Shown: one piece after another, positions 1 to 64,000 of the stretch
Numbering within the stretch: the stretch's first letter is position 1
How the letters are laid out: every line of letters starts with the position of its first letter
Assembly (NCBI GenBank): GCA_965237415.1
Contig: CBDEFM010000002.1
Location: 3,552,001 to 3,616,000 of the forward strand
Length of the DNA stretch: 64,000 bases
DNA from: Alphaproteobacteria bacterium
GTDB lineage: Bacteria > Pseudomonadota > Alphaproteobacteria > UBA828
Direction of reading: 5' to 3'
Made by a program: the position numbers and the translations under genes
Notes under the pieces: model-generated
Databases searched by the model: none
The model's input: the letters and a program-made list of their open reading frames with translations, nothing else
What the model was told of the DNA's origin: nothing

Positions 1-493
1 GCCGCCTCTCACCGCCCGAGAGCGCGAGCGAGGGCGTGCGGCGCAAGTGGGTGATCGAGAACTCGGCAAGCAGCTCGTCGAGTGCGAGCTCGCGCTCGTC
101 GCGCGCCGGCACCGACACTTCCAACACCGCGCGGATGTTGTTCTCCACCGTGAGCCCGCGAAAGATCGAGGCCTCCTGCGGCAGGTAGCCGAGGCCGAGC
201 CGGGCGCGGCGATACATGGGAAGCCCCGTAATGTCGTGCCCGTCGAGGAAGACGCGGCCATAGTCCGCCGCCACCAACCCGGTCATTAGGTAGAAGCAGG
301 TCGTCTTGCCGGCACCGTTGGGCCCGAGCAGGCCGACCGCCTCGCCCCGTTGGACGGTCAGGCTGAGGCCGCGCAGGACCGGCCGCTTCCTGAAGCTCTT
401 GCCGAGGTTCTCGGCACGCAGGCCCGGGTTGCCGGCAAGAACAACGGGTGTCGCGGGGCTGCCGTCGAGGCCGACGGTCACCGGCGAAGTCAT
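1..493 (-). CDS. lptB: LPS export ABC ATPase LptB (runs off the left edge)
   Basis: Manual translation from ATG 493: ...GEAVGLLGPNGAGKTTCFY (Walker A); LSGGERR signature at the edge; follows lptA. Confidence 0.93.
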   Translation of the reverse strand, partial: MTSPVTVGLDGSPATPVVLAGNPGLRAENLGKSFRKRPVLRGLSLTVQRGEAVGLLGPNGAGKTTCFYLMTGLVAADYGRVFLDGHDITGLPMYRRARLGLGYLPQEASIFRGLTVENNIRAVLEVSVPARDERELALDELLAEFSITHLRRTPSLALSGGERR

Positions 494-522
494 GCGGCTA
501 TCACCCTGCTGCCGATCACGCG

Positions 523-1077
523 CTACTCGCTTTCCTCCTCCGGGACGAAGAGGCCGTGCACGCGCGCGCTGCCCGCGCCGGACACTCTGCTCACCCCGGT
601 CTCGAGATTCATCGTCAGCGACTCACCCTCGACGATGTTGTTGCCCTGGTGCAGGACCACCCCACCGGCGAGGTCGATGCGGCCTTGTTCTACGTTGTAG
701 ACGCCGCTTTGCCCCTGCGCCGTTTCCCCCGGCGAGGTGATGACGACGTTCCCTTCGGCATCGATGCGCGAGACTCCCAGGTTGCCCTGACCGCCCTCCG
801 CCTCGCGGTAATGGACCGTGAGCATGTCGGCGTTCAGCACCAAGTCGCCCTGAACCGCGTTGACGCTCCCCTCGAAGATGGCGACGTTTTCCAACTGCCG
901 CACTTCGAGCGTATCGGCGGTGATCTCGATCGCCTGGCCAGTTTCGGTGGCTCCATCATCCGCTTCCTGCGCCGTACCTGCCCCGGCCAGCGCAACCGAC
1001 GCCCCGAGCACAGCTGCGAGCAGAGCCATCCGCGACGTGCGCCGCGCCCGTCCGCGCCGACTAGCCCCGGCTCTCAT
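523..1077 (-). CDS. lptA: LPS transport periplasmic protein LptA
   Basis: Signal peptide then IEITADTLEV..AIFEGSVNAVQG..L.AD OstA-like motifs; GGAGG upstream of ATG 1077 (start uncertain). Confidence 0.88.
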   Translation of the reverse strand: MRAGASRRGRARRTSRMALLAAVLGASVALAGAGTAQEADDGATETGQAIEITADTLEVRQLENVAIFEGSVNAVQGDLVLNADMLTVHYREAEGGQGNLGVSRIDAEGNVVITSPGETAQGQSGVYNVEQGRIDLAGGVVLHQGNNIVEGESLTMNLETGVSRVSGAGSARVHGLFVPEEESE

Positions 1078-1792
1078 CGTCTTGCCCTCCCAACGCGCCA
1101 TCGATTCCTCCCACCGCATGCGGGAATAGGGTCATCCGCACCCGGCCGCCGAACGTCATGACCTGCCCCTGGTCGTGGAGCGCGAAATTGCCGGCATCGA
1201 GCAGCCCGTGCGGGCCCTTGCCGCTCACGGGTTCGTCGCCCTTCGCGATCCCTGCCGGCAGGTCGATATGGGCCTCGGTGGTGATAAACTCATGCCCCGC
1301 ATCCGAACGTACCGTGACATCGCCGGCGAGGTCGAGGCGCTCGATGTCGCGCTGGTACCGGCCCTCGTTCGCTGTGAGCGCCAACATGCCGTTCCCTGCC
1401 TGGTCGCCGAAGAAGTCGGCCTCGATACCGCTGAGATGCACGACGGGCGAATCGCTCTCCGGCTGGAATGCTTCCTCCCCCCTCACGGCGTAGGGCCGGT
1501 TCTTTGCATCGGTGCCCTGATAGCTGGCCTTCACCATCGTCAATCTGCCGTCGATCCCCGCGTCCGTGGTCAGCGGGATGTGGAGACCCTCCTCCCCATC
1601 GCCGATGAGCGGCCACGCGACCACGAGGCCGAGCAAGGCGGCGGCCATCGCCGGCAGCAGATAGCGCATGAGGCCGACGAAACCGCTGTATCTTCCGGGG
1701 CTGCCGCCGGCTGCACCGGCCCGCGCCCGGTAGTATCGAAGCTTGCCTGTCGGCACGGGGCTACCCGGCGCGTTGCGGGCTCCGGCACTCAT
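1061..1792 (-). CDS. lptC: LPS export protein LptC
   Basis: One TM helix (YLLPAMAAALLGLVVAWP) then beta-jellyroll-like region; lies between kdsD and lptA. Confidence 0.85.
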   Translation of the reverse strand: MSAGARNAPGSPVPTGKLRYYRARAGAAGGSPGRYSGFVGLMRYLLPAMAAALLGLVVAWPLIGDGEEGLHIPLTTDAGIDGRLTMVKASYQGTDAKNRPYAVRGEEAFQPESDSPVVHLSGIEADFFGDQAGNGMLALTANEGRYQRDIERLDLAGDVTVRSDAGHEFITTEAHIDLPAGIAKGDEPVSGKGPHGLLDAGNFALHDQGQVMTFGGRVRMTLFPHAVGGIDGALGGQDDESRG

Positions 1793-2811
1793 GCGAGACC
1801 TACCCGCAGGCAATCGTGGATATGCACGACGCCGACCGGTCGCTTCTCTTCGACCACGAAGATGTTGGTGATCTGGCACCGGTTCATGAGGTGCACGGCC
1901 TCTGCGCCGAGCGCGCCGGAATGAATGGTCACCGGATTGACGGTCATGATTTCGGAGACCGGTCTTTGTAGCAGGCCCGAATCCATGTGACGTCTGAGGT
2001 CGCCGTCGGTCACGATGCCGACCAGCGCACCTTCGCCGTCGATGGCACCGACGCAGCCGAGGCGCTTGGCGGTCATGACGATCAGGGCCTCCGCCATCGC
2101 CGCATCGGCGCGGACGAGCGGCAGGGAATCGCCCGCGTGCATGATGTCGGCGACCCAGACCAGCCGCCGGCCGAGTTTGCCGCCGGGATGGTAGAGCTTG
2201 AAGTCCTCCGCCGTGAGCCCCTTACGCTCCAGCAGGGCGACCGCGAGCGCATCGCCGAGCGCCAGCATCATGATGGTCGACGTCGTCGGCGCCAGGCCGA
2301 GCGTTCCCGCTTCCGGCTCGTCCGGCAGAACGAGCGCGACGGTGACTGCGTTGGCAAGTGTGCTGGGCGCTTTCCCCACGATGGCGACAAGCGGAATGCG
2401 GAAGCGCTTGGCGTAGTTCAGGAGATCGGCGAGCTCAGGCGTCTCACCCGAGTTCGACAGCATCAGCAACGTGTCTGCATCGGTGATCATGCCGAGATCG
2501 CCGTGGCTAGCCTCCGCCGGGTGAACGAAGAGCGCCGGTGCCCCGGTCGAGGCGAAGGTCGACGCAATCTTGTTGGCGATGTGGCCGCTTTTGCCCATGC
2601 CGGAGACCACGATCCGGCCCTGGGTGGCGGCGAAAATCTTGGTCGCATCGACGAAGCGCCCGGTCAACGCCTCCGAGAGCCGTGCGAGCGCGCGCGATTC
2701 CTGGCTCACCACCCGACGGGCGGCGGCCAGATCGGCATGCTCGATAGCGTCGAGCGCGGCGGATGCAGCAGTCGGGCTCACGGTTTCCGAATTTTGTTTA
2801 AAGCGTGGCAA
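1789..2811 (-). CDS. kdsD: Arabinose-5-phosphate isomerase (SIS+CBS)
   Basis: GMGKSGHIA, HPAEASHGDLG, APTTST, C-terminal CBS pair. Confidence 0.95.
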   Translation of the reverse strand: MPRFKQNSETVSPTAASAALDAIEHADLAAARRVVSQESRALARLSEALTGRFVDATKIFAATQGRIVVSGMGKSGHIANKIASTFASTGAPALFVHPAEASHGDLGMITDADTLLMLSNSGETPELADLLNYAKRFRIPLVAIVGKAPSTLANAVTVALVLPDEPEAGTLGLAPTTSTIMMLALGDALAVALLERKGLTAEDFKLYHPGGKLGRRLVWVADIMHAGDSLPLVRADAAMAEALIVMTAKRLGCVGAIDGEGALVGIVTDGDLRRHMDSGLLQRPVSEIMTVNPVTIHSGALGAEAVHLMNRCQITNIFVVEEKRPVGVVHIHDCLRVGLA

Positions 2812-3023
2812 GCATGATGCCGACCAGGCCGTCCGTCAACGTATATTGCCAGTCTTGTAGCGGTTCGATCTGCCGCAACCCCATATATTGTATGCAATAT
2901 TGGGCATAGCAACCCTGCGCACACGCTTGCCGCAGCGCGGGACGGGTCTTTCCAGGCCGCATTCCTTGACCCGGCGGCGGGCGGGCCTATCCTGCGCCCG
3001 TCGAGGGCTGGAGACGAACGATC

Positions 3024-4019
3024 ATGGAATCTGTCGAAGCGATCGCCGCGGACGCGCCTCCCAGTGCGGCCACCGCGCTCAGGCATGACTGGTCGGCGCC
3101 GGAGGCGGAGGCGCTGCTGGCACTGCCCTTCGCCGAGCTGATGTTCCGTGCGCAGACCGTCCATCGCCGTCACTTCGACCCGAACCAGGTGCAGATGTCG
3201 ACGCTGCTGAGCATAAAGACCGGCGGCTGCCCGGAAGACTGCGCCTATTGTCCGCAGAGCGCCCGCTACGACACCGGGCTCGCAGCCGAGAAGCTGATGT
3301 CACTCGATACGGTGCTGGCCGAGGCCCGGCGCGCCCGGGACGCGGGCGCCACCCGCTACTGCATGGGCGCCGCCTGGAGGAGCCCCAAGGACCGCGACCT
3401 CGATGCGGTGGCCGACATGGTCGCGGGCGTCAAGGCGCTCGGCATGGAGACCTGCGTCACCCTCGGGATGCTGAGCGCGTCTCAGGCGGAGCGGCTCGCC
3501 CATGCCGGCCTCGACTACTACAACCACAATCTCGACACCTCGGAATCGTTCTACGGCGAGATCATCACCACACGCACCTATCAGGACCGGCTCGAGACCC
3601 TGGGCCATGTCCGCGACGCCGGCATTAGCGTCTGCTGCGGCGGCATCGTCGGCATGGGCGAATCGTTGCGCGATCGCGCGGACATGATCGCCACGCTCGC
3701 GAGCCTGCCGACCCATCCGGAGAGCGTGCCCATCAACATGTTGGTGCAGGTCGAGGGCACACCGCTTAACGGCGTCGATGCGCTCGATCCCTTCGAATTC
3801 GTGCGCACGGTGGCGACGACGCGCATCACCATGCCGCGCTCCGTGGTCCGTCTCTCCGCCGGGCGCGAGCAGATGTCGGACGAGATGCAGGCGCTGGCCT
3901 TTCTCGCCGGCGCCAACTCGGTGTTCGTGGGGCCGGAGCTGCTGACGACGCCCAATCCCGCGCGCGAGCGCGACACCCGACTCTTCGCCCGCCTCGGCAT
4001 CGCGCCGATGCCGGCTTAG
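3024..4019 (+). CDS. bioB: Biotin synthase
   Basis: [11 protein letters not shown] radical-SAM motif, YNHNLDT, PESVPIN. Confidence 0.97.
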
Positions 4020-4051
4020 GCGGGGGAGGGGCCGCGCTCCCAACGCTCGCC

Positions 4052-5359
4052 GTGGCGCGCCGCATACCTGCCGACCCTTTCGCGCCGTCGGCGCCCGGTT
4101 GGCTCGCCGAGGGCTACGGTCACATCTGGCTGCCCTACACCCAGATGGCGACCGTGTCGCCGCCGCTGCCGGTAGCCGCAACCAGGGGCTCCCGCATCGT
4201 CCTCACCGACGGCCGTGAGCTGATCGACGGAATCGCGTCGTGGTGGACCGCCTGCCACGGCTACAACCACCCCCACATCCGTGCCGCCGTGGCCGAGCAG
4301 CTGGACACCATGCCCCACGTGATGTTCGGCGGCCTCGCCAACGAGCCGGCGCTCAGGCTGGCGCGCCGCCTGGCCTGCTTGCTCCCCGATCCGCTGGGCC
4401 GGGTGTTCTTCTCGGAGTCAGGCTCAGTGGCGGTGGAGATCGCGCTCAAGATGGCGCTGCAGTACTGGCTCAACCAGGGGGTTCGTGGGCGCCACCGCTT
4501 CGTGAGCTTCCAGGGCGCCTATCACGGAGACACCTTCGCCGCCATGTCGGTGTGCGACCCCGAGGAAGGCATGCACAGCCTGTTCGCCGGCGCTCTGCCA
4601 AAGCAGCACGTCGTGCCGCTGCCCGCTGACGACGCGGGCATGACCGCCTTCGACGCCTATCTTGCCCGGCATGGGGAGGACATGGCGGCGGTCATCGTCG
4701 AGCCGCTGGTCCAGGGCGCGGGCGGCATGCGCTTCCATGCGCCGGAGACGCTGCACGCGCTACGCGCAGCCTGCGACAAGCACGGTCTGCTGCTCATCGC
4801 CGACGAGATCATGACCGGGTTCGGCCGCACCGGTACGCTCTTCGCTTGCGAACAGGCGCAAGTGGTGCCGGACATCGTCACGCTCTCCAAGGCGCTCACC
4901 GGCGGCACCATGGCGCTCGCCGCCACGGTCGCGAGCGATCGGGTGTTCGAGGCCTTCCTTTCGGACGATGCCGACGCCGCGCTCATGCACGGGCCGACGT
5001 TCATGGCCAACCCGCTCGCTTGCGCCGCCGCCAATGCCTCGCTCGATCTGTTCGAGCGGGAGCCGCGCCTCGCCCAGGCGCGCGCGATCGAAGGCCACCT
5101 CGCCGCCGCTCTCGAGTCTGCGCGAACGCTCGCAGGCGTGGTCGATGTCCGTGTGAAGGGCGCGATCGGCGTCATCCAGCTCGACGACATGAGCCGCATC
5201 GACTGGCTCAAGGCGCGCTTCGTGGACGCCGGAGTCTGGGTCCGCCCCTTTGCCGATATCGCTTACGTCACGCCCGCGCTCACCATCGACGAAGCCGACC
5301 TCACCCGGCTCACGGACGCGCTCGTCGCCGTCGTGACCGCGTGGTCCAGGGATCGCTGA
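4052..5359 (+). CDS. bioA: DAPA aminotransferase
   Basis: IWLPYTQM, ASWW, ADEIMTGFGRTG, HGPTFMANPLAC. Confidence 0.96.
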   Translation: MARRIPADPFAPSAPGWLAEGYGHIWLPYTQMATVSPPLPVAATRGSRIVLTDGRELIDGIASWWTACHGYNHPHIRAAVAEQLDTMPHVMFGGLANEPALRLARRLACLLPDPLGRVFFSESGSVAVEIALKMALQYWLNQGVRGRHRFVSFQGAYHGDTFAAMSVCDPEEGMHSLFAGALPKQHVVPLPADDAGMTAFDAYLARHGEDMAAVIVEPLVQGAGGMRFHAPETLHALRAACDKHGLLLIADEIMTGFGRTGTLFACEQAQVVPDIVTLSKALTGGTMALAATVASDRVFEAFLSDDADAALMHGPTFMANPLACAAANASLDLFEREPRLAQARAIEGHLAAALESARTLAGVVDVRVKGAIGVIQLDDMSRIDWLKARFVDAGVWVRPFADIAYVTPALTIDEADLTRLTDALVAVVTAWSRDR

Positions 5360-5381
5360 AGCGCGCGTCCTCCGCGCTGCC

Positions 5382-6947
5382 TCAATCGAAAACGATCGAT
5401 GGCAGCCAGGTGGTGAGCTCCGGGAAGATGCCGAGCACGGCGAGGGCGACCAGCTGGATCAGGACGAAGGGAATGACGCCCTTGTAGATGTCGATGGTGC
5501 GGACCTGACGCGGCGCCACACCTCGCAGGTAGAAGAGCGAGAAGCCGAAGGGCGGGGTCAGGAACGAGGTCTGCAGGTTGACCGCCATCATGATGCCGAG
5601 CCAGATCGGGTTGATGTCCATCCGCAGCAACACCGGCGCGATGATCGGCACCACCACGAAGGTGATCTCGATGAAATCGAGGAAGAAGCCGAGCGCGAAC
5701 ATGATCAGCATGACCACGAACATCGCGCCGACGACTCCGCCCGGAATGTCGGAGAGCGCCTCGTGCACCATGTCGTCGCCGCCGAGGCCGCGGAAGACCA
5801 ATGAGAAGAGAGCGGCGCCGATGAGGATGACAAAGACCATGGCGCTGATCTGCATGGTCGAACGCATGACGGGGACGAGGACGCCGACACGCCAGACTCG
5901 CCAGAGGCTCGTGCCGATGCCATAGACGACGAGCGCGCTGCAGACGAAGGCGGCGATGACCGGCGCGCTAATGCCGCTCCGCGTGACGACGAGGTCGAAC
6001 TGGTTGGCCAGAATCATCATCACGATCAGCCCGCCACCCGCGGCATAGAGCGGTAAGCCGCCACCGCGCGCGAGCCGGGCGCCGGCGAGGATCAGCGAGC
6101 CCACCGCGCCGACCGCCGCCGCCTCGGTGGGCGTCGCGATGCCGGCAAGGATCGAGCCGAGTACGGCGATGATGAGCACGATCGGCGGCACCAGCGCGCG
6201 GCCGATACGCCGCCACAATTCGCGCCAGTCGTCACCCAGCTCGTCGCGCGGGATGGCCGGCGCCGCCGCCGGCCGCAACCAGGCCACGACGATCAGATAG
6301 AGCATATAGAGCGCGACGAGCACCATCCCAGGGAGCAGGGCGCCGGCGAACAGGTCGCCGACCGAGACCGGCTCGGGCGACCAGTTGCCGATGGCGCGCT
6401 GGGCATCGACATAGGCGTTGGAGATCTGCTCGCCGAGGATCACCAGCACGATGGAGGGCGGGATGATCTGGCCGAGCGTACCGGAGGCGCAGATCGCCCC
6501 GGTCGCGAGCTTGGGATCGTAGCCGCGCCGGAGCATCGTCGGCAGCGAGAGAAGTCCCATGGTCACGACGGTCGCGCCGACGATCCCGGTGGACGCGGCG
6601 AGCAGCGCGCCGACCGCGATCACCGAAATCCCGAGACCGCCACGCAGCCCGCCGAAGAGCCGACCCATGGCCTCGAGCAGCTCTTCCGCCACCTTCGAGC
6701 GTTCCAGCATCACGCCCATGAAGACGAAGAGCGGCACCGCGATCAGAACCTCGTTCCACATCGCATTGCCGAAGATGCGCTGCGGCATGGCGCGCATGAA
6801 GCTGATGTCGAAGGCACCGAATGCGTACGAGAAAAGCCCGAACAGTGCGGCCACGCCAGAGAGCGTGAAGGCGACCGGGAATCCCGCCAGAAGGCAGCCG
6901 AGGGTCGTCACGAACATGACGATGACGAGGATCTCGCCGACGTCCAT
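5382..6947 (-). CDS. dctM: TRAP transporter large permease
   Basis: Polytopic membrane protein; SGTLGQIIPPS, TPTEAAAVGA, FLTPPFG. Confidence 0.93.
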   Translation of the reverse strand: MDVGEILVIVMFVTTLGCLLAGFPVAFTLSGVAALFGLFSYAFGAFDISFMRAMPQRIFGNAMWNEVLIAVPLFVFMGVMLERSKVAEELLEAMGRLFGGLRGGLGISVIAVGALLAASTGIVGATVVTMGLLSLPTMLRRGYDPKLATGAICASGTLGQIIPPSIVLVILGEQISNAYVDAQRAIGNWSPEPVSVGDLFAGALLPGMVLVALYMLYLIVVAWLRPAAAPAIPRDELGDDWRELWRRIGRALVPPIVLIIAVLGSILAGIATPTEAAAVGAVGSLILAGARLARGGGLPLYAAGGGLIVMMILANQFDLVVTRSGISAPVIAAFVCSALVVYGIGTSLWRVWRVGVLVPVMRSTMQISAMVFVILIGAALFSLVFRGLGGDDMVHEALSDIPGGVVGAMFVVMLIMFALGFFLDFIEITFVVVPIIAPVLLRMDINPIWLGIMMAVNLQTSFLTPPFGFSLFYLRGVAPRQVRTIDIYKGVIPFVLIQLVALAVLGIFPELTTWLPSIVFD

Positions 6948-6953
6948 GGCGGG

Positions 6954-7517
6954 TCAGGCGGCCTCGCCGCCCGGCTCTGCGGTTGCGTCGTGGCGCGATT
7001 GACGGCCGGCGAGGGTGAGTATTGCGTGGAGCGCGAGGGAGAGGCCCTGCAAGATGATGAGAACCACGAACGCGAGGATCATCGACTTGAGCGCATAGAC
7101 CGCATGAATGCCGCTGGTCTCCTTCGAGCCTTCGAACACCGACCAGGATTGCGCCAGATAGGGCCAGGTCGCCCAGCCGATGATCACGCAGACCGGCAGC
7201 AGAAAGAGGATGACACCAAGAAGATCGATGAGTGCGCGCCGGCGCGGTCGCGCGTCCCGGTAAAAGATATCGACCCGGACGTGGCCGCCGTGAAGCAGCG
7301 TGTAGCCGGCACCCACCATGAACAGGGTGGCGTGGAGGTAGATCACCCCTTCCTGCATCGCGATGAAGCCCACACCGAAGATGTAGCGCATCACCACGAC
7401 GACGAACTGGAGGAGCACCATAAGAAGAGCGAGCCACGACGCGACGCGACCGATGTGCTCGTTAGCGGCGTCGATTACGCGCGTGAGCGCGGCTAATGCG
7501 GAGAGAAACGCCTGCAT
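6954..7517 (-). CDS. dctQ: TRAP transporter small permease
   Basis: 4 TM helices, GHVRVDIFY motif. Confidence 0.92.
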   Translation of the reverse strand: MQAFLSALAALTRVIDAANEHIGRVASWLALLMVLLQFVVVVMRYIFGVGFIAMQEGVIYLHATLFMVGAGYTLLHGGHVRVDIFYRDARPRRRALIDLLGVILFLLPVCVIIGWATWPYLAQSWSVFEGSKETSGIHAVYALKSMILAFVVLIILQGLSLALHAILTLAGRQSRHDATAEPGGEAA

Positions 7518-7656
7518 CTTATCTCAGGCGATCGGCACTCCGGCCCGGCAGCAGCCCTCACGTACGTCGCCCCGAAGCCCCGCGCCGGCGGTGGATCGAT
7601 TCCGTCTCGCCGGCGAGATTCGGGGCGGGCCTCCACCGCCCGCCCCGAGTATGCGT

Positions 7657-8775
7657 CTAGCTGCCGTAGGAGAACGGAAGAAGCCTCGCGTTCCCGTAAG
7701 CCAGGTTCGAGAGCTTGTCGTAGGCGAGCGCCTTCTTGCGGAAGGCGATCAAGCTCTCGAAGACGCGCTGTGTGAGGCCGCCTTCGGCGCCGACCTCGGC
7801 CACCACCTGACCGGACGCCTCGCCGAGCGCGTTCAGCATCTCGTCCGACACGCGCCGCACCTGAACGCCATGCTCGTTGATGAGCGTCTCCAGCGCGTCG
7901 CTGTTGCGCGCGTTGAACTCGGCCAGGACGTAGCTGTTCTCGGCGGCGGCGGCGGTCTGGAACAGGCTCTGATCCGAGGCGCTGAGGCTTTCCCACACTT
8001 CCTTGTTGATGCCGAAGCTCAGGACCGTGCCGGGCTCGTGGAAGCCGGGCCAGTAGTAGTACTTGGTGATCTTGTAGAACCCGAAGGCGAGGTCGTTCCA
8101 CGGCCCCACCCATTCGGTGGCGTCGATCGTGCCCGACTGCAGCGCCGGGAAGATCTCACCGCCGGGCAGGGCGATGGCGGTCGCGCCGACGCGGCGCAGG
8201 ACCTCGCCGCCGAGGCCCGGCATGCGCATCTTGAGGCCCTTGAAGTCCTCGACCGAGTTCATCTCCTTGTTGAACCAGCCGCCCCACTGGACGCCCGTGT
8301 TCCCGGCCATCAGTGGCTTCAGGTTGAAGTCAGCCCCGAGTTCGTCCCAGAGCTCCTGGCCGCCCGCATGGTAGATCCAGGCGTCGACCTCGCTCGCCGT
8401 CAGCCCGAAGGGAACGGTGGCGAAGAAGTTGAAGGCCTTGGACTTGCCCTGCCAGTAGTACTCGGCGGCGTGGTACATGTCCGCAGTCCCCTGGGAGACG
8501 GCGTCGAAGGATTCGAAGGGCGGTACCAGTTCGCCGGCAGCGAACAGCTTGACCTCGATGCGGCCCTCGGTCCCGCTGGTGATGCGGTCGGCGAGACGCT
8601 GCGCGCCGGTCCCGAGGCCGGGGAAGTTCTTCGGCCACGTCGTGACCATCTTCAGTTGCCTCGTGCCCTGCGAGATCGCGGGTGCGGGGAAGCTCGATGC
8701 CGCGGCGGCTGCCACGGCGGCCCCTGCGATAGCCGTTCCCTTGAGGAGGCTGCGTCGTCCTATCTTCATGCTCAT
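7657..8775 (-). CDS. dctP: TRAP substrate-binding protein (TakP-like, Tat signal)
   Basis: GRRSLLKG twin-arginine signal, KMRMPGLGG, EWVGPWND. Confidence 0.92.
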   Translation of the reverse strand: MSMKIGRRSLLKGTAIAGAAVAAAAASSFPAPAISQGTRQLKMVTTWPKNFPGLGTGAQRLADRITSGTEGRIEVKLFAAGELVPPFESFDAVSQGTADMYHAAEYYWQGKSKAFNFFATVPFGLTASEVDAWIYHAGGQELWDELGADFNLKPLMAGNTGVQWGGWFNKEMNSVEDFKGLKMRMPGLGGEVLRRVGATAIALPGGEIFPALQSGTIDATEWVGPWNDLAFGFYKITKYYYWPGFHEPGTVLSFGINKEVWESLSASDQSLFQTAAAAENSYVLAEFNARNSDALETLINEHGVQVRRVSDEMLNALGEASGQVVAEVGAEGGLTQRVFESLIAFRKKALAYDKLSNLAYGNARLLPFSYGS

Positions 8776-8804
8776 GTCCTTGGGTCTCCCCTGGATGGTT
8801 GTGG

Positions 8805-9602
8805 TCAGTGATTCGAGACGTCCTGGCCGCCTTCACGAGCGTCCAGGATCGTCCAGCCGTCGGCGCCATGCACCTCCAGCGGGCGAAAGCGCGCCTTGTA
8901 GTCCATCTTGTCGCAGCCGTCGATCCAGTAGCCGAGATAGAGGTAGGGCAAGGCCCGCTCGCGGGCGTCGCCCAAGAGGCTCAGGATCATGTAGCTGCCT
9001 GGGCTGTCCTTGACCCGTAAGGGCTCGTAGAAGGAATAGACCGCCGACAGCCCATCGGCGACGATATCGAAAACGCAGACGCCGTAGAGGCGCCCGCCGG
9101 AGCTGCGAAACTCGGCAAGGCGGGTTTCGACGGCGCTTTCCTCGACGAGGGCGCCGTAACCCTCGCGCCCCATGCTCGCCATCGTGCCGTCGGGGTGCCG
9201 GGCCGCCAGGTAACGTTGAAAGAGCGCGTGGTGATCGGGCCGGGCCAGTGCCGGCATCACGCTCATCGTGACTTCTGCATTTCTCGCGATGACGCGACGG
9301 AGCGACCGGCTCGGCGTAAACGCGTTCACACAGACCCGCGCCGAGACGCAGGCCCGGCAACCGGGACACGCCGGGCGGTAGGCCGCGAGGTGGCTGCGGC
9401 GAAAGCCCCCGCGCAGCATCTCGTCGTAGGCCAGGTCCGCACGCGGGCCGGCGAGCGCCGTGACGATCGAGCGCTCCCGGCGTCCCGGAAGGTAAGGGCA
9501 GCGCCGGAGCGGCGTCACACCCAAGAAGCTGAGCCCGCCGCCGAACGGAGCCCCGGCCCGCGCCGGGGCTTGTCTCTCAAGCGGACGGTTCTCGCTGGTC
9601 AT
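8805..9602 (-). CDS. bpt: Aminoacyl-tRNA-protein transferase (ATE/Bpt family)
   Basis: CPYLPGR, GFRRS..AYRPACPGC, LSAVYSFY, YLYLGYWI..C.KM.YK. Confidence 0.9.
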   Translation of the reverse strand: MTSENRPLERQAPARAGAPFGGGLSFLGVTPLRRCPYLPGRRERSIVTALAGPRADLAYDEMLRGGFRRSHLAAYRPACPGCRACVSARVCVNAFTPSRSLRRVIARNAEVTMSVMPALARPDHHALFQRYLAARHPDGTMASMGREGYGALVEESAVETRLAEFRSSGGRLYGVCVFDIVADGLSAVYSFYEPLRVKDSPGSYMILSLLGDARERALPYLYLGYWIDGCDKMDYKARFRPLEVHGADGWTILDAREGGQDVSNH

Positions 9603-9651
9603 CCGCTCGATTATAGGCCTGTGCCTCAGTTCGCCAAGCAGGCGGTTGAGT

Positions 9652-10914
9652 TCAGACCGCGCGCCAGCCGATATCCCGGCGGCAGAAGCCCTCCGGCCAG
9701 TCGATTCGCCGGACGGCCTCGTAGGCCAGGCTCTGGGCGGCGGCAACGGTCGTGCCCAGCGCAGTGACGCCCAGCACGCGCCCGCCTGCGGCAGCGATGC
9801 CGGCGTCGCCGCGCGCTGTCCCAGCATGGAACACGGTGACATTGCCCAACGCTTCGGCCGCGTCGATGCCGCGAATCGTGCTGCCCTTCTCGTAGGCGCC
9901 GGGATAGCCCTTGGTCGCGAGCACGACGCAGAGCGCGGCCTCGTCGCGCCAGCGCAGGTCGAAGTCCCTGAGCTCGCCGTCATGCGCGGCCATCAGCGCG
10001 GCCAGAAGGTCGGACTTGAGCCGCGGCACGAGCACTTGGCACTCCGGGTCGCCGAATCGGGCGTTGACCTCGAGCAGCTTGGGCCCATCTGCGGTGAGCA
10101 TGAGGCCGGCGTAGAAGACGCCGGTATAGGGCGTGCCGTCCTCCGCCAGGCCGCGCACGAGCGGCGCCACAATCCGCTCGCGCGCCTCCTCGCAAAGCGC
10201 CGGAGTCATTGCCGGCGCCGGGGAGTAGGCGCCCATGCCGCCGGTGTTCGGCCCGGTATCGCCCTCGCCGACGGCCTTGTGGTCCTGCGCCGTCTCCAGC
10301 GGCAACACCGTCTCGCCGTCGATCAGGGCGAAATAGCTGGCCTCCTCGCCCACCAGCATCTCCTCGATCACGAGCTCCGCGCCGGCCTCGCCGAAGGCGC
10401 CATCCAGCGCGGCCCGCGCTGCATCGAGGGCCTCATCCTCCGTCTCGGCGAGCACAACTCCTTTGCCGGCGGCGAGCCCGTCGGCCTTGACCACCACCGG
10501 TGCTCCTTGCTCGGCGATGAACGCCTCGGCCTCCGCGAGCGAATCCGCGCGCCGATAGGCGGCGGTCGGCACGCCGTGGCGCGCGCACATGTCCTTCATG
10601 AAGCCTTTCGATCCCTCGATTCGCGCGGCGGCCGCGCGCGGGCCGAAGGCGGCGATGCCGTCGGCCTCGAGTCGGTCGACGAGGCCTGCGCAAAGCGGCG
10701 CCTCCGGCCCCACCACGACGAAGTCGATCGTCTGCTCGCGGCAGAACGAGACCAGTCCGTCGAAGTCCATGGGGTCCAGCGCTACGCACGTCGCCTCGTT
10801 CTCGATCCCGGCGTTCCCCGGCGCGCACCAGAGCGCGCCCAGCAGCGGCGACGCTGCGAGCTGCCAGCAGAGAGCATGCTCGCGCCCGCCCGAACCCACG
10901 ACCAGAACATTCAT
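9652..10914 (-). CDS. purD: Phosphoribosylamine-glycine ligase
   Basis: GSGGREHAL, KADGLAAGKGV, GPNTGGMGAYSP, NARFGDPE. Confidence 0.97.
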   Translation of the reverse strand: MNVLVVGSGGREHALCWQLAASPLLGALWCAPGNAGIENEATCVALDPMDFDGLVSFCREQTIDFVVVGPEAPLCAGLVDRLEADGIAAFGPRAAAARIEGSKGFMKDMCARHGVPTAAYRRADSLAEAEAFIAEQGAPVVVKADGLAAGKGVVLAETEDEALDAARAALDGAFGEAGAELVIEEMLVGEEASYFALIDGETVLPLETAQDHKAVGEGDTGPNTGGMGAYSPAPAMTPALCEEARERIVAPLVRGLAEDGTPYTGVFYAGLMLTADGPKLLEVNARFGDPECQVLVPRLKSDLLAALMAAHDGELRDFDLRWRDEAALCVVLATKGYPGAYEKGSTIRGIDAAEALGNVTVFHAGTARGDAGIAAAGGRVLGVTALGTTVAAAQSLAYEAVRRIDWPEGFCRRDIGWRAV

Positions 10915-11021
10915 GTGCGTCTCTCCGCGCCGATTCAGCCCGGCGCTACGGTACACGCTCAGGCCCGCGCCAGCCCCCGTTCCTCTCGCGATTTTCTTGC
11001 GAAAATGGCCGCTGTTGCCGC

Positions 11022-11050
11022 TTGACGGTGGATAGGCGCGCCACTAGGAT
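11022..11050 (+). promoter_or_regulatory. Putative sigma70 promoter of the str operon
   Basis: TTGACG-17 bp-TAGGAT, ~180 bp upstream of rpsL. Confidence 0.6.
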
Positions 11051-11229
11051 GCGCCTCCTTCTTGCCGACGAGGCTGGTCGGCGCGCCTCCGGGCGCCCGC
11101 TGCTATGCCTTGTGTTCGAGAGTGATTCCGATGGGTCGGCGCAGGCCGGCGGCGGGGAAGCGGGCAGTTTCCGCTTGCCCCGGTCCACCTGCACGCGCCG
11201 CACTGCCTGTTGAACCGGGAACCGCCGCA

Positions 11230-11601
11230 ATGCCGACGATCAACCAACTGATTCGCAAGCCGCGCACGCCGCCCGCCGCACGCAACAAGGTGCCGGCGCT
11301 GCAGGCCTGCCCGCAGAAGCGCGGCGTGTGTACCCGGGTCTACACGACCACGCCGAAGAAGCCGAACTCGGCGCTGCGCAAGGTCGCGCGCGTTAGACTC
11401 ACCAACGGTTTCGAGGTGACGAGCTACATTCCCGGCGAGGGGCATAACCTTCAGGAGCACTCGGTGGTGATGATTCGCGGCGGCCGAGTAAAGGACCTGC
11501 CGGGCGTGCGCTACCACATCATTCGCGGCTCGCTCGACACCCAGGGCATCCAGGACCGCCGCCAGCGGCGCTCCAAATACGGCGCCAAGCGCCCGAAATA
11601 G
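11230..11601 (+). CDS. rpsL: 30S ribosomal protein S12
   Basis: [23 protein letters not shown]. Confidence 0.99.
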
Positions 11602-11622
11602 AGAAACAGAGGGAACTGCCCG

Positions 11623-12093
11623 GTGTCTCGCCGTCGCGCTGCAGAGCGTCGAACCGTCAATCCCGACCCCCGCCACGGGGATTTGGTGCTGGCGAAGTTC
11701 ATGAACTCCCTGATGCTCGACGGCAAGAAGTCCACTGCCGAGCGCATCGTCTATGGCGCCCTCGACCGGATTCGGGAGAAGACCGGTCAGGACCCGGTCA
11801 GGGTGTTCCACGAGGCGCTCGACAATGTGAAGCCCGCCGTCGAGGTGCGCTCCCGCCGCGTCGGCGGCGCCACCTACCAGGTGCCGACCGAGGTCCGGCC
11901 GGACCGTCGCCAGACGCTCGGGATCCGCTGGCTCATCGGCGCGACGCGCGGCCGCTCCGAGACGACGATGGTCGACCGGCTCAGCAACGAACTCCTCGAC
12001 GCCGCGGCCAACCGCGGCGTTACTGTCAAGAAGCGGGAAGACACCCACCGCATGGCCGAGGCCAACCGCGCTTTTTCGCACTACCGCTGGTAG
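11623..12093 (+). CDS. rpsG: 30S ribosomal protein S7
   Basis: [25 protein letters not shown]. Confidence 0.99.
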
Positions 12094-12123
12094 GCGCAGG
12101 CGTTCGCGGACAAGAAAAAGATC

Positions 12124-14199
<2,076 letters not shown>

Positions 14200-14239
14200 T
14201 CGAGTGGCCGCGACCAAGACCTCCTGAGAGAGAGCACCG

Positions 14240-15431
<1,192 letters not shown>

Positions 15432-15466
15432 TCAAGGCGAGCAGGGGAAGGGGCCGGACAGGCACA

Positions 15467-15781
15467 ATGGCCATCGACAGCCAAAATATCAGGATCCGCC
15501 TCAAGGCGTTCGATCACCGCGTGCTCGACGCGTCGACGAGCGAGATCGTGAACACGGCCAAGCGTACCGGCGCGCAGGTGCGCGGCCCGATCCCGCTGCC
15601 GACCAGGATCGAGAAGTACACGGTGCTGCGCTCGCCCCATATCGACAAGAAGTCGCGTGAGCAGTTCGAGATCCGCACCCACAAGCGGCTTCTCGATATC
15701 GTCGATCCCACGCCGCAGACCGTCGATGCACTCATGAAGTTGGACCTCGCCGCCGGGGTCGACGTCGAGATCAGGTTGTAG
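15467..15781 (+). CDS. rpsJ: 30S ribosomal protein S10
   Basis: [23 protein letters not shown]. Confidence 0.99.
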
Positions 15782-15790
15782 GAGGGCGTT

Positions 15791-16591
15791 ATGGCAGGCC
15801 AGGCGGCAGCGCGCAGACGCACGGGGGTGATTACCGAGAAGCTCGGCATGTCGCGCGTCTTCAACGACGCCGGCGAGCATGTGCCGGTGACCGTGCTGCG
15901 CATCGAGAACTGCCAGGTTATTGCCCAGCGGACCCAGGGTCAGGGCGGCTATGTCGCCCTGCAGCTCGGCGCCGGCCGCGTCAAGGTCAAGAATACCTCC
16001 CGCGCCCTGCGCGGCCACTTCGCGAAGGCGCGGATCGAGCCCAAGCGCCATCTGATCGAATTCCGCGTCAGCGAGGATGCGCTCGTGGATGTGGGTGCCA
16101 CGCTCGGCGCCGACCACTTCGCTGCCGGGCAGTTCGTCGATGCGGTCGGCACCTCCATCGGCAAGGGCTTCGCCGGCGCGATGAAGCGGCACAACTTCAG
16201 CGGCCTGCGCGCGAGCCACGGCGTTTCCGTCTCGCACCGCTCCCACGGCTCGACCGGCCAGTGCCAGGATCCCGGCAAGGTGTTCAAGGGCAAGAAGATG
16301 GCGGGCCAACTCGGCAATGCGCGCGCGACCGTGCAGAACCTCGAGGTCGTGGCGACGGATGCGGCGCGAGGCCTGATCATGGTGAAGGGCGGCGTCCCCG
16401 GCCCGAAGGGCGGCGTCGTGCTTCTGTCGGATGCGAAGAAGCGCCGCCTGCCGGACGACGTTCCGTTCCCGGCGGGCCTCCTGGCGGAGCCTGAACCGGA
16501 GGTGGCTGAAGAGACTGCGCCCGCAGTTGAGGCGGCGGCGGAGAGCGGCGATGAAGATGCGGCCGACGGCGGTGAGGAGGAGTCCTCGTGA
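15791..16591 (+). CDS. rplC: 50S ribosomal protein L3
   Basis: [21 protein letters not shown]; acidic C-terminal tail. Confidence 0.98.
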
Positions 16592-17208
16592 AGGTCGACG
16601 TCATCGACTTCGACGCCAAGCGCGTTGGCAAGATCGAGCTTGCCGACGAGGTGTTCGGCGTGGCCGTGCGGCCCGACCTGATGCACCGCACGGTACGCTG
16701 GCAGCTCGCGAAGCGGCGCGCCGGCACGCACAAGACCAAGTCGGTCGCGGAGATCCGTGGGTCCACGCGCAAGCCCTTCAAGCAGAAGGGCACGGGCCGC
16801 GCCCGCGCAGGCTCCCGCCGGGCGCCGCACCACCGGGGCGGCGTGGCGATATTCGGCCCTGTGCTGCGCGATCACGCTCACAAGCTGCCCAAGAAGGTCC
16901 GCAAGCTCGCGCTCAAGTCCGCGCTCTCCAGCAAGCAGGCCGACGGCAAGCTCTTGATCGTCGACTCCCTCGACCTCGACTCGGCCAAGACCCGTGTTCT
17001 TGCCGAGCGGCTCGCAGGTTTAGGCTGGTCGTCGGCGCTGATAATCGATGGCGACGAGATCGATAGCGGTTTCGCCAGAGCGGCTCGCAATCTGACCGGG
17101 GTTCAGGTGCTCCCCCAGATGGGCGCCAATGTCTACGACATCCTCCGCCGCGATCGCCTGGTGCTGACTCGCAAGGCGGTGGAAGACCTGCAGGCGCGGC
17201 TGACATGA
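16588..17208 (+). CDS. rplD: 50S ribosomal protein L4
   Basis: [15 protein letters not shown]. Confidence 0.98.
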
Positions 17209-17510
17209 GCACGGAACCCAAGGAGCGCTGGTACGACACGATCCTCGGTCCCGTGGTGACCGAGAAGTCGACCCAGGGCTCGGAACACAACCAGGTCACC
17301 TTCAAGGTGCGTACCGACGCAACCAAGCCGCAGATCAAGGAGGCCGTCGAAGGCCTGTTCGAGGTCAAGGTGCGGAAGGTCAACACGAGCCTGGTCAAGG
17401 GCAAGGTCAAGCGGGGCCGCGGCGGCCGGCTTGGCAAGCGCTCGGATTGGAAGAAGGCAACGGTATCGCTCGGCGAGGGCGATACGATCGACGTGATGAC
17501 CGGGCTTTAG
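17205..17510 (+). CDS. rplW: 50S ribosomal protein L23
   Basis: PVVTEKS, KVNT, WKKA. Confidence 0.97.
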
Positions 17511-17513
17511 GCA

Positions 17514-18341
17514 ATGGCTCTCAAGCACTTCAAGCCGACCACGCCAGGGCGCCGCCAGCTCATCCTGGTGGACCGCTCCGATCTCTGGAAGGGAAAGCCG
17601 GTCAAGGCGCTCACCGAGGGGCTCAGCCAGAAGGGTGGGCGCAACAGCGACGGCCGCATCACCATGCGCCACCGCGGCGGGGGCCACAAGCGCCGCTACC
17701 GCAACATCGACTTCAAGCGCCGCAAATTCGACGTGCCGGCGACGGTGGAGCGGCTCGAGTACGACCCCAACCGCTCGGCCTTCATCGCGCTGGTCCGCTA
17801 TGAAGACGGCGAGCAGGCTTACATCCTGGCCCCGCAGCGGGTCTCGCCGGGCGATAAGGTGGTCTCCGGCGATCGCTGCGACATCAAGCCCGGCAACGCG
17901 ATGCCGATGAGCAACATCCCCGTCGGCACCATCATCCATAACGTCGAGATGAAGCCGGGGAAGGGCGGCCAGATCGCACGCTCCGCCGGCAACTACGTGC
18001 AGCTGGTCGGCAAGGATCAGGGCTACGCCCTGCTCCGGTTGCCGTCCGGCGAGCAGCGGATGGTCCATGCCCGATGTATGGCCACCATCGGCGCGGTCTC
18101 CAACCCCGATAACCAGAACACCAATCAGGGCAAGGCGGGCCGGATGCGTTGGAGAGGTCGTCGGCCGTCGGTGCGTGGCGTCGCCATGAACCCGGTCGAC
18201 CATCCCCACGGCGGCGGCGAGGGGAAGTCCTCGGGCGGGCGACATCCGGTCACCCCCTGGGGCGTGCCGACCAAGGGCAAGCGCACGCGGAGCAACAAGC
18301 GAACCGACCGCTTCATCATGCGGCGTCGGGGCAAGAAATAG
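17514..18341 (+). CDS. rplB: 50S ribosomal protein L2
   Basis: [25 protein letters not shown]. Confidence 0.99.
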
Positions 18342-18356
18342 GGCGGGGGACAGTCG

Positions 18357-18635
18357 ATGGCGCGTTCCGTATGGAAGGGCCCCTTCGTCGACGGCTATCT
18401 TCTCAAGAAGGCCGAGCAGGCGCGGGCGAGCGGCCGCAAGGATATCATCCGCACGTGGTCGCGGCGATCCACGATCCTGCCGCAGTTCGTGGGCCTCACC
18501 TTTGGCGTCTACAACGGGCGCAAGTTCCTGCCGGTGCTGGTCAACGAGAACATGGTCGGCCACAAGTTCGGCGAGTTTTCGCCGACGCGGGTCTTCCACG
18601 GCCATGCCGGCGACAAGAGAGCACGGCGGGGCTGA
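18357..18635 (+). CDS. rpsS: 30S ribosomal protein S19
   Basis: [23 protein letters not shown]. Confidence 0.99.
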
Positions 18636-18637
18636 CC

Positions 18638-19018
18638 ATGGGCAAGTTGGCACGTCCCCGGCGGCTGGGTGAGACCGAAGCCCAGGCCAAGATCCGGAAC
18701 CTCCGGATCAGCCCGCAGAAGCTCGGCCTGGTCACCGCGACCATACGAGGACGCCCGGTGGACGAGGCGCTCATCACGCTCGCCAACTCGCGCCGCCGCA
18801 TCGCCGGCGACGTGCGCAAGTGCCTGCAGTCGGCGATCGCGAACGCGGAGAACAATCACGAGCTGGACGTGGACCGGCTCGTCGTCGCCGATGCGGCAGT
18901 CGGCAAGGGACTGGTGATGAAGCGCTGGCGGCCGAGAGCCCGCGGGCGGGCCGGGCGCGTGATAAAGCCGTTCAGCCATCTCACCATCGTGGTGCGCGAA
19001 CGCGCGAAGGGGGCCTGA
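18638..19018 (+). CDS. rplV: 50S ribosomal protein L22
   Basis: [23 protein letters not shown]. Confidence 0.98.
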
Positions 19019-19695
19019 TGGGCCAGAAGGTCAATCCCGTCGGGCTGCGCCTCGGCATCAACCGTACCTGGGACTCGCGCTGGTATGCCGATGACGGCTA
19101 TGCCCAGCTGCTGCACGAGGATCTGCAGATCCGGCAATTCCTGTTCAAGCGGCTGAGCCAGGCGGGCATCGGGCGCATTGTCATCGAGCGCCCGGCCAAG
19201 AAGGCGCGCATCACCATCCACACCGCGCGGCCGGGCGTCGTGATCGGCAAGAAGGGTGCGGACATCGAGCGGCTCCGCACCGACGTCACCAAGATGACGC
19301 GGAGCGATGTCCACCTGAACATCGTCGAGATTCGCAAGCCCGAGATCGAGGCCAAGCTGGTGGCCGAGAATATCGCCCAGCAGCTGGTGCGTCGGGTGGC
19401 CTTTCGGCGCGCCATGAAGCGGGCGGTGCAATCGGCGATCAGGCTCGGCGCGCAAGGCATCCGCATCAACTGCGGCGGCCGGCTGGGCGGCGCTGAGATC
19501 GCGCGAACCGAGTGGTATCGCGAGGGCCGGGTCCCGCTCCACACGCTCAGGGCCGACGTCGATTTCGGGCTCGCCACGGCACGCACGGCCTACGGCACCT
19601 GCGGAGTCAAGGTCTGGGTGTTCAAGGGCGAGATCATGGCGCACGACCCCATGGCGCAGGACAAGCGCGCCATGGAGCAGGCCACGCCCCGCTAG
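19018..19695 (+). CDS. rpsC: 30S ribosomal protein S3
   Basis: [25 protein letters not shown]. Confidence 0.99.
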
Positions 19696-19716
19696 GGCCG
19701 GGACTGGAACCGGATC

Positions 19717-20139
19717 ATGCAGCAGCCGAAATCCACCAAGTACCGCAAGGCTCACAAGGGCCGGATCCATGGCAATGCCAAGGGCGGCACGCAGCTCAAT
19801 TTCGGTGCTTACGGACTGAAGGCGATCACGCCCGGCCGCATGACGGCGCGCGAGATCGAGGCCGGGCGGCGTACCATCACCCGGCACATGAAGCGTGCCG
19901 GCAAGATCTGGATCCGCGTGTTCCCGGACGTGCCTGTTTCCACCAAGCCTGCCGAGGTGCGGATGGGCAAGGGCAAGGGCGCGCCGGAATACTGGGTCGC
20001 GCGGGTCAAGCCCGGGCGCATCATGTTCGAGGTCGACGGTGTGCCGCGCGCGGTGGCGGAAGAGGCGTTCCGGCGTGCGTCCGCAAAGTTCAGGGTGCGC
20101 ACCAAGCTGATCACGCGGCTCGGCGAAGGGGCGTCGTGA
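19717..20139 (+). CDS. rplP: 50S ribosomal protein L16
   Basis: [12 protein letters not shown]. Confidence 0.99.
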
Positions 20140-20345
20140 TGAACGGCGTGGAAATCCGCCTCAAGACCGACGACGAGCTCAAGACGATGCTGCTCGCGTT
20201 GAAGAAGGAGGCGTTCAACCTGCGCTTCCGGCGGGCGTCCGGCCAGCTGGAGAATACCGCGCGCATGCGCGCCGTCAGACGCAACGTGGCCCGCATCAAG
20301 ACGATCGTCGCAGAGCGCAGGCGCGCTGCCGGCGGCGAGGCCTGA
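20139..20345 (+). CDS. rpmC: 50S ribosomal protein L29
   Basis: [25 protein letters not shown]. Confidence 0.97.
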
Positions 20346-20376
20346 GGGTGAGAGCGATGGGTGAAGGAGAGCTGAC

Positions 20377-20625
20377 ATGCCGCGCCGTGTGATGCGGGGC
20401 ACCGTGGTCGGCGACAAGGCGGACAAGACCGTCGTCGTGCGGGTCGACCGCCGCGTCATGCACCCGCTCTACAAGAAGGTCGTGCGCCGCTCCAAGCGCT
20501 ACGCCGCGCATGACGACGGCAACAAGCACAAGGTCGGCGATATCGTGCAGATTCGCGAGTGTGCCCCCATCTCCAAGAGTAAGCGCTGGATCGTGTTCGA
20601 CGATGCCGGCGCCGAGCAGCACTGA
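20377..20625 (+). CDS. rpsQ: 30S ribosomal protein S17
   Basis: [22 protein letters not shown]. Confidence 0.98.
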
Positions 20626-20658
20626 ACGTCACGGCAGGCAGCGGAAGGGTCGGGTACC

Positions 20659-21027
20659 ATGATTCAGATGCAGACAAATCTGGACGTCGCCGACAATTCC
20701 GGTGCCAGGCGCGTGCAGTGCGTGAAGGTGCTCGGTGGCTCGAAGCGCAGGACCGCCTCGGTCGGCGACACGATCGTCGTCACCGTCAAGGAGGCAATCC
20801 CGCGCGGCAAGGTGCGCAAGGGCGAGCTTCACCGCGCCGTCATCGTGCGGACCGCGAAAGAGATCCGGCGCCCGGATGGCAGCGCGATCCGCTTCGACCG
20901 CAATGCGGCTGTGCTCATCACCGCCCAGGGAGAGCCGATCGGGACCCGCATCTTTGGGCCGGTGACCCGCGAGCTCCGTCAGCGCCAGTACATGAAAATC
21001 ATCTCACTCGCGCCCGAGGTGTTGTGA
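20659..21027 (+). CDS. rplN: 50S ribosomal protein L14
   Basis: [23 protein letters not shown]. Confidence 0.99.
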
Positions 21028-21033
21028 GCCGCC

Positions 21034-21357
21034 ATGCGCAAGCGAAAGATACGCAAGGATGACGAGGTCATCGTCCTCACCGGGCGAGACAAGGGTAAGC
21101 GCGGCGCCGTGCTGAGAGTGGTGACCAAGACCGACCGTGTGCTCATCGAGGGCGTCAACGTGACCAAACGCCACGTCAAGCCGACCCAGGCCGATCCGCA
21201 GGGCGGCATCGTCCAGCGGGAGGCGCCGATCCACATCTCGAACGTGGCGCTGATCGATCCCGAAAGCGACCGGCCCACCCGTGTTCGCTACAAGAGGCTC
21301 GCGGACGGGCGCAAGGTGCGTGTCGCGGCCCGCTCGGGGGAAGTGATCGATGTCTGA
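21034..21357 (+). CDS. rplX: 50S ribosomal protein L24
   Basis: [17 protein letters not shown]. Confidence 0.98.
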
Positions 21358-21946
21358 GACGAACGGCCAGTCGAACGCTGGGGCAAACGGCGAGTCGAAC
21401 GGGCAGAGCCGGCTCAGGCTGCTCTACGAGAGCGAGATCAGGGCCCAGCTGATAGAGCAGTTCGGCTACACCAATCTCATGCAGGCGCCCAAGCTCGAGA
21501 AGATCGTTCTCAACATGGGCGTGGGCGAAGGGGTGACCGACAACAAGAAGATCGAAGCCGCAGTTCAGAACATGACCCTGATCGCGGGCCAGAAGCCGAT
21601 CATCACCAAGGCGCGCAAGTCTATCGCCGCGTTCAAGGTGCGCACCGGCATGCAGGTCGGCTGCAAGACGACGCTCCGCCGCGAGAGGATGTACGAGTTC
21701 CTTGACCGGCTGATCACAATTGCGCTGCCCCGGGTGCGCGACTTTCGCGGCCTTTCCGGGCGCGCGTTCGACGGCCGGGGCAACTATGCGCTAGGCCTCA
21801 AGGAGCAGATCGTCTTTCCCGAAATCGACTACGACAAGGTCGATCAGGTGCGGGGTATGAATGTCGTCATTTGCACGACGGCGAGGACCGATGATGAGGG
21901 CCGCGCGCTGCTTGCCGGCTTTCAGATGCCGTTCGTCGGCCAGTGA
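21350..21946 (+). CDS. rplE: 50S ribosomal protein L5
   Basis: [26 protein letters not shown]. Confidence 0.98.
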
Positions 21947-21969
21947 GCGCGGAGGAGCCGGGCTGAAAG

Positions 21970-22275
21970 ATGGCGAAGAAGAGCACGATCGAGAAGAACA
22001 AGCGGCGCCAGCAGATGGCGAAGCGGGATGCGGCCAAGCGGGCAGATCTGCGCGCCATCGTGCGCGACCGCTCGCTCCCGGCGGAGGAACGCTTCGCGGC
22101 GCAGCTCAAGCTCGCGCAGCTGCCGCGCAACGGGGCGCAGGTCCGGGTGCGGAACCGCTGTGGGCTGACCGGCCGGCCGCGCGGCAACTACCGCAAGTTC
22201 GGGCTGTCGCGTATTGCACTCCGGGAGCTCGCCTCGGCGGGGCAGGTGCCCGGTATGGTGAAATCGAGCTGGTGA
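21970..22275 (+). CDS. rpsN: 30S ribosomal protein S14
   Basis: [16 protein letters not shown]; 101-aa form. Confidence 0.98.
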
Positions 22276-22285
22276 GGCGCACGCC

Positions 22286-22681
22286 ATGATGACCGATCCT
22301 CTGGCGGACATGCTGACCCGTATTCGCAACGGGCAGCAGGCACGCAAGACCTCCGTCATGTCGCCGGCGTCCAAGCTGCGCGGTTCCGTGCTCGATGCTC
22401 TCGAGCGCGAGGGCTTCATCCGCGGCTACGCGGCAGCGGAATCGGATACCGGCAAGCCGGCGTTCTCGATCGAGCTGAAATACCATGAAGGCCGGCCGGT
22501 GATCGCCGAGCTTCAGCGGATATCGAAGCCAGGGCGGCGGGTCTATTCAGGCATTAAGGGCCTGCCCCGGTACTACGGCGGACTAGGGATTTCCATTCTC
22601 TCAACGCCGCGCGGCGTGCTCTCCGACAATGAGGCGCGCAAGCAGAATGTCGGCGGCGAAGTGCTCTGCCGGGTGTTCTGA
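22286..22681 (+). CDS. rpsH: 30S ribosomal protein S8
   Basis: [26 protein letters not shown]. Confidence 0.99.
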
Positions 22682-22682
22682 G

Positions 22683-23216
22683 ATGTCTCGCGTCGGCAAG
22701 AATCCGGTCCCCATCCCCGAAGGCGTCGAGGTGACCATCGACGGCGCGGCGGTCTCTGTGAGCGGCAAGCTGGGCCGCCTCGAAGCCACCATCGCGCCGG
22801 AGGTGAGCGCCGCGCTCGACAACGGCCAGGTCTCCGTCACGCCGCTGGGCGAGAGCAAGCGCGCCCGCCAGATGTGGGGGCTGACCCGGAGCGTGATCAA
22901 CAGCATGGTCGTGGGTGTGAGCCAGGGCTTCCACAAGAACCTGCAGATCGAGGGTGTCGGCTACCGGGCCGCGGTCGAGGGCCGCACGCTCACGCTCGAT
23001 CTCGGCTACAGCCACAGGGTGCGCTACCCGATTCCCGATGGCATCGAGGTCACGTGCGAACGGCCGACGGCGATCAGGGTCGCCGGTTCCGACCGCCAGG
23101 CGGTCGGCCAGGTCGCCGCCGAGATTCGTGCCTTCCGCAAGCCCGAGCCCTACAAAGGCAAGGGCATTCGCTATGTCGGCGAATACGTCCGGCGCAAAGA
23201 GGGCAAGAAGAAGTAG
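22683..23216 (+). CDS. rplF: 50S ribosomal protein L6
   Basis: [20 protein letters not shown]. Confidence 0.99.
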
Positions 23217-23218
23217 CA

Positions 23219-23569
23219 ATGAGCAGGAGCGATTTCGATAAGCGGAAGCAGCGGGTTCGCTTCCGGCTGCGCACCGCCGGCGCCGGCAGGCCGCGACTCA
23301 CGGTCTTCCGCTCCAACCGCCACATTTACGCCCAACTCATCGACGATAGAGAGAGCAGGACCGTGGCCGCCGCATCGACGGTGGAGAGCGCGCTGCGCAG
23401 CGAGAGCGGAGCAGACCGCGCGGCCGCGGGACGCGTCGGCACGCTCATCGCCGAGCGCGCGCTAGCGGCCGGTCACAAGGAGGTCATCTTCGACCGTGGC
23501 GGGTATCAGTATCACGGGCGTGTGAAATCGCTTGCCGAGGCGGCCCGCGAAGGCGGCCTCTCTTTCTAG
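23219..23569 (+). CDS. rplR: 50S ribosomal protein L18
   Basis: [28 protein letters not shown]. Confidence 0.98.
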
Positions 23570-23584
23570 GGGGAAGAGCCCGAT

Positions 23585-24157
23585 ATGGCACGACCATCCA
23601 TGAACAGGGACCGCGGCGGCCGCGGGCGGGAGCGCGAAGAGCCCGAACTGCTGGACAAGCTTGTCAGCATCAACCGCGTCGCCAAGGTGGTGAAGGGCGG
23701 GCGGCGGTTCGGCTTCTCGGCGCTCGTCGTCGTCGGCGACCAGCGCGGGCGCGTGGGCGGCGGCTCGGGCAAGGCGCGCGAGGTGCCGGAGGCGATCCGC
23801 AAGGCCACCGAGCAGGCCAGGCGCCGCATGGTTCGCGTGCCGCTACGCGAGGGGCGGACGCTGCACCATGACGTGCACGGCCGCTTCGGGGCAGGCAAGG
23901 TGATTATCCGCGCTGCACCGCCTGGCACCGGGATCATCGCCGGCGGCCCGATGCGTGCCGTGTTCGAGATGCTGGGCGTGAAGGACGTGGTCGCCAAGTC
24001 GGTGGGATCGTCGAACCCGCAGAACATGGTCAAGGCGACCTTCGATGCGCTCGGGCGCTGCTACTCTCCCCGCGCCGTCGCCGCCAAGCGCAATCGCACG
24101 GTGAGCCAGATCTTCGGCCAGGACGAGTCCGCCAAGGAGCGGACGGGGCAGGAATAG
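23585..24157 (+). CDS. rpsE: 30S ribosomal protein S5
   Basis: [22 protein letters not shown]. Confidence 0.99.
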
Positions 24158-24160
24158 GCC

Positions 24161-24373
24161 ATGGCTGGGAGCAAGGCGTCGGCTCAAGTGCGGGTCACCC
24201 AGATCGGCAGCCCGATCGGCCGGCCGGCGGATCAGCGCGCGACCCTGGTCGGCCTCGGCCTCAACAAGATGCACCGCAGCCGCGTGCTTGAAGATACGCC
24301 TGCCGTGCGCGGCATGATTGACAAGATTTCGCACCTCGTGCGGGCCGAGGCGGTGGACGCGGAGGCGGAGTGA
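24161..24373 (+). CDS. rpmD: 50S ribosomal protein L30
   Basis: [24 protein letters not shown]. Confidence 0.97.
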
Positions 24374-24876
24374 TGAGGCTGAACGAACTCGCCGACCGCG
24401 CCGGTGCGGCCAAGAAGGGCCGCAGGCTCGGGCGCGGCATCGGCTCCGGTCGCGGCAAGACTTCGGGGCGCGGCCACAAGGGCCAGAAGTCGCGAGCCGG
24501 CGTCGCCATCAAGGGATTCGAGGGCGGCCAGATGCCGCTCTACCGGCGGCTGCCCAAGCGGGGCTTCACCAATGCCCGCTTCCGCAAGACCTTCGAGACA
24601 GTGAACATCGGCCGCCTGCAGGAGGCGATCGAGCGGGGGCGGCTCGACGCAGGCGCGCCCGTGACCGAAGCCGCGCTGGCCGCTGCCGGGCTCACGCGCG
24701 GGCGGCACGGCGTGCGCCTTCTGGCCAAGGGGCGGATCGAGAGCGCCGTCATCGTCGAGGTGACCGGCGCGTCGAAGGCCGCCATCGCTGCGGTCGAGGC
24801 GGCCGGCGGCTCGGTGGCCCTCAGCGCGCCGGCCAAGGCCGAAACAACGGCCGAGGAAACGGCAAAGGACGCCTGA
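24373..24876 (+). CDS. rplO: 50S ribosomal protein L15
   Basis: [31 protein letters not shown]. Confidence 0.98.
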
Positions 24877-24881
24877 CGAAC

Positions 24882-26225
24882 GTGGCTTCGGCAGCCGAAC
24901 AACTCGCTGCGAACCTCAATTTCGGGGCCTTCGCCAAGGCGAAGGAGCTTCAGAAGCGCCTGCTCTTCACGCTCGGCGCCCTGATCATCTACCGGCTGGG
25001 TACCTACATCCCGATCCCCGGGATCGACCCGGTGGTGCTCGACGAGGTGTTCCAGCAGCAGGCCGGCGGTATCCTCGGCATGTTCAACATGTTCGCCGGC
25101 GGCGCGCTCGGGCGCATGACGATCTTCGCGCTCAACATCATGCCGTACATCTCGGCGGCGATCATCATTCAGCTGATGACGACGGTCTCGCCGCATCTCG
25201 CCCAGCTCAAGAAGGAAGGCGAGGCCGGGCGCAAGAAGATCAATCAGTACACCCGCTACGGCACCGTCTTCCTCGCCGCGCTGCAGGCCTTCGGCATCTC
25301 CTCAGGCCTCGAGGGCTATAGCGGCCAGGGCGGCGATCTGGTGCTGGATCCGGGCGGCTTCTTCCGCTTGACCACGGTGGTAACTCTGACCGGCGGCACG
25401 ATCTTCTTGATGTGGCTCGGCGAACAAATTACCGCCAGAGGGGTCGGCAACGGCATCTCGCTCATCATCTTCGCCGGCATCGTGGCGGAGTTGCCGGGCG
25501 CGCTCGCGAGCACGCTGGAGCTCGGCCGCACCGGTGCGATCTCCGCAGTCGTGATCATCGCGCTCTTCGTCATGGCGGTCTCCGTCATTGGTTTCATCGT
25601 CTTCATCGAGCGGGCGCAGCGACGAATCGTCGTGCAATATCCCAAACGCCAGGTGGGGCGGCGGATGTTCGGCGGTGAAAGCACCCATCTGCCGTTGAAG
25701 GTCAACACCGCCGGGGTGATCCCGCCGATCTTTGCAAGCTCGATCCTGCTGCTGCCGATCACCGCGCTCAGCATCAACGCGGGCTCCGGGCCCGAGTGGC
25801 TGACGGCGGTGACGAGCTATCTCGGCCGCGGCCAGCCCATCTACATAATCATCTATGCGGCGGCGATCATCTTCTTCACGTTCTTCTACACCTCCGTCAT
25901 CTTCAATCCGGAAGATACGGCCGACAATTTGAAGAAGAACGGCGGCTTTATACCCGGAGTCCGTCCGGGCAAGAACACGGCGGAATATCTCGACTATGTG
26001 CTGACCCGCTTGACCTTCTGGGGCGCGCTCTATCTCACTTCCGTGAGCCTCTTGCCCGAGCTTCTGATTTCGCAATATGCGGTGCCATTCTATTTCGGGG
26101 GTACGAGTCTGCTCATCGTCGTCACCGTCACCATGGATACGGTGGGGCAAATCCAGTCCCATCTGCTCGCGCATCAATACGAAGGACTGATCAAGAAGGC
26201 GAAGCTGAGGGGGAGCCGGCGTTGA
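24882..26225 (+). CDS. secY: Preprotein translocase SecY
   Basis: GTG start; IFALNIMPYIS, GNGISLIIFAGI, GGFIPGVRPG, FGGTSLLI. Confidence 0.98.
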   Translation: MASAAEQLAANLNFGAFAKAKELQKRLLFTLGALIIYRLGTYIPIPGIDPVVLDEVFQQQAGGILGMFNMFAGGALGRMTIFALNIMPYISAAIIIQLMTTVSPHLAQLKKEGEAGRKKINQYTRYGTVFLAALQAFGISSGLEGYSGQGGDLVLDPGGFFRLTTVVTLTGGTIFLMWLGEQITARGVGNGISLIIFAGIVAELPGALASTLELGRTGAISAVVIIALFVMAVSVIGFIVFIERAQRRIVVQYPKRQVGRRMFGGESTHLPLKVNTAGVIPPIFASSILLLPITALSINAGSGPEWLTAVTSYLGRGQPIYIIIYAAAIIFFTFFYTSVIFNPEDTADNLKKNGGFIPGVRPGKNTAEYLDYVLTRLTFWGALYLTSVSLLPELLISQYAVPFYFGGTSLLIVVTVTMDTVGQIQSHLLAHQYEGLIKKAKLRGSRR

Positions 26226-26890
26226 ACCTGATCCTTCTCGGCCCACCGGGGGCGGGCAAGGGCACGCAGGCACAACGTTTGGTCGAGCGCTTCGGCATCG
26301 TTCAGATCTCCACGGGCGAGATGCTGCGGGCGGCGGCGAAGGCGGGCACCGCACTCGGTATCGAGGCCAAGGCGATCATGGAGGCCGGCGAGCTTGTGCC
26401 GGACGACCTGATGGTCGCCCTGATCGCCGAGCGGATCGAGCAGCCGGACTGCGCCAGCGGTTTCATCCTCGACGGCTTCCCGCGCACGGTGGCCCAGGCC
26501 GACGCGCTGGACCGCATGCTGGCCGAACGCGGGCTGACGCTCGACAAGGTGGTCGCCATCGAGGTCGATGAGGAGGCGCTGATCGAGCGCATCGTCGGCC
26601 GATTCTCCTGCGCCGACTGCGGCGCCGGCTATCACGACCAATTCAACCGGCCCAGCACCGAGGGCGTGTGCGACCAGTGCCGGGGTGCGAACTTCACGCG
26701 GCGGGCGGATGACAATCGCGAAACCATGACCGCGCGTCTAGCCGCCTATCGCGAGCAGACGGCCCCGATCATCCCGCACTACGAGGCCGGCGGGCGCTTC
26801 GCCAGGATCGACGGCTCGGGCGGCATCGACGCCATCACGGCGGCCATCGTTGCCGCTCTCGAAGACGCCGGCGTGGCGGGCGGGCGCTAG
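26222..26890 (+). CDS. adk: Adenylate kinase (zinc-lid type)
   Basis: TTG start; GPPGAGKGTQA, LDGFPRT, CxxC..CxxC lid. Confidence 0.97.
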   Translation: MNLILLGPPGAGKGTQAQRLVERFGIVQISTGEMLRAAAKAGTALGIEAKAIMEAGELVPDDLMVALIAERIEQPDCASGFILDGFPRTVAQADALDRMLAERGLTLDKVVAIEVDEEALIERIVGRFSCADCGAGYHDQFNRPSTEGVCDQCRGANFTRRADDNRETMTARLAAYREQTAPIIPHYEAGGRFARIDGSGGIDAITAAIVAALEDAGVAGGR

Positions 26891-26912
26891 CAGAGCCCAC
26901 CGGGCGGCCTCC

Positions 26913-27602
26913 ATGCCCCAGACGAGATCGACGCATCTCAAGGCGCGGCGCGCCGTCATCGACGCTGCCCGCAGGATGAACGCGCTCGGCCTCAATCACG
27001 GGACCTCGGGCAATGTCGGATACAGGGTCGGCGGGCGCTTCCTGGTCACGCCGTCCGGCCTCGATTACGACGCGATCACGCCCGCAGACATCGTGGATAT
27101 GGACTTCGACGGCAGCCACCAGGGCACCCGGCGCCCCACCAGCGAATGGCGGTTGCACCGCGATATCCTCGCGACAAGGCCGGAGGTCGACGCGGTGCTG
27201 CACAGCCACGCCGTCCATTGCACTGCGCTCGCCGTGCACGGGATGGAAATCCCTGCAGTTCACTACATGGTCGCCGCTGCGGGCGGCACGAACATTCGCT
27301 GCGCGCCCTACCGGACGCCGACGACCCAGGCGCTCTCCGACGTCGCCGTGCCTGCGCTCAAGGAGCGCAGGGCCTGCCTGTTGCAGAATCATGGCGTCGT
27401 CGTCTTGGGCGAGACGCCCGATGCCTGCGTCAATCTGCTCGTCGAAGTCGAGTATCTGGCGGAGCTCTATTGCCGCACGCTCGCCATCGGCGCCGCCACC
27501 GGTAACGAGCCCAAGATCATCTCCCAGCGCAAGATGGCCAAGGTGCTGGAGATTATGAGGACCTACGGCAAACAGTCCGGCGACGATCCTCCGGAGGCGT
27601 AG
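26913..27602 (+). CDS. Class II aldolase (fuculose-1-P aldolase-like)
   Basis: TSGNVG, TPSG, PTSEWRLH, HSH, LLQNHG. Confidence 0.88.
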   Translation: MPQTRSTHLKARRAVIDAARRMNALGLNHGTSGNVGYRVGGRFLVTPSGLDYDAITPADIVDMDFDGSHQGTRRPTSEWRLHRDILATRPEVDAVLHSHAVHCTALAVHGMEIPAVHYMVAAAGGTNIRCAPYRTPTTQALSDVAVPALKERRACLLQNHGVVVLGETPDACVNLLVEVEYLAELYCRTLAIGAATGNEPKIISQRKMAKVLEIMRTYGKQSGDDPPEA

Positions 27603-27632
27603 TCCGATTCGCGGGCGCGGGCGGGTTGCGGC

Positions 27633-28892
27633 TTACGCCTTCGCCTGCAATTCGCGAGGCCAGTTCGCGAGGGTTTCAGCGCCGGTTTCCGTGATGCGAA
27701 TGCTCTCGGTGATTTCGAGACCCCAGTCTTCGAACCAGAGCGCGGGCATGAAGTGGATGGTCATGTTCGGCTCAAGCACGGTGCGGTCTCCTGGGCGCAG
27801 GCTGATGGTGCGCTCGCCCCAGTCGGGCGGGTAGCTGAGCCCGACGGAGTAGCCGCATCGGCTCTCCTTCGTCAGGCCGTGCCGCGCGAGCGACTCCGAG
27901 AACGCGCGGTGGATGTCCTCGCACAGGTTCCCCGGCTTCGCCGCATCGAGGCCTGCCTCGATGGCTTCCAACAGCGCGCTTTCTGCGTTGCGCTCGCGAG
28001 CGGACGGTCGGCCCAGGAAAACCGTGCGGCAAAGCGGGCAGTGATAGCGCTTGTAGACGCCCGCAATTTCGAAGAACGTCGCCTCGCCCGCCCGCATCGG
28101 CTTGTCGTCCCACGTGAGGTGCGCCGCCGATGCATCGACGCCGGTGGGGAGCATCGGCACGATGGCGGGATAGTCGCCGCCGGCGCCGTCTACGCCGGTG
28201 ATGGCCGCGTGGTAGATCTCGGCGACCAGCTCGTTCTTGCGCATACCGGGCTCGACCACCTCCATGATGCGCGCGTGCATCTTCTCCACGATGCGCGCCG
28301 CGTTCTTCATGTAGGCGATCTCGGTCTCCGACTTCACGAGCCGTTGCCAGTTCACCAGCCCCGTCGCGTCGAGCAGTGTCGCATCGTGCAGATGCGTCTC
28401 CAGCGAGCGGTACGCGGCGGCGCTGAAGTAGTAGTTGTCCATCTCGACGCCGATCCGCGATCGGTCCCACCCACGCGCGGCGATGACTTCGCTCAAGTAG
28501 TCCATCGGGTGGCGTTCGGTGGACATCACGTAGTGATCCGCGTAGCCGACGATGTCGTCGTGCGCCATGAACACGGTGCGCTTCGCCCCGTTGGCGTCCA
28601 TGCCGCGCCCGAACCACACCGGATCGCCTTCGAGCGCGAGGAGCACGCACTGGTGCACGTAGAACGACCAACCGTCGTAGCCGGTCAGCCACGCCATGTT
28701 CGAGGGGTCGGAGACGACGAGCAGATCGAGCCCTCTCTCGTCCATCGCCCGGCGGGTCTTCGCGATCCGTGCCACGTATTCGTCGCGCGAGAAGGCGAGC
28801 TCGACCGGCGCGGGTGTCCCGATTTCGCTGCTTGTGGGCGACTTGCTGTTCAAGGCTGAAGGTCTCCGAAGAGGCAAAATTATTCCTTCCAA
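27633..28892 (-). CDS. doeA: Ectoine hydrolase DoeA/EutD (M24 family); start uncertain
   Basis: DPSNMAWLTGYDGWSFYVHQ, GDYPAIVP, AHLTW, LSYPPDWGERT. Confidence 0.88.
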   Translation of the reverse strand: MEGIILPLRRPSALNSKSPTSSEIGTPAPVELAFSRDEYVARIAKTRRAMDERGLDLLVVSDPSNMAWLTGYDGWSFYVHQCVLLALEGDPVWFGRGMDANGAKRTVFMAHDDIVGYADHYVMSTERHPMDYLSEVIAARGWDRSRIGVEMDNYYFSAAAYRSLETHLHDATLLDATGLVNWQRLVKSETEIAYMKNAARIVEKMHARIMEVVEPGMRKNELVAEIYHAAITGVDGAGGDYPAIVPMLPTGVDASAAHLTWDDKPMRAGEATFFEIAGVYKRYHCPLCRTVFLGRPSARERNAESALLEAIEAGLDAAKPGNLCEDIHRAFSESLARHGLTKESRCGYSVGLSYPPDWGERTISLRPGDRTVLEPNMTIHFMPALWFEDWGLEITESIRITETGAETLANWPRELQAKA

Positions 28893-29016
28893 CGCTTGAA
28901 TTGTCTAGGTCGTGGGACGGGAAGGGTTCAGATTCTTTTCGCTCGTCCTCGATGCGCCGCTGTCGAAGCGCCTCAGGATCATGCCCGCAACGCCGAACCA
29001 CTCTGTGAGGGATCCC

Positions 29017-29493
29017 ATGGTGCTCGAAGGCTCCTGCCACTGCCGTGCCGTTCAATTCTCGCTCCAGTCGAAGACGCCGCATCCCTACATGCAGTGCTAC
29101 TGCTCGATCTGCCGAAAGACCGCAGGTGGTGGCGGCTACGCCATCAATCTGGGCGGCGAGGCGGAAGCGCTCAACGTGCGGGGCAAGCGTCACCTGAGAG
29201 TCTATCGGGCGCGGCTCGAGGACGGCAGCGAAAGCCTGGCCGAGCGGCGGTTCTGCGGCCGCTGCGGCAGTGCGCTCTGGGTCTGGGACCCGCGCTGGCC
29301 CGAACTGATCCACCCCTTCGCGTCGGCCATCGACACACCGCTGCCGGCGCCGCCGGAGCGCTGCCACATCATGCTCGACTACGCGCCGGGCTGGGTCAGG
29401 ATCCCGTCGGGCAAGCGCGACCCGCACTTTCCCGAGTATCCCGATCAGTCGCTGGAGGACTGGCACCGGAGCCGCGATCTGCTCGACCCCTGA
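29017..29493 (+). CDS. GFA (CENP-V) family zinc protein
   Basis: EGSCHC, CYCSICRK, FCGRCGSALW. Confidence 0.88.
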   Translation: MVLEGSCHCRAVQFSLQSKTPHPYMQCYCSICRKTAGGGGYAINLGGEAEALNVRGKRHLRVYRARLEDGSESLAERRFCGRCGSALWVWDPRWPELIHPFASAIDTPLPAPPERCHIMLDYAPGWVRIPSGKRDPHFPEYPDQSLEDWHRSRDLLDP

Positions 29494-29570
29494 TGCGGGA
29501 GTGCCGAGACGTCGGCCGCTTGGTATAGGACGGCCTGGCAGGGCGAATCGTTGGCGCGGGGAGAGAGAGC

Positions 29571-30422
29571 ATGGCATCGCAGGGCACGAACGGCGGCACG
29601 GTCAAGGCACTCTGGCGCTATCCAGTCAAGTCCATGGCGGGCACCAAGCTCGACGCGGCGCAGGTCACCGAGGGCGGCATTCTGGGCGACCGGGCCTATG
29701 CCGTAATCGACCGCTCGAGCGGCCGGGTTGGGAGCGCCAAGACCCCGAAGAAGTGGGCCGAGCTGATGGCCCTCGCCGCCGATTTCGTCAGACCGCCGCA
29801 GGCCGGCGCGTCGCTCCCGCCCGTGCGCATCCTCTGGCCCGACGGCACGGCGGTCACCAGCGATGGCGGTGACCCCGATGCCCGCCTCTCCGAAACCCTG
29901 GGGCGGCCGGTCACGCTCACGACGGAGCGCCCGGAAGCGCCCAGCCTCGAACGCCTCGACCCGCTCGCCGAAGAAGAGACCATCGTCGATATCGGCGAGC
30001 TGATGATGGCAGGCCGGTTCTCCGACTATGCGGCGCTTCATCTCATAACCACGGCGACGATGGCGCGCCTCGCCGAGCTACGTCCTGAATCGGCGTTCAA
30101 TGCGCGCCGCTTCCGCCCCAACGTGACGATCGCCACACCAGAGGGAGAGCAAGGCTTCGTCGAGAACGACTGGGTCGGGCGCGAGCTCGCGATCGGCGAC
30201 GAGGTGCGGCTCCGTATCTCCGACCCGACGCCGCGTTGCTCCGTCCCGACCCTAGCGCAGCAGGATCTCGCGAAGGACCCGCAGGTTCTCCGCACCATCG
30301 TCGAGCACAACACGCTCCCTGTCCCCGTGCTCGACGGCGAATCGCTCCCGTGCGCGGGCGTCTACGCCTTCGTCATTCAGGGCGGCATGGTGAAGAGGGG
30401 CGACGCGGTACGGGTTGTTTAG
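29571..30422 (+). CDS. MOSC domain protein
   Basis: LWRYPVKSM, GDRAYA, RRFRPN, PRC. Confidence 0.9.
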   Translation: MASQGTNGGTVKALWRYPVKSMAGTKLDAAQVTEGGILGDRAYAVIDRSSGRVGSAKTPKKWAELMALAADFVRPPQAGASLPPVRILWPDGTAVTSDGGDPDARLSETLGRPVTLTTERPEAPSLERLDPLAEEETIVDIGELMMAGRFSDYAALHLITTATMARLAELRPESAFNARRFRPNVTIATPEGEQGFVENDWVGRELAIGDEVRLRISDPTPRCSVPTLAQQDLAKDPQVLRTIVEHNTLPVPVLDGESLPCAGVYAFVIQGGMVKRGDAVRVV

Positions 30423-30444
30423 GTCGCAGGCGTTACCCGTCGCG

Positions 30445-30819
30445 TCAATCGGCGGGGGTGCGCCTCTTCAACTCTATCGGCTGGCCGTGGGGGGTGTGGA
30501 TGGTCGCCTCGGTCCAGTCATCCTTGAGGCCGGCAAGCTCCGCTTCCGAGCCGAGCCCCTTGTCGATTACGAGCTTTTCGAGCGCGCTCAGCCAATGTTC
30601 ATAATAGCGATCCCCGAGGTCGGGATCGCCTCTCTGCTTCGCCGCTGCTATCTCGGCCGAGAGGTAGTCGACCCACTCCGACCAGGTGAACTTTCCAGCC
30701 TCCGACAGCCGCACCGCCATGGCGAAAGCGGCCGCCTCCCACGGTTCCTTGAAGACCGGCCCGTCTTCGGCCTCCCAGGGGAGCTGCGGCAAATCGTCAG
30801 CCGATTGCGCGGCGCTCAT
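30445..30819 (-). CDS. Nitrile hydratase accessory protein
   Basis: PVFKEPWEAAAFAMAV.L, FTWSEW, YYEHWLSALE, TPHGQPI. Confidence 0.9.
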   Translation of the reverse strand: MSAAQSADDLPQLPWEAEDGPVFKEPWEAAAFAMAVRLSEAGKFTWSEWVDYLSAEIAAAKQRGDPDLGDRYYEHWLSALEKLVIDKGLGSEAELAGLKDDWTEATIHTPHGQPIELKRRTPAD

Positions 30820-31169
30820 GCGCTATCGAGGTAATCGTCGAAGAGGTCGATGTACACGCTGGCGTTCGCGTTGGCGTGGTCGCCCCACAGCTCGCTCCCT
30901 TCGAAGCGCACGCTGTAGACATGCTGAGGGTCGCTGTGGGTGCCCGATGCGGCCGACGTATCCGGAAATGCGAAAACGCCATGATCGCGCGCAATCGTTC
31001 CGGTCTTGCCCCGGATGTAGCGCGGCAGCCGGGTATGGGACACCGGGTTCACGTTGAGGGCCGTGACCGTGTCCCCCACCTTGAACCTGGGTGCGACGTC
31101 CGCATCCATCCGGCATGATGCGCCTCCAGCGACCAGACCTGGAACCAAATCCGGTGTCAGAACTGGCAT
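30816..31169 (-). CDS. Nitrile hydratase beta subunit, C-terminal (SH3-like) half
   Basis: PRFKVGDTV, HTRLPRYIRGKTG, FPD, YSVRF..ELWG, DLFDDYL. Confidence 0.88.
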   Translation of the reverse strand: MPVLTPDLVPGLVAGGASCRMDADVAPRFKVGDTVTALNVNPVSHTRLPRYIRGKTGTIARDHGVFAFPDTSAASGTHSDPQHVYSVRFEGSELWGDHANANASVYIDLFDDYLDSA

Positions 31170-31483
31170 CACGACTCTCCCGCCTGGCGAAGGCTCGCGA
31201 TCTTCTCTTCGACTTCGGCCTCGGTCAGCACGCCGCGTTCCACCAGCAGGGTCTCGTAGGCGTGCAGCCAATGCTCGTAATACGAGGTATCCAGATACTC
31301 GGCCGGGCCCATCCGCTCGATGGCGTGGCGGAACATATCCACGTTGAAGTGGCCTTCGGCAAAGTTGGTGAAGAACATGCCGAAGACCCGGCCCTCCCAA
31401 GACTCATGGAACTGAGGCTCGTTTTCTTCGCGAACGATCGGGCCCATGCATTGCATGCCGCCCATGTCGTGAATGCCGTTCAT
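31169..31483 (-). CDS. Nitrile hydratase beta subunit, N-terminal half
   Basis: MNGIHDMGG, FHESWEGR, FRHAIERM, YYEHW. Confidence 0.88.
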   Translation of the reverse strand: MNGIHDMGGMQCMGPIVREENEPQFHESWEGRVFGMFFTNFAEGHFNVDMFRHAIERMGPAEYLDTSYYEHWLHAYETLLVERGVLTEAEVEEKIASLRQAGES

Positions 31484-31506
31484 CGCTGCGCTCCTTTCCG
31501 CCCCGG

Positions 31507-32115
31507 CTAGCTGGCGGGCGCTTCGACCAGCGCCGTGCCGATCATCGAATCGCGGGTTACCAGTGCCGCCAGCTCGTCCTCGCTCAGGTCATCCGTGCCT
31601 GCCGGCCGTTGCGGCAGCACCAGATAGCGGAGCTCGGCATTGCTGTCCCACACCCGCACCTCGATGTCTTCGGACACCTCGACGCCGAATTCCTCGAGGA
31701 CGCCGCGCGGATCGATGACCGAGCGGGCCCGGAAGGGTGCGCTCTTGTACCAGATGGGCGGCAGCCCCAGCGTCGGCCACGGGTAGCAGGAACAGAGCGT
31801 GCAAGTGACCAGGTTGTGCACGTCGTCGGTGTTCTCGACGACGACCATGTCCTCGCCCTGCACGCCGCTGAACCCGAGCTCGGCGATCGCCTTCGTGCCG
31901 TCTTCGAGCAACCTCTGCTTGTAATCCGGGTGCGTCCACGCCCGCGCCACTACCTTGGCGCCGTTGCGCGGACCGACGCGGATCTCGTAGGTCTCCACGA
32001 GGGCGTCGATGGCGGCCGGGTCGAGCAGGCCCTTCTCGGTGAGGAGCGTCTCCAGGGCCTTCACCCTCATCGCCGTCTCGGATGGCGGAGCGTTATGGGC
32101 GTGATCGTGTGCCAT
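31507..32115 (-). CDS. nthA: Cobalt-type nitrile hydratase alpha subunit
   Basis: CTLCSCYPW metal motif, [18 protein letters not shown]. Confidence 0.95.
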
Positions 32116-32386
32116 GATCGAAGATCCCTCATTCGCGAGCCTGATCGGAATGCTATCCGCTGGCGGAAGCCCGTTCAATGGAGTTGGCGGACCCCGTTCG
32201 TGGTTGAAGGGGTGCGGATTCGCAATGACGGAGCGGGCTCATGTGCGCCCCAGCGCGCACTCGTCGGTCAAGTCTCACATAACTGTCCTTGCCGTCTCTA
32301 CCGCAGCGTCTGTAACCTCGTCTTCCCGTGAATGATTTTCCCCGCCGGCCCATGCCCCCGATCGACTCCCCATTGAGTACGCGTTG

Positions 32387-33160
32387 ATGCGCTTGGCAGG
32401 CAAGCGCGCGCTGGTGACCGGCGGTGCCTCGGGCATCGGCGCTGCGACCGCTGAGCGCTTCGCGGCAGAAGGCGCAACCGTCGCGATTGCCGATCTGAAC
32501 GGCGCCGGCGCGGACAAGCACGCGGAAGCAATCCGCGCCCAGGGAGGAACGGCGGTCGGCTTGGCCGCCGACGTCGGAGACGTCGAGTCCGCCGCCGCCA
32601 TGGTGGATCGCGCCTGGGAGGCGCTTGAAGGCCTCGACATTATCGTGAACAACGCCGCGATTCCGACGATGGGCACCGTCGAGACCCTCGCCGCTGACGA
32701 ATGGGACCGTGTGCTCGACATCGACCTTTCGAGCATCTATCGGACCTGCCGGGCGATTTGGCCGCGCTTCGTCGCAGCCGGCGGCGGGACTATTTTGAAC
32801 ACCGCGTCGGTCGCGGGAATCATCGGCATGGCCGGCCAACACGGCTATTCCGCCGCCAAAGCGGGTGTCGTGATGCTGACCAAGTGCATGGCTCTCGACG
32901 GCGCCGCCCACGGCATCCGCGTGAACTGCGTCTGTCCCGGCTTCGTCGAAACGCCGATGGTCTTGACGTATTTCGACGCGCAGGATGACCCTGAGGCGAG
33001 CCGGGCGGCAGTCAATGCCGCTCATCCCTTGGGCCGCATCGGGCAACCCGCCGAGATCGCGGCCGCGTTCCTCTATCTTGCCTCCGATGAGGCCCGCTGG
33101 GTCACCGGGACGGCACTCGTGATCGACGGTGGGCTCACCGCCGGACTGCCGCCGGGATAA
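32387..33160 (+). CDS. Short-chain dehydrogenase/reductase
   Basis: TGGASGIG, NNAA, YSAAK, RVNCVCPG. Confidence 0.93.
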   Translation: MRLAGKRALVTGGASGIGAATAERFAAEGATVAIADLNGAGADKHAEAIRAQGGTAVGLAADVGDVESAAAMVDRAWEALEGLDIIVNNAAIPTMGTVETLAADEWDRVLDIDLSSIYRTCRAIWPRFVAAGGGTILNTASVAGIIGMAGQHGYSAAKAGVVMLTKCMALDGAAHGIRVNCVCPGFVETPMVLTYFDAQDDPEASRAAVNAAHPLGRIGQPAEIAAAFLYLASDEARWVTGTALVIDGGLTAGLPPG

Positions 33161-33217
33161 TCGCGACGGCATCGCAGCGCGCGCGGCACCCGGCGCCGGC
33201 CGGCGTCGGGAGTCGGG

Positions 33218-33530
33218 TTACTCCAGTATGAACTCGCGGATGACCCGCAGCGCTGCCTCCTGGTCGTCGCGTTCGACGCCGTGGCCGCAGCCGGCGAAGC
33301 GCTCGAAGCGCGCCAGGTGAGAGGGCAGCGCGTCGGCGATATCCTCCGATTGCTCCACCGGCGTGACCGGGTCGATCTCGCCCGACATAACCAGCGTGGG
33401 GCAGCGGACCTGCGAGAGCCGAGGCAGGAAGTCGAAGCGGTGGCCCTCGCCGTCGGCGCCGAAGAAGTAGCCGAGCATGTCCACGTTCATGACGGAGCGC
33501 TTCGTGAGATCGGGATCTTGCGGCGCCCTA
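33218..33530 (-). pseudogene. Alpha/beta hydrolase, C-terminal fragment
   Basis: CPTLVMSGEIDPVTP..CGHG; the nucleophile-bearing half is missing. Confidence 0.7.
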
Positions 33531-33600
33531 CAGCGCGCTGCTCGCGTTCCTCTCCGGCCCGCTTGCACACTTCATGTGCCCGTCCACCATTCAGGGCGAG

Positions 33601-33806
33601 GACGTGAACCCGGTGGGCACCGGGCCCTGGAAGTTCGTGAGCTGGGAGGCAAGCCCACGGCAGGCGAGGTGCCGAGCCCGCTCAATCCGCCGCCGGGCTG
33701 CCGCTTTCACACCCGCTGCCCCATGGCCGAGGAGCGCTGCCGCGTCGAGGAGCCGCCGATACGGGAGATCGCCCCCGGCCACCACGCCGCCTGCCATCTG
33801 ATCTGA
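33601..33806 (+). pseudogene. Fused remnants of a peptide ABC binding protein and ABC ATPase
   Basis: [13 protein letters not shown] immediately followed, in another frame, by [24 protein letters not shown]. Confidence 0.75.
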
Positions 33807-34018
33807 TTGGAAGGCGACGTGACGCTGACTTGGACCGAGCCTCGCGCGGGCGATATCGCCGGACGGGCGCGAGCGCTGCAAAGCATGGTCAGCGCCGGTA
33901 TGCCGCTCGACCAAGCCGCATCCGCTTCCGGTATTCTAATTGTCGTCGACGGGTAGGTTAAAGGGTAAGGCGGGCGGGCACTCCAGCATCCGCCAAAAAA
34001 CATTCACTGTTTGAGCGC

Positions 34019-34759
34019 TCACGCTGGGCGCATGCGACCCGCTATCCGCGCGGCGGCCGAGGTAAGGTCAAGAAAATTAACCTGGACTTCAGGATCTCGG
34101 GTAATAAGTGGCTGGAGAATAGAGAAATAGCACAATACCAAATCATCTAGTGGCGAAAAATTACTCCAATCGTAGTACCTAATATTTGTGAAATCTTTTG
34201 AGTGCTCTGTCAAAAACTCTTCCAGTGTTCCGGTAAAATCCACTAGACCGTCGTGCTGAAATTTTTTCCATGACTCTCTCGCCTCATCTTGTGCCTTTCT
34301 TGCCTCATTCGCGTCCCTAGTCACCTGACACTGAAGTTGAGATCATTTTCAATTGGCAGTGTCGTCACACTAAGTCGCTCTATTGTCGAAGAATGTGGTC
34401 GTGCAATATAGTTGTCTTTATGTGGCGAACTTCAGATTCAGGTGACTAGCATCTACGGTCAAAGACCAAAACAATTCATCTAACTCGTGCCAGTGTTCGT
34501 ATTGACCCTGAACGTGCAAGTGCCGCTTCAACGATTTCAAGGCAAGCTCGATCGCCAAGGGATACATCACAAACAGAATTTGCGACATCCCAACCATTTC
34601 TTGTTCTTCTCTCGTTCGGCGGCCCACTGTAGATATGGTTCGTGAACCGCCTCCCAGCCGTTGTGCCAGCTGTTCCTTCAGCCAGTACAGTGCGGACCCC
34701 AATTCGAGTGTCCGCAATCCGTTGACTCGATCTGAGGGAGCCGAAGCTGTTGTTGTCAT
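34019..34759 (-). pseudogene. HEPN-like protein gene interrupted by a MITE
   Basis: AIELALKS..HWHELDELF and DFTNIRY motifs; removing 34321-34449 restores one 203-aa ORF. Confidence 0.7.
34321..34445. mobile_element. 125-bp MITE with CTAG target duplication
   Basis: TIRs TCACCTGAcaCTGAAGTT / AACTTCAGatTCAGGTGA (16/18); CTAG at 34317-34320 and 34446-34449. Confidence 0.85.
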
Positions 34760-34935
34760 CGCGGCAACCTCATCTTGTTTCAATAGGGTGGTTTCAGATC
34801 GCGTCAAACAAGCGCCCGTTTCTCAAGCGTGCCATCCACTCGGCGATTCCGTCCACGGGGGCAGTTGCCTCGCGTGAGGCAATTCGGCGCTGGTCACTTT
34901 CGGCTCCATAGCCAACAACGGCTGGAGTTGAGTTT

Positions 34936-35217
34936 TCACTTCTTGCCTAGCGAAACGTAGAACTCATCCATACCGGCGCAGAGCTCTTTCGCGGTCTGCC
35001 TCCTCGCCTTGTCAGAGATTCGCCTGCACGCCTCGTTCAGTGCAGAGCTCAGGTCGTCATGAAGCGATCCTATACCATCAAGTCCCACCCCATATTGCCT
35101 AGTCGTTTGATTAACCGAGATCTTTGCAGAAATTCCCTTCCCCGACACCGTCATCTCGCAATCATCGGGTTTGCTCACGATGAACTTCTCACCGTCGTAC
35201 ACGTGTTCCGTTGTCAT
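34936..35217 (-). CDS. Hypothetical protein (93 aa)
   Basis: ATG with GGAG RBS; plausible composition; no motif recognised. Confidence 0.55.
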   Translation of the reverse strand: MTTEHVYDGEKFIVSKPDDCEMTVSGKGISAKISVNQTTRQYGVGLDGIGSLHDDLSSALNEACRRISDKARRQTAKELCAGMDEFYVSLGKK

Positions 35218-35296
35218 GGTCGCTCCGCTCGTCGCGATGTGCCTACATGGTGCCGACATGGCGTTTTCGACCCTCCGCCGAAATCCACCTAACCCA

Positions 35297-35351
35297 TTGA
35301 AAAGATTGGTGGGCGCACTAGGACTCGAACCTAGGACCCGCTGATTAAGAG
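35297..35351 (-). repeat. attR: duplicated 3' half of tRNA-Lys
   Basis: 55 bp identical to 51801-51855; starts at the anticodon loop CTCTTAA. Confidence 0.95.
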
Positions 35352-35414
35352 ATGGCATATGACCAGAGGGCAGGGGTTGTCTTGAGTTGGCTGGACATAG
35401 AAGAAATATATTTA

Positions 35415-35427
35415 TATCAATCAGTTA
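35415..35427 (+). promoter_or_regulatory. IHF-consensus site in the att arm
   Basis: TATCAATCAGTTA matches WATCAANNNNTTR. Confidence 0.55.
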
Positions 35428-35533
35428 TCAGGTGGGATAGGCGGTTTCGAAGGTCAGGGTGTGCAGTGAGTGATCGTGACATTACTTCAGTTTGTTGACT
35501 TTGGTGTTGATCAGATGCGGGCGATGCACCAAC

Positions 35534-36772
35534 ATGGGTCGCATGGGCGAGACCATTGGAAAGCGCGTGGCGAGGGTGAAGCTGACCCTCAGCAAGCGGA
35601 ACATCGACAACCTCGAGGCTGGGAACAAGCCCTGGATCGCGTGGGACGACAAGCTGACCGGCTTCGGGATGAAGGTGTATCCCTCGGGCAAGAAGTCCTT
35701 TGTGGTGAATTACCGCAGCGGAGAGGGGAGTCGGAAGGATCGCAACAATCGTGTCGTCATTGGGCACTACGGCAGGATAAGTGCGGAGGAGGGGCGACGG
35801 CGCGCCCACAAGCTGCTTGGTGAGGTTGCCAGCGGCGGCGACCCAGCGGAAGAACGCGCCGAAGCCCGTCGCATGCCGCTGCTTTCCGAGGCCTTCGAGG
35901 ACTACATGGCGGTCAATCCAAACCGGAAGGCACGCACGAATGAGGACTATCGGAAAGTCTTCAGGCGTTATCTCAGCGACTGGGGGAAGCGTGCCCTGGA
36001 CGCCATTACCCGACAGGACGTGGAGGCCCGCTTCAACAGTCTGACCGTCGAAAGCGGTTGGGCTTCAGCCAACCAAGCCATATCGCTATTGCGTTCGGTG
36101 TATCGACGGCCTTGCGTCGACATCGAGGGGTTACGCAGCCCGGTCGACCTGTGGCTGGCCGGTGGTGGCAAGTTCCATCGAAATGTGCGGCGCAAGATTT
36201 CGTCGCCGGCCGAAGTGCTGCCGCGTTGGCGGATGGGTATCGAGGCCGCGGTGGAAAATCGCGTGATGAGAGACACGCTGTGGTTTGGGGTCTACACCGG
36301 TATGCGCCTCAACGAGGTCCTTCCGCTGCGCTGGGAGAGCGTGGATCGGGATGGCCGGGTCTTCCGGGTTGACGAAACCAAGACGGGGGTTCCGCTTGAA
36401 CTGCCCATTACCCGTCAGGTCGGAACGGTTTTGGATCGTCGTTGGGCGGAGAACGGCGATCAGCAGGGCGGCTGGGTATTTCCATCCCGTCGCAGCGGCA
36501 CGGGGCACATCATAGGCGTGAACAACTATTACGCGGCGATCGGCAAGGCCGGGGGCGCGAAGTTCTGGTATCACGCGCTGCGCAACTGCTTCATTACGAT
36601 CGCTGAACGGGACCTGATGATCGCTCACACCCTGACCAAGCGGCTGGTCAACCATGTCCCGCCGAGGGATGTGACCGAAGGGTACGCAGCAGATTGGACA
36701 ATTGACCAATTGCGTGAGCCTGCCCAAAGGATTGCCGACCGAATCGAGATCCTGATGGGGAAAGGGCTGTGA
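35534..36772 (+). CDS. Tyrosine integrase with N-terminal arm-binding domain
   Basis: WDDKLTGFG arm domain; TGMR, HALR, LVNH, EGY catalytic residues. Confidence 0.93.
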   Translation: MGRMGETIGKRVARVKLTLSKRNIDNLEAGNKPWIAWDDKLTGFGMKVYPSGKKSFVVNYRSGEGSRKDRNNRVVIGHYGRISAEEGRRRAHKLLGEVASGGDPAEERAEARRMPLLSEAFEDYMAVNPNRKARTNEDYRKVFRRYLSDWGKRALDAITRQDVEARFNSLTVESGWASANQAISLLRSVYRRPCVDIEGLRSPVDLWLAGGGKFHRNVRRKISSPAEVLPRWRMGIEAAVENRVMRDTLWFGVYTGMRLNEVLPLRWESVDRDGRVFRVDETKTGVPLELPITRQVGTVLDRRWAENGDQQGGWVFPSRRSGTGHIIGVNNYYAAIGKAGGAKFWYHALRNCFITIAERDLMIAHTLTKRLVNHVPPRDVTEGYAADWTIDQLREPAQRIADRIEILMGKGL

Positions 36773-36934
36773 TCGCCCAAGACTTGGGCCACGCGTTGGA
36801 TGTCGATTGGCCCGAGAAATCCTTCGTCTTTTCGGGGCCGCACGGACGCAATTCGGATGGCTAAAGAGGGTTGCATTGCAGATTATTCAGGCTATGCCCA
36901 GACAACTCAGAGCAAGGCCTGACAATGAAACTGT

Positions 36935-36979
36935 CTCATAACCTGAAGGTCGTAGGTTCAAATCCTACCCCCGCAACCA
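36935..36979 (+). repeat. 3' half of initiator tRNA-Met (att-like remnant)
   Basis: CTCATAACCTGAAGGTCGTAGGTTCAAATCCTACCCCCGCAACCA; no 5' half upstream. Confidence 0.88.
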
Positions 36980-36981
36980 AT

Positions 36982-37017
36982 AAATCCCCGTTATCTCAGT
37001 AGGATAGCGGGGATTTT
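36982..37017 (+). terminator. Intrinsic terminator-like hairpin after the tRNA-Met fragment
   Basis: AAATCCCCGTTATC / GATAGCGGGGATTT stem with T tail. Confidence 0.7.
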
Positions 37018-37073
37018 GGATTCCAAGTCAGCGGAGTTGCTGGATAGCGGTACTTCATAGGTACCGGAATTTT

Positions 37074-38540
37074 GTAAAGTTGAGAGCACCCCAGGGCAGA
37101 GCTGACGTTTTTGTTCGGTCACGGCGTGATGAAGGGCCGCACGGGGTGACGGAGGACCATGATCTCACCGGTTGAGAGTGCGCCGCCAGTCCTTTCGGAG
37201 GGGGCGGAGCCAGATGTCCCTCTTCGGTTGATCCCGTCTGGTGTGTCGGTCGTAGCGGCCCCGTCCCTTGGTGGTTCCGACGAGGGTCCAGCCGGACGCC
37301 TTGTATAGCGCGCCGGTGAAGCGCGGGGTCTCGACGAAGGTCTCGATGAGCACGGGCGTGGTGTTGTAGCGCTCGGTCCAGTCGTCGGGCAGTTGGCGGC
37401 GGACCAGGGAGAGGATGTGCGAGCCCAGGTTCGGGATCGCGATCCAGGGCAGGATCAGGAACCTCGGGTTGTCGATCACGAGCGGAAGGTTCTTCTCGCG
37501 CAGTTGCGGCGTCCATCCGATGAAGCTGTCGCGGGGCGCGAGCTTGCGTGCCGCTGTGCTGAAGCCGAGCATGGCGAGCGGCCCGCCGTCGCGGTCATGG
37601 ACGACGTAGCGCATCTGGGCGCCGACCAGGGTCTTGTATCCGAGGTAGTGGTAGCGGGCGATGAACTCGTTCCAGCGCTTGCCCTCGCGGGTGTAGCGCA
37701 TGACGGGGCGAAGGCTGAGCGGGCGGACCTCATCGAGCGTTGTCGGCGGCGGGAACGGCGGCGGTTCGGTGTCCGGTCCGAAGACCATCGGCCGGCGCGG
37801 GGGGCGTGGCCATTTCGGCGGCGGCAGCGTGATCAGGCCGTCGTTGTACATGGCCAGCATCGTGACCCTGGCCATCATGTCCTTGAGTCCGCCGTCGGGC
37901 TTGAACCAGCCGATGCGCCGGCAGAACTCCCTCGACAGTGCATGGCGGTTGGGCGGCGGGTCGGCGGCAATCAGCGCACGCAGCAGCGCCATCTCCCCGG
38001 TGGTGAAGTGTCGCCCGTAGTAGCGGCACTCGACGTCGGAGGTCATCCCGGCGCCATCAGAGCGCGCCTGCGTTCCTCGCTCATGGACCATGGAAGCCAT
38101 GGCGACAGGTCGTCTGGCGGTTGGCCGCCATTATTCGCGCAAGCTTGAAGCCACGCCTCCAGCCAGCGCCGGACATCGATGCCGTTGGTCTTCAGCGTGG
38201 CGACGACGGAGTACATCAGCGCGGTGAACCGCGCGCCAGTCTCGCTGTCGGATCCGAAGCTCAGCCGTCTTCCGATGACCGGGCCCCTGAGCGCGCGCTC
38301 GGCGGCATTATTGTCCATGGGCACCTGGGGCTTGTCGACGAAGACGCTCAGCCCGTCGCGATGGTTGAGCAGCGAGCGCAGGGCCTTGGTCTCACGCGCC
38401 CCGGCCGGCAGGGCGGCGAGTTCCCGCTCGGCGGTTGCGAACAGGCGCTCGACCTCCACTTCCAACGCGCCCTGCGCTTGCGCGAACGCCGCCGTCTGGC
38501 GCTCGAGAGCGGGGTCGTAATGCTCCAACCTCGCCTCGTT
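37074..38540 (-). mobile_element. IS66-family remnant (C-terminal tnpC + DUF4338 + end)
   Basis: PMDNNAAERALRG..R..SFGS motif at 38043-38540; GTAAAGTTGAG terminus at 37074. Confidence 0.78.
37165..38046 (-). CDS. DUF4338-family protein (passenger of an IS66-like element)
   Basis: YHYLGY..VGAQMRY, RDSFIGW, RFLILPW, ETFV, GTTKGRG; ATGA-coupled to the transposase. Confidence 0.82.
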   Translation of the reverse strand: MTSDVECRYYGRHFTTGEMALLRALIAADPPPNRHALSREFCRRIGWFKPDGGLKDMMARVTMLAMYNDGLITLPPPKWPRPPRRPMVFGPDTEPPPFPPPTTLDEVRPLSLRPVMRYTREGKRWNEFIARYHYLGYKTLVGAQMRYVVHDRDGGPLAMLGFSTAARKLAPRDSFIGWTPQLREKNLPLVIDNPRFLILPWIAIPNLGSHILSLVRRQLPDDWTERYNTTPVLIETFVETPRFTGALYKASGWTLVGTTKGRGRYDRHTRRDQPKRDIWLRPLRKDWRRTLNR

Positions 38541-39396
38541 CACCGCCGAGAACATCCAGGCCTTTCTGCCCACCTTCAAGAACGCCCTCATCCGCCGCGG
38601 GCTCCCCCAGCGCCTATACGTCGACAATGGCGCCGCCTACCGCTCCCGTCAGCTCGTCCTGATCTGCGCAAAGCTCGGCATGGCCCTCGTCCATGCCCGG
38701 CCCTATCAGCCGGCTGGGAAGGGTAAGATCGAGCGCTTCTTCAGGACGCTGCGCGCCGGCTGGCTCAACCACCTCGATCCTCAGGCTCTGGACAGCCTCC
38801 AGACCCTGAACCGCAGCCTCTGGGCCTGGATCGAGGGCGAGTATCACAACTCCCCCCATCGCGGCATCGAGGGGCGCACGCCGCTCGAGCAATGGGCACT
38901 GGCCAGTGCAGGCGTCCGCTACCCCGATGCCACCCTCGACCTCGACGAGATCTTCCTCTTCGAGGCCAGGCGCCTCGTCCACAAGGATCGCACCGTCAGC
39001 CTGAACGGCCGCCTCTACGAGGTCGATCCCCTCCTCGTCGGGCAGAAGGTCATCTTGCGCTACGACCCGGACGCGCCGCCCTCCCGGCCCCTCGATGTCG
39101 TCCACGACGGAAAGCCCGCCGGTAAGGCCAGCCAGCGCCTCGTCGTCCGACACCATCTCACCGGCCTCGATCGGGATGAGGTCGACGCCTATCTCAAGCA
39201 CCGCCTCCGCCTCGCCGGGTGCGAGCTGCCCCTGTTCGAGGCGCCCGCCGTCGAGGCCCTGTTCCAGAGCGCCAGGGGCCTGCCGCGGCAGATCAACCGC
39301 ATCGCCCACTACGCCCTCTCCGCCGCCGCCCTCGACAAGGCAAGAACCGTCAACGCAGAGCACCTCCAGCACGCCCTGGACGAGCTCAGGCCATGA
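38540..39396 (+). pseudogene. DDE transposase fragment fused by deletion to an ExeA-like ATPase C-terminus
   Basis: LYVDNGAAY, GKGKIERFFRT, YHNSPH, then HRLRLAG..GLPRQINRIA; no Walker A. Confidence 0.78.
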
Positions 39397-39593
39397 CTAT
39401 CGTCATCACCCTGCCCGACGAGATCAGCGACGAGACCGCCGCTCACATCGTCGACTTGTGCTACCAACTCGGCCACGTTCTCGAAGGGCACTACTACGGT
39501 CAGATCAGGCGCTATTGCCAGCGCGAGTGCCCGCCACCCTTCGACGACGGGGAACAGATGCCGCTCTTCCCGGAGTTGGATATCCCGTTCTGA
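39393..39593 (+). CDS. Small hypothetical protein of the DDE/ExeA element
   Basis: ATGA-coupled; 66 aa, ends DIPF. Confidence 0.5.
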   Translation: MTIVITLPDEISDETAAHIVDLCYQLGHVLEGHYYGQIRRYCQRECPPPFDDGEQMPLFPELDIPF

Positions 39594-39829
39594 AGCGCCG
39601 TCGCGGGTCAGCGCACGGCCGGGGCCGGCCCAATCATGGTGGCACCACCGCCCGTCCCCTTCCGGCTCCCTGAAACGCTTGAGCGCCGCGGGAGCCGGAA
39701 CGGGAATCACTCCCGCTGACCCTCAAGCCACGCCCCAACAAGCAGGACGAAACGATCCGCTCGCCCCTCGCGAGGCAAGCAGAAATGCGTCGGCACCGGC
39801 TCGTCATCGATCCGGCAAAGCCCGAACAA

Positions 39830-39901
39830 TGTGAGAAATCCACGCCTCCGACGCACGAAATAATCCGGGAAATCCATCGTCAAATAATCTGCGATACAAC
39901 A
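39830..39901. mobile_element. Right end of the DDE/ExeA transposon
   Basis: Terminal TGT (minus strand, 39901) with repeated GATTATTT and GGATTTC motifs; truncates an IS110 fragment. Confidence 0.6.
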
Positions 39902-40386
39902 CCCCAACTCTGTCGGCTGATATCGATCGCGACATACAGCGTGCCATGCTCGGTACTGGCCGGCGCAGCGGTCTCGTTTCGTGGAGGCATCTTCTGGCTC
40001 CTGTGAGGGATTCTTGAACGACGGCACCGTAGCGTCGGTCGCCAATTCGGCCTCATAGGATCTTCGTAACCGGCTTCGTAGCAGCACAGGATACGGACCT
40101 CCCGGCCGAGATCCCGTTCGGCCTTCGCCCGATGACGCTCGATCAAATCCCTGAGGCCCTCCACATCCGCGCTGCCAAGCGAGTGCAGGCCGATGCGCTC
40201 GCTCGTCGGACCCTTGATGCCGACTACCCAACTCTTCCCGCTGATCTCGATCGCGACATAAAGCGTGCCGTAGTCCGCACCGGCCGGTGCCGCAGTCTGC
40301 TTCCTCGAAGGCATTCGGTATCTCCTAGTGAGGCTTTCAAAACAGCAGGACCGTAACGTCGGTCCCGATTCGGCCTCATAGGATCT
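39902..40386 (-). mobile_element. Two tandem truncated IS110-family left ends
   Basis: YVAI[ED]IS..SW twice, CCYEAGY; 19-bp identical leader at 40045-40063 and 40368-40386. Confidence 0.8.
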
Positions 40387-40412
40387 ACGGGGACAAGCTA
40401 CCGCCGAAGCCC

Positions 40413-40464
40413 GTGGCACACTTTTACTCCGCCGCGCCGGTACACAATCCCGCCGCCGTTGACA
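40413..40464 (-). mobile_element. IS21-family terminal repeat remnant
   Basis: TGTCAACGGCGG..GGCGGAGTAAAAGTGTGCCA, the IS21-type end pattern. Confidence 0.62.
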
Positions 40465-40517
40465 GCTTGGGCTTTCTCACCTGAGGGGTAGGAAACGTAA
40501 TCGGTTTGAGGATGTCC

Positions 40518-42167
40518 TCAGCCGAATTCTCTGGGGTCCACACGATCCGCGAAGCGGCGCTCCAACTCACCTTCACCGTTGCAAGCTGGGCAGTCATTCC
40601 CGAGAAAATGACGTTTTCCATTGCAGAGGGGGCATTCGATAGACTGATAATCCTGCACCTCGATTCTATCTAGGTCTCGACGATCAATCTGTGCCTCGCC
40701 GCTGCAAACTGGGCAATCGTCGCCCTTACGTCTTCCTTGGCCGTCACACACGGGACAATCGACTTTCTGGTAATCTTGAAGTTCGACCGCTTCAGCGAAT
40801 CGCCGCTGCATACTTCCTTCCCCGCCGCATTCAGGACAGTCTCGGTCCTCGTAACTACCCGCACCATCACAGAGGGGACATTCGATCGACTGATAATCCT
40901 GCACCTCGATTCTATCTAGGTCTCCACGGTCAATCTGTGCCTCGCCGCGGCAAGCTGGGCAATCGTCTCCCATATATCTTCCTTGGCCGTCACACACGGG
41001 ACAATTGACTTTCTGGTAATCTTGAAGTTCGACCGCTTCAGCGAAGCGCTGCTGCATACTTCCTTTCCCGCCACATTCAGGACAGTCTCGGTGCTCGTAA
41101 CGACCCGCACCATCGCAGAGGGGACAGGCGACATCTTCGTAGTCCCGCACGTCAATGCTATTGGCGTAGCGTCGGGCCATCCGAGCCTCTCCGTCGCAGG
41201 CGGGGCAAGGTTCTTGCGTCAGGGTCCCCATGCCCTCGCAAACGGGGCAGTCAACGTACCCGTACTCTCTAAGGTCGATTACCTTGGCAAGTCTCGGCTC
41301 AATCTCACGATCTCCGTTACATACAGGGCAGTCGGTTCCCTCATGTTGGCCGCCACTCTCACAAAGCGGGCAGGTCACGAAGCCAAAGGCCGCAACATAC
41401 TTCTTTCGAATCTTCTCTGCCCTTTTAAGACGCTTCACTATGTTTGACTTGCTTTTCGACAACGAGATCGCGTCTGCGGATATCGTCTCGTAAACAGCAT
41501 ACTTTGGATCAGTCTCGGATACAGGAGCGAGCCCCGGAAGGGCAGCGAGCGTCTCCTTTGCAAGTTTCTTTACTGCCTTAATCTGTTCCTTTGTTTTGGC
41601 TCTTTTTAGCTGCTTTTTAAGGCCATTACAGTTCTCCAATACGTAGAAAAGTTGGTGGCTAACTTCATGCTGTGTACGCCAGAGCATTACCCGATAACGT
41701 CGCAGTGCTTGCTTGAAGATGGCGACGAAAAAAGCGTTTTCTTTATCGGGACCGAACAGTCCATTGTCGTAAGCGACATGGTGGTTGGCGCAGAGCCACA
41801 AGAGATTTTCTGGATGGTTATTGTCGCTCTTTGCAACCGGGTCCAGGTGTGCCGCTTCACAAGTATCCTTATGACTGTGACAAACGGCGCACTCGCCGTT
41901 TGCCTCTTGCTTGATCTCGCGCCTAATGCCGGTGGGGATGTGAGGGCGTCGTCCGTCTTTGCGAGGCCACGGCCGCTTCAGCCAGTTGTTGAAATCGAGA
42001 ACCTCTTCTTCATCGAAAAACAAGGTATCGTTCTTGATCTTCGCAGCTTTGAGTTTTCGTTTACTGCCGTGCTTCGGGGAGTACGAGGTAAGCCACCGCA
42101 GCAATGTTGGTGACATCGCTGTCAAAGCCGCTGCCTCGTACTCGCTGATGAGAGTTTTCTTGACCAT
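40518..42167 (-). CDS. HTH-HNH nuclease with seven 41-aa CxxCxG zinc-ribbon repeats
   Basis: CAVC..EAAHLDP..N.PENLLWLCANHH; repeats in the C-terminal half. Confidence 0.85.
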   Translation of the reverse strand: MVKKTLISEYEAAALTAMSPTLLRWLTSYSPKHGSKRKLKAAKIKNDTLFFDEEEVLDFNNWLKRPWPRKDGRRPHIPTGIRREIKQEANGECAVCHSHKDTCEAAHLDPVAKSDNNHPENLLWLCANHHVAYDNGLFGPDKENAFFVAIFKQALRRYRVMLWRTQHEVSHQLFYVLENCNGLKKQLKRAKTKEQIKAVKKLAKETLAALPGLAPVSETDPKYAVYETISADAISLSKSKSNIVKRLKRAEKIRKKYVAAFGFVTCPLCESGGQHEGTDCPVCNGDREIEPRLAKVIDLREYGYVDCPVCEGMGTLTQEPCPACDGEARMARRYANSIDVRDYEDVACPLCDGAGRYEHRDCPECGGKGSMQQRFAEAVELQDYQKVNCPVCDGQGRYMGDDCPACRGEAQIDRGDLDRIEVQDYQSIECPLCDGAGSYEDRDCPECGGEGSMQRRFAEAVELQDYQKVDCPVCDGQGRRKGDDCPVCSGEAQIDRRDLDRIEVQDYQSIECPLCNGKRHFLGNDCPACNGEGELERRFADRVDPREFG

Positions 42168-42544
42168 TGTACGAAACACTGTAAGTGAATGATTACGAAA
42201 CGGATTTTGACGAGTCTAGATTTCCTCTATATTTCTCGATCGCAGACTTCACAATGCCGACGACCTTGGTCAGGAATGTCCGAGCTTGTAGTCTCAGGAC
42301 TGGTCTGACCGGCGAAATGTTATCCTCGTATGGGCGGCAGATTACTGTAGCACGGCGGGAAACCGAATTGTAACCGGGATCGGTGTAAGCAGTCATCCAA
42401 TCGTTGCGGCGCTGATCAGCAAGCCGTTTCTTCAGGAGGTCAAGCAGGGCGTTGATCGATGAACAGCGCCTCGATCGCCGTTGCATCTTGGCCGAGACGG
42501 CAACGTTCCACCGCGATCCGCATTCTAAAATGGCTGCAGGCCAC

Positions 42545-42836
42545 GATGACCGGGACGCGGGTCGGCATCCACGGTAGTCTTGATCGCGAGTAGGAGCTGC
42601 GGGACGCGTTGGATTTCGTCGATGATCGCCCGGTCAAGATCGCAGACGAAACCAACGGGATCGGCGGATGCGGAGTCGAGGACGGTGGCGTCGTCGAGCG
42701 TTACGAATGGGACATCGTTGCCCGCAATCCGCTGCGCAAGCGTGATCTCGCCTGATTGCCGGGGGCCGCAAAACAGCACGACCCTGGTGTCCGTCAGGGC
42801 TTCCCGAATCCGCCCTTCAACAAAACGAGGATACAT
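42545..42836 (-). pseudogene. AAA ATPase (DUF4143-type), N-terminal fragment
   Basis: GPRQSGE (Walker A Lys lost), IIDEIQRVP; truncated after ~95 aa. Confidence 0.75.
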
Positions 42837-42970
42837 GCCGCCGTCTCGGATCACTGACCGTTGGAAAGATGACCTTCAACGAATTGAAAGTCAATATCCG
42901 ACCAATTGAAACAACGCAGCCGACTCTGCCGCTGACGGATGGGGCCTGCAAGTGGAAGCACGGTGGCCGA

Positions 42971-43630
42971 TCAGCGAGTGGGCGAAGATTCCGCAGCGAT
43001 CGCCAGATCACCGTCGATGCTGTCACCAATACGGGCAGCAGACGCCTTGACGGTGTCGCGAGCGAGGTGGGCATAGCGGGCCGTCGTCTGAACCTGGGTG
43101 TGACCCAGCAGCTTCCCGATCATTGGCAATCCTTCGCCGAGCGCCAGTGCGCGCGAGGCGAAGCTGTGGCGCAGGTCGTGGATCCGCACATCGTCGAGCT
43201 CAGCGCGCGCACGGATACGCCTCCAAGGATGCTGAAGGTCGGTCAAATGGCTGCCCGGCTTTTTGCCTGCGATCACCCAACAGTTGTCCTCGTCGCGGGG
43301 CAGGGACTCCAGGAGCCGCACTGCGGACGGGGCAAGCGGAACCGCCCGCCCCCCGGTCTTGGCGTCGGGAAGCCGCAGCTCGCCCGCCTCCAGGTCAACA
43401 TGCTCCCACTGTAGCTTCTGGATCTCCGACAACCGGCAACCGGTCAGCATCAGCAGGCGAATCGCCACCAACGCGGAGCGGGACTCCGAACCTTCCTGGA
43501 GAATCTCGTCCAGCACGCGCCCGAGACGGGCGAACTCCTCGGCACTCAGGAAGCGCTCGCGCTTCTCCTCCCTGTAGCGCTTGACGTGTAGACATGGGTT
43601 CGAGCCGTCGGGACGGAGGCCCCACATGCC
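42971..43630 (-). pseudogene. Tyrosine integrase, 5'-truncated
   Basis: TGCRLSEI, HDLRHSFAS, LGHTQVQTTARY; no arm domain. Confidence 0.85.
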
Positions 43631-43675
43631 AGCGGCCGATCTCATAGAGACTATGTCCTGCCTTAGAGCACCACG

Positions 43676-45601
43676 CTACCAAGCCGCACTTTCCAACGCG
43701 GCCTCTGCTACCGCGCAGTAGCGCGCCAGGGCTGGCTCTGCGCGAACGAGACGACGAATACTGTGAAGTAACCGCGTCGATGATTCCTTTCCCTCAACTT
43801 CGAATGCAAGTTCGCTGATCCATTCGCCGGCGAAAGAAGCCCAATTCTCCAACTTCTCGTTTGACGCAGCAGCCAACATAGCGATGCGTATTTGATCCTC
43901 CGCCTCAACGGTCAATCGTTTCCTGCGCCGCATGACCCGATCCAATACCCGCAGCTCTTCCGCAAGGTCCGTGCTCCGAGTAACCGCGGCTACCGTCGCC
44001 AAGCCTCCAATCAACCCGAATAGATTATCATCACTGTCGGCGATTTCAATGGAGTACTTCACTCTACGCAGCGCAGTAGCGGCTAACCCCGCATGACTGG
44101 CGGGCATGCCAAATAGACTAGCCAGGTTCACAAGTCTGGCGAACGAATGTGGTTCCAAGTACTCTGATTTCAGATCGCTTGCCACGTCTTCCAACACATC
44201 GTCAGAGATAGTAGGCACTTCTGACTTAGCTTCCCCCTCCAAAGGTCCAGGAAGCATTCGGAAAGGCCAATCGACCGCGGTCGCCAATCTTGACTCCTCT
44301 CCAACCACGAGGCAGCGCAGCGATTCAGACTTGATTCCCTTCTGCCATCTCTCCACTGCGTTTGAAATTCGGCCCATAAACTCTGCACGCAATTGATATG
44401 GACTAACAAAATCCGGCAACCACCGAGGCTCCAGGCGCAAATCTACCAAGCCCTGTAAGAAGAATACATTGCCGAACCCGCTCGTTTTGGCCCAGTCGAC
44501 AATGGACTCCGCTTTTTCTTCACTTGCATATATTGCGCGAATGATCAGCGAAGCCTGTGCAATAGCCGCCTGCTTTCGGTAAAAGGGTTGAACCTGCCCC
44601 AGCACATGCCTGCGGCTAAGTTCCGATCCAACGAGTACGACGATGGCCGAGAGTAGTGAAAAGCGCCCGCCTTTGTGTTCCGGATCATCCGAGATGAACG
44701 CTTCAATAATCCGCTCAACAAATGGTTCAAGCTCCCTATGCTCCTCAATACTACGAAGTGCCACTTCCACTGCACCCAGCTGCGAAATAGGGTCCCCATG
44801 GTCTGCTAGCCATTCGTACGCCCCTAACAACTCCTGTGAGCTAAACCCCTCAATCCCTATACGCGCCGCTATAGTGCCTGCCGAACACATCAACAGCGAA
44901 TAGAGAAACCCACTAGTAGAATTCCACTTCTGAAGATCGCAGATGAGCTGCGCCGCTCCACCGTTGATGTACTCGTCAGTATTAGAAGCCGAACCTAGGG
45001 AACCAATGAGAAGGTCATAGTACCGCGTTTCGCCTTGCACTAGTGTACCCAGGTCGACACGCCTTTGGGAAAAACCGGACCCAATGTTCTCAAAGGTGCT
45101 AACGGGTGTAAGTGTCAGCGCTTCACGCAACCGCGCGAACTCGTCATCACTCAGCGGTCTGCTAGCCAACCTCTCCATCCATTGCTGTCGTTCACTCCTG
45201 TCAAAATTGACACGCTCTGCAATTTCGTTGAACCAAGAAACCCGAATCTCCTTCTCCTTTGCTAATCCGGAGTGGTCTTCAAGAAGAAATTGGCTACCGG
45301 CGTCCGCGAGCACAAAGGACCAGCTAGAAGCTTTGGCTCGTGCGGTAAGTCGCCACAAGTTGCCCTTGTCGTCCTGAATAGTGACTTCCTCTTCAGGACG
45401 GCCAATGGCTTCTCGCATACCACGGTACAACTCCTCTCGTCGAAAGCACGGCCCATCTTTCCCAATTGCTACACCAGCTGTAGCATTTAGCTCCCAATGA
45501 TCGACGAACTCCTGGTCATCCAGCAGGGATCTCCGCAAGCAAGGAGCCAGGAATCCAAAGGCGGCCACTACTAAGGAATGCTTCGTACGGCTATTGGTCA
45601 T
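43676..45601 (-). CDS. Unknown 641-aa protein, coupled to the upstream large gene
   Basis: Long lower-GC ORF with an 11-bp overlap; appears helical; no motif recognised. Confidence 0.8.
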   Translation of the reverse strand: MTNSRTKHSLVVAAFGFLAPCLRRSLLDDQEFVDHWELNATAGVAIGKDGPCFRREELYRGMREAIGRPEEEVTIQDDKGNLWRLTARAKASSWSFVLADAGSQFLLEDHSGLAKEKEIRVSWFNEIAERVNFDRSERQQWMERLASRPLSDDEFARLREALTLTPVSTFENIGSGFSQRRVDLGTLVQGETRYYDLLIGSLGSASNTDEYINGGAAQLICDLQKWNSTSGFLYSLLMCSAGTIAARIGIEGFSSQELLGAYEWLADHGDPISQLGAVEVALRSIEEHRELEPFVERIIEAFISDDPEHKGGRFSLLSAIVVLVGSELSRRHVLGQVQPFYRKQAAIAQASLIIRAIYASEEKAESIVDWAKTSGFGNVFFLQGLVDLRLEPRWLPDFVSPYQLRAEFMGRISNAVERWQKGIKSESLRCLVVGEESRLATAVDWPFRMLPGPLEGEAKSEVPTISDDVLEDVASDLKSEYLEPHSFARLVNLASLFGMPASHAGLAATALRRVKYSIEIADSDDNLFGLIGGLATVAAVTRSTDLAEELRVLDRVMRRRKRLTVEAEDQIRIAMLAAASNEKLENWASFAGEWISELAFEVEGKESSTRLLHSIRRLVRAEPALARYCAVAEAALESAAW

Positions 45602-48600
45602 CGTTGGTCTCTAAAAGTTGTTCACAAGCGTCCACGCTATCGGCGACATATTCCTTTGCCCAAGTCAACAGATGCTCGTAAGTCTCAGGGTCTTCTTCTC
45701 GCACCGACTCGAGAATGCGTGTTTCAAACCAGCGCCAGTAGGCTTCCTTTACCGATTGCGGAGGCTCCACGAGCAACGACATCAACATCCAAATCCAATT
45801 CCTGTATCGTTCCATATGCTGGTCGAGGTTGTCGTCTAAACGATGTGCCCAGCCCCTTGGATCGGCTAAAGTAAGCAACCAGTCAGATCGCGCCGCAGCG
45901 GTGGCCTCGTCCATCTCGCCAATCCACTGTTCCCTCAAGCTAAACAGGCACGCCTGATTTACTCCGTTCAGCCACTCTCGCTCGCTTGGAAGCTGAAGCA
46001 TATTACTCATTTGCACCCGTTGGATACTCTCTCGAATAGCCTTAAGCTCTCCGGTCTCCTCTAGAACGCCGTCTCGGACATTGCTACTGGACACTAGCTC
46101 ATTCAATTCGTCGGCATATAATGGTGTCAGAGCGAAGTTTGCCCGTCGCAAAGTGGTAAGAGCATCTTGTTGTTGTGTCTCTGAAATAGCACCGCGTTCC
46201 AGTAAGATGTCCAGCAGATCGATCATAGTGATTATAGGGCGGGAGGTAGTGTCTAGAGTAATAGACCTGTGACGGTTTACATAGCGGTCATCAACCACCC
46301 CTATATCTGAGTCTGTCATTAATTGCAGCAAGTCGATAGTGGGATGCGAGGATATACTTGGTGAATCATCATCGTTCCCACGGCGGGGCGCCTTCCCCAG
46401 ACGAATCTTCTCGCTTTCAAGGCTTTCCCGCAAGCGGACGCGAAGGCGATCCACCATTGAAACCACATCACCAGCACTTGCATCGTAAGAAATTAGAGAG
46501 TCCGCTTCTTCAACGTCTTGGTGTGATACAAATGCCGTTATCTCAGCGCGATGAAGTTTCGGGAGCAGGCCAAGAAAGTGTAGATGTGACGTGGACAAGC
46601 TGTCAAGATAGAGCACCGCCCCATCTCTAATCTCCGGCTCAGTCGGCCATGGTCTTTCTCGAATGTTCAGAGAGGCGTATGCGCTCTCTTGCTCTCGCCG
46701 GGTCAAAACGCCCTTTTCTGCAAGCTTTTTCACTAAGGTGGAACAGCTGCAAAGATGATCCTGGTACTCGCTGATGTCGACCTCTTGCTGCATAAAGGAG
46801 CTAATCTTGTGAATAGGGCCTCCACGTACAACCAGTCGCTGTCTTTCATCCAAGTGTTGTGTCGAAGAAGCCGCGGCAATGAAAGCAGCCAATGATCCTC
46901 CTAGTTCGGTGACCAACTTTTCTGGCGCGGCAGCACTCTCGTCAAAAACACGTAAGTGGCCTTCCGATATCATCGTTCGGAGTTCGCGGGCAGCAAGCAC
47001 ACGGCTCGGCTGATGGAACAAGATTCGTGCCTTTTCTCCCAAAAGCCATCCGAGGGTGCTATGAGGGATTACGATGCTATCGAACGTATCAATGCACTCG
47101 TCAAATAGATTTAGAAACTCCAAAGCTATAAGTGTCGTTGCATCCATCGAAACAACGTCGGCCCTTACCGTGACTGCTTCTCGGGCTCCACTAAATGCAT
47201 ATATAAATGGTCGGCGGCGAACGTCCGACTCGTGCACATTAGTCAGCGCGGGCATCAAATACAGGCTAAGCAAGGACCGGTTCAGCGCTTGTGCTGCAGC
47301 GAACAGCGGAATTTCGCCTCTTTCAAGTAATTCCCAGACACGTTCCTCATGCCCCTCCCAGTCCGGCTTTCTCTTAAGTAGATCATCAATCGTCGCTACC
47401 TGCACAGGCCCTTTGGGGCCTGAGAGTTCTGCTGCTCGCTGTATCCACGAGTGTACTTCAGCGGCATCTTCCCAGCCGCCTGTTGAAGCCAGATGATAAC
47501 TGCCTACCAATATTGTTGGATCGTCCATCGAGCGACTCGCCGCTTCCTTGATCAGATCCCTTCCCCGGCCCGCACCAATATGCTGTGCGATCTCACCAGC
47601 TCGGAGAAGATCGGTGGGCGTACGATCAGCCCGGGCAAGCCATTCAGCTTCTACAAAACCCTGAAGCGACTCCCAATCTCCCGATACCACTGCCAAGCTA
47701 ACCTGTAGATGACGAGCATCCGGCGAATCTTTCAATTGACGAAGTGCACCGACAGCTACCAATGCATCGTTCAGCTTGCCACACTCAAGATATGTCTGTG
47801 CTCGCAATAGTCGCATATCGGTATCTTGAGACCAGAGCGCAGGATATGTCTCAAGCACTGTGATCACTTTTTGAGGCTGCTCGCAATTGTGCAAAGAAAT
47901 CACATATCGACGCACATCTTCAAGATCTCCTCCAACTTCAACAAGGGTCTTGCCGTGCTCGCAGGCTTTCCTCCAATCACCCGCGTCTTCGTATGCTCTC
48001 ACGAGCAAACGCAATTCGATGATTGACGTATTCTCGTTATATGCTGCCAGTCTCTCCGCGATGGGATCCGCGCCGGAGGTCTCTGACAGTTCGCGACGAA
48101 GACGAGCGACGTCTCGTGCGGACAATGGCTTTCCCGCAGCTTCTTCCAGTAATTCCTCGGCCTTTGCAGTTTGTCCCGCATTAGCCAACATTTCGATTTC
48201 AATAAAATAAAGCCCCCTGGGGTCAAGATGCTTAAAGAGTTGCTCCCGGTGTTCGTTGATATAGGCTGCGATATCTGCATGGCTGCCCTTGCTTAGGGCT
48301 AAGGCCAGTCGTGCGATTGCGGCATCCCGCGACATACCTCCACTGAGGGCAGTCTGCCGAGTAACCTCGGCTTCGGCCCGCTCTATATCTATACTCACGC
48401 CAAACTGCAGTCCCAGGCTAAGTCGGCGCAGAAACGTTGAAGGGTCATTGACACTCTCAAGCAGTTCCTGACGCGCGTCTGCGGAGTACTCCGGGTCCAC
48501 CAGCCGTAACCAAAGCGCCCTGTCCTCCGCTAGCCCTGCCATTCCCATTAGACCGAGCGACTTCGCAACGTTATGCAATTGATCGTACAGTTGAATGGCT

Positions 48601-50228
48601 GTTCGTCGATGCTGGATGGCGAGCGGTTCACTGCGCAAGGGAAACTTCACAGCATCAAACGGCATGTCTTGAGCCAAAAACGTTTCCCGTAGTTCGTCCG
48701 GTACCGCCTGCAAAAGAAGGGCATCTGCGCTTGCTGCAAGTAGCCCTGGCGTTTCCTCCCAATCGTTCGGCGTCAAAACTCCCGCCATATCAAACGCTAG
48801 GTTCCAACTTCCCTCCTGCAAAGCGCTTCGAATATAGGAGAACTTGCCATGGCCATCGAGATCGGCGAACGTTAGTCCAGCCTCATCCAACCACGTATTC
48901 GCACTCTTGAAGCCCCTTGCTCCGAGTACCTGAATGTATGCGGCCCCGTAAGCTACTGGCGTTCCAATGCCACAAAGCTCACGTATCGCGTCGGGTATAT
49001 CACCTTTGAGTGACTTCACAACGCTTCGAGCAATGTTGTAAACTTCGCTATTGGCGGTTCCGATGCGGTTCACGAGCGACTCTGCTTCATCGAGATCGCT
49101 TCCAGCAAGAAAGCGGCAGCACCAAGAGAGCGCTGTATCTTTGTGTTCTTCGTTCGCCTGCGCGAGATCACCGCCCTCGAGATTAGCAACAAGGCTCTTC
49201 ACTTCGTCTATTACTAGAAACTCAGAAAAGTATCGGCATTTGCGGATACGTTCCAGCCGGCGGTCAACTTCTGTGTCGATTATTGAGGCGTGAGAACCGT
49301 GCATTGCGGGCCCTAGAGTGATGGCACCTCGCATATCCGAAAACGCTGCAATCTGGCCTTTGGTGAGCGAAACAAGCTCTTGAAGCTGGTCAGTGTTTCT
49401 TTCAAGAACTTGATCAGGACGCGTTACCTGAAGTGGCGGATCAAAGGAGCGGCGTATGAATTCCCGCACATGGATATAGACCTCAGCCTCTTTATTAGTT
49501 GGTTTGCATATACTCATATGGTCTTGGTCAACAGGGATGGGTGTCTCGGGCAAACCGGCGTCTGCACTCTCGGTTGTCACGATTTTCCCTATCGCGGTTG
49601 GCAGCTGAATGCCGAATACTCCAGATGGCTTTCCCTCAGAGAGGAGTAAGTTTCCCATGTTATTGTTCATACTGTGGTGTCTATACCAATGATTTAGATC
49701 GCGAAGTTGAGAACTACCCAAAATCAAGTCGTTCGTCACTTCGGATGGCCTAATCAAGGGCCATAACATTCTTGACAGGTTTGCCAAGAGAGCGCCTCGA
49801 TGAGGTGTTCCGAGGAAAGCTATGCGCTTTACACGGACCAGGAAATTTCGTGCTCTCGGGTTTGTGCCTGATTCTCTCTCCGCATTACGTAGAATTTGCT
49901 TTGCGACCAGCCCGCCAAGACTGTGAGCAACGAAGATAATATTGCCGCCTGCAAGCCCTGATTCTGCCAATAGGAGAGCCAAGATGCTGTCTGCACGTTC
50001 TGGAATAGAGATTCCAGTTCCACCCCAATATGTTTTTGCAGCCGGGTATCCCACAAGCCATAGATCGATGTCGGGAATATCGTCTTCCAACCGGAGGGGC
50101 CATAGCTCTGTAGAGTTATCAGTCGTAGTTGTCCAAGTTCTCTCAATATGTCCTGAAAGCCCGTGGATGAATAAAACGTGTGTCTCTACATTCGTAGCCT
50201 TTGTTGAGATGGTGCGTAGGATGGACAA
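45591..50228 (-). CDS. 1545-aa alpha/beta hydrolase - TPR-like - PIN-like protein (putative defence)
   Basis: FIHGLSG, AHSLGG, FLGTPHRG, DHMSICK; helical repeats; SMDATTL..IVIP and VVDDR; TTG start with GGAG. Confidence 0.82.
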   Translation of the reverse strand: MSILRTISTKATNVETHVLFIHGLSGHIERTWTTTTDNSTELWPLRLEDDIPDIDLWLVGYPAAKTYWGGTGISIPERADSILALLLAESGLAGGNIIFVAHSLGGLVAKQILRNAERESGTNPRARNFLVRVKRIAFLGTPHRGALLANLSRMLWPLIRPSEVTNDLILGSSQLRDLNHWYRHHSMNNNMGNLLLSEGKPSGVFGIQLPTAIGKIVTTESADAGLPETPIPVDQDHMSICKPTNKEAEVYIHVREFIRRSFDPPLQVTRPDQVLERNTDQLQELVSLTKGQIAAFSDMRGAITLGPAMHGSHASIIDTEVDRRLERIRKCRYFSEFLVIDEVKSLVANLEGGDLAQANEEHKDTALSWCCRFLAGSDLDEAESLVNRIGTANSEVYNIARSVVKSLKGDIPDAIRELCGIGTPVAYGAAYIQVLGARGFKSANTWLDEAGLTFADLDGHGKFSYIRSALQEGSWNLAFDMAGVLTPNDWEETPGLLAASADALLLQAVPDELRETFLAQDMPFDAVKFPLRSEPLAIQHRRTAIQLYDQLHNVAKSLGLMGMAGLAEDRALWLRLVDPEYSADARQELLESVNDPSTFLRRLSLGLQFGVSIDIERAEAEVTRQTALSGGMSRDAAIARLALALSKGSHADIAAYINEHREQLFKHLDPRGLYFIEIEMLANAGQTAKAEELLEEAAGKPLSARDVARLRRELSETSGADPIAERLAAYNENTSIIELRLLVRAYEDAGDWRKACEHGKTLVEVGGDLEDVRRYVISLHNCEQPQKVITVLETYPALWSQDTDMRLLRAQTYLECGKLNDALVAVGALRQLKDSPDARHLQVSLAVVSGDWESLQGFVEAEWLARADRTPTDLLRAGEIAQHIGAGRGRDLIKEAASRSMDDPTILVGSYHLASTGGWEDAAEVHSWIQRAAELSGPKGPVQVATIDDLLKRKPDWEGHEERVWELLERGEIPLFAAAQALNRSLLSLYLMPALTNVHESDVRRRPFIYAFSGAREAVTVRADVVSMDATTLIALEFLNLFDECIDTFDSIVIPHSTLGWLLGEKARILFHQPSRVLAARELRTMISEGHLRVFDESAAAPEKLVTELGGSLAAFIAAASSTQHLDERQRLVVRGGPIHKISSFMQQEVDISEYQDHLCSCSTLVKKLAEKGVLTRREQESAYASLNIRERPWPTEPEIRDGAVLYLDSLSTSHLHFLGLLPKLHRAEITAFVSHQDVEEADSLISYDASAGDVVSMVDRLRVRLRESLESEKIRLGKAPRRGNDDDSPSISSHPTIDLLQLMTDSDIGVVDDRYVNRHRSITLDTTSRPIITMIDLLDILLERGAISETQQQDALTTLRRANFALTPLYADELNELVSSSNVRDGVLEETGELKAIRESIQRVQMSNMLQLPSEREWLNGVNQACLFSLREQWIGEMDEATAAARSDWLLTLADPRGWAHRLDDNLDQHMERYRNWIWMLMSLLVEPPQSVKEAYWRWFETRILESVREEDPETYEHLLTWAKEYVADSVDACEQLLETNDDQ

Positions 50229-50592
50229 GTCAATTCTCCGACGAAGCAGATGTTGTCTGGCTTCGGAGTGATGCAGCGTACACTTCAGTCATTTTCTTTG
50301 CTTCGCGAGTATATCTGCGATCATTGTTGACTTCCGCGATTTACACCCTTCGATGTTGTCCAATCCTTCACTCTCTGCACTCCGATCCCGGCTTCGACCG
50401 CGCCGGACATCGTATGCGCCAGCGAACGCAGAAAGCACTCAGTATGGCGGAGGGTACGGACCTCCGTGCCCACAGGCGAGGCCCTGTTGTTGGAGGTGAC
50501 CCAAGGCCGCCTATCGGCTGCTGATGGCCGCGCTCGCCTGGAGAGCGAATACCGCCACGCTCTCGGTTCGGCAACAGTTTCGGCAGTGCTTC

Positions 50593-50910
50593 CTAGCGAA
50601 CCGTATCTACCTTGAGATGAAGTCGTTCGCGATCCTGAAGGCAGGCAATGACCTCGAATAGGTTTCGAGCTTGGGGATTCCCGTTGGGACTGAACATGCG
50701 CATCAAGCTCTTTGGCGACTTCTCAGTCAGGCCGCCCAGCGCTTGAAAGCCGATCGTGGCGTTGATGTAGTCGCGCAAAACCGCCTTGCCGGTGTCAATG
50801 TCTCCCGACAGCAGGCATTCGACCCCCTCCTTGAGCAGCTCTTCCCGGAAAGCTGGATCGCGGTCGCTACGCGCCTTGATCGTTTCCTTGAAGTCGCGTG
50901 TCAGAGACAT
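50593..50910 (-). CDS. Antitoxin / DNA-binding protein of a TA pair
   Basis: LTRDFKETI, LRDYINATIGF, SPKSLMRM..GNP. Confidence 0.85.
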   Translation of the reverse strand: MSLTRDFKETIKARSDRDPAFREELLKEGVECLLSGDIDTGKAVLRDYINATIGFQALGGLTEKSPKSLMRMFSPNGNPQARNLFEVIACLQDRERLHLKVDTVR

Positions 50911-50915
50911 GGCTC

Positions 50916-51245
50916 TCAGGCCTCCCGTCGTTTGCGCCGCTTGTAGTCCTGCCAATGACTTCGTGCGGTTTCGATGTCCTGCCGCTGGTGCCTCTTGGTG
51001 CCTCCGCCCAACAGAATGACCAGCGTCTCGCCGTCCTTGCCAAAATATATCCGATAGCCGGGACCGAAATCGATACGGTGCTCGAATACACCGGCGCCGA
51101 CACCCTTGACGCCGGAAAGATTCCCCAGCTCCAACCTTACTAGGGCTGTTGTCACCTTTGCCGCGGCCGGCGAGTTGAGCCGATTGAACCATCTCGCATA
51201 AGGGCTGCGGCCCTCAAGGTCGACATATTCCCTGACTGCGATCAT
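50916..51245 (-). CDS. RelE/ParE-family toxin (addiction module killer type)
   Basis: RLELGN..VKGVG.GV.E.RIDFGPGYRIYFG, LLGGGTK..Q..DI. Confidence 0.9.
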   Translation of the reverse strand: MIAVREYVDLEGRSPYARWFNRLNSPAAAKVTTALVRLELGNLSGVKGVGAGVFEHRIDFGPGYRIYFGKDGETLVILLGGGTKRHQRQDIETARSHWQDYKRRKRREA

Positions 51246-51320
51246 CCTTAGAGGGGAACATACACGTTACCAATAGGTCGGTCAAGACTGCTCGCTTGGT
51301 CTAGGTCTAGATGCACGTGC

Positions 51321-51569
51321 CTATCCCGCCACTTGTGCAATCCTGCTGGCAATGCGGTTCGCGGCCGATTTGACGGGATCGTTGGCGAGATGAGCGTAGC
51401 GGGCGGTGGTCTGCACCTGGGTATGGCCGAGCAGCTTGCCGATCATTGGCAAGCCTTCGCCGACCAGGAGCCCGCCGCTGGCGAACGAGTGGCAAAGGTC
51501 GTGGATCCGGACGTCCTTGAGTTCGGCCCGCGCCCGGATGCGCCGCCAGGGGTGCTGAAGGTCGATGAG
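51321..51569 (-). pseudogene. Tyrosine integrase C-terminal remnant
   Basis: DLQHPWRRIRARAEL..HDLCHSFAS..LGHTQVQTTARYAHL; paralog of 42971-43630. Confidence 0.85.
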
Positions 51570-51810
51570 CGGAAGGTGAACTGGATGCTGAACTGTGCCG
51601 TGGGGACATCGAGATTTGCCGCTGCTGGGGCCACGGCCTTCCCTGAACCCCGTCCGATAGCTGTCGGATTGGCCCGGCGCAGTCGCTACCGCTGTCCATC
51701 CAGGATCAGAGAATGACCGGATCTGACCGCACCTCGTGGAGACTTGTTGACTTTTAGTTGACTTCGCTCAACATCGCATGATCGGTGATCGGATAACCCC
51801 TTGAAAAGAT

Positions 51811-51886
<76 letters not shown>

Positions 51887-52007
51887 ACATGCGGCGGTGC
51901 CGCGGCGGTGATGTGCCATGATTCAGCCGCATGCGCAACCGGCGCCCGCGCCCTCGCGGCGCCATGTCCCTCGCGGCGCGCGGGGTCGTCGCACCATTCG
52001 GGTCTGA

Positions 52008-53390
<1,383 letters not shown>

Positions 53391-53410
53391 TCGCGCGGCG
53401 CAGACATCCT

Positions 53411-53522
53411 CCCCCACCTCACCCCGGCCCTCTCCGCCCCCAGGGGCGGAGAGGGAGAGCGAGCCGGTGCCGCCTGCGTTCCCCCTCCGCCTTTGGGGGA
53501 GGGGGAACAGGGGGAGGTGGGT
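53411..53522. repeat. Inverted pair of REP-like palindromes
   Basis: CCTCACCCCGGCCCTCTCCGCCCC..GGGGCGGAGAGGGAG plus a degenerate inverted copy. Confidence 0.7.
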
Positions 53523-53660
53523 GGGTCAGTTGCGGCAGGCACGTGCCGAACGACGACGGGCAACGCTTCCGCTAGGCGGGCAGCCACGTGTCGGGCCGCG
53601 CACCGCCGCCGACACTACCGGCTTGACAGGGGCCGGCGCCGGCGGTGATGTCTTGGCACC

Positions 53661-54057
53661 ATGGCCGAGCGATTCGCGCGCGTTCGATACCGCACGATCA
53701 TCGTGCTGCTAACCTGCGCGCTGGGCCTTATCTATGTCGGCTACCAGAGCGTGCAGGGCGAACGCGGGCTGCTCGGGTGGATCGAGCGCTCCGCCGACGT
53801 CGCTACCAGAGGGCGAACGCGGGCTGCTCGGGTGGATCGAGCGCTCCGCCGACGTCGAGAGAACCCGCGCCGAGGTCGCCGCGCTCGCCGAGGAGCGGCG
53901 CAAGCTGGAGCGCCGCGTCTCCCAGCTTCGGAGCGAGAGTTTGGACCTCGACCTGCTCGATCAGGAGGCCCGGCGGCTGCTCAACCTGGGTCATCCGGAC
54001 GAGGAGGTCCTGTTCCACGACCGGCCGGCGCAGCCCGGCCCCGACCAGGGCGAGTAA
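53661..54057 (+). pseudogene. ftsB: FtsB/DivIC septum formation initiator, frameshifted by a 55-bp duplication
   Basis: TM helix, QGERGL, coiled coil, DLDLLDQEARRLL; 48-bp repeat at 53755 and 53810. Confidence 0.8.
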
Positions 54058-54206
54058 CCACCCCGACGCTGCAGCGGTCATCTCTTGCCATAGCAAGTAA
54101 TATTCGCCTTGCCCTTGTCAGCCCGGCGCGTTTGACCTAGCGTGCCGCAAGGCTCCGCGCCGCCGAGTGCGTGCTAGGCGGTGCGGGCGTCAGGTGCGAG
54201 GGGGAG

Positions 54207-55229
54207 ATGGCAATCGCCAGGAAAAGGGCCCGAAGCGGGGCCAACGCACCCGCTCAGGCGGCTGCGATGGCGCCGGAGACGCTGCATCGGGCGTTCCGCG
54301 ACATGCTGCTGCTCCGCCGCTTCGAGGAGAAGGCGAGCCAACTCTACGGCATGGGGCTGATCGGAGGCTTCTGCCACCTCTACATCGGGCAGGAGGCCGT
54401 GGTCACAGGTGTGCAGTACGCGCTGGAGCCCGGCGATTCGGTCATCACGGGCTATCGCTGCCACGCCCACATGCTGATCGCGGGCGTGCCGCCTAAGGAG
54501 GTCATGGCCGAGCTCACCGGACGCGCGGCCGGCGCGTCCAAGGGCAAGGGCGGCTCGATGCACCTGTTCGCGCCGGAGCGCGGCTTCTACGGCGGCCACG
54601 GCATCGTCGGCGCCCAGGTGCCGCTCGGCGTCGGCCTCGGCTTCGCCCACAAGTACCGCGCCTCGGACCGGATTTCCGTCACCTATTTCGGCGACGGGGC
54701 GGCCAATCAGGGCCAGGTGTTCGAGGCCTTCAACATGGCGGCGCTCTGGCAGCTCCCCGTCCTCTTCGTGATCGAGAACAACCAGTACGCCATGGGCACC
54801 TCGGTCGAGCGCTCGGCGGCGGTCTCCGACCTGCACGAGCGGGGTGCGGCCTTCGGCATTCCCGGCGTGCGGGTCGACGGGATGGACGTGGCCGCCGTGT
54901 TGCAGGCGACTGAGGAGGCTGTCGCCGGCCTTAGGGCGGGCAACGGGCCGCTGCTGCTGGAAATGATGACCTACCGTTATCGCGGCCACTCGATGTCCGA
55001 TCCGGCGAAATACCGGAGCCGCGAGGAAGTGAGCAAGATGCGCAAGGAGCGGGACGCGATCGAGCAGGCGCGCCAAGCCCTGCTGGACGGCGGTCATGCC
55101 GACGAGGACGCGCTGAAGGAGATCGACCGGGAGATCAAGGCCATCGTCAACGACGCCGCCGACTTCGCTCAAGGCGCGCCGGAGCCCGCCCCGGTCTCGC
55201 TCGGCGCCGATGTCGTGGCCCGCGCCTGA
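54207..55229 (+). CDS. pdhA: Pyruvate dehydrogenase E1 alpha
   Basis: [31 protein letters not shown]. Confidence 0.97.
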
Positions 55230-55254
55230 AGGGCGCGAGGGGCGCCGACCCGCC

Positions 55255-56238
55255 ATGGTTCAGCTGACGGTTCGAGAAGCGCTGCGCGACGCGATGGCGG
55301 AGGAGATGCGGGCCGATCCCGACGTCTTCCTCATGGGCGAGGAGGTCGCGGAGTATCAGGGCGCCTACAAGGTGAGCCAGGGCCTGCTCGACGAGTTCGG
55401 CGCTGGCCGGGTGATCGACACGCCCATCACCGAGGCCGGGTTCGCCGGGATCGGCGTGGGTGCCGCCATGGGCGGGCTCAAGCCCATCGTCGAGTTCATG
55501 ACCTTCAATTTCGCCATGCAGGCGATGGATCATCTCATCAACTCGGCCGCCAAGACGCTCTACATGTCGGGCGGCCTGCTGCCGGTGCCGGTGGTGTTCC
55601 GCGGGCCCAACGGCGCCGCCGCACGGGTCGCCGCGCAGCATTCCCAGTGCTACGCGAGCTGGTTCGCCCACGTGCCTGGCTGGCGGGTTGTCGCGCCCTA
55701 TTCGGCGGGTGACGCCAAGGGGCTGCTGAAGGCCGCCATCCGCGACCCCAACCCGGTGGTCTTCCTGGAGAACGAGCTTCTCTACGGCCAGAGCTTCGAA
55801 GTACCGGCTGACGGCGAGCATCTGGTGCCAATCGGCAAGGCGACCGTTGCGCGCGCGGGCAGCGATGCTACCGTCGCCGCTTTCTCGATCATGGTCGGCC
55901 GCGCGCTGGAGGCGGCGGAGACGCTGGCTGCAGAGGGCATCGAGGCGGAGGTGATCGACCTGCGCTCGCTCCGGCCGCTCGACGGCGAGGCCGTGCTGGC
56001 CTCGGTGGAGAAGACCAACCGCCTGGTCACGGTGGAGGAGGGCTGGCCCTTCGCCGGCATCGGGGCGGAGATCGCGGCGCTCGTGATGGAGAACGCGTTC
56101 GACATGCTCGACGCGCCGGTCGGCCGTGTCTCCGGCGCCGACGTGCCGATGCCTTACGCCGCCAATCTCGAGGCCGCGGCCCTGCCCGGCGCGGCCGATA
56201 TCGCCAACGCCGTCCGCCGCGTCTGCTACCGAGGCTAG
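55255..56238 (+). CDS. pdhB: Pyruvate dehydrogenase E1 beta (no lipoyl domain)
   Basis: [26 protein letters not shown]. Confidence 0.97.
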
Positions 56239-56354
56239 TGGTTCGAATCGATCGCTTCGAACCACTAGCATTTTTCGTGATGGATCAACTTATCGAGACA
56301 TTTGAACATGCTATCGTCATTTAACCAGCAACAACCGGGGCCTCAAATGTCTCG
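56234..56354. repeat. Two intergenic inverted repeats
   Basis: 14-bp perfect IR 56234-56269; 12-bp IR 56294-56354. Confidence 0.75.
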
Positions 56355-56376
56355 GTCGATCCAGTAGGGAGACGAC

Positions 56377-57672
56377 ATGCCAATCCAGATTCTGATGCCG
56401 GCCCTCTCGCCGACGATGACCGAGGGCAATGTCGCGAGCTGGCTCAAGAGCGAGGGGGATGAGGTCGCCGCCGGCGATATCCTGTGCGAGATCGAGACCG
56501 ACAAGGCGACGATGGAGGTGGAGGCGACCGACGAGGGCACCCTCGGCAGGATCGTGGTGCCGGCCGGCACCGAAGGGGTGGCTGTGAATGCGGTCATCGG
56601 CTTGATCCTGGAGGAGGGCGAGGACGCATCGGCCCTCGACGGCGTAGAGATAGCCACTCCTGCCGTAGCGGCGCCCGCCGCAAGCGCAGCCCCGGCCCCG
56701 CAAGCGACAGCCCCGGTCGCCCCATCGCCCGGTGGCAATGGGGCGACGCCGCCCGCGCCCGCGCGGGAGCCCGGCGCCCGCATCTTCGCGAGCCCGCTGG
56801 CGCGGCGCATGGCCAAGCAGGCCGGCCTCGCGTTGGAGGCGATCGCCGGCACCGGCCCGAACGGGCGCATCGTGAAGGCGGATATCGAGGCGGCCATCGC
56901 CGCTGGTGCTGCCGCGCCTGCTGCTGCAGTAGCCGCACCCGCCCCCGCCGCGGCGCCTGCGGCGGCGCTGGCGCACGCCCCGGCCGCCTACCAGGACGCG
57001 CCGGCGAGCACCATGCGCAAGGTCATCGCCCAGCGGCTCCAGGAGGCGAAGCGCGAGGTCCCGCACTTCTATCTGACGGTCGAGTGCGCGGTCGATGCGC
57101 TGCTGGAGACCCGTGCGCAACTCAACGAGCGCTCGGACGCCTACAATCTCTCGGTCAACGACTTCGTGATCCGGGCCGCGGCGCTCGCGCTGCGAAAGGT
57201 CCCGGCCGCCAACGCGTCCTGGGTGGACGGCGCGCTCCGCCAATACGAGAGCGCCGATATCTCGGTGGCGGTCGCGATCGACGATGGGCTGGTGACGCCC
57301 ATCGTGCGCAACGCGGACGGCAAGGGACTGGCCGAGATCTCAGCCGAGGTGAGGGAGCTTGCCGGGCGCGCCCGGGCCAAGCCGATGGGTCTTGCGCCGG
57401 AGGAGTACCAGGGCGGCACCTTCAGCGTCTCCAACCTCGGCATGTACGGCATCAAGGAATTCGCGGCGATCATCAATCCGCCGCAGTCGATGATCCTCGC
57501 CGTCGGCACCGCCGAGCAGCGCCCGGTGGTCAAGGACGGCGCGCTCGCCGTCGCCACCATGATGACGTGCACGCTCTCGGTCGATCACCGGGTGGTCGAT
57601 GGCGCCCTCGGCGCCACGTTCCTGCAGGCGTTCAAGGGCCTGATCGAAGACCCGCTCACCATGCTTCTCTAG
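56377..57672 (+). CDS. pdhC: Dihydrolipoamide acetyltransferase E2
   Basis: ETDKA lipoyl site, ASPLARR, DHRVVDG. Confidence 0.97.
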   Translation: MPIQILMPALSPTMTEGNVASWLKSEGDEVAAGDILCEIETDKATMEVEATDEGTLGRIVVPAGTEGVAVNAVIGLILEEGEDASALDGVEIATPAVAAPAASAAPAPQATAPVAPSPGGNGATPPAPAREPGARIFASPLARRMAKQAGLALEAIAGTGPNGRIVKADIEAAIAAGAAAPAAAVAAPAPAAAPAAALAHAPAAYQDAPASTMRKVIAQRLQEAKREVPHFYLTVECAVDALLETRAQLNERSDAYNLSVNDFVIRAAALALRKVPAANASWVDGALRQYESADISVAVAIDDGLVTPIVRNADGKGLAEISAEVRELAGRARAKPMGLAPEEYQGGTFSVSNLGMYGIKEFAAIINPPQSMILAVGTAEQRPVVKDGALAVATMMTCTLSVDHRVVDGALGATFLQAFKGLIEDPLTMLL

Positions 57673-57721
57673 CGGGAGCCGGCCTCGCCGGCCCCTCATG
57701 CATACGAGACCGGAGGACATC

Positions 57722-59125
57722 ATGGCGGATGCGTCGTTTGACGTCGTCATCGTCGGAACCGGCCCTGGCGGCTATGTCGCGGCGATCCGCGCGAGCCAGC
57801 TCGGCCTGAAGACCGCCGTGGTCGAGCGCGAGCGCCTTGGCGGCATCTGCCTCAACTGGGGGTGCATCCCCACCAAGGCGCTGCTCCGGGTCTCGGAGCT
57901 CCGCCACACGCTCGGCCGGCTCGGCGATTTCGGAATCAGCGTGGGCGAGGTCTCGGTCGATATCGAAAAGGTCGTCGCCTATTCGCGCGGGGTCGCGGAC
58001 CAGCTCTCCCGCGGCGTCGCGTACCTGATGAAGAAGAACGGGGTCGCGGTGATCCAGGGCCACGCCCGGCTCGCAGGCCCCGGCGCGCTCGAAGTGACCA
58101 AGGAAGACGGCACAGCCGAGACCGTGCGCGCAGCCCACATCATCCTCGCCACCGGGGCGCGGGCGCGGGTGCTGCCGGGGCTCGAACCCGACGGTGAGAC
58201 GATCTGGACCTACAAGGAGGCGATGGTCCCCGCCGTGCACCCGAAATCGCTGCTGGTGATCGGCGCCGGCGCCATCGGCATGGAATTCGCGAGCTTCTAT
58301 GCCGATCTCGGCAGCGCCGTCACCGTGGTCGAGGTCCTGCCCCGCGTGCTGCCTGTCGAGGACGAGGAGATCTCGGCTGCGGCCCGCAAGGCCTTCGAGG
58401 CCCAGGGCATGACCATCCATACCGGCGCGCGCGTGACCGGTCTCGCGGCAAACGGCGGGGCGGTGCAGGCCGCCATCGAAACCGAAGACGGCAAGGCGGA
58501 AGAGGCCACGTTCGACCGCGCGATCCTCGCCGCCGGTATCGTCGGCAACGTGGAGGACCTCGGCCTGGAGGGCACCGGCGTTTTCGTCGAGAAGGGGCAC
58601 ATCCAGACCGACCCATGGATGGCGACCGGCGAGCCTGGCGTCTACGCCATCGGCGATGTCACCGGGCCGCCTTGGCTCGCCCACAAGGCCAGCCACGAGG
58701 GCGTGCTCTGCGTTGAGAAGATCGCGGGCGTCGACGGAGTCCACCCGCTGGATACGAGCAAAGTGCCGGCCTGCACATACTGCCGCCCCCAGGTCGCCTC
58801 GGTCGGGCTCACCGAAGCTGCGGCCAAGGAGCGCGGCCACGCGGTGCGGGTCGGGCGCTTCCCCTTCATCGGCAATGGCAAGGCCATCGCGCTCGGCGAG
58901 CCCGAGGGCATGGTCAAGACCGTGTTCGACGAGACGACCGGCGAGCTGCTCGGCGCCCACATGATCGGTACCGAGGTGACCGAGCTGATCCAGGGCTACA
59001 CGGTCGCCCGCACGCTGGAGAGCACCGAGGCCGAGCTCGCCGAGACGATTTTCCCGCACCCGACACTTTCGGAGGCGATGCACGAATCGGTGCTTGACGC
59101 TTATGGGCGCGTCCTCCACATCTAG
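57722..59125 (+). CDS. lpdA: Dihydrolipoamide dehydrogenase
   Basis: [19 protein letters not shown]. Confidence 0.97.
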
Positions 59126-59148
59126 GCTGGAACACCGAGGATGCCGCC

Positions 59149-60090
59149 ATGCCGGATTCGCAGGTCACACCGCTGAAATCTCGCACCGACCGCCAGCCCA
59201 AGCCGGGCTGGCTCCGGGTCAAGGCGCCGACCTCAACCGAATACAACGCGACGCGAAAGCTGATGCGGATGCACCGGCTGAACACGGTGTGCGAGGAGGC
59301 GGCCTGTCCCAATATCGGCGAGTGCTGGGCCAAGGGCCACGCGACGGTGATGATCCTGGGCTCGGTCTGCACGCGCGCCTGCGCCTTTTGCAACGTCGCG
59401 ACCGGCCGGCCCGATCAGCTCGACCCGCACGAGCCGGACGAGCTCGCGCACGCGGTTTCCGCCCTCGGCCTCGACCACGTGGTCATTACCTCGGTCGACC
59501 GTGACGATCTCGAAGACGGCGGGGCGTTCCAGTTCGTGCGCTGTATCGTGCGGCTGCGCGAGACCGCGCCCGAAACCACGATCGAGGTGCTGACCCCCGA
59601 CTTCCGCAACAAGGCCGGCGCCATCGAGGCGGTGACGGACGCGAAGCCCGACGTCTACAACCACAATCTGGAGACGGTGCCGCGCCTCTATACCGAGGTG
59701 AGGCCCGGCGCGCGCTACTACCACTCGCTCCGCCTGCTCGACACAGTGAAGCGCCGCGATCCCTCTATCTTCACCAAATCCGGCGTCATGGTGGGCCTCG
59801 GTGAGGAGCGCCGCGAGATCCTGCAGGTGATGGACGATCTGCGCTCGGCAGACGTGGATTTCCTCACCATCGGCCAGTATCTGCGCCCGACCGAGCGCCA
59901 CCATGAGGTGATGCGCTACGTCACGCCGGACGAGTTCGCCGAGTACGAGCGGCTGGCCTACGCCAAGGGCTTCCTGATGGTCTCGTCCTCGCCGCTCACG
60001 CGCTCCTCCTACCACGCCGGCGACGATTTTCGGACCCTGCGGGCCAACCGCGAGGCCAAGCTCGCCTCCGCAGTCCCCGCCGACGCCTGA
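59149..60090 (+). CDS. lipA: Lipoyl synthase
   Basis: [26 protein letters not shown]. Confidence 0.97.
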
Positions 60091-60101
60091 AGGCGTGCCC
60101 G

Positions 60102-60566
60102 ATGCCGCAGCACGTCGAGCGCCGAGTCCTGCCCTATAGCTCGGCCCAGATGTTCGATCTCGTGGCCGAGGTCGAGCGCTATCCCGAGTTCCTGCCCTGG
60201 TGCTTAGGGACGCGCGTGACCAAACGCGAACCCGGCGAGCCCGGGATCGTCGAGGCCGACATGCTGATCGGCTTCATGATGTTCCGCGAGCGCTTCGGCT
60301 CACGGGTGCAATTGCACCGCGACGAATACCGGATCGAGGTGAACTACACCCACGGGCCGTTCCGTTACCTGGTCAATCGTTGGCGCTTCAGGGAGCGCTC
60401 GGACGGCTGCGAGGTGGATTTTTTCGTCGATTTCGAGTTCCGCTCCAGGCTCCTCAAGCGGGTCATGGGCGGGCTCTTCGCCGATGCGGTGAAGCGCATG
60501 GTGCGCTCCTTCGAGAGCCGCGCCCGCCAGCTCTACGGCACGCCCGCGGTGGAGGCGACCGGCTAG
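60102..60566 (+). CDS. ratA: RatA/PasT (Coq10-like START) protein
   Basis: MFDLVAEVERYPEFLPWC, GPFRYL.N.W.F. Confidence 0.9.
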   Translation: MPQHVERRVLPYSSAQMFDLVAEVERYPEFLPWCLGTRVTKREPGEPGIVEADMLIGFMMFRERFGSRVQLHRDEYRIEVNYTHGPFRYLVNRWRFRERSDGCEVDFFVDFEFRSRLLKRVMGGLFADAVKRMVRSFESRARQLYGTPAVEATG

Positions 60567-60704
60567 TGCGGAGTTCCTGCGACGACGAAACGCAAGAAAT
60601 TGCAAAACGAAGCCAATTTCGAGTAACTCGTTGAGTCATTGAACGAATTGGTGAACCACATCCACGCTGGCTCCTGATCGGGCGGCAAAAGGGGGAGGGC
60701 AATC

Positions 60705-62061
60705 GTGCCGGTCAAAGGTCCAACGCCTGAGCAGATCGTCGAAGTCGGCGCGCAGCTCGGTATGCGCCTCAGCAATGACGAGGCGGCCCAGTATCACACG
60801 GCGATGCAGCCGATGCTCGCGGGCTACGATGCCGTCGATGCCATGGCCGACGAGTTGCCGGAGGTGAGGTGCCCGCGCGTTCCCGGCTACCGGGCCACTG
60901 GCGACGAGAACCCACACAATGGCTGGTATTGGAAGACCGCGATCAAGGGCACGGCGGAAGGCAAGCTCGCCGGCAAGAAGGTGGGCATCAAGGACAACAT
61001 CTGCGTCGCCGGCGTGCCGATGATGAACGGCGCCTCCGTTCTCGAAGGCTACGTGCCGGAGGTCGACGCCACCGTCGTCGACCGCATCCTCGACGCAGGC
61101 GGCGAAATCGCCGGCAAGACGGCGTGCGAGTATCTCTGCTTCTCCGGCGGCAGCCACACCAATGCAACCGGCCTGCCGGTCCACAACCCGTGGAAGCGCG
61201 GCTACACCAGCGGCGGCTCCTCATCGGGCTCGGGCGCGGTGGTGGCGGCCGGCGACGTGGAGATGGCGATCGGCGGCGATCAGGGCGGCTCGATCCGCAT
61301 CCCGGCGTCGATGTGCGGGATCGTCGGGCTCAAACCCACGCATGGTCTCGTGCCCTATTCGGGCGTGATGCCGATCGAGCTGACCATCGACCACATCGGC
61401 CCCATGACCGATACGGTCGCCAACAACGCGCTGCTTCTGGAGGTCATCGCCGGCGCCGACGGGCTCGACCCGCGCCAGCGTGCGCGAGATCAGCATCCCC
61501 GAGCATCTGGTGGGCGGTGCCGTCTGGACCCCCATCGGGCTCGAGGGCACGGTCGATCTCATGATGAACGGCAACGGCTTCGGGACCAACTGGAAGGGCC
61601 TTTACATCACCAGCCTGATCGACCGCTATGCGCGCTGGCGCGAGCGGGCGGACGAGTTCCCCCATACGCTGAAGTACGCAATCCTCCTCGGCCAGTACAT
61701 GCTGAACCAGTATGGCGGCCGCTATTACGGCAAGGCGCAGAACATCGCCCGGCGCATCCGCGCGGCCTACGACCGCGCACTCGCGGAGTGCGACGTGATC
61801 GCCATGCCGACGATTCCGATTGTCGCGACGCCGATCCCGCCGGCGGACGCGCCCATCGACGTCTACATCCAGCGCGCCCACGAGATGTTGACCAACACCG
61901 CCGTCTTCAATGTCACCGGTCACCCATCGCTTACCGTTCCGTGCGGCTTGCGTGACGGTCTGCCGGTGGGACTCATGCTGACCGGCCGGCACTTCGACGA
62001 AGCGACCATCTACCGGGCCGCTCACGCCTATGAACAGTCGGTCGACTGGAAGACGCTCTGA
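60705..62061 (+). pseudogene. Amidase-signature amidase with internal deletion and frameshift near 61478
   Basis: KDN, GGSSSGS, GGDQGGSIRIP; after DGLDPRQ the protein resumes in another frame at VREISIP. Confidence 0.85.
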
Positions 62062-62093
62062 CCGGCGGCGACCATCAAGGGAGAACTGACGCC

Positions 62094-62726
62094 ATGATGC
62101 TCTACGAATTTTCGATCGCGCCCGGCCCGCGCCGGGTGCGGATTTTCGTTGCCGAGAAGGGGATCGAGATCCCCTCCGTCCAGATCAACACCCGCGAGCG
62201 GCAGCAGTTCACCGACGAGTATCGCGCCGTGAACCCCAACTGCGTGGTGCCGACGCTCGTGCTCGACGACGGCACCAGCATCGGCGAGTCGGTGGCGATC
62301 TGCCGCTATCTCGAGGAGACCCATCCCGAGCCCAACCTGATGGGCCGCGACGCCAAGGAGAAGGCGCTGATCGAGATGTGGAACCGGCAGGCGGAGCTCG
62401 AGGGCTACCTCGCGGCCGTCGATGCGCTGCGGAATGGCGCGCCCATGTTCGAGGATCGCGGGGTCGCGGGTGTGACGCGCGGGGTTCCGCAGATCCCCGC
62501 GCTGGCCGAGCGGGGCAAGCAGTCCATGGGCCGCTTCTTCTCCAAGCTCGACCGCCAGCTCGCAGAGAACCGCAATCTCGCGGGCGATACGTTCTCCATC
62601 GCCGACATCACGGCCTTCGTGACGATCGACTTCGCCAAGCGCGCAGAGATCGAGATGCCCAAGGACTGCTCCAACGTCGCCCGCTGGTTCGCCGAGGTCG
62701 GCGAGCGACCGAGCGCATCGGCTTAG
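62094..62726 (+). CDS. Glutathione S-transferase family protein
   Basis: PRRVRIF..EKG, NP..VPTL, ESVAICRYL, FSIADI. Confidence 0.92.
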   Translation: MMLYEFSIAPGPRRVRIFVAEKGIEIPSVQINTRERQQFTDEYRAVNPNCVVPTLVLDDGTSIGESVAICRYLEETHPEPNLMGRDAKEKALIEMWNRQAELEGYLAAVDALRNGAPMFEDRGVAGVTRGVPQIPALAERGKQSMGRFFSKLDRQLAENRNLAGDTFSIADITAFVTIDFAKRAEIEMPKDCSNVARWFAEVGERPSASA

Positions 62727-63019
62727 GCGCCCCCACGCCGGGCCGTTAGGCCCGGAGCGTCCTGCATCCGACGGACTTGTAAGGGTCGTCGGCGTCTGGA
62801 TCGGCTTAGCCCGCATTTCTCACCACGGTCATGGACAGCGCCGCCCTTCTGGTCGCGCCCAGACGCCCGCCCGCGGCGTCGCGGGCCTCAACCGTAGTCC
62901 CCGCTACGCTTTTCGGCCCGCTACTGGCGGATCGAACGCCTGGGCGCATCGTGCGCTCCGCGCGCGTCCCGCGCGACGCAGGCCGTGACCTTGGTGAGAA
63001 ATACGGGCTAGCGCCTCCG

Positions 63020-64000
63020 TCACACCGCGTAGTGCCGCAGGAAATCCCGGTCCGGCTCGACGCCGAGGCCCGGGCCGTCGGGGATCGCGGCGCGGCCCCC
63101 GTTGCGCGCGACCTGTTCCTGGATGTTCAGCGGACGGGTGAGCAGGTCGTCGCGAAACCTGTTCTCGGTCGTATCGAACTCCAGCATGGGCTCGCGCGGG
63201 TGGAGGCCGCCCGGCAGCGGCGGCATCGCCGCCAACAGTTGCAGGTTTGCGGCGACAGCGATGGCCGAGCCCCAGACATGGTTCACCACCGGCGTGAAAT
63301 GCGCGTGGCAGAGCGCGAGAACCCGGAGGTATTCGCTAATTCCGCCCAGCGAGCAGACCTCCGGCTGGGCAATGTCGAGGCCGCGGCTCTCCAGCAGTGT
63401 CCGCCACCCCCAGCGGCTGAACTCGACCTCGCCGCCGGCGATGTTGACGCGCAAACCGGCGCGCAAGGCCGCGTATCCATCCAGGTCCTCCGGCGCCACC
63501 GGTTCCTCGAACCAGAAGGCACCCAGCTCATCCAGCGCGCGGCCGACGTGAAAGGCGTCGGCGGCGGTGTAGCAGTGGTTGGCATCCACCATGAAGTCGA
63601 AGTCGTCGCCCACACCGCGCCGCACCGCCTCGGCCAGCGCCACGTCATGCTGCGGTCCCAGCCCGACTTTCATCTTGGCGGCGACGAAGCCCATCGCCTT
63701 GATTGCCGCGGCCTCGTCGGCGAAGCGCGCGGCGAGTGAGGCGGCATCCTCGCGCCGTAGCATCATGCCGTAGCCATAGACCGGAACCGACTGGCGATGG
63801 GCGCCGCCGATCAGCTTGTGGATCGGCAGCCCCGCCACTTTGCCGGCGATATCCCAGAGCGCGATGTCGACGCCGGAGAGCGCTTGCAACGGCATCCCCT
63901 TCTGGCCGTGATCGCGCAGCAGGTTGTAGACCCTGTGCCAGATCGGGTCGCGGTCCAGCGGGTCCATGCCCAGAACCATCGGCTGGATGACCTGCTCGAC
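63020..64000 (-). CDS. Mandelate racemase/muconate lactonizing enzyme family (5' end beyond the window)
   Basis: SGVDIALWDI.GK, KMK, MVDAN, WFEEP, GGE, PDGPGLG. Confidence 0.92.
   Translation of the reverse strand, partial: VEQVIQPMVLGMDPLDRDPIWHRVYNLLRDHGQKGMPLQALSGVDIALWDIAGKVAGLPIHKLIGGAHRQSVPVYGYGMMLRREDAASLAARFADEAAAIKAMGFVAAKMKVGLGPQHDVALAEAVRRGVGDDFDFMVDANHCYTAADAFHVGRALDELGAFWFEEPVAPEDLDGYAALRAGLRVNIAGGEVEFSRWGWRTLLESRGLDIAQPEVCSLGGISEYLRVLALCHAHFTPVVNHVWGSAIAVAANLQLLAAMPPLPGGLHPREPMLEFDTTENRFRDDLLTRPLNIQEQVARNGGRAAIPDGPGLGVEPDRDFLRHYAV

Follow-up and report, generated by a model that had tools for sequence, protein, structure and literature searches.

The locus described here lies in a 64,000-nt stretch (G000:C2:3552001-3616000; "the window" throughout) of a 4.75-Mb genome that is assembled in two contigs and encodes a two-piece tmRNA, a trait that points to an alphaproteobacterium. 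At its center is a tyrosine integrase gene with the 3' half of a tRNA gene on either side. To the left, on the minus strand, is the 3' half of a tRNA-Lys(CTT) gene (35307-35351), identical at 45/45 positions to positions 32-76 of the intact tRNA-Lys(CTT) gene at 51811-51886; together with the 17 nt past the tRNA end, it makes up the feature that we label attR (35290-35351). To the right, on the plus strand, is the 3' portion of a tRNA-fMet gene (36935-36980), which runs from the anticodon loop through the CCA end plus 1 nt and, over 36935-36979, agrees at 43 of 45 positions with positions 33-77 of the genome's own tRNA-Met(CAT) gene (C2:2326353-2326429). Each half starts at the anticodon loop, and the two loops, CTCTTAA for Lys and CTCATAA for fMet, are one base apart. 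The fMet half is followed on the same strand by a predicted terminator hairpin (36982-37017; 15 bp plus a U run, -22.6 kcal/mol, z of -4.84), matched by an equally good fold in 1 of 200 shuffles. The hairpin was picked up by folding and is absent from the output of a simple consensus terminator scan.

Just inside the two halves lie arms in inverted orientation: positions 35371-35400 match the reverse complement of 36892-36921 at 23 of 30 positions, and the distance from arm to core is 19 nt on the Lys side versus 13 nt on the fMet side. Local alignment of the two inner flanks gives a score of 16, which none of 2,000 shuffles equaled (shuffle maximum, 15), and a degenerate 23-nt motif derived from both arms has no further mismatch-free occurrence anywhere in the 4.75-Mb genome. 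An ungapped search for the arms in 22 homolog loci, allowing up to 9 mismatches, returned no match, so the arms are not a block conserved across the family. A preliminary description of this DNA, made from the sequence alone, had reported the Lys half on the minus strand, the fMet half with its terminator on the plus strand, the common start of both halves in anticodon loops that differ by a single base, the 30-bp inverted arms, and an integrase alone between the halves. All of these observations are borne out. We differ from that description in what the arrangement is taken to mean.

The integrase gene (35534-36772, plus strand) is full length and encodes 412 aa from an ATG, or 426 aa if the open reading frame is read from the TTG at 35492; it is the only open reading frame between the halves that has a family match. 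Pfam identifies the domains Arm-DNA-bind_3, SAM-like, and Phage_integrase (E-values of 1.5e-14, 6.2e-5, and 1.8e-11, respectively). The putative catalytic residues R258, K283, H347, R350, H374, and Y384 are invariant across eight homologs (an alignment that omits one locus with an in-frame stop), and the protein is full length against all of them. Both the three domains and the R-K-H-R-H/W-Y set of P4-type tyrosine integrases are present, and the gene looks intact. Its best homolog is the integrase of locus L017 in the related genome G008 (G008:C5:33768-34994), at 77% identity; paralogs within the same genome are 59 to 68% identical. Downstream of the stop codon, the 3' flank (36773-36891, plus strand) is still homologous to the G008 element: BLAST homology ends at 36805, and a weaker likeness, judged by eye from the sequences, appears to reach about position 36893, where the right arm starts.

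The partner of the Lys half is found far to the right. A 62-nt direct repeat (61/62 identical), which lies on the same strand as the intact gene, starts at the anticodon loop, and continues 17 nt beyond the tRNA, occurs at 35290-35351 and again at 51794-51855, and the integrase lies inside the interval. The second copy belongs to attL (51794-51886, minus strand), which includes the intact tRNA-Lys(CTT). The repeats bound an island of 16.5 kb (35352-51793) with a G+C content of 0.50 to 0.63 versus 0.64 to 0.72 in the flanks, except for transposase debris at 37 to 40 kb (0.65 to 0.67). In the closest relative, G004, the island is missing, tRNA-Lys is intact, and both flanks are conserved (96% DNA identity on the left and 92% on the right, with flank proteins 89 to 92% identical) and stand about 1.4 kb apart, with the 16.5 kb absent. 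The adjoining 1.5 kb to the left of the Lys half (33771-35284) is present in neither G004 nor G008, which indicates that the locus has an older history. No other decayed Lys fragment was detected inside or to the left of the island at E < 1, so a simple tandem array at tRNA-Lys could not be shown. The cargo of the island is defence-like. Where the preliminary description had seen a two-headed att cassette of about 1.7 kb, the Lys half is instead the distal repeat of a 16.5-kb island, whose matched end lies beside the intact tRNA-Lys.

The two ends of the island also both carry TCAAC(A) repeats. The arm next to the tRNA (the P' arm, 51700-51793, minus strand) carries TCAAC twice at 51745-51761. 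The island-internal P arm (35352-35533, minus strand), which extends from the Lys core to the integrase start, contains the left 30-bp arm, two TCAACA repeats upstream of the integrase start (35493-35498 and 35505-35510), and the window's single match to the integration host factor (IHF) consensus (35415-35427), an IHF-like site. The motif AAGTCAAC occurs five times in the window versus 0.74 expected, a count reached in none of 100 shuffles; the island contains all five copies, three of which sit on one strand at its two ends. Of the 19 loci examined, 18 have TGTTGA repeats upstream of the integrase start, the exception being L033, where another integrase fragment abuts. The TCAAC(A) repeats at both island ends are probably sites for the arm-binding domain of the integrase.

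Comparison with G008 points the same way. There, as in the window, an inverted Lys half lies on the opposite strand about 200 bp upstream of the integrase start, and the two Lys fragments have in common an 18-nt extension past the tRNA end. The intact tRNA-Lys of G008 is found 134.5 kb onward, giving a 134.5-kb island, and no fMet half was detected beside its integrase. The arm adjoining that tRNA-Lys is 84% identical to positions 51690-51890 of the window; within it, a 22-nt block with two TCAAC repeats is kept but for one position, and the surrounding bases vary. Judged by these sequence comparisons, the integrase's own site pair is Lys-Lys.

The fMet half has a different affiliation. It forms part of a module of about 215 bp (36892-37106) consisting of a 43-bp arm, the tRNA half, the hairpin, and about 90 bp more. 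The left edge of this module coincides with the end of homology to the G008 integrase flank. On the right, the module is cut by an IS66-family element (37107-38542, minus strand) that is itself truncated to about the first 1.4 kb of 3,565 bp. This element has the Pfam matches DDE_Tnp_IS66 and DruA-like, and its repeated part has at least 10 near-full copies in the genome, including three identical copies of 3,565 bp; with inverted ends visible where copies abut, it shows the transposase, the multiple copies, and the terminal inverted repeats of an IS66 element. The arm (36892-36934, plus strand, with the right 30-bp arm at 36892-36921) finds its match outside this integrase family: positions 36900-36980 are 84% and 81% identical to two sites in genome G003, each with the arm flanked by an fMet half on one side and an opposite-strand integrase on the other. 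That integrase has the same domain order as the integrase in the window, to which it is 27% identical. By manual count, the right arm agrees with the G003 arms at 25 of 29 positions, versus 23 of 30 for the left arm, and it appears to be a truncated P arm of an fMet-targeting island of this other family. No TCAAC repeats are found near the fMet site on reading the sequence, and its arm is only 43 bp long.

Two remnants of the second integrase family are present in the same island. One (42971-43645, minus strand) is a truncated gene that retains the C-terminal 224 aa with a Pfam Phage_integrase match and is 72% identical in amino acids to the G003 integrases L051 and L052 and 87% identical to another copy in its own genome (C1:695633-696283). 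The other (51307-51699, minus strand), recognized by a tblastn match, corresponds to about 70 C-terminal aa and is 76% identical at the DNA level to 43027-43241. An 18-nt inverted pair (36870-36887 and 39883-39900) was considered as a possible set of element ends and rejected as chance level, since several equally good pairs occur within the same 20 kb.

The preliminary description had suggested testing whether the intact tRNA-fMet locus holds the partner att site. The genome's only initiator-type tRNA-Met (C2:2326353-2326429, minus strand) lies 1.26 Mb away, on the opposite strand, is followed by a different terminator, and differs from the fMet half in a compensatory T-stem pair; it does not fit that role. 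In this gene C1 and A72 are mismatched, and tRNA-Ile and tRNA-Ala genes are found 3.5 kb upstream of it. Both traits are of the initiator type, and the gene probably encodes the initiator tRNA that closes an rRNA operon. No cognate tRNA that is co-oriented with the fMet half and has the fragment downstream was found. The terminator type of the module follows intact tRNA-Met genes elsewhere, at L042 and L049 (90% in G028 and 86% in G013), and also accompanies fMet halves in several relatives. In G004, a query of 36800-37160 has 14 matches, chiefly to its fMet half; fMet halves are numerous per genome in this genus. As far as its sequence speaks, the fMet half is a short relic of another, dead island and not a second working attachment site.

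Homologs of the integrase were surveyed in two overlapping sets. The first comprised 24 loci, of which 22 came from species-representative genomes and 2 were paralogs: four have an upstream inverted half (one Lys and three fMet), five have an fMet half downstream and co-oriented (two of these partial or degenerate), and in 15 no half was detected. In the second set, 29 loci from 41 related genomes, one locus has a Lys half upstream, seven have an fMet half upstream and inverted, six have an fMet half downstream and direct, and 15 have none. Both half-sites at one homolog locus were found in 0/24 and 0/29 cases in these overlapping sets, and the double layout that the preliminary description had proposed to look for among integrase homologs was not encountered; each locus has one half-site or none. 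The dual targeting suggested there is not supported by these counts, nor is inversion: the cores differ (Lys versus fMet), and matched sites are conserved at none of the loci in either set. That description had also named an outcome that would speak against its cassette, namely, homologs with a single att and a Met fragment derived from an unrelated dead element. This is what we found, as homologs carry one att or none and the Met arm fits the integrase family that is 27% identical.

The downstream, direct fMet halves belong to a clade with 67 to 69% identity to the integrase, in which about 50 bp separate the stop codon from the core. In the window, this distance is 162 bp and the arm is unrelated, which argues that the fMet half was not inherited from that clade. 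Nevertheless, because the clade has a co-oriented fMet half downstream, the layout on the right side of the window is not foreign to the integrase family. Across the family (at least 60% identity), tRNA-fMet is used in two opposite geometries and tRNA-Lys in one clade, and the family could aid studies of target change.

We conclude that the locus probably represents a decayed tRNA-Lys island of the ordinary kind that holds a relic of another island. Under this interpretation, an island site that bore a duplicate of the tRNA's 3' half would have been recombined by the integrase with the tRNA-Lys gene, in or near the anticodon loop. The crossover would have restored a complete tRNA gene at 51811-51886 and moved the native 3' half out to 35290-35351, beside the integrase, and the same integrase would presumably mediate excision and integration of the island as in other tRNA-targeting tyrosine integrases. 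The resulting Lys-specific island, with its integrase at the tRNA-distal end, may have accumulated debris of fMet-targeting islands of the second family. The fMet relic could derive from an attR-type junction of such an island, whose integrase would belong to a different family that shares the domain layout. This junction may then have come to lie against the 3' flank of the integrase by deletion or rearrangement, and the IS66-family element would later have cut the junction's other side. The 23/30 likeness of the arms could be explained because both would be inner arms next to the core in islands built to one plan, and their 30-bp length because it would be set by the point at which the relic was cut. 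There is some evidence to the contrary, in that the left Lys arm shares a motif with the arms of the other family and the G008 Lys arm has, by eye, a weak and shifted version of it. Taken as a whole, the far end of a Lys island joined to an fMet relic of the second family is in our judgment the likely explanation.

Other interpretations must be weighed against this one. It is very unlikely that this is a working two-headed cassette in which the integrase acts on the Lys core as well as the fMet core, for dual targeting or inversion. Such a cassette would account for the inverted orientation of the half-sites and for their homologous arms, which stand at comparable distances from the cores (19 and 13 nt). 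The integrase is intact, and its family does include members that target tRNA-fMet, in two geometries, and tRNA-Lys, in a single one. Against this, no homolog has both sites, the fMet site retains a 43-bp arm that belongs to the other integrase family, lacks nearby TCAAC repeats, and is cut by the IS, and both sites are junctions of inner arm, core, and outer flank, which is not a normal substrate pair. In addition, no strand-changing joint is among those listed from the read evidence, which consists of Logan assembled contigs from four runs of four studies, a form of data from which rare forms drop out. The same contigs bear on the concern that the assembly has fused two repeat-bounded pieces, given that short-read graphs break at repeats such as the tRNA halves (and gaps in contig cover at the halves are such breaks and uninformative). 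An X8 contig bridges the integrase and the fMet half (35893-36964), and contigs from X5 and X8, two studies, bridge the Lys half and the integrase (35322-35654). With contigs from public runs across both junctions, an assembly artefact is extremely unlikely, even if the run that best covers this sequence is perhaps the source sample and not independent.

Homologous recombination within two related integrase genes would directly yield a Lys half, an integrase, and an fMet half by fusing the left end of a Lys island to the right end of an fMet island, and the genome does contain paralogs at 59 to 68% identity with which this could occur. We consider it highly improbable. Identity to the Lys-type homolog stays between 68 and 90% in 50-aa bins throughout the gene, and in the same bins no homolog takes over from another as the nearest relative; this even, non-mosaic pattern argues against a crossover inside the gene between Lys-type and Met-type integrases. 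Homology to the Lys-type element also continues for about 35 to 120 bp beyond the stop codon, the intact tRNA-Lys with its matched arm is still present 16.5 kb to the right, and the family to which the fMet arm belongs is, at 27% identity, too distant for such a crossover. The suggestion in the preliminary description of a scar between Lys- and Met-targeting islands thus holds only in the sense that a remnant of a dead, distantly related element is present, and not as a crossover in the integrase. Finally, positions 35352-37101 (1,750 bp) could be a separate unit that was acquired or removed at the Lys core, through aberrant excision by the integrase at a pseudo-site or as a mini-element. An X1 unitig joins 35351 to 37102 and leaves out precisely the arm, integrase, and fMet module; its left end falls exactly at the core boundary, AGAG occurs on both sides of the joint, and the joint is 5 nt before the IS end. 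The unitig has a depth of 43, versus 4 to 8 for the integrase pieces of that run. Its source may be a sister strain in which the cassette was lost or always absent, or a copy of the IS in another organism, and we regard the joint as weak evidence, as we do runs X2 to X4, in which the share of matching sequence is small. One short unitig alone shows the joint; it reaches 28 nt on one side, was matched at 90% likeness, and comes from a metagenome in which the adjoining IS reaches a depth in the thousands. No second Lys core flanks the 1,750 bp; a discrete unit is accordingly quite unlikely. We also find it decidedly unlikely that the locus is a snapshot of attachment-site switching, with a derived Lys clade and a 1.75-kb piece that may move or be lost whole. 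If the piece did move as a unit, the integrase would act on both cores.

The Lys island with its fMet relic can be compared with known systems. The integrase shares with P4-type integrases the order of arm-binding, SAM-like, and catalytic domains, and the island shares with P4-type islands candidate arm-type repeats between the core and the integrase start. In P4, repeats in this position allow the integrase to regulate itself. In the P4-like islands of Escherichia coli, the integrase gene follows the intact tRNA and is co-oriented with it. The layout here differs, as the integrase is at the opposite end of the island and divergent from the tRNA half; no integrase of this family lies downstream of the intact tRNA-Lys in the same orientation, and the only integrase sequence beside that gene is the remnant of the other family.

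The Islander description (PMC4383910) gives as criteria an intact tRNA, a co-oriented downstream 3' fragment, an integrase inside, and a block of identity that starts from the anticodon loop. The Lys pair has the intact tRNA with its co-oriented cognate 3' fragment downstream, the tyrosine integrase (35534-36772) lies between gene and fragment, and the island is absent from a close relative with conserved flanks. In these respects, it resembles the Islander-type islands covered there (PMC4383910), and it differs in that its integrase adjoins the displaced fragment and points into the island and in the presence of an extra fMet fragment for which no partner gene stands in a valid arrangement. 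The same source counts 125 arrays of two or more islands (PMC4383910), and the present locus is like tandem or decayed arrays in having relics of several integrases and att sites packed together. Since the fMet relic lies inside an island of another tRNA and is inverted, it is not a member of a simple tandem array.

Two practical points follow for annotation: a tRNA half beside an integrase need not be that integrase's site, and the partner repeat can sit many kilobases away. Overall, we regard the locus as unremarkable for annotation, a tRNA-Lys island in decay that carries a stray att relic, with modest interest at the level of the integrase family for the change of target.

Within a single family of integrases that are 62-69% identical to the one encoded in the window, the tRNA-fMet half takes either of two mirror-image geometries with respect to the same core. 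Among these homolog loci, the half lies either approximately 50 bp 3' of the integrase gene and co-oriented with it (L019-L021, L030, L065-L067, L070, L081, and L082) or approximately 190-250 bp 5' of the gene and inverted (L023, L025, L037, L071-L074, and L086-L088).

The genome itself holds more than 30 integrase-like matches. Genes of a second family of tyrosine integrases stand in tandem, co-oriented arrays of two to four at several places, with those at C1:695654-700693, C2:3847337-3850906, and C2:2156251-2158638 (C1 and C2 being the two contigs of this genome) given here as examples, and in some of these arrays fMet halves adjoin or separate the integrase genes. A decayed fMet-like 3' half was also found at C2:3015862-3015941, followed by a terminator of the type seen in the fMet relic of the window (75% identity over 80 nt); the sequence around it, to a distance of about 29 kb, yielded no integrase match.

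An IS66-family element, 3,565 bp in length, is present in three identical copies in this genome. In five cases, an end of such an element lies approximately 110-280 bp 3' of, and co-oriented with, either a tRNA-fMet gene or an fMet half: at 37107-38542 in the window, at C2:2325993-2326128 and C2:3680062-3681087 elsewhere in the genome, and at G035:C1:1952080 and G018:C1:4137894 in two other genomes. The recurrence of this arrangement suggests that the region 3' of tRNA-fMet sites is a preferred insertion place of the element. In the public metagenome run X1, a lone unitig fuses the Lys core directly to a point 5 nt short of the IS end (35351/37102), with AGAG present at either side of the joint; its depth is about 43, whereas the integrase pieces in that run have depths of 4-8.

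A G+C-poor stretch of 1.5 kb (33771-35284; G+C of 0.50 at 34-35 kb) separates the Lys fragment from the conserved flank and is shared neither by the closest relative (G004) nor by the carrier of the 77%-identical integrase (G008). None of its three open reading frames (ORFs) has a Pfam match. This stretch may be what is left of an older island whose repeat has not survived.

The island cargo includes two minus-strand genes with Pfam matches (43676-50228). The 1,545-amino-acid protein matches hydrolase-like, TPR, HTH_upstream_double_PIN, and PIN-TPR-GreABC entries, and the 641-amino-acid protein weakly matches Permuted_GreAB-C, under the Pfam cutoff; judged from these Pfam names alone, the genes are a putative conflict- or defense-type pair. 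A minus-strand ORF of 553 amino acids (40518-42179) matches HNH_2 and carries four zinc-finger stretches of the DnaJ type (CXXCXGXG), along with a 246-bp tandem duplication (40618-40863 and 40864-41109, 92% identity).

Follow-up and report, generated by a model that had tools for sequence, protein, structure and literature searches.

A predicted two-gene member of the TPR-GreAB-C-PIN class of conflict systems on a tRNA-Lys island of an alphaproteobacterium

A gene pair on a tRNA-Lys island

The window, by which we mean the whole 64,000-nucleotide stretch of alphaproteobacterial DNA that was analysed, contains two intact minus-strand genes, A and B (Table 1). According to the open reading frame list and translation, gene A encodes 1545 aa, gene B encodes 641 aa, and the two overlap by 11 nt, as stated in a preliminary description made from the sequence; the start codon of gene A is TTG. 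The lower GC content reported there was likewise recovered, with values of 0.50-0.55 across 44-51 kb versus 0.65-0.72 in the flanks. Both proteins are full length relative to their homologs, with alignments spanning residues 1-1545 of gene A and 1-641 of gene B.

The pair was acquired horizontally on a 16.5-kb island that lies between 62-nt tRNA-Lys repeats at 35290-35351 and 51794-51855 and holds an intact integrase at 35492-36772. The two integrase remnants previously noted on either side of the genes are present and share 76% nucleotide identity, and IS fragments also flank the pair. Of the adjacent toxin-antitoxin (TA) pair proposed earlier, ORF 50916-51245 gave a Gp49/HigB-like match under the cut-off (E 7e-4) and the neighbouring ORF 50593-51192 matched no family, leaving that assignment putative. 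None of the 40 related genomes searched contained a homolog of the partner, gene B, and a search of a phage collection returned no match to the system. In a survey of the nearest neighbours of 33 homologous loci, which gives uncontrolled counts for classes that we sorted ourselves, Abi, RM, BREX, RT or HipA-type families occurred at 16 loci and mobile-element markers near 11, with one or the other at 22. An Agrobacterium plasmid carries the pair in the midst of VapBC, integrase, HsdR-N, SIR2 and AAA ATPase genes; NCBI annotates both genes of the pair there as 'hypothetical protein'. Frameshifts or fragmentation affect several homologous loci (L013, L015, L017, L026, L027, L043 and L050).

Table 1. 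Features of the gene pair and its island (window coordinates).
Feature	Coordinates	Strand	Description and evidence
Gene A	45591..50228	-	Effector, TPR-like solenoid, HTH, two PIN repeats and helical C-terminal domain; ORF, Pfam, homologs
Alpha/beta-hydrolase effector, aa 18-266 of gene A	49431..50177	-	DUF676/PGAP1-like; PADLOC, Pfam, residue conservation
Constant helical region, aa 316-940	47409..49283	-	TPR_14 and TPR_19 (Pfam); profile against PDB sequences
HTH, aa 947-1016	47181..47390	-	PF24407 'HTH_upstream_double_PIN'; helices in model
PIN repeat 1, aa ~1022-1195	46644..47165	-	D1029, E1065, D1151; PF20698, conservation, model, VIA PIN matches
PIN repeat 2, aa ~1200-1365	46134..46631	-	D1209, D1260, D1313-D1314, D1337; PF20698 in homologs, conservation
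Helical tail of gene A, aa 1366-1545	45594..46133	-	Secondary structure of model
Gene B	43676..45601	-	641-aa partner; ORF, homologs, model
Beta-rich domain, aa 43-107 of gene B	45281..45475	-	PF24388 'Permuted GreAB-C'; strands and one helix in model
Alpha-solenoid, aa 117-641 of gene B	43679..45253	-	Model; invariant motifs 387-396 and 451-456
tRNA-Lys(CTT), island integration site	51811..51886	-	ARAGORN
Distal att-like copy of tRNA 3' part	35290..35351	.	62-nt direct repeat with 51794-51855, 98% identical
Integrase C-terminal remnant	42971..43645	-	Phage_integrase 6.5e-24
Second integrase remnant, adjoining tRNA	51350..51564	-	Direct repeat family D2
Putative TA pair beside system	50593..51245	-	Gp49/HigB-like for 50916-51245

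Domain make-up of the two proteins

The N-terminus of gene A matched the PADLOC model DUF626_VIII over aa 19-266 (4e-27), while Pfam gave weak matches to DUF676, Abhydrolase_6 and PGAP1, the cut-off for DUF676 being exceeded in all four homologs scanned. Its catalytic residues are Ser103, Asp223 or Asp234, and His237. The hydrolase motifs listed in the preliminary description are all present in gene A and conserved across 23 hydrolase-type sequences (P0001 and 22 homologs): HGL at 22-24 is kept in 20, with gaps in the other 3, D223 is kept in 22, and S103 (in AHSLGG), T141-P142-H143-G145, D234 and H237 are kept in all 23. The constant body of gene A begins at about aa 315, a boundary seen in homologs that bear other N-termini. 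Within the helical region that follows, TPR_14 reached 28.1 bits (cut-off 23.5), and profile A3, searched against PDB sequences, matched a designer PPR protein (4.8e-9) and a consensus TPR protein (4e-5) over profile positions ~353-515. These correspond roughly to aa 672-834, a stretch of ~160 aa, for which sequence comparison suggests a TPR/PPR-like fold. The ~700 aa of TPR-like helices first proposed can therefore be upheld by sequence for aa ~672-834 only, within a region of ~600 aa.

Downstream of the helical region, PF24407 matched gene A (5e-25; 88 bits, cut-off 27) and 49/49 family members. The two PIN-like segments seen originally correspond to repeats of the PF20698 type, with their acidic residues kept. 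PF20698 reached E<=0.01 in 49/49 family members (best 3.4e-23), falling on repeat 1 in gene A, on repeat 2 in homologs and on two stretches in L030. In gene A itself the match at aa 1029-1067 scored 19.7-23.1 bits, under the cut-off of 27.8; in homologs the model covers repeat 2 over profile positions 1-136 of 138 (e.g. 2.7e-15 and 2.6e-15). Conservation in repeat 1 amounts to 49/49 for D/E1029, 49/49 for E1065 and 47/49 for D1151. The corresponding counts in repeat 2, again among 49 sequences, are 45 for D1209, 48 for D1313, 49 for D1314 and 45 for D1337, with E in 40 and D in 7 at position 1260; the spacing of these residues is VapC-like. PIN domains led the VIA rows for gene A, in which VapBC chains also appeared. 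Foldseek gave no significant match for either structural model.

Gene B had not been recognised in the preliminary description; a match to PF24388, which is followed by an alpha-solenoid, now marks it as the probable GreA/B-C-like component expected for the TPR-GreAB-C-PIN (TGP) class. It has 155 homologs at E<=1e-3, most of them ~640 aa long, and its structural model has a pLDDT of 85.2 and a pTM of 0.86. PF24388 matched gene B at 7.6e-6 and 25.9 bits, 1.1 bits under the cut-off of 27, and matched 17/20 members of the partner family (best 9.5e-15). The GreA/B-C likeness of aa 43-107 is a prediction from this Pfam model alone; a profile search of PDB sequences recovered no Gre factor, an Atlas search gave no match, and the VIA rows for gene B comprised helical-repeat proteins only. 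No model in PADLOC 2.0.0 matched gene B.

The pair could be regarded as a degenerating remnant carried on an old island and now without function, a reading that the integrase remnants and IS fragments on its flanks and the frameshifted or fragmented state of several homologous loci would fit. We consider this extremely improbable, as both reading frames are full length against their homologs and every conserved catalytic residue is present in this copy. Identity with the Avs/STAND proteins was rejected, as neither protein has an NTPase family among its Pfam, NCBIfam or PADLOC matches; the earlier statement that gene A carries no STAND P-loop and so is not Avs agrees with the Pfam search, which finds no P-loop NTPase family in it.

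Linkage, fusion and effector swapping

A co-occurrence check proposed in the preliminary description confirmed that the two genes form a unit. At 57 of 64 related loci a gene A homolog lies directly upstream of the partner; the remainder comprises 5 loci cut by contig ends and 2 without the large gene. In 54 of these 57 the large gene is a reading frame of its own upstream of the partner, with frameshifts or fragmentation in several cases, and in the other 3 the two genes form a single ORF of 1912-1942 aa. The protein database holds 15 fused proteins of 1170-2280 aa, in which PF24407 and PF24388 occur together, and the same genome encodes a fused 2127-aa paralog (E 3e-154 against gene A, 6e-38 against gene B) whose gene A-type C-terminal helical domain is followed by ~19 residues and then a partner-like region. 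The domain order of the fused forms is that of the split pair.

Structure prediction, also suggested at the outset, lends weak support to the two proteins acting as one complex. A segment of gene A (aa 1190-1545) modelled together with gene B scored 0.59, versus 0.00 for the best of 3 controls, with at least 48% of contacts in agreement between runs and a partner pLDDT of at least 78. This mark is reached by 116/157 solved complexes and 2/215 mismatches, although scores up to 0.60 at that mark take in just 18 of the 157 solved complexes yet both mismatches. The pass adds little, because elsewhere the two parts tested belong to one fused gene.

The N-terminal output module is swappable on the constant body, in agreement with a further check put forward earlier, which turned up hydrolase, HNH, PNP, LmuA-like and short-motif forms. 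Among the 57 linked loci, the N-terminus is a hydrolase in 28, HNH_2 in 8, PNP_UDP_1 in 1 and a short motif form in 9, while 5 were left unassigned and 6 could not be classified. The HNH form matches the PADLOC Effector/SAVED-HNH models and the PNP form the Effector PN-superfamily model. PADLOC LmuA matches the N-terminus of the fused same-genome paralog (9.2e-13) and, weakly, gene A at the nucleophile elbow (4.9e-4, aa 86-125). Six of the nine loci with a short N-terminus have an upstream ORF of 71-95 aa that encodes a hydrophobic helix and ends in the motif found at the N-terminus of the sensor.

These findings bear on whether the pair serves immunity at all. It could instead stabilise the island as an addiction or exclusion module, in which the hydrolase or a PIN domain would be the toxin and the partner the antidote; the mobile island, the putative TA pair next to the system and an overlapping two-gene layout like that of TA operons would accord with this, and in VapBC systems the toxin is a PIN domain. 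We nevertheless regard such a module as very unlikely. The proteins far exceed TA components in size, and a labile antidote is a poor fit because 3 loci, 15 database proteins and the same-genome paralog have both halves of the pair in one chain. A swappable effector and a small membrane protein with a paired motif, moreover, match defence sensors.

Relation to known systems and predicted function

The preliminary description referred the large protein to effector-TPR-PIN conflict proteins, and this placement holds, the class being one described computationally. The TGP systems of Kaur et al. 2021 (PMC8195603), as set out in the available text, occur 'mostly as standalone genes' encoding one protein with the order TPR, GreA/B-C, PIN, and sensing is placed at RNA polymerase. 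Measured against that text, the pair is like TGP in joining an N-terminal effector that varies to a constant, fast-evolving body that contains TPR repeats, in the Pfam family of its PIN (PF20698, matched by 49/49 members), and in HNH and PNPase effector types common to both; a GreA/B-C-type domain is predicted by Pfam model. It differs in having an HTH and two PIN repeats, and in a GreA/B-C-like domain of the permuted type that comes after the PINs, on a separate 641-aa protein with its own solenoid, so that the one-polypeptide order is replaced by TPR, HTH, PIN, PIN, helical domain, GreAB-C-like. The alpha/beta-hydrolase is not among the TGP effectors named in the available text of PMC8195603, and 'permuted' has 0 occurrences in those of its supplementary files that were accessible. 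Both hallmarks of a double-PIN/permuted GreAB-C branch are present, namely PF24407 before two PINs and a PF24388 partner; these two Pfam entries describe exactly the two hallmark domains of the pair, as domain models only. Literature searches found no paper describing the two-gene system, its split or fused forms or its function.

A characterised relative is Bab/Agp of E. coli ECOR25, a TGP-class sensor in an abortive-infection defence against T5 (bioRxiv 10.1101/2024.11.07.622273, available in part). There, Agp, a single chain of 1094 aa, combines one PIN with a GreA/B-C domain of the standard kind. The pair resembles Bab/Agp in its class and in giving its output through the N-terminus of the sensor, and its short-N-terminus relatives share the small upstream protein with a hydrophobic helix and a C-terminal motif repeated on the sensor; in the pair itself, a fused hydrolase replaces the amyloid motif and a separate partner is present. 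As Pfam models for the architecture exist and a relative is proven against T5, the novelty claimed in the preliminary description was overstated. Likeness to Lamassu LmuA and to CBASS-type effectors by PADLOC models is limited to the N-terminal effector module of the family, and the pair is without an SMC-like LmuB, a cyclase or a SAVED sensor. Lamassu membership was rejected, the LmuA match being weak and the partner a solenoid with no PADLOC match.

We conclude that the locus is probably an intact two-gene member of the double-PIN/permuted GreAB-C branch of the TGP class, predicted to act against phage, and that its most likely function is that of an abortive-infection system monitoring RNA polymerase. 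The preliminary description had assigned sensing to the TPRs; with a GreA/B-C-like module predicted in the partner, the class model, as far as its available text goes, would place sensing at RNA polymerase and not in the TPRs. Gene A would provide the swappable output module, here a Ser-Asp-His alpha/beta-hydrolase of predicted lipase/esterase type, on a constant body comprising a TPR-like solenoid, an HTH, two predicted PIN nuclease repeats and a helical tail, and gene B would bring in the GreA/B-C-like domain together with a further solenoid. The two proteins, a single polypeptide in some relatives, would work as one complex. Following the TGP model, we infer that the GreA/B-C-like domain may dock this complex onto RNA polymerase and that the PIN repeats may cleave RNA made during infection. 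Activation would then release the hydrolase, most likely on membrane lipids, such that the infected cell is killed or arrested.

An unlikely but weightier alternative is direct binding of a phage protein by the TPR-like solenoid and that of the partner, in the manner of Avs sensors, with the GreA/B-C-like domain as an adaptor, the hydrolase as sole killer and the PINs as scaffold or regulators. More than 1100 aa of helical repeats would offer a binding surface, and in the model the invariant partner motif at aa 451-456 adjoins a low-confidence loop (aa 456-461), as might be expected at a binding site. In the available account of Bab/Agp, the TGP protein showed no effector-independent activity, so that even in that system PIN-mediated RNA cleavage is unproven as a first line (bioRxiv 10.1101/2024.11.07.622273). 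The same account reports that mutation of the Agp GreA/B-C domain abolishes T5-induced signalling, which argues against a mere adaptor, as does retention of the GreA/B-C-like domain in 17/20 partners. The PIN acidic residues, kept in 45-49 of 49 sequences, would similarly argue for catalysis or metal binding.

Beyond class membership, monitoring of RNA polymerase by this pair could amount to a distinct two-protein surveillance machine that rides the polymerase, cuts transcripts with tandem PINs and carries a fused lipase as kill switch, while sister loci fire a tiny membrane protein through a shared amyloid-like motif; this fuller picture is tentative, and we hold it to be possible rather than probable. 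If true, the pair would represent a second TGP lineage, one in which the detection of transcription hijack is tied to killing at the membrane, and its split, fused and motif-coupled forms would provide natural dissection points.

An overlapping gene pair on a tRNA-associated island

The two overlapping ORFs of 1545 aa (gene A) and 641 aa (gene B, the partner) that had been proposed as a defence system in the preliminary description are present on the minus strand with an overlap of 11 nt, and the lower GC content claimed for the region was borne out, with 0.50-0.55 over 44-51 kb versus 0.65-0.72 in the flanking core. Two copies of a direct repeat of 62 nt, 98% identical, contain the 3' portion of a tRNA-Lys gene and, together with an intact integrase, delimit an integrated island of 16.5 kb. 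The integrase remnants expected on either side of the pair were found and are related to one another (76% nucleotide identity). For the toxin-antitoxin pair claimed nearby, a putative HigB-like/antidote pair beside gene A was found with weak support. The remaining island content comprises a DruA-domain ORF, IS66 and Mu-transposase fragments, an AAA_14 fragment, and a 553-aa HNH protein.

The 553-aa protein combines an HNH_2 domain with four DnaJ-type CXXCXGXG zinc-finger repeats and matches the PADLOC candidate models PDC-M01B (3e-23) and HEC-08, and its gene contains a 246-nt tandem duplication. The DruA (Druantia) domain ORF (Pfam 5.2e-35; PADLOC DruA just 9.8e-6) stands alone beside the IS66 and Mu-transposase fragments, with no further Druantia genes seen nearby. 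Immediately outside the att-bounded island, a stretch of low GC content (0.50) with two small ORFs that lack a family match may be what is left of an earlier insertion into this tRNA gene region.

Features of the island, the pair and related loci (L-numbers are loci of related systems; G000 is the window's own genome)
Feature	Position	Strand	Remark
Gene A	45591-50228	-	1545 aa, TTG start
Gene B	43676-45601	-	641 aa
P451-G456 motif region of gene B	about 44219-44254		aa 450-461
tRNA-Lys(CTT)	51811-51886	-	ARAGORN; sole tRNA found in window
Direct repeat, two copies	35290-35351 and 51794-51855
Intact integrase	35492-36772
Integrase remnant 1	42971-43645		flanks pair, inside island
Integrase remnant 2	about 51350-51564		flanks pair, inside island
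HigB-like/antidote pair	50593-51245		adjoins pair; weakly supported
Gene of 553-aa HNH_2 protein	40518-42179	-
Tandem duplication in that gene	40618-41109
DruA-domain ORF	37165-38100	-	311 aa
Low-GC stretch outside island	34001-35290
Small ORFs in that stretch	34019-34324 and 34418-34807
Fused paralog	L068:6939-13322		2127 aa; G000 contig C2, about 2264938-2271321
Paired-motif ORF/sensor site, L028	about 4136-4300
Paired-motif ORF/sensor site, L035	about 1415-1580
Paired-motif sites, L046, L034, L038, L063			at large-gene start
1650-aa Gre-domain protein	L019:11547-16499	-	Microvirga sesbaniae; adjoins pair

Domain composition of gene A and gene B

The top Pfam match of gene A is PF24407, 'HTH_upstream_double_PIN' (5e-25, aa 947-1016), and aa 1029-1067 weakly match PF20698, the 'PIN domain associated with the TPR-GreAB-C-PIN system' (TGP). 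Both models match in 49/49 aligned C-terminal regions of the family (best 3.4e-23 for PF20698). In homologs, nearly the whole of PF20698 aligns to the second PIN-like segment; in the window's copy the model aligns to the first, and in locus L030 it matches two stretches, indicating that the two PIN-like segments noted earlier are two TGP-type PIN repeats. An AlphaFold2 model of aa 940-1545 (pLDDT 88.1, pTM 0.82) has two alpha/beta units, with a helical HTH region before them and a helical tail after them. For this model, Foldseek returned no PDB match at E<=0.001. In a VIA structure search 11 of 50 among the matches listed were titled PIN, PilT-N, VapBC or Nob1; as their Z-values are of a size that the tool rates as common and the alignments extend across both repeats, this search supports a PIN fold without separating the two. 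Acidic residues at strand ends are conserved in repeat 1 (D/E1029 49/49, E1065 49/49, D1151 47/49) and acidic positions likewise in repeat 2 (D1209 45/49, position 1260 E40/D7, D1313 48/49, D1314 49/49, D1337 45/49), the spacing in the latter resembling that of VapC-type PINs.

At the N-terminus, weak Pfam matches to DUF676, Abhydrolase_6 and PGAP1 were accompanied by a match of aa 19-266 to the PADLOC model DUF626_VIII (4e-27). The hydrolase residues S103 (23/23), D223 (22/23), D234 (23/23) and H237 (23/23) are conserved and the HGL and TPHxG motifs are kept; the best phmmer match of the hydrolase in the PDB had an E value of 0.14. For the TPR-like helices claimed in the middle of the protein, support came from a TPR_14 match above the Pfam cut-off and from a profile of aa 320-945 that matched designer PPR (4.8e-9) and consensus TPR (4e-5) sequences in the PDB, over profile positions of about 353-515. 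Against PDB sequences, profile query A1 found nothing below E 0.44 and the best match of A2, a 'Helicase/UvrB N-terminal domain-containing protein' (0.022), was not significant; an NCBIfam search gave nothing near any cut-off.

Gene B, which the preliminary description did not recognise, matches PF24388, 'Permuted GreAB-C', at aa 47-98 (E 7.6e-6); at 25.9 bits the window's own copy falls just below the cut-off of 27, but 17 of 20 partners in the family match the model (best 9.5e-15). Judged from these profile matches, we consider the family-level assignments of PF24407, PF20698 and PF24388 to be firm. The gene B model (pLDDT 85.2, pTM 0.86) begins with helices, followed by a small domain rich in beta strands (aa 43-107) and then by an alpha-solenoid (aa 117-641). 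Foldseek found nothing in the PDB at E<=0.001, and the wide VIA search gave helical-repeat rows only, which cover aa 395-641; the Gre-like assignment of the beta domain at aa 43-107 is putative and comes from the Pfam model. An ESM Atlas search with aa 1-115 gave no usable match, and no PADLOC 2.0.0 model matches gene B. An invariant P451-G456 motif borders the sole low-confidence loop of the otherwise confident model, and this region could be a binding or regulatory site.

Linkage, natural fusions and a swappable N-terminus

Gene A and gene B are one unit. The partner family yielded 155 database matches at E<=1e-3, mostly of about 640 aa, and a scan of one genome per species gave 64 partner loci. 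In these, gene A was linked in 57, comprising 54 with a separate upstream same-strand ORF and three (L034, L038, L063) in which tblastn located the gene A body within single ORFs of 1912-1942 aa that run through both parts. In a further five the contig breaks off immediately upstream of the partner, and the two without gene A (L021, L049) hold partner matches that are themselves partial. A database search for longer proteins revealed 15 fusions with lengths between 1170 and 2280 aa; one of these (2183 aa, with DUF676) is 56% identical to the partner. The window's own genome encodes a 2127-aa fused paralog with PF24407 and PF20698, residues 268-1489 of which align to gene A 316-1537 (29% identity, E 3e-154) and residues 1508-2119 to gene B 22-638 (22% identity, E 6e-38). 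Complex prediction with gene A aa 1190-1545 and gene B scored 0.59, with the best of 3 controls at 0.00; according to the tool's own note, most passes <=0.60 are false unless pairing is likely beforehand, and here the natural fusions make the prior for a complex high. The prediction weakly favours contact between the two proteins.

The paralog is ordered as an LmuA-like N-terminus (9.2e-13 to the PADLOC LmuA model), a TPR-HTH-double-PIN body and a partner-like C-terminus, and is neighboured by a SoFic-type gene (3.4e-120), a Ser/Thr kinase matching the mad6 and PD-T4-6 models, and an IS66 transposase.

Homolog alignments to gene A start in one of two places, close to residue 1 or around residue 315. 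The N-termini of the 57 linked loci were sorted into 28 hydrolases (22 from upstream-ORF alignments, six more from tblastn), eight HNH_2 (four above cut-off), one PNP_UDP_1, nine short forms and five of about 105-210 aa without an assigned family, and six contig-cut or frameshifted loci given no class. The N-terminus therefore does swap at a constant boundary, as the preliminary description had asked, and is a swappable output module. The PADLOC effector models that the HNH and PNP forms match include CBASS-type 'Effector' and SAVED-HNH. Short forms carry a glycine/asparagine-rich motif within roughly their first 25 residues, and in 6/9 of their loci an ORF of 71-95 aa lies about 100 nt upstream, encoding a protein with a hydrophobic helix and, at its C-terminal end, the same Gly/Asn-rich motif; a six-frame search of these loci gave no further match to the pattern. 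Apart from this small ORF, no third conserved gene was seen, the nearest neighbours varying by locus.

The partner was absent from 40/40 related genomes searched, 20 of them of the same genus, and is thus accessory. It occurs on three plasmid records and had no match in the phage collection. Among sequencing runs, four from two studies were listed as containing the sequence, none of them an RNA run. On an Agrobacterium plasmid, where both genes are annotated 'hypothetical protein', the surroundings include VapBC, an integrase, an HsdR-N protein, SIR2 and an AAA ATPase. Among the two nearest ORFs per side (127 ORFs at 33 loci, with the 15 ORFs of L062, L063, L032 and L046 left out of 142 ORFs at 37 loci), 16/33 loci had defence-type families (AbiEii, AIPR, BrxL, AbiTii, type I RM twice, Eco57I, EcoRII, RVT, HipA and others), 11/33 mobile-element markers and 22/33 either, counts that are descriptive, use our own sorting and have no control, and so do not measure enrichment. 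In locus L019, a 1650-aa protein with AAA_11/AAA_12 helicase and MTES_1575 restriction-endonuclease domains also contains a standard GreA_GreB C-terminal domain (3.3e-7) and is another Gre-domain fusion in a defence-like setting.

Relationship to TGP conflict systems

In the model of Kaur et al. (PMC8195603), a TGP protein uses its GreA/B-C domain to contact the coiled coil of beta-prime at the secondary channel of RNA polymerase, transcript cleavage by the PIN serves as a first line, and the N-terminal effector brings about cell suicide if this line fails. For Bab/Agp, a TGP member of E. coli ECOR25, the preprint (bioRxiv 10.1101/2024.11.07.622273) shows defence against T5 by abortive infection, for which both the GreA/B-C domain and the N-terminal output are needed. 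Effector-independent activity was not found, and a common amyloid motif relays the signal from the sensor to a small protein that targets membranes. The short-form relatives described above have this layout of a small protein and a sensor with a motif in common.

Published TGP proteins are one chain, TPR then GreA/B-C then PIN, a defining feature that the pair lacks; by its domain matches it instead fits the branch modelled by Pfam PF24407 and PF24388. An Avs/STAND identity was rejected as the Pfam, NCBIfam and PADLOC matches of the two proteins include no NTPase family, and Lamassu was rejected given the weak LmuA match and a partner that is a solenoid without a PADLOC match. We found no paper describing the split double-PIN form as a two-gene system, and 'Permuted' is absent from those Kaur et al. 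supplements (PMC8195603) that were examined. The branch appears catalogued at the domain level and uncharacterised in function, with a putative defence role.

From the homology of the PIN and Gre-like modules and the logic of the architecture, we infer the same scheme for the pair, in which the sensor would be split over two proteins and the serine hydrolase would be the killing module. A membrane lipid may be the hydrolase substrate, as suggested by two features, namely the DUF676/PGAP1-type family and the sister loci where a small membrane protein takes the place of this module.

How phage takeover of RNA polymerase is sensed is an open question, for which, to our knowledge, the TGP class is the main direct-sensor candidate and Bab/Agp the only member tested so far. 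The pair offers a cleaner experimental handle, since its separate Gre-like protein can be deleted, tagged or titrated, with natural fused versions, one in the same genome, as controls, and its effector is a simple serine hydrolase predicted to be inactivable by a single point mutation. The paired-motif relatives also suggest that the Agp lineage is not alone in signalling to a membrane protein in an amyloid-like way.
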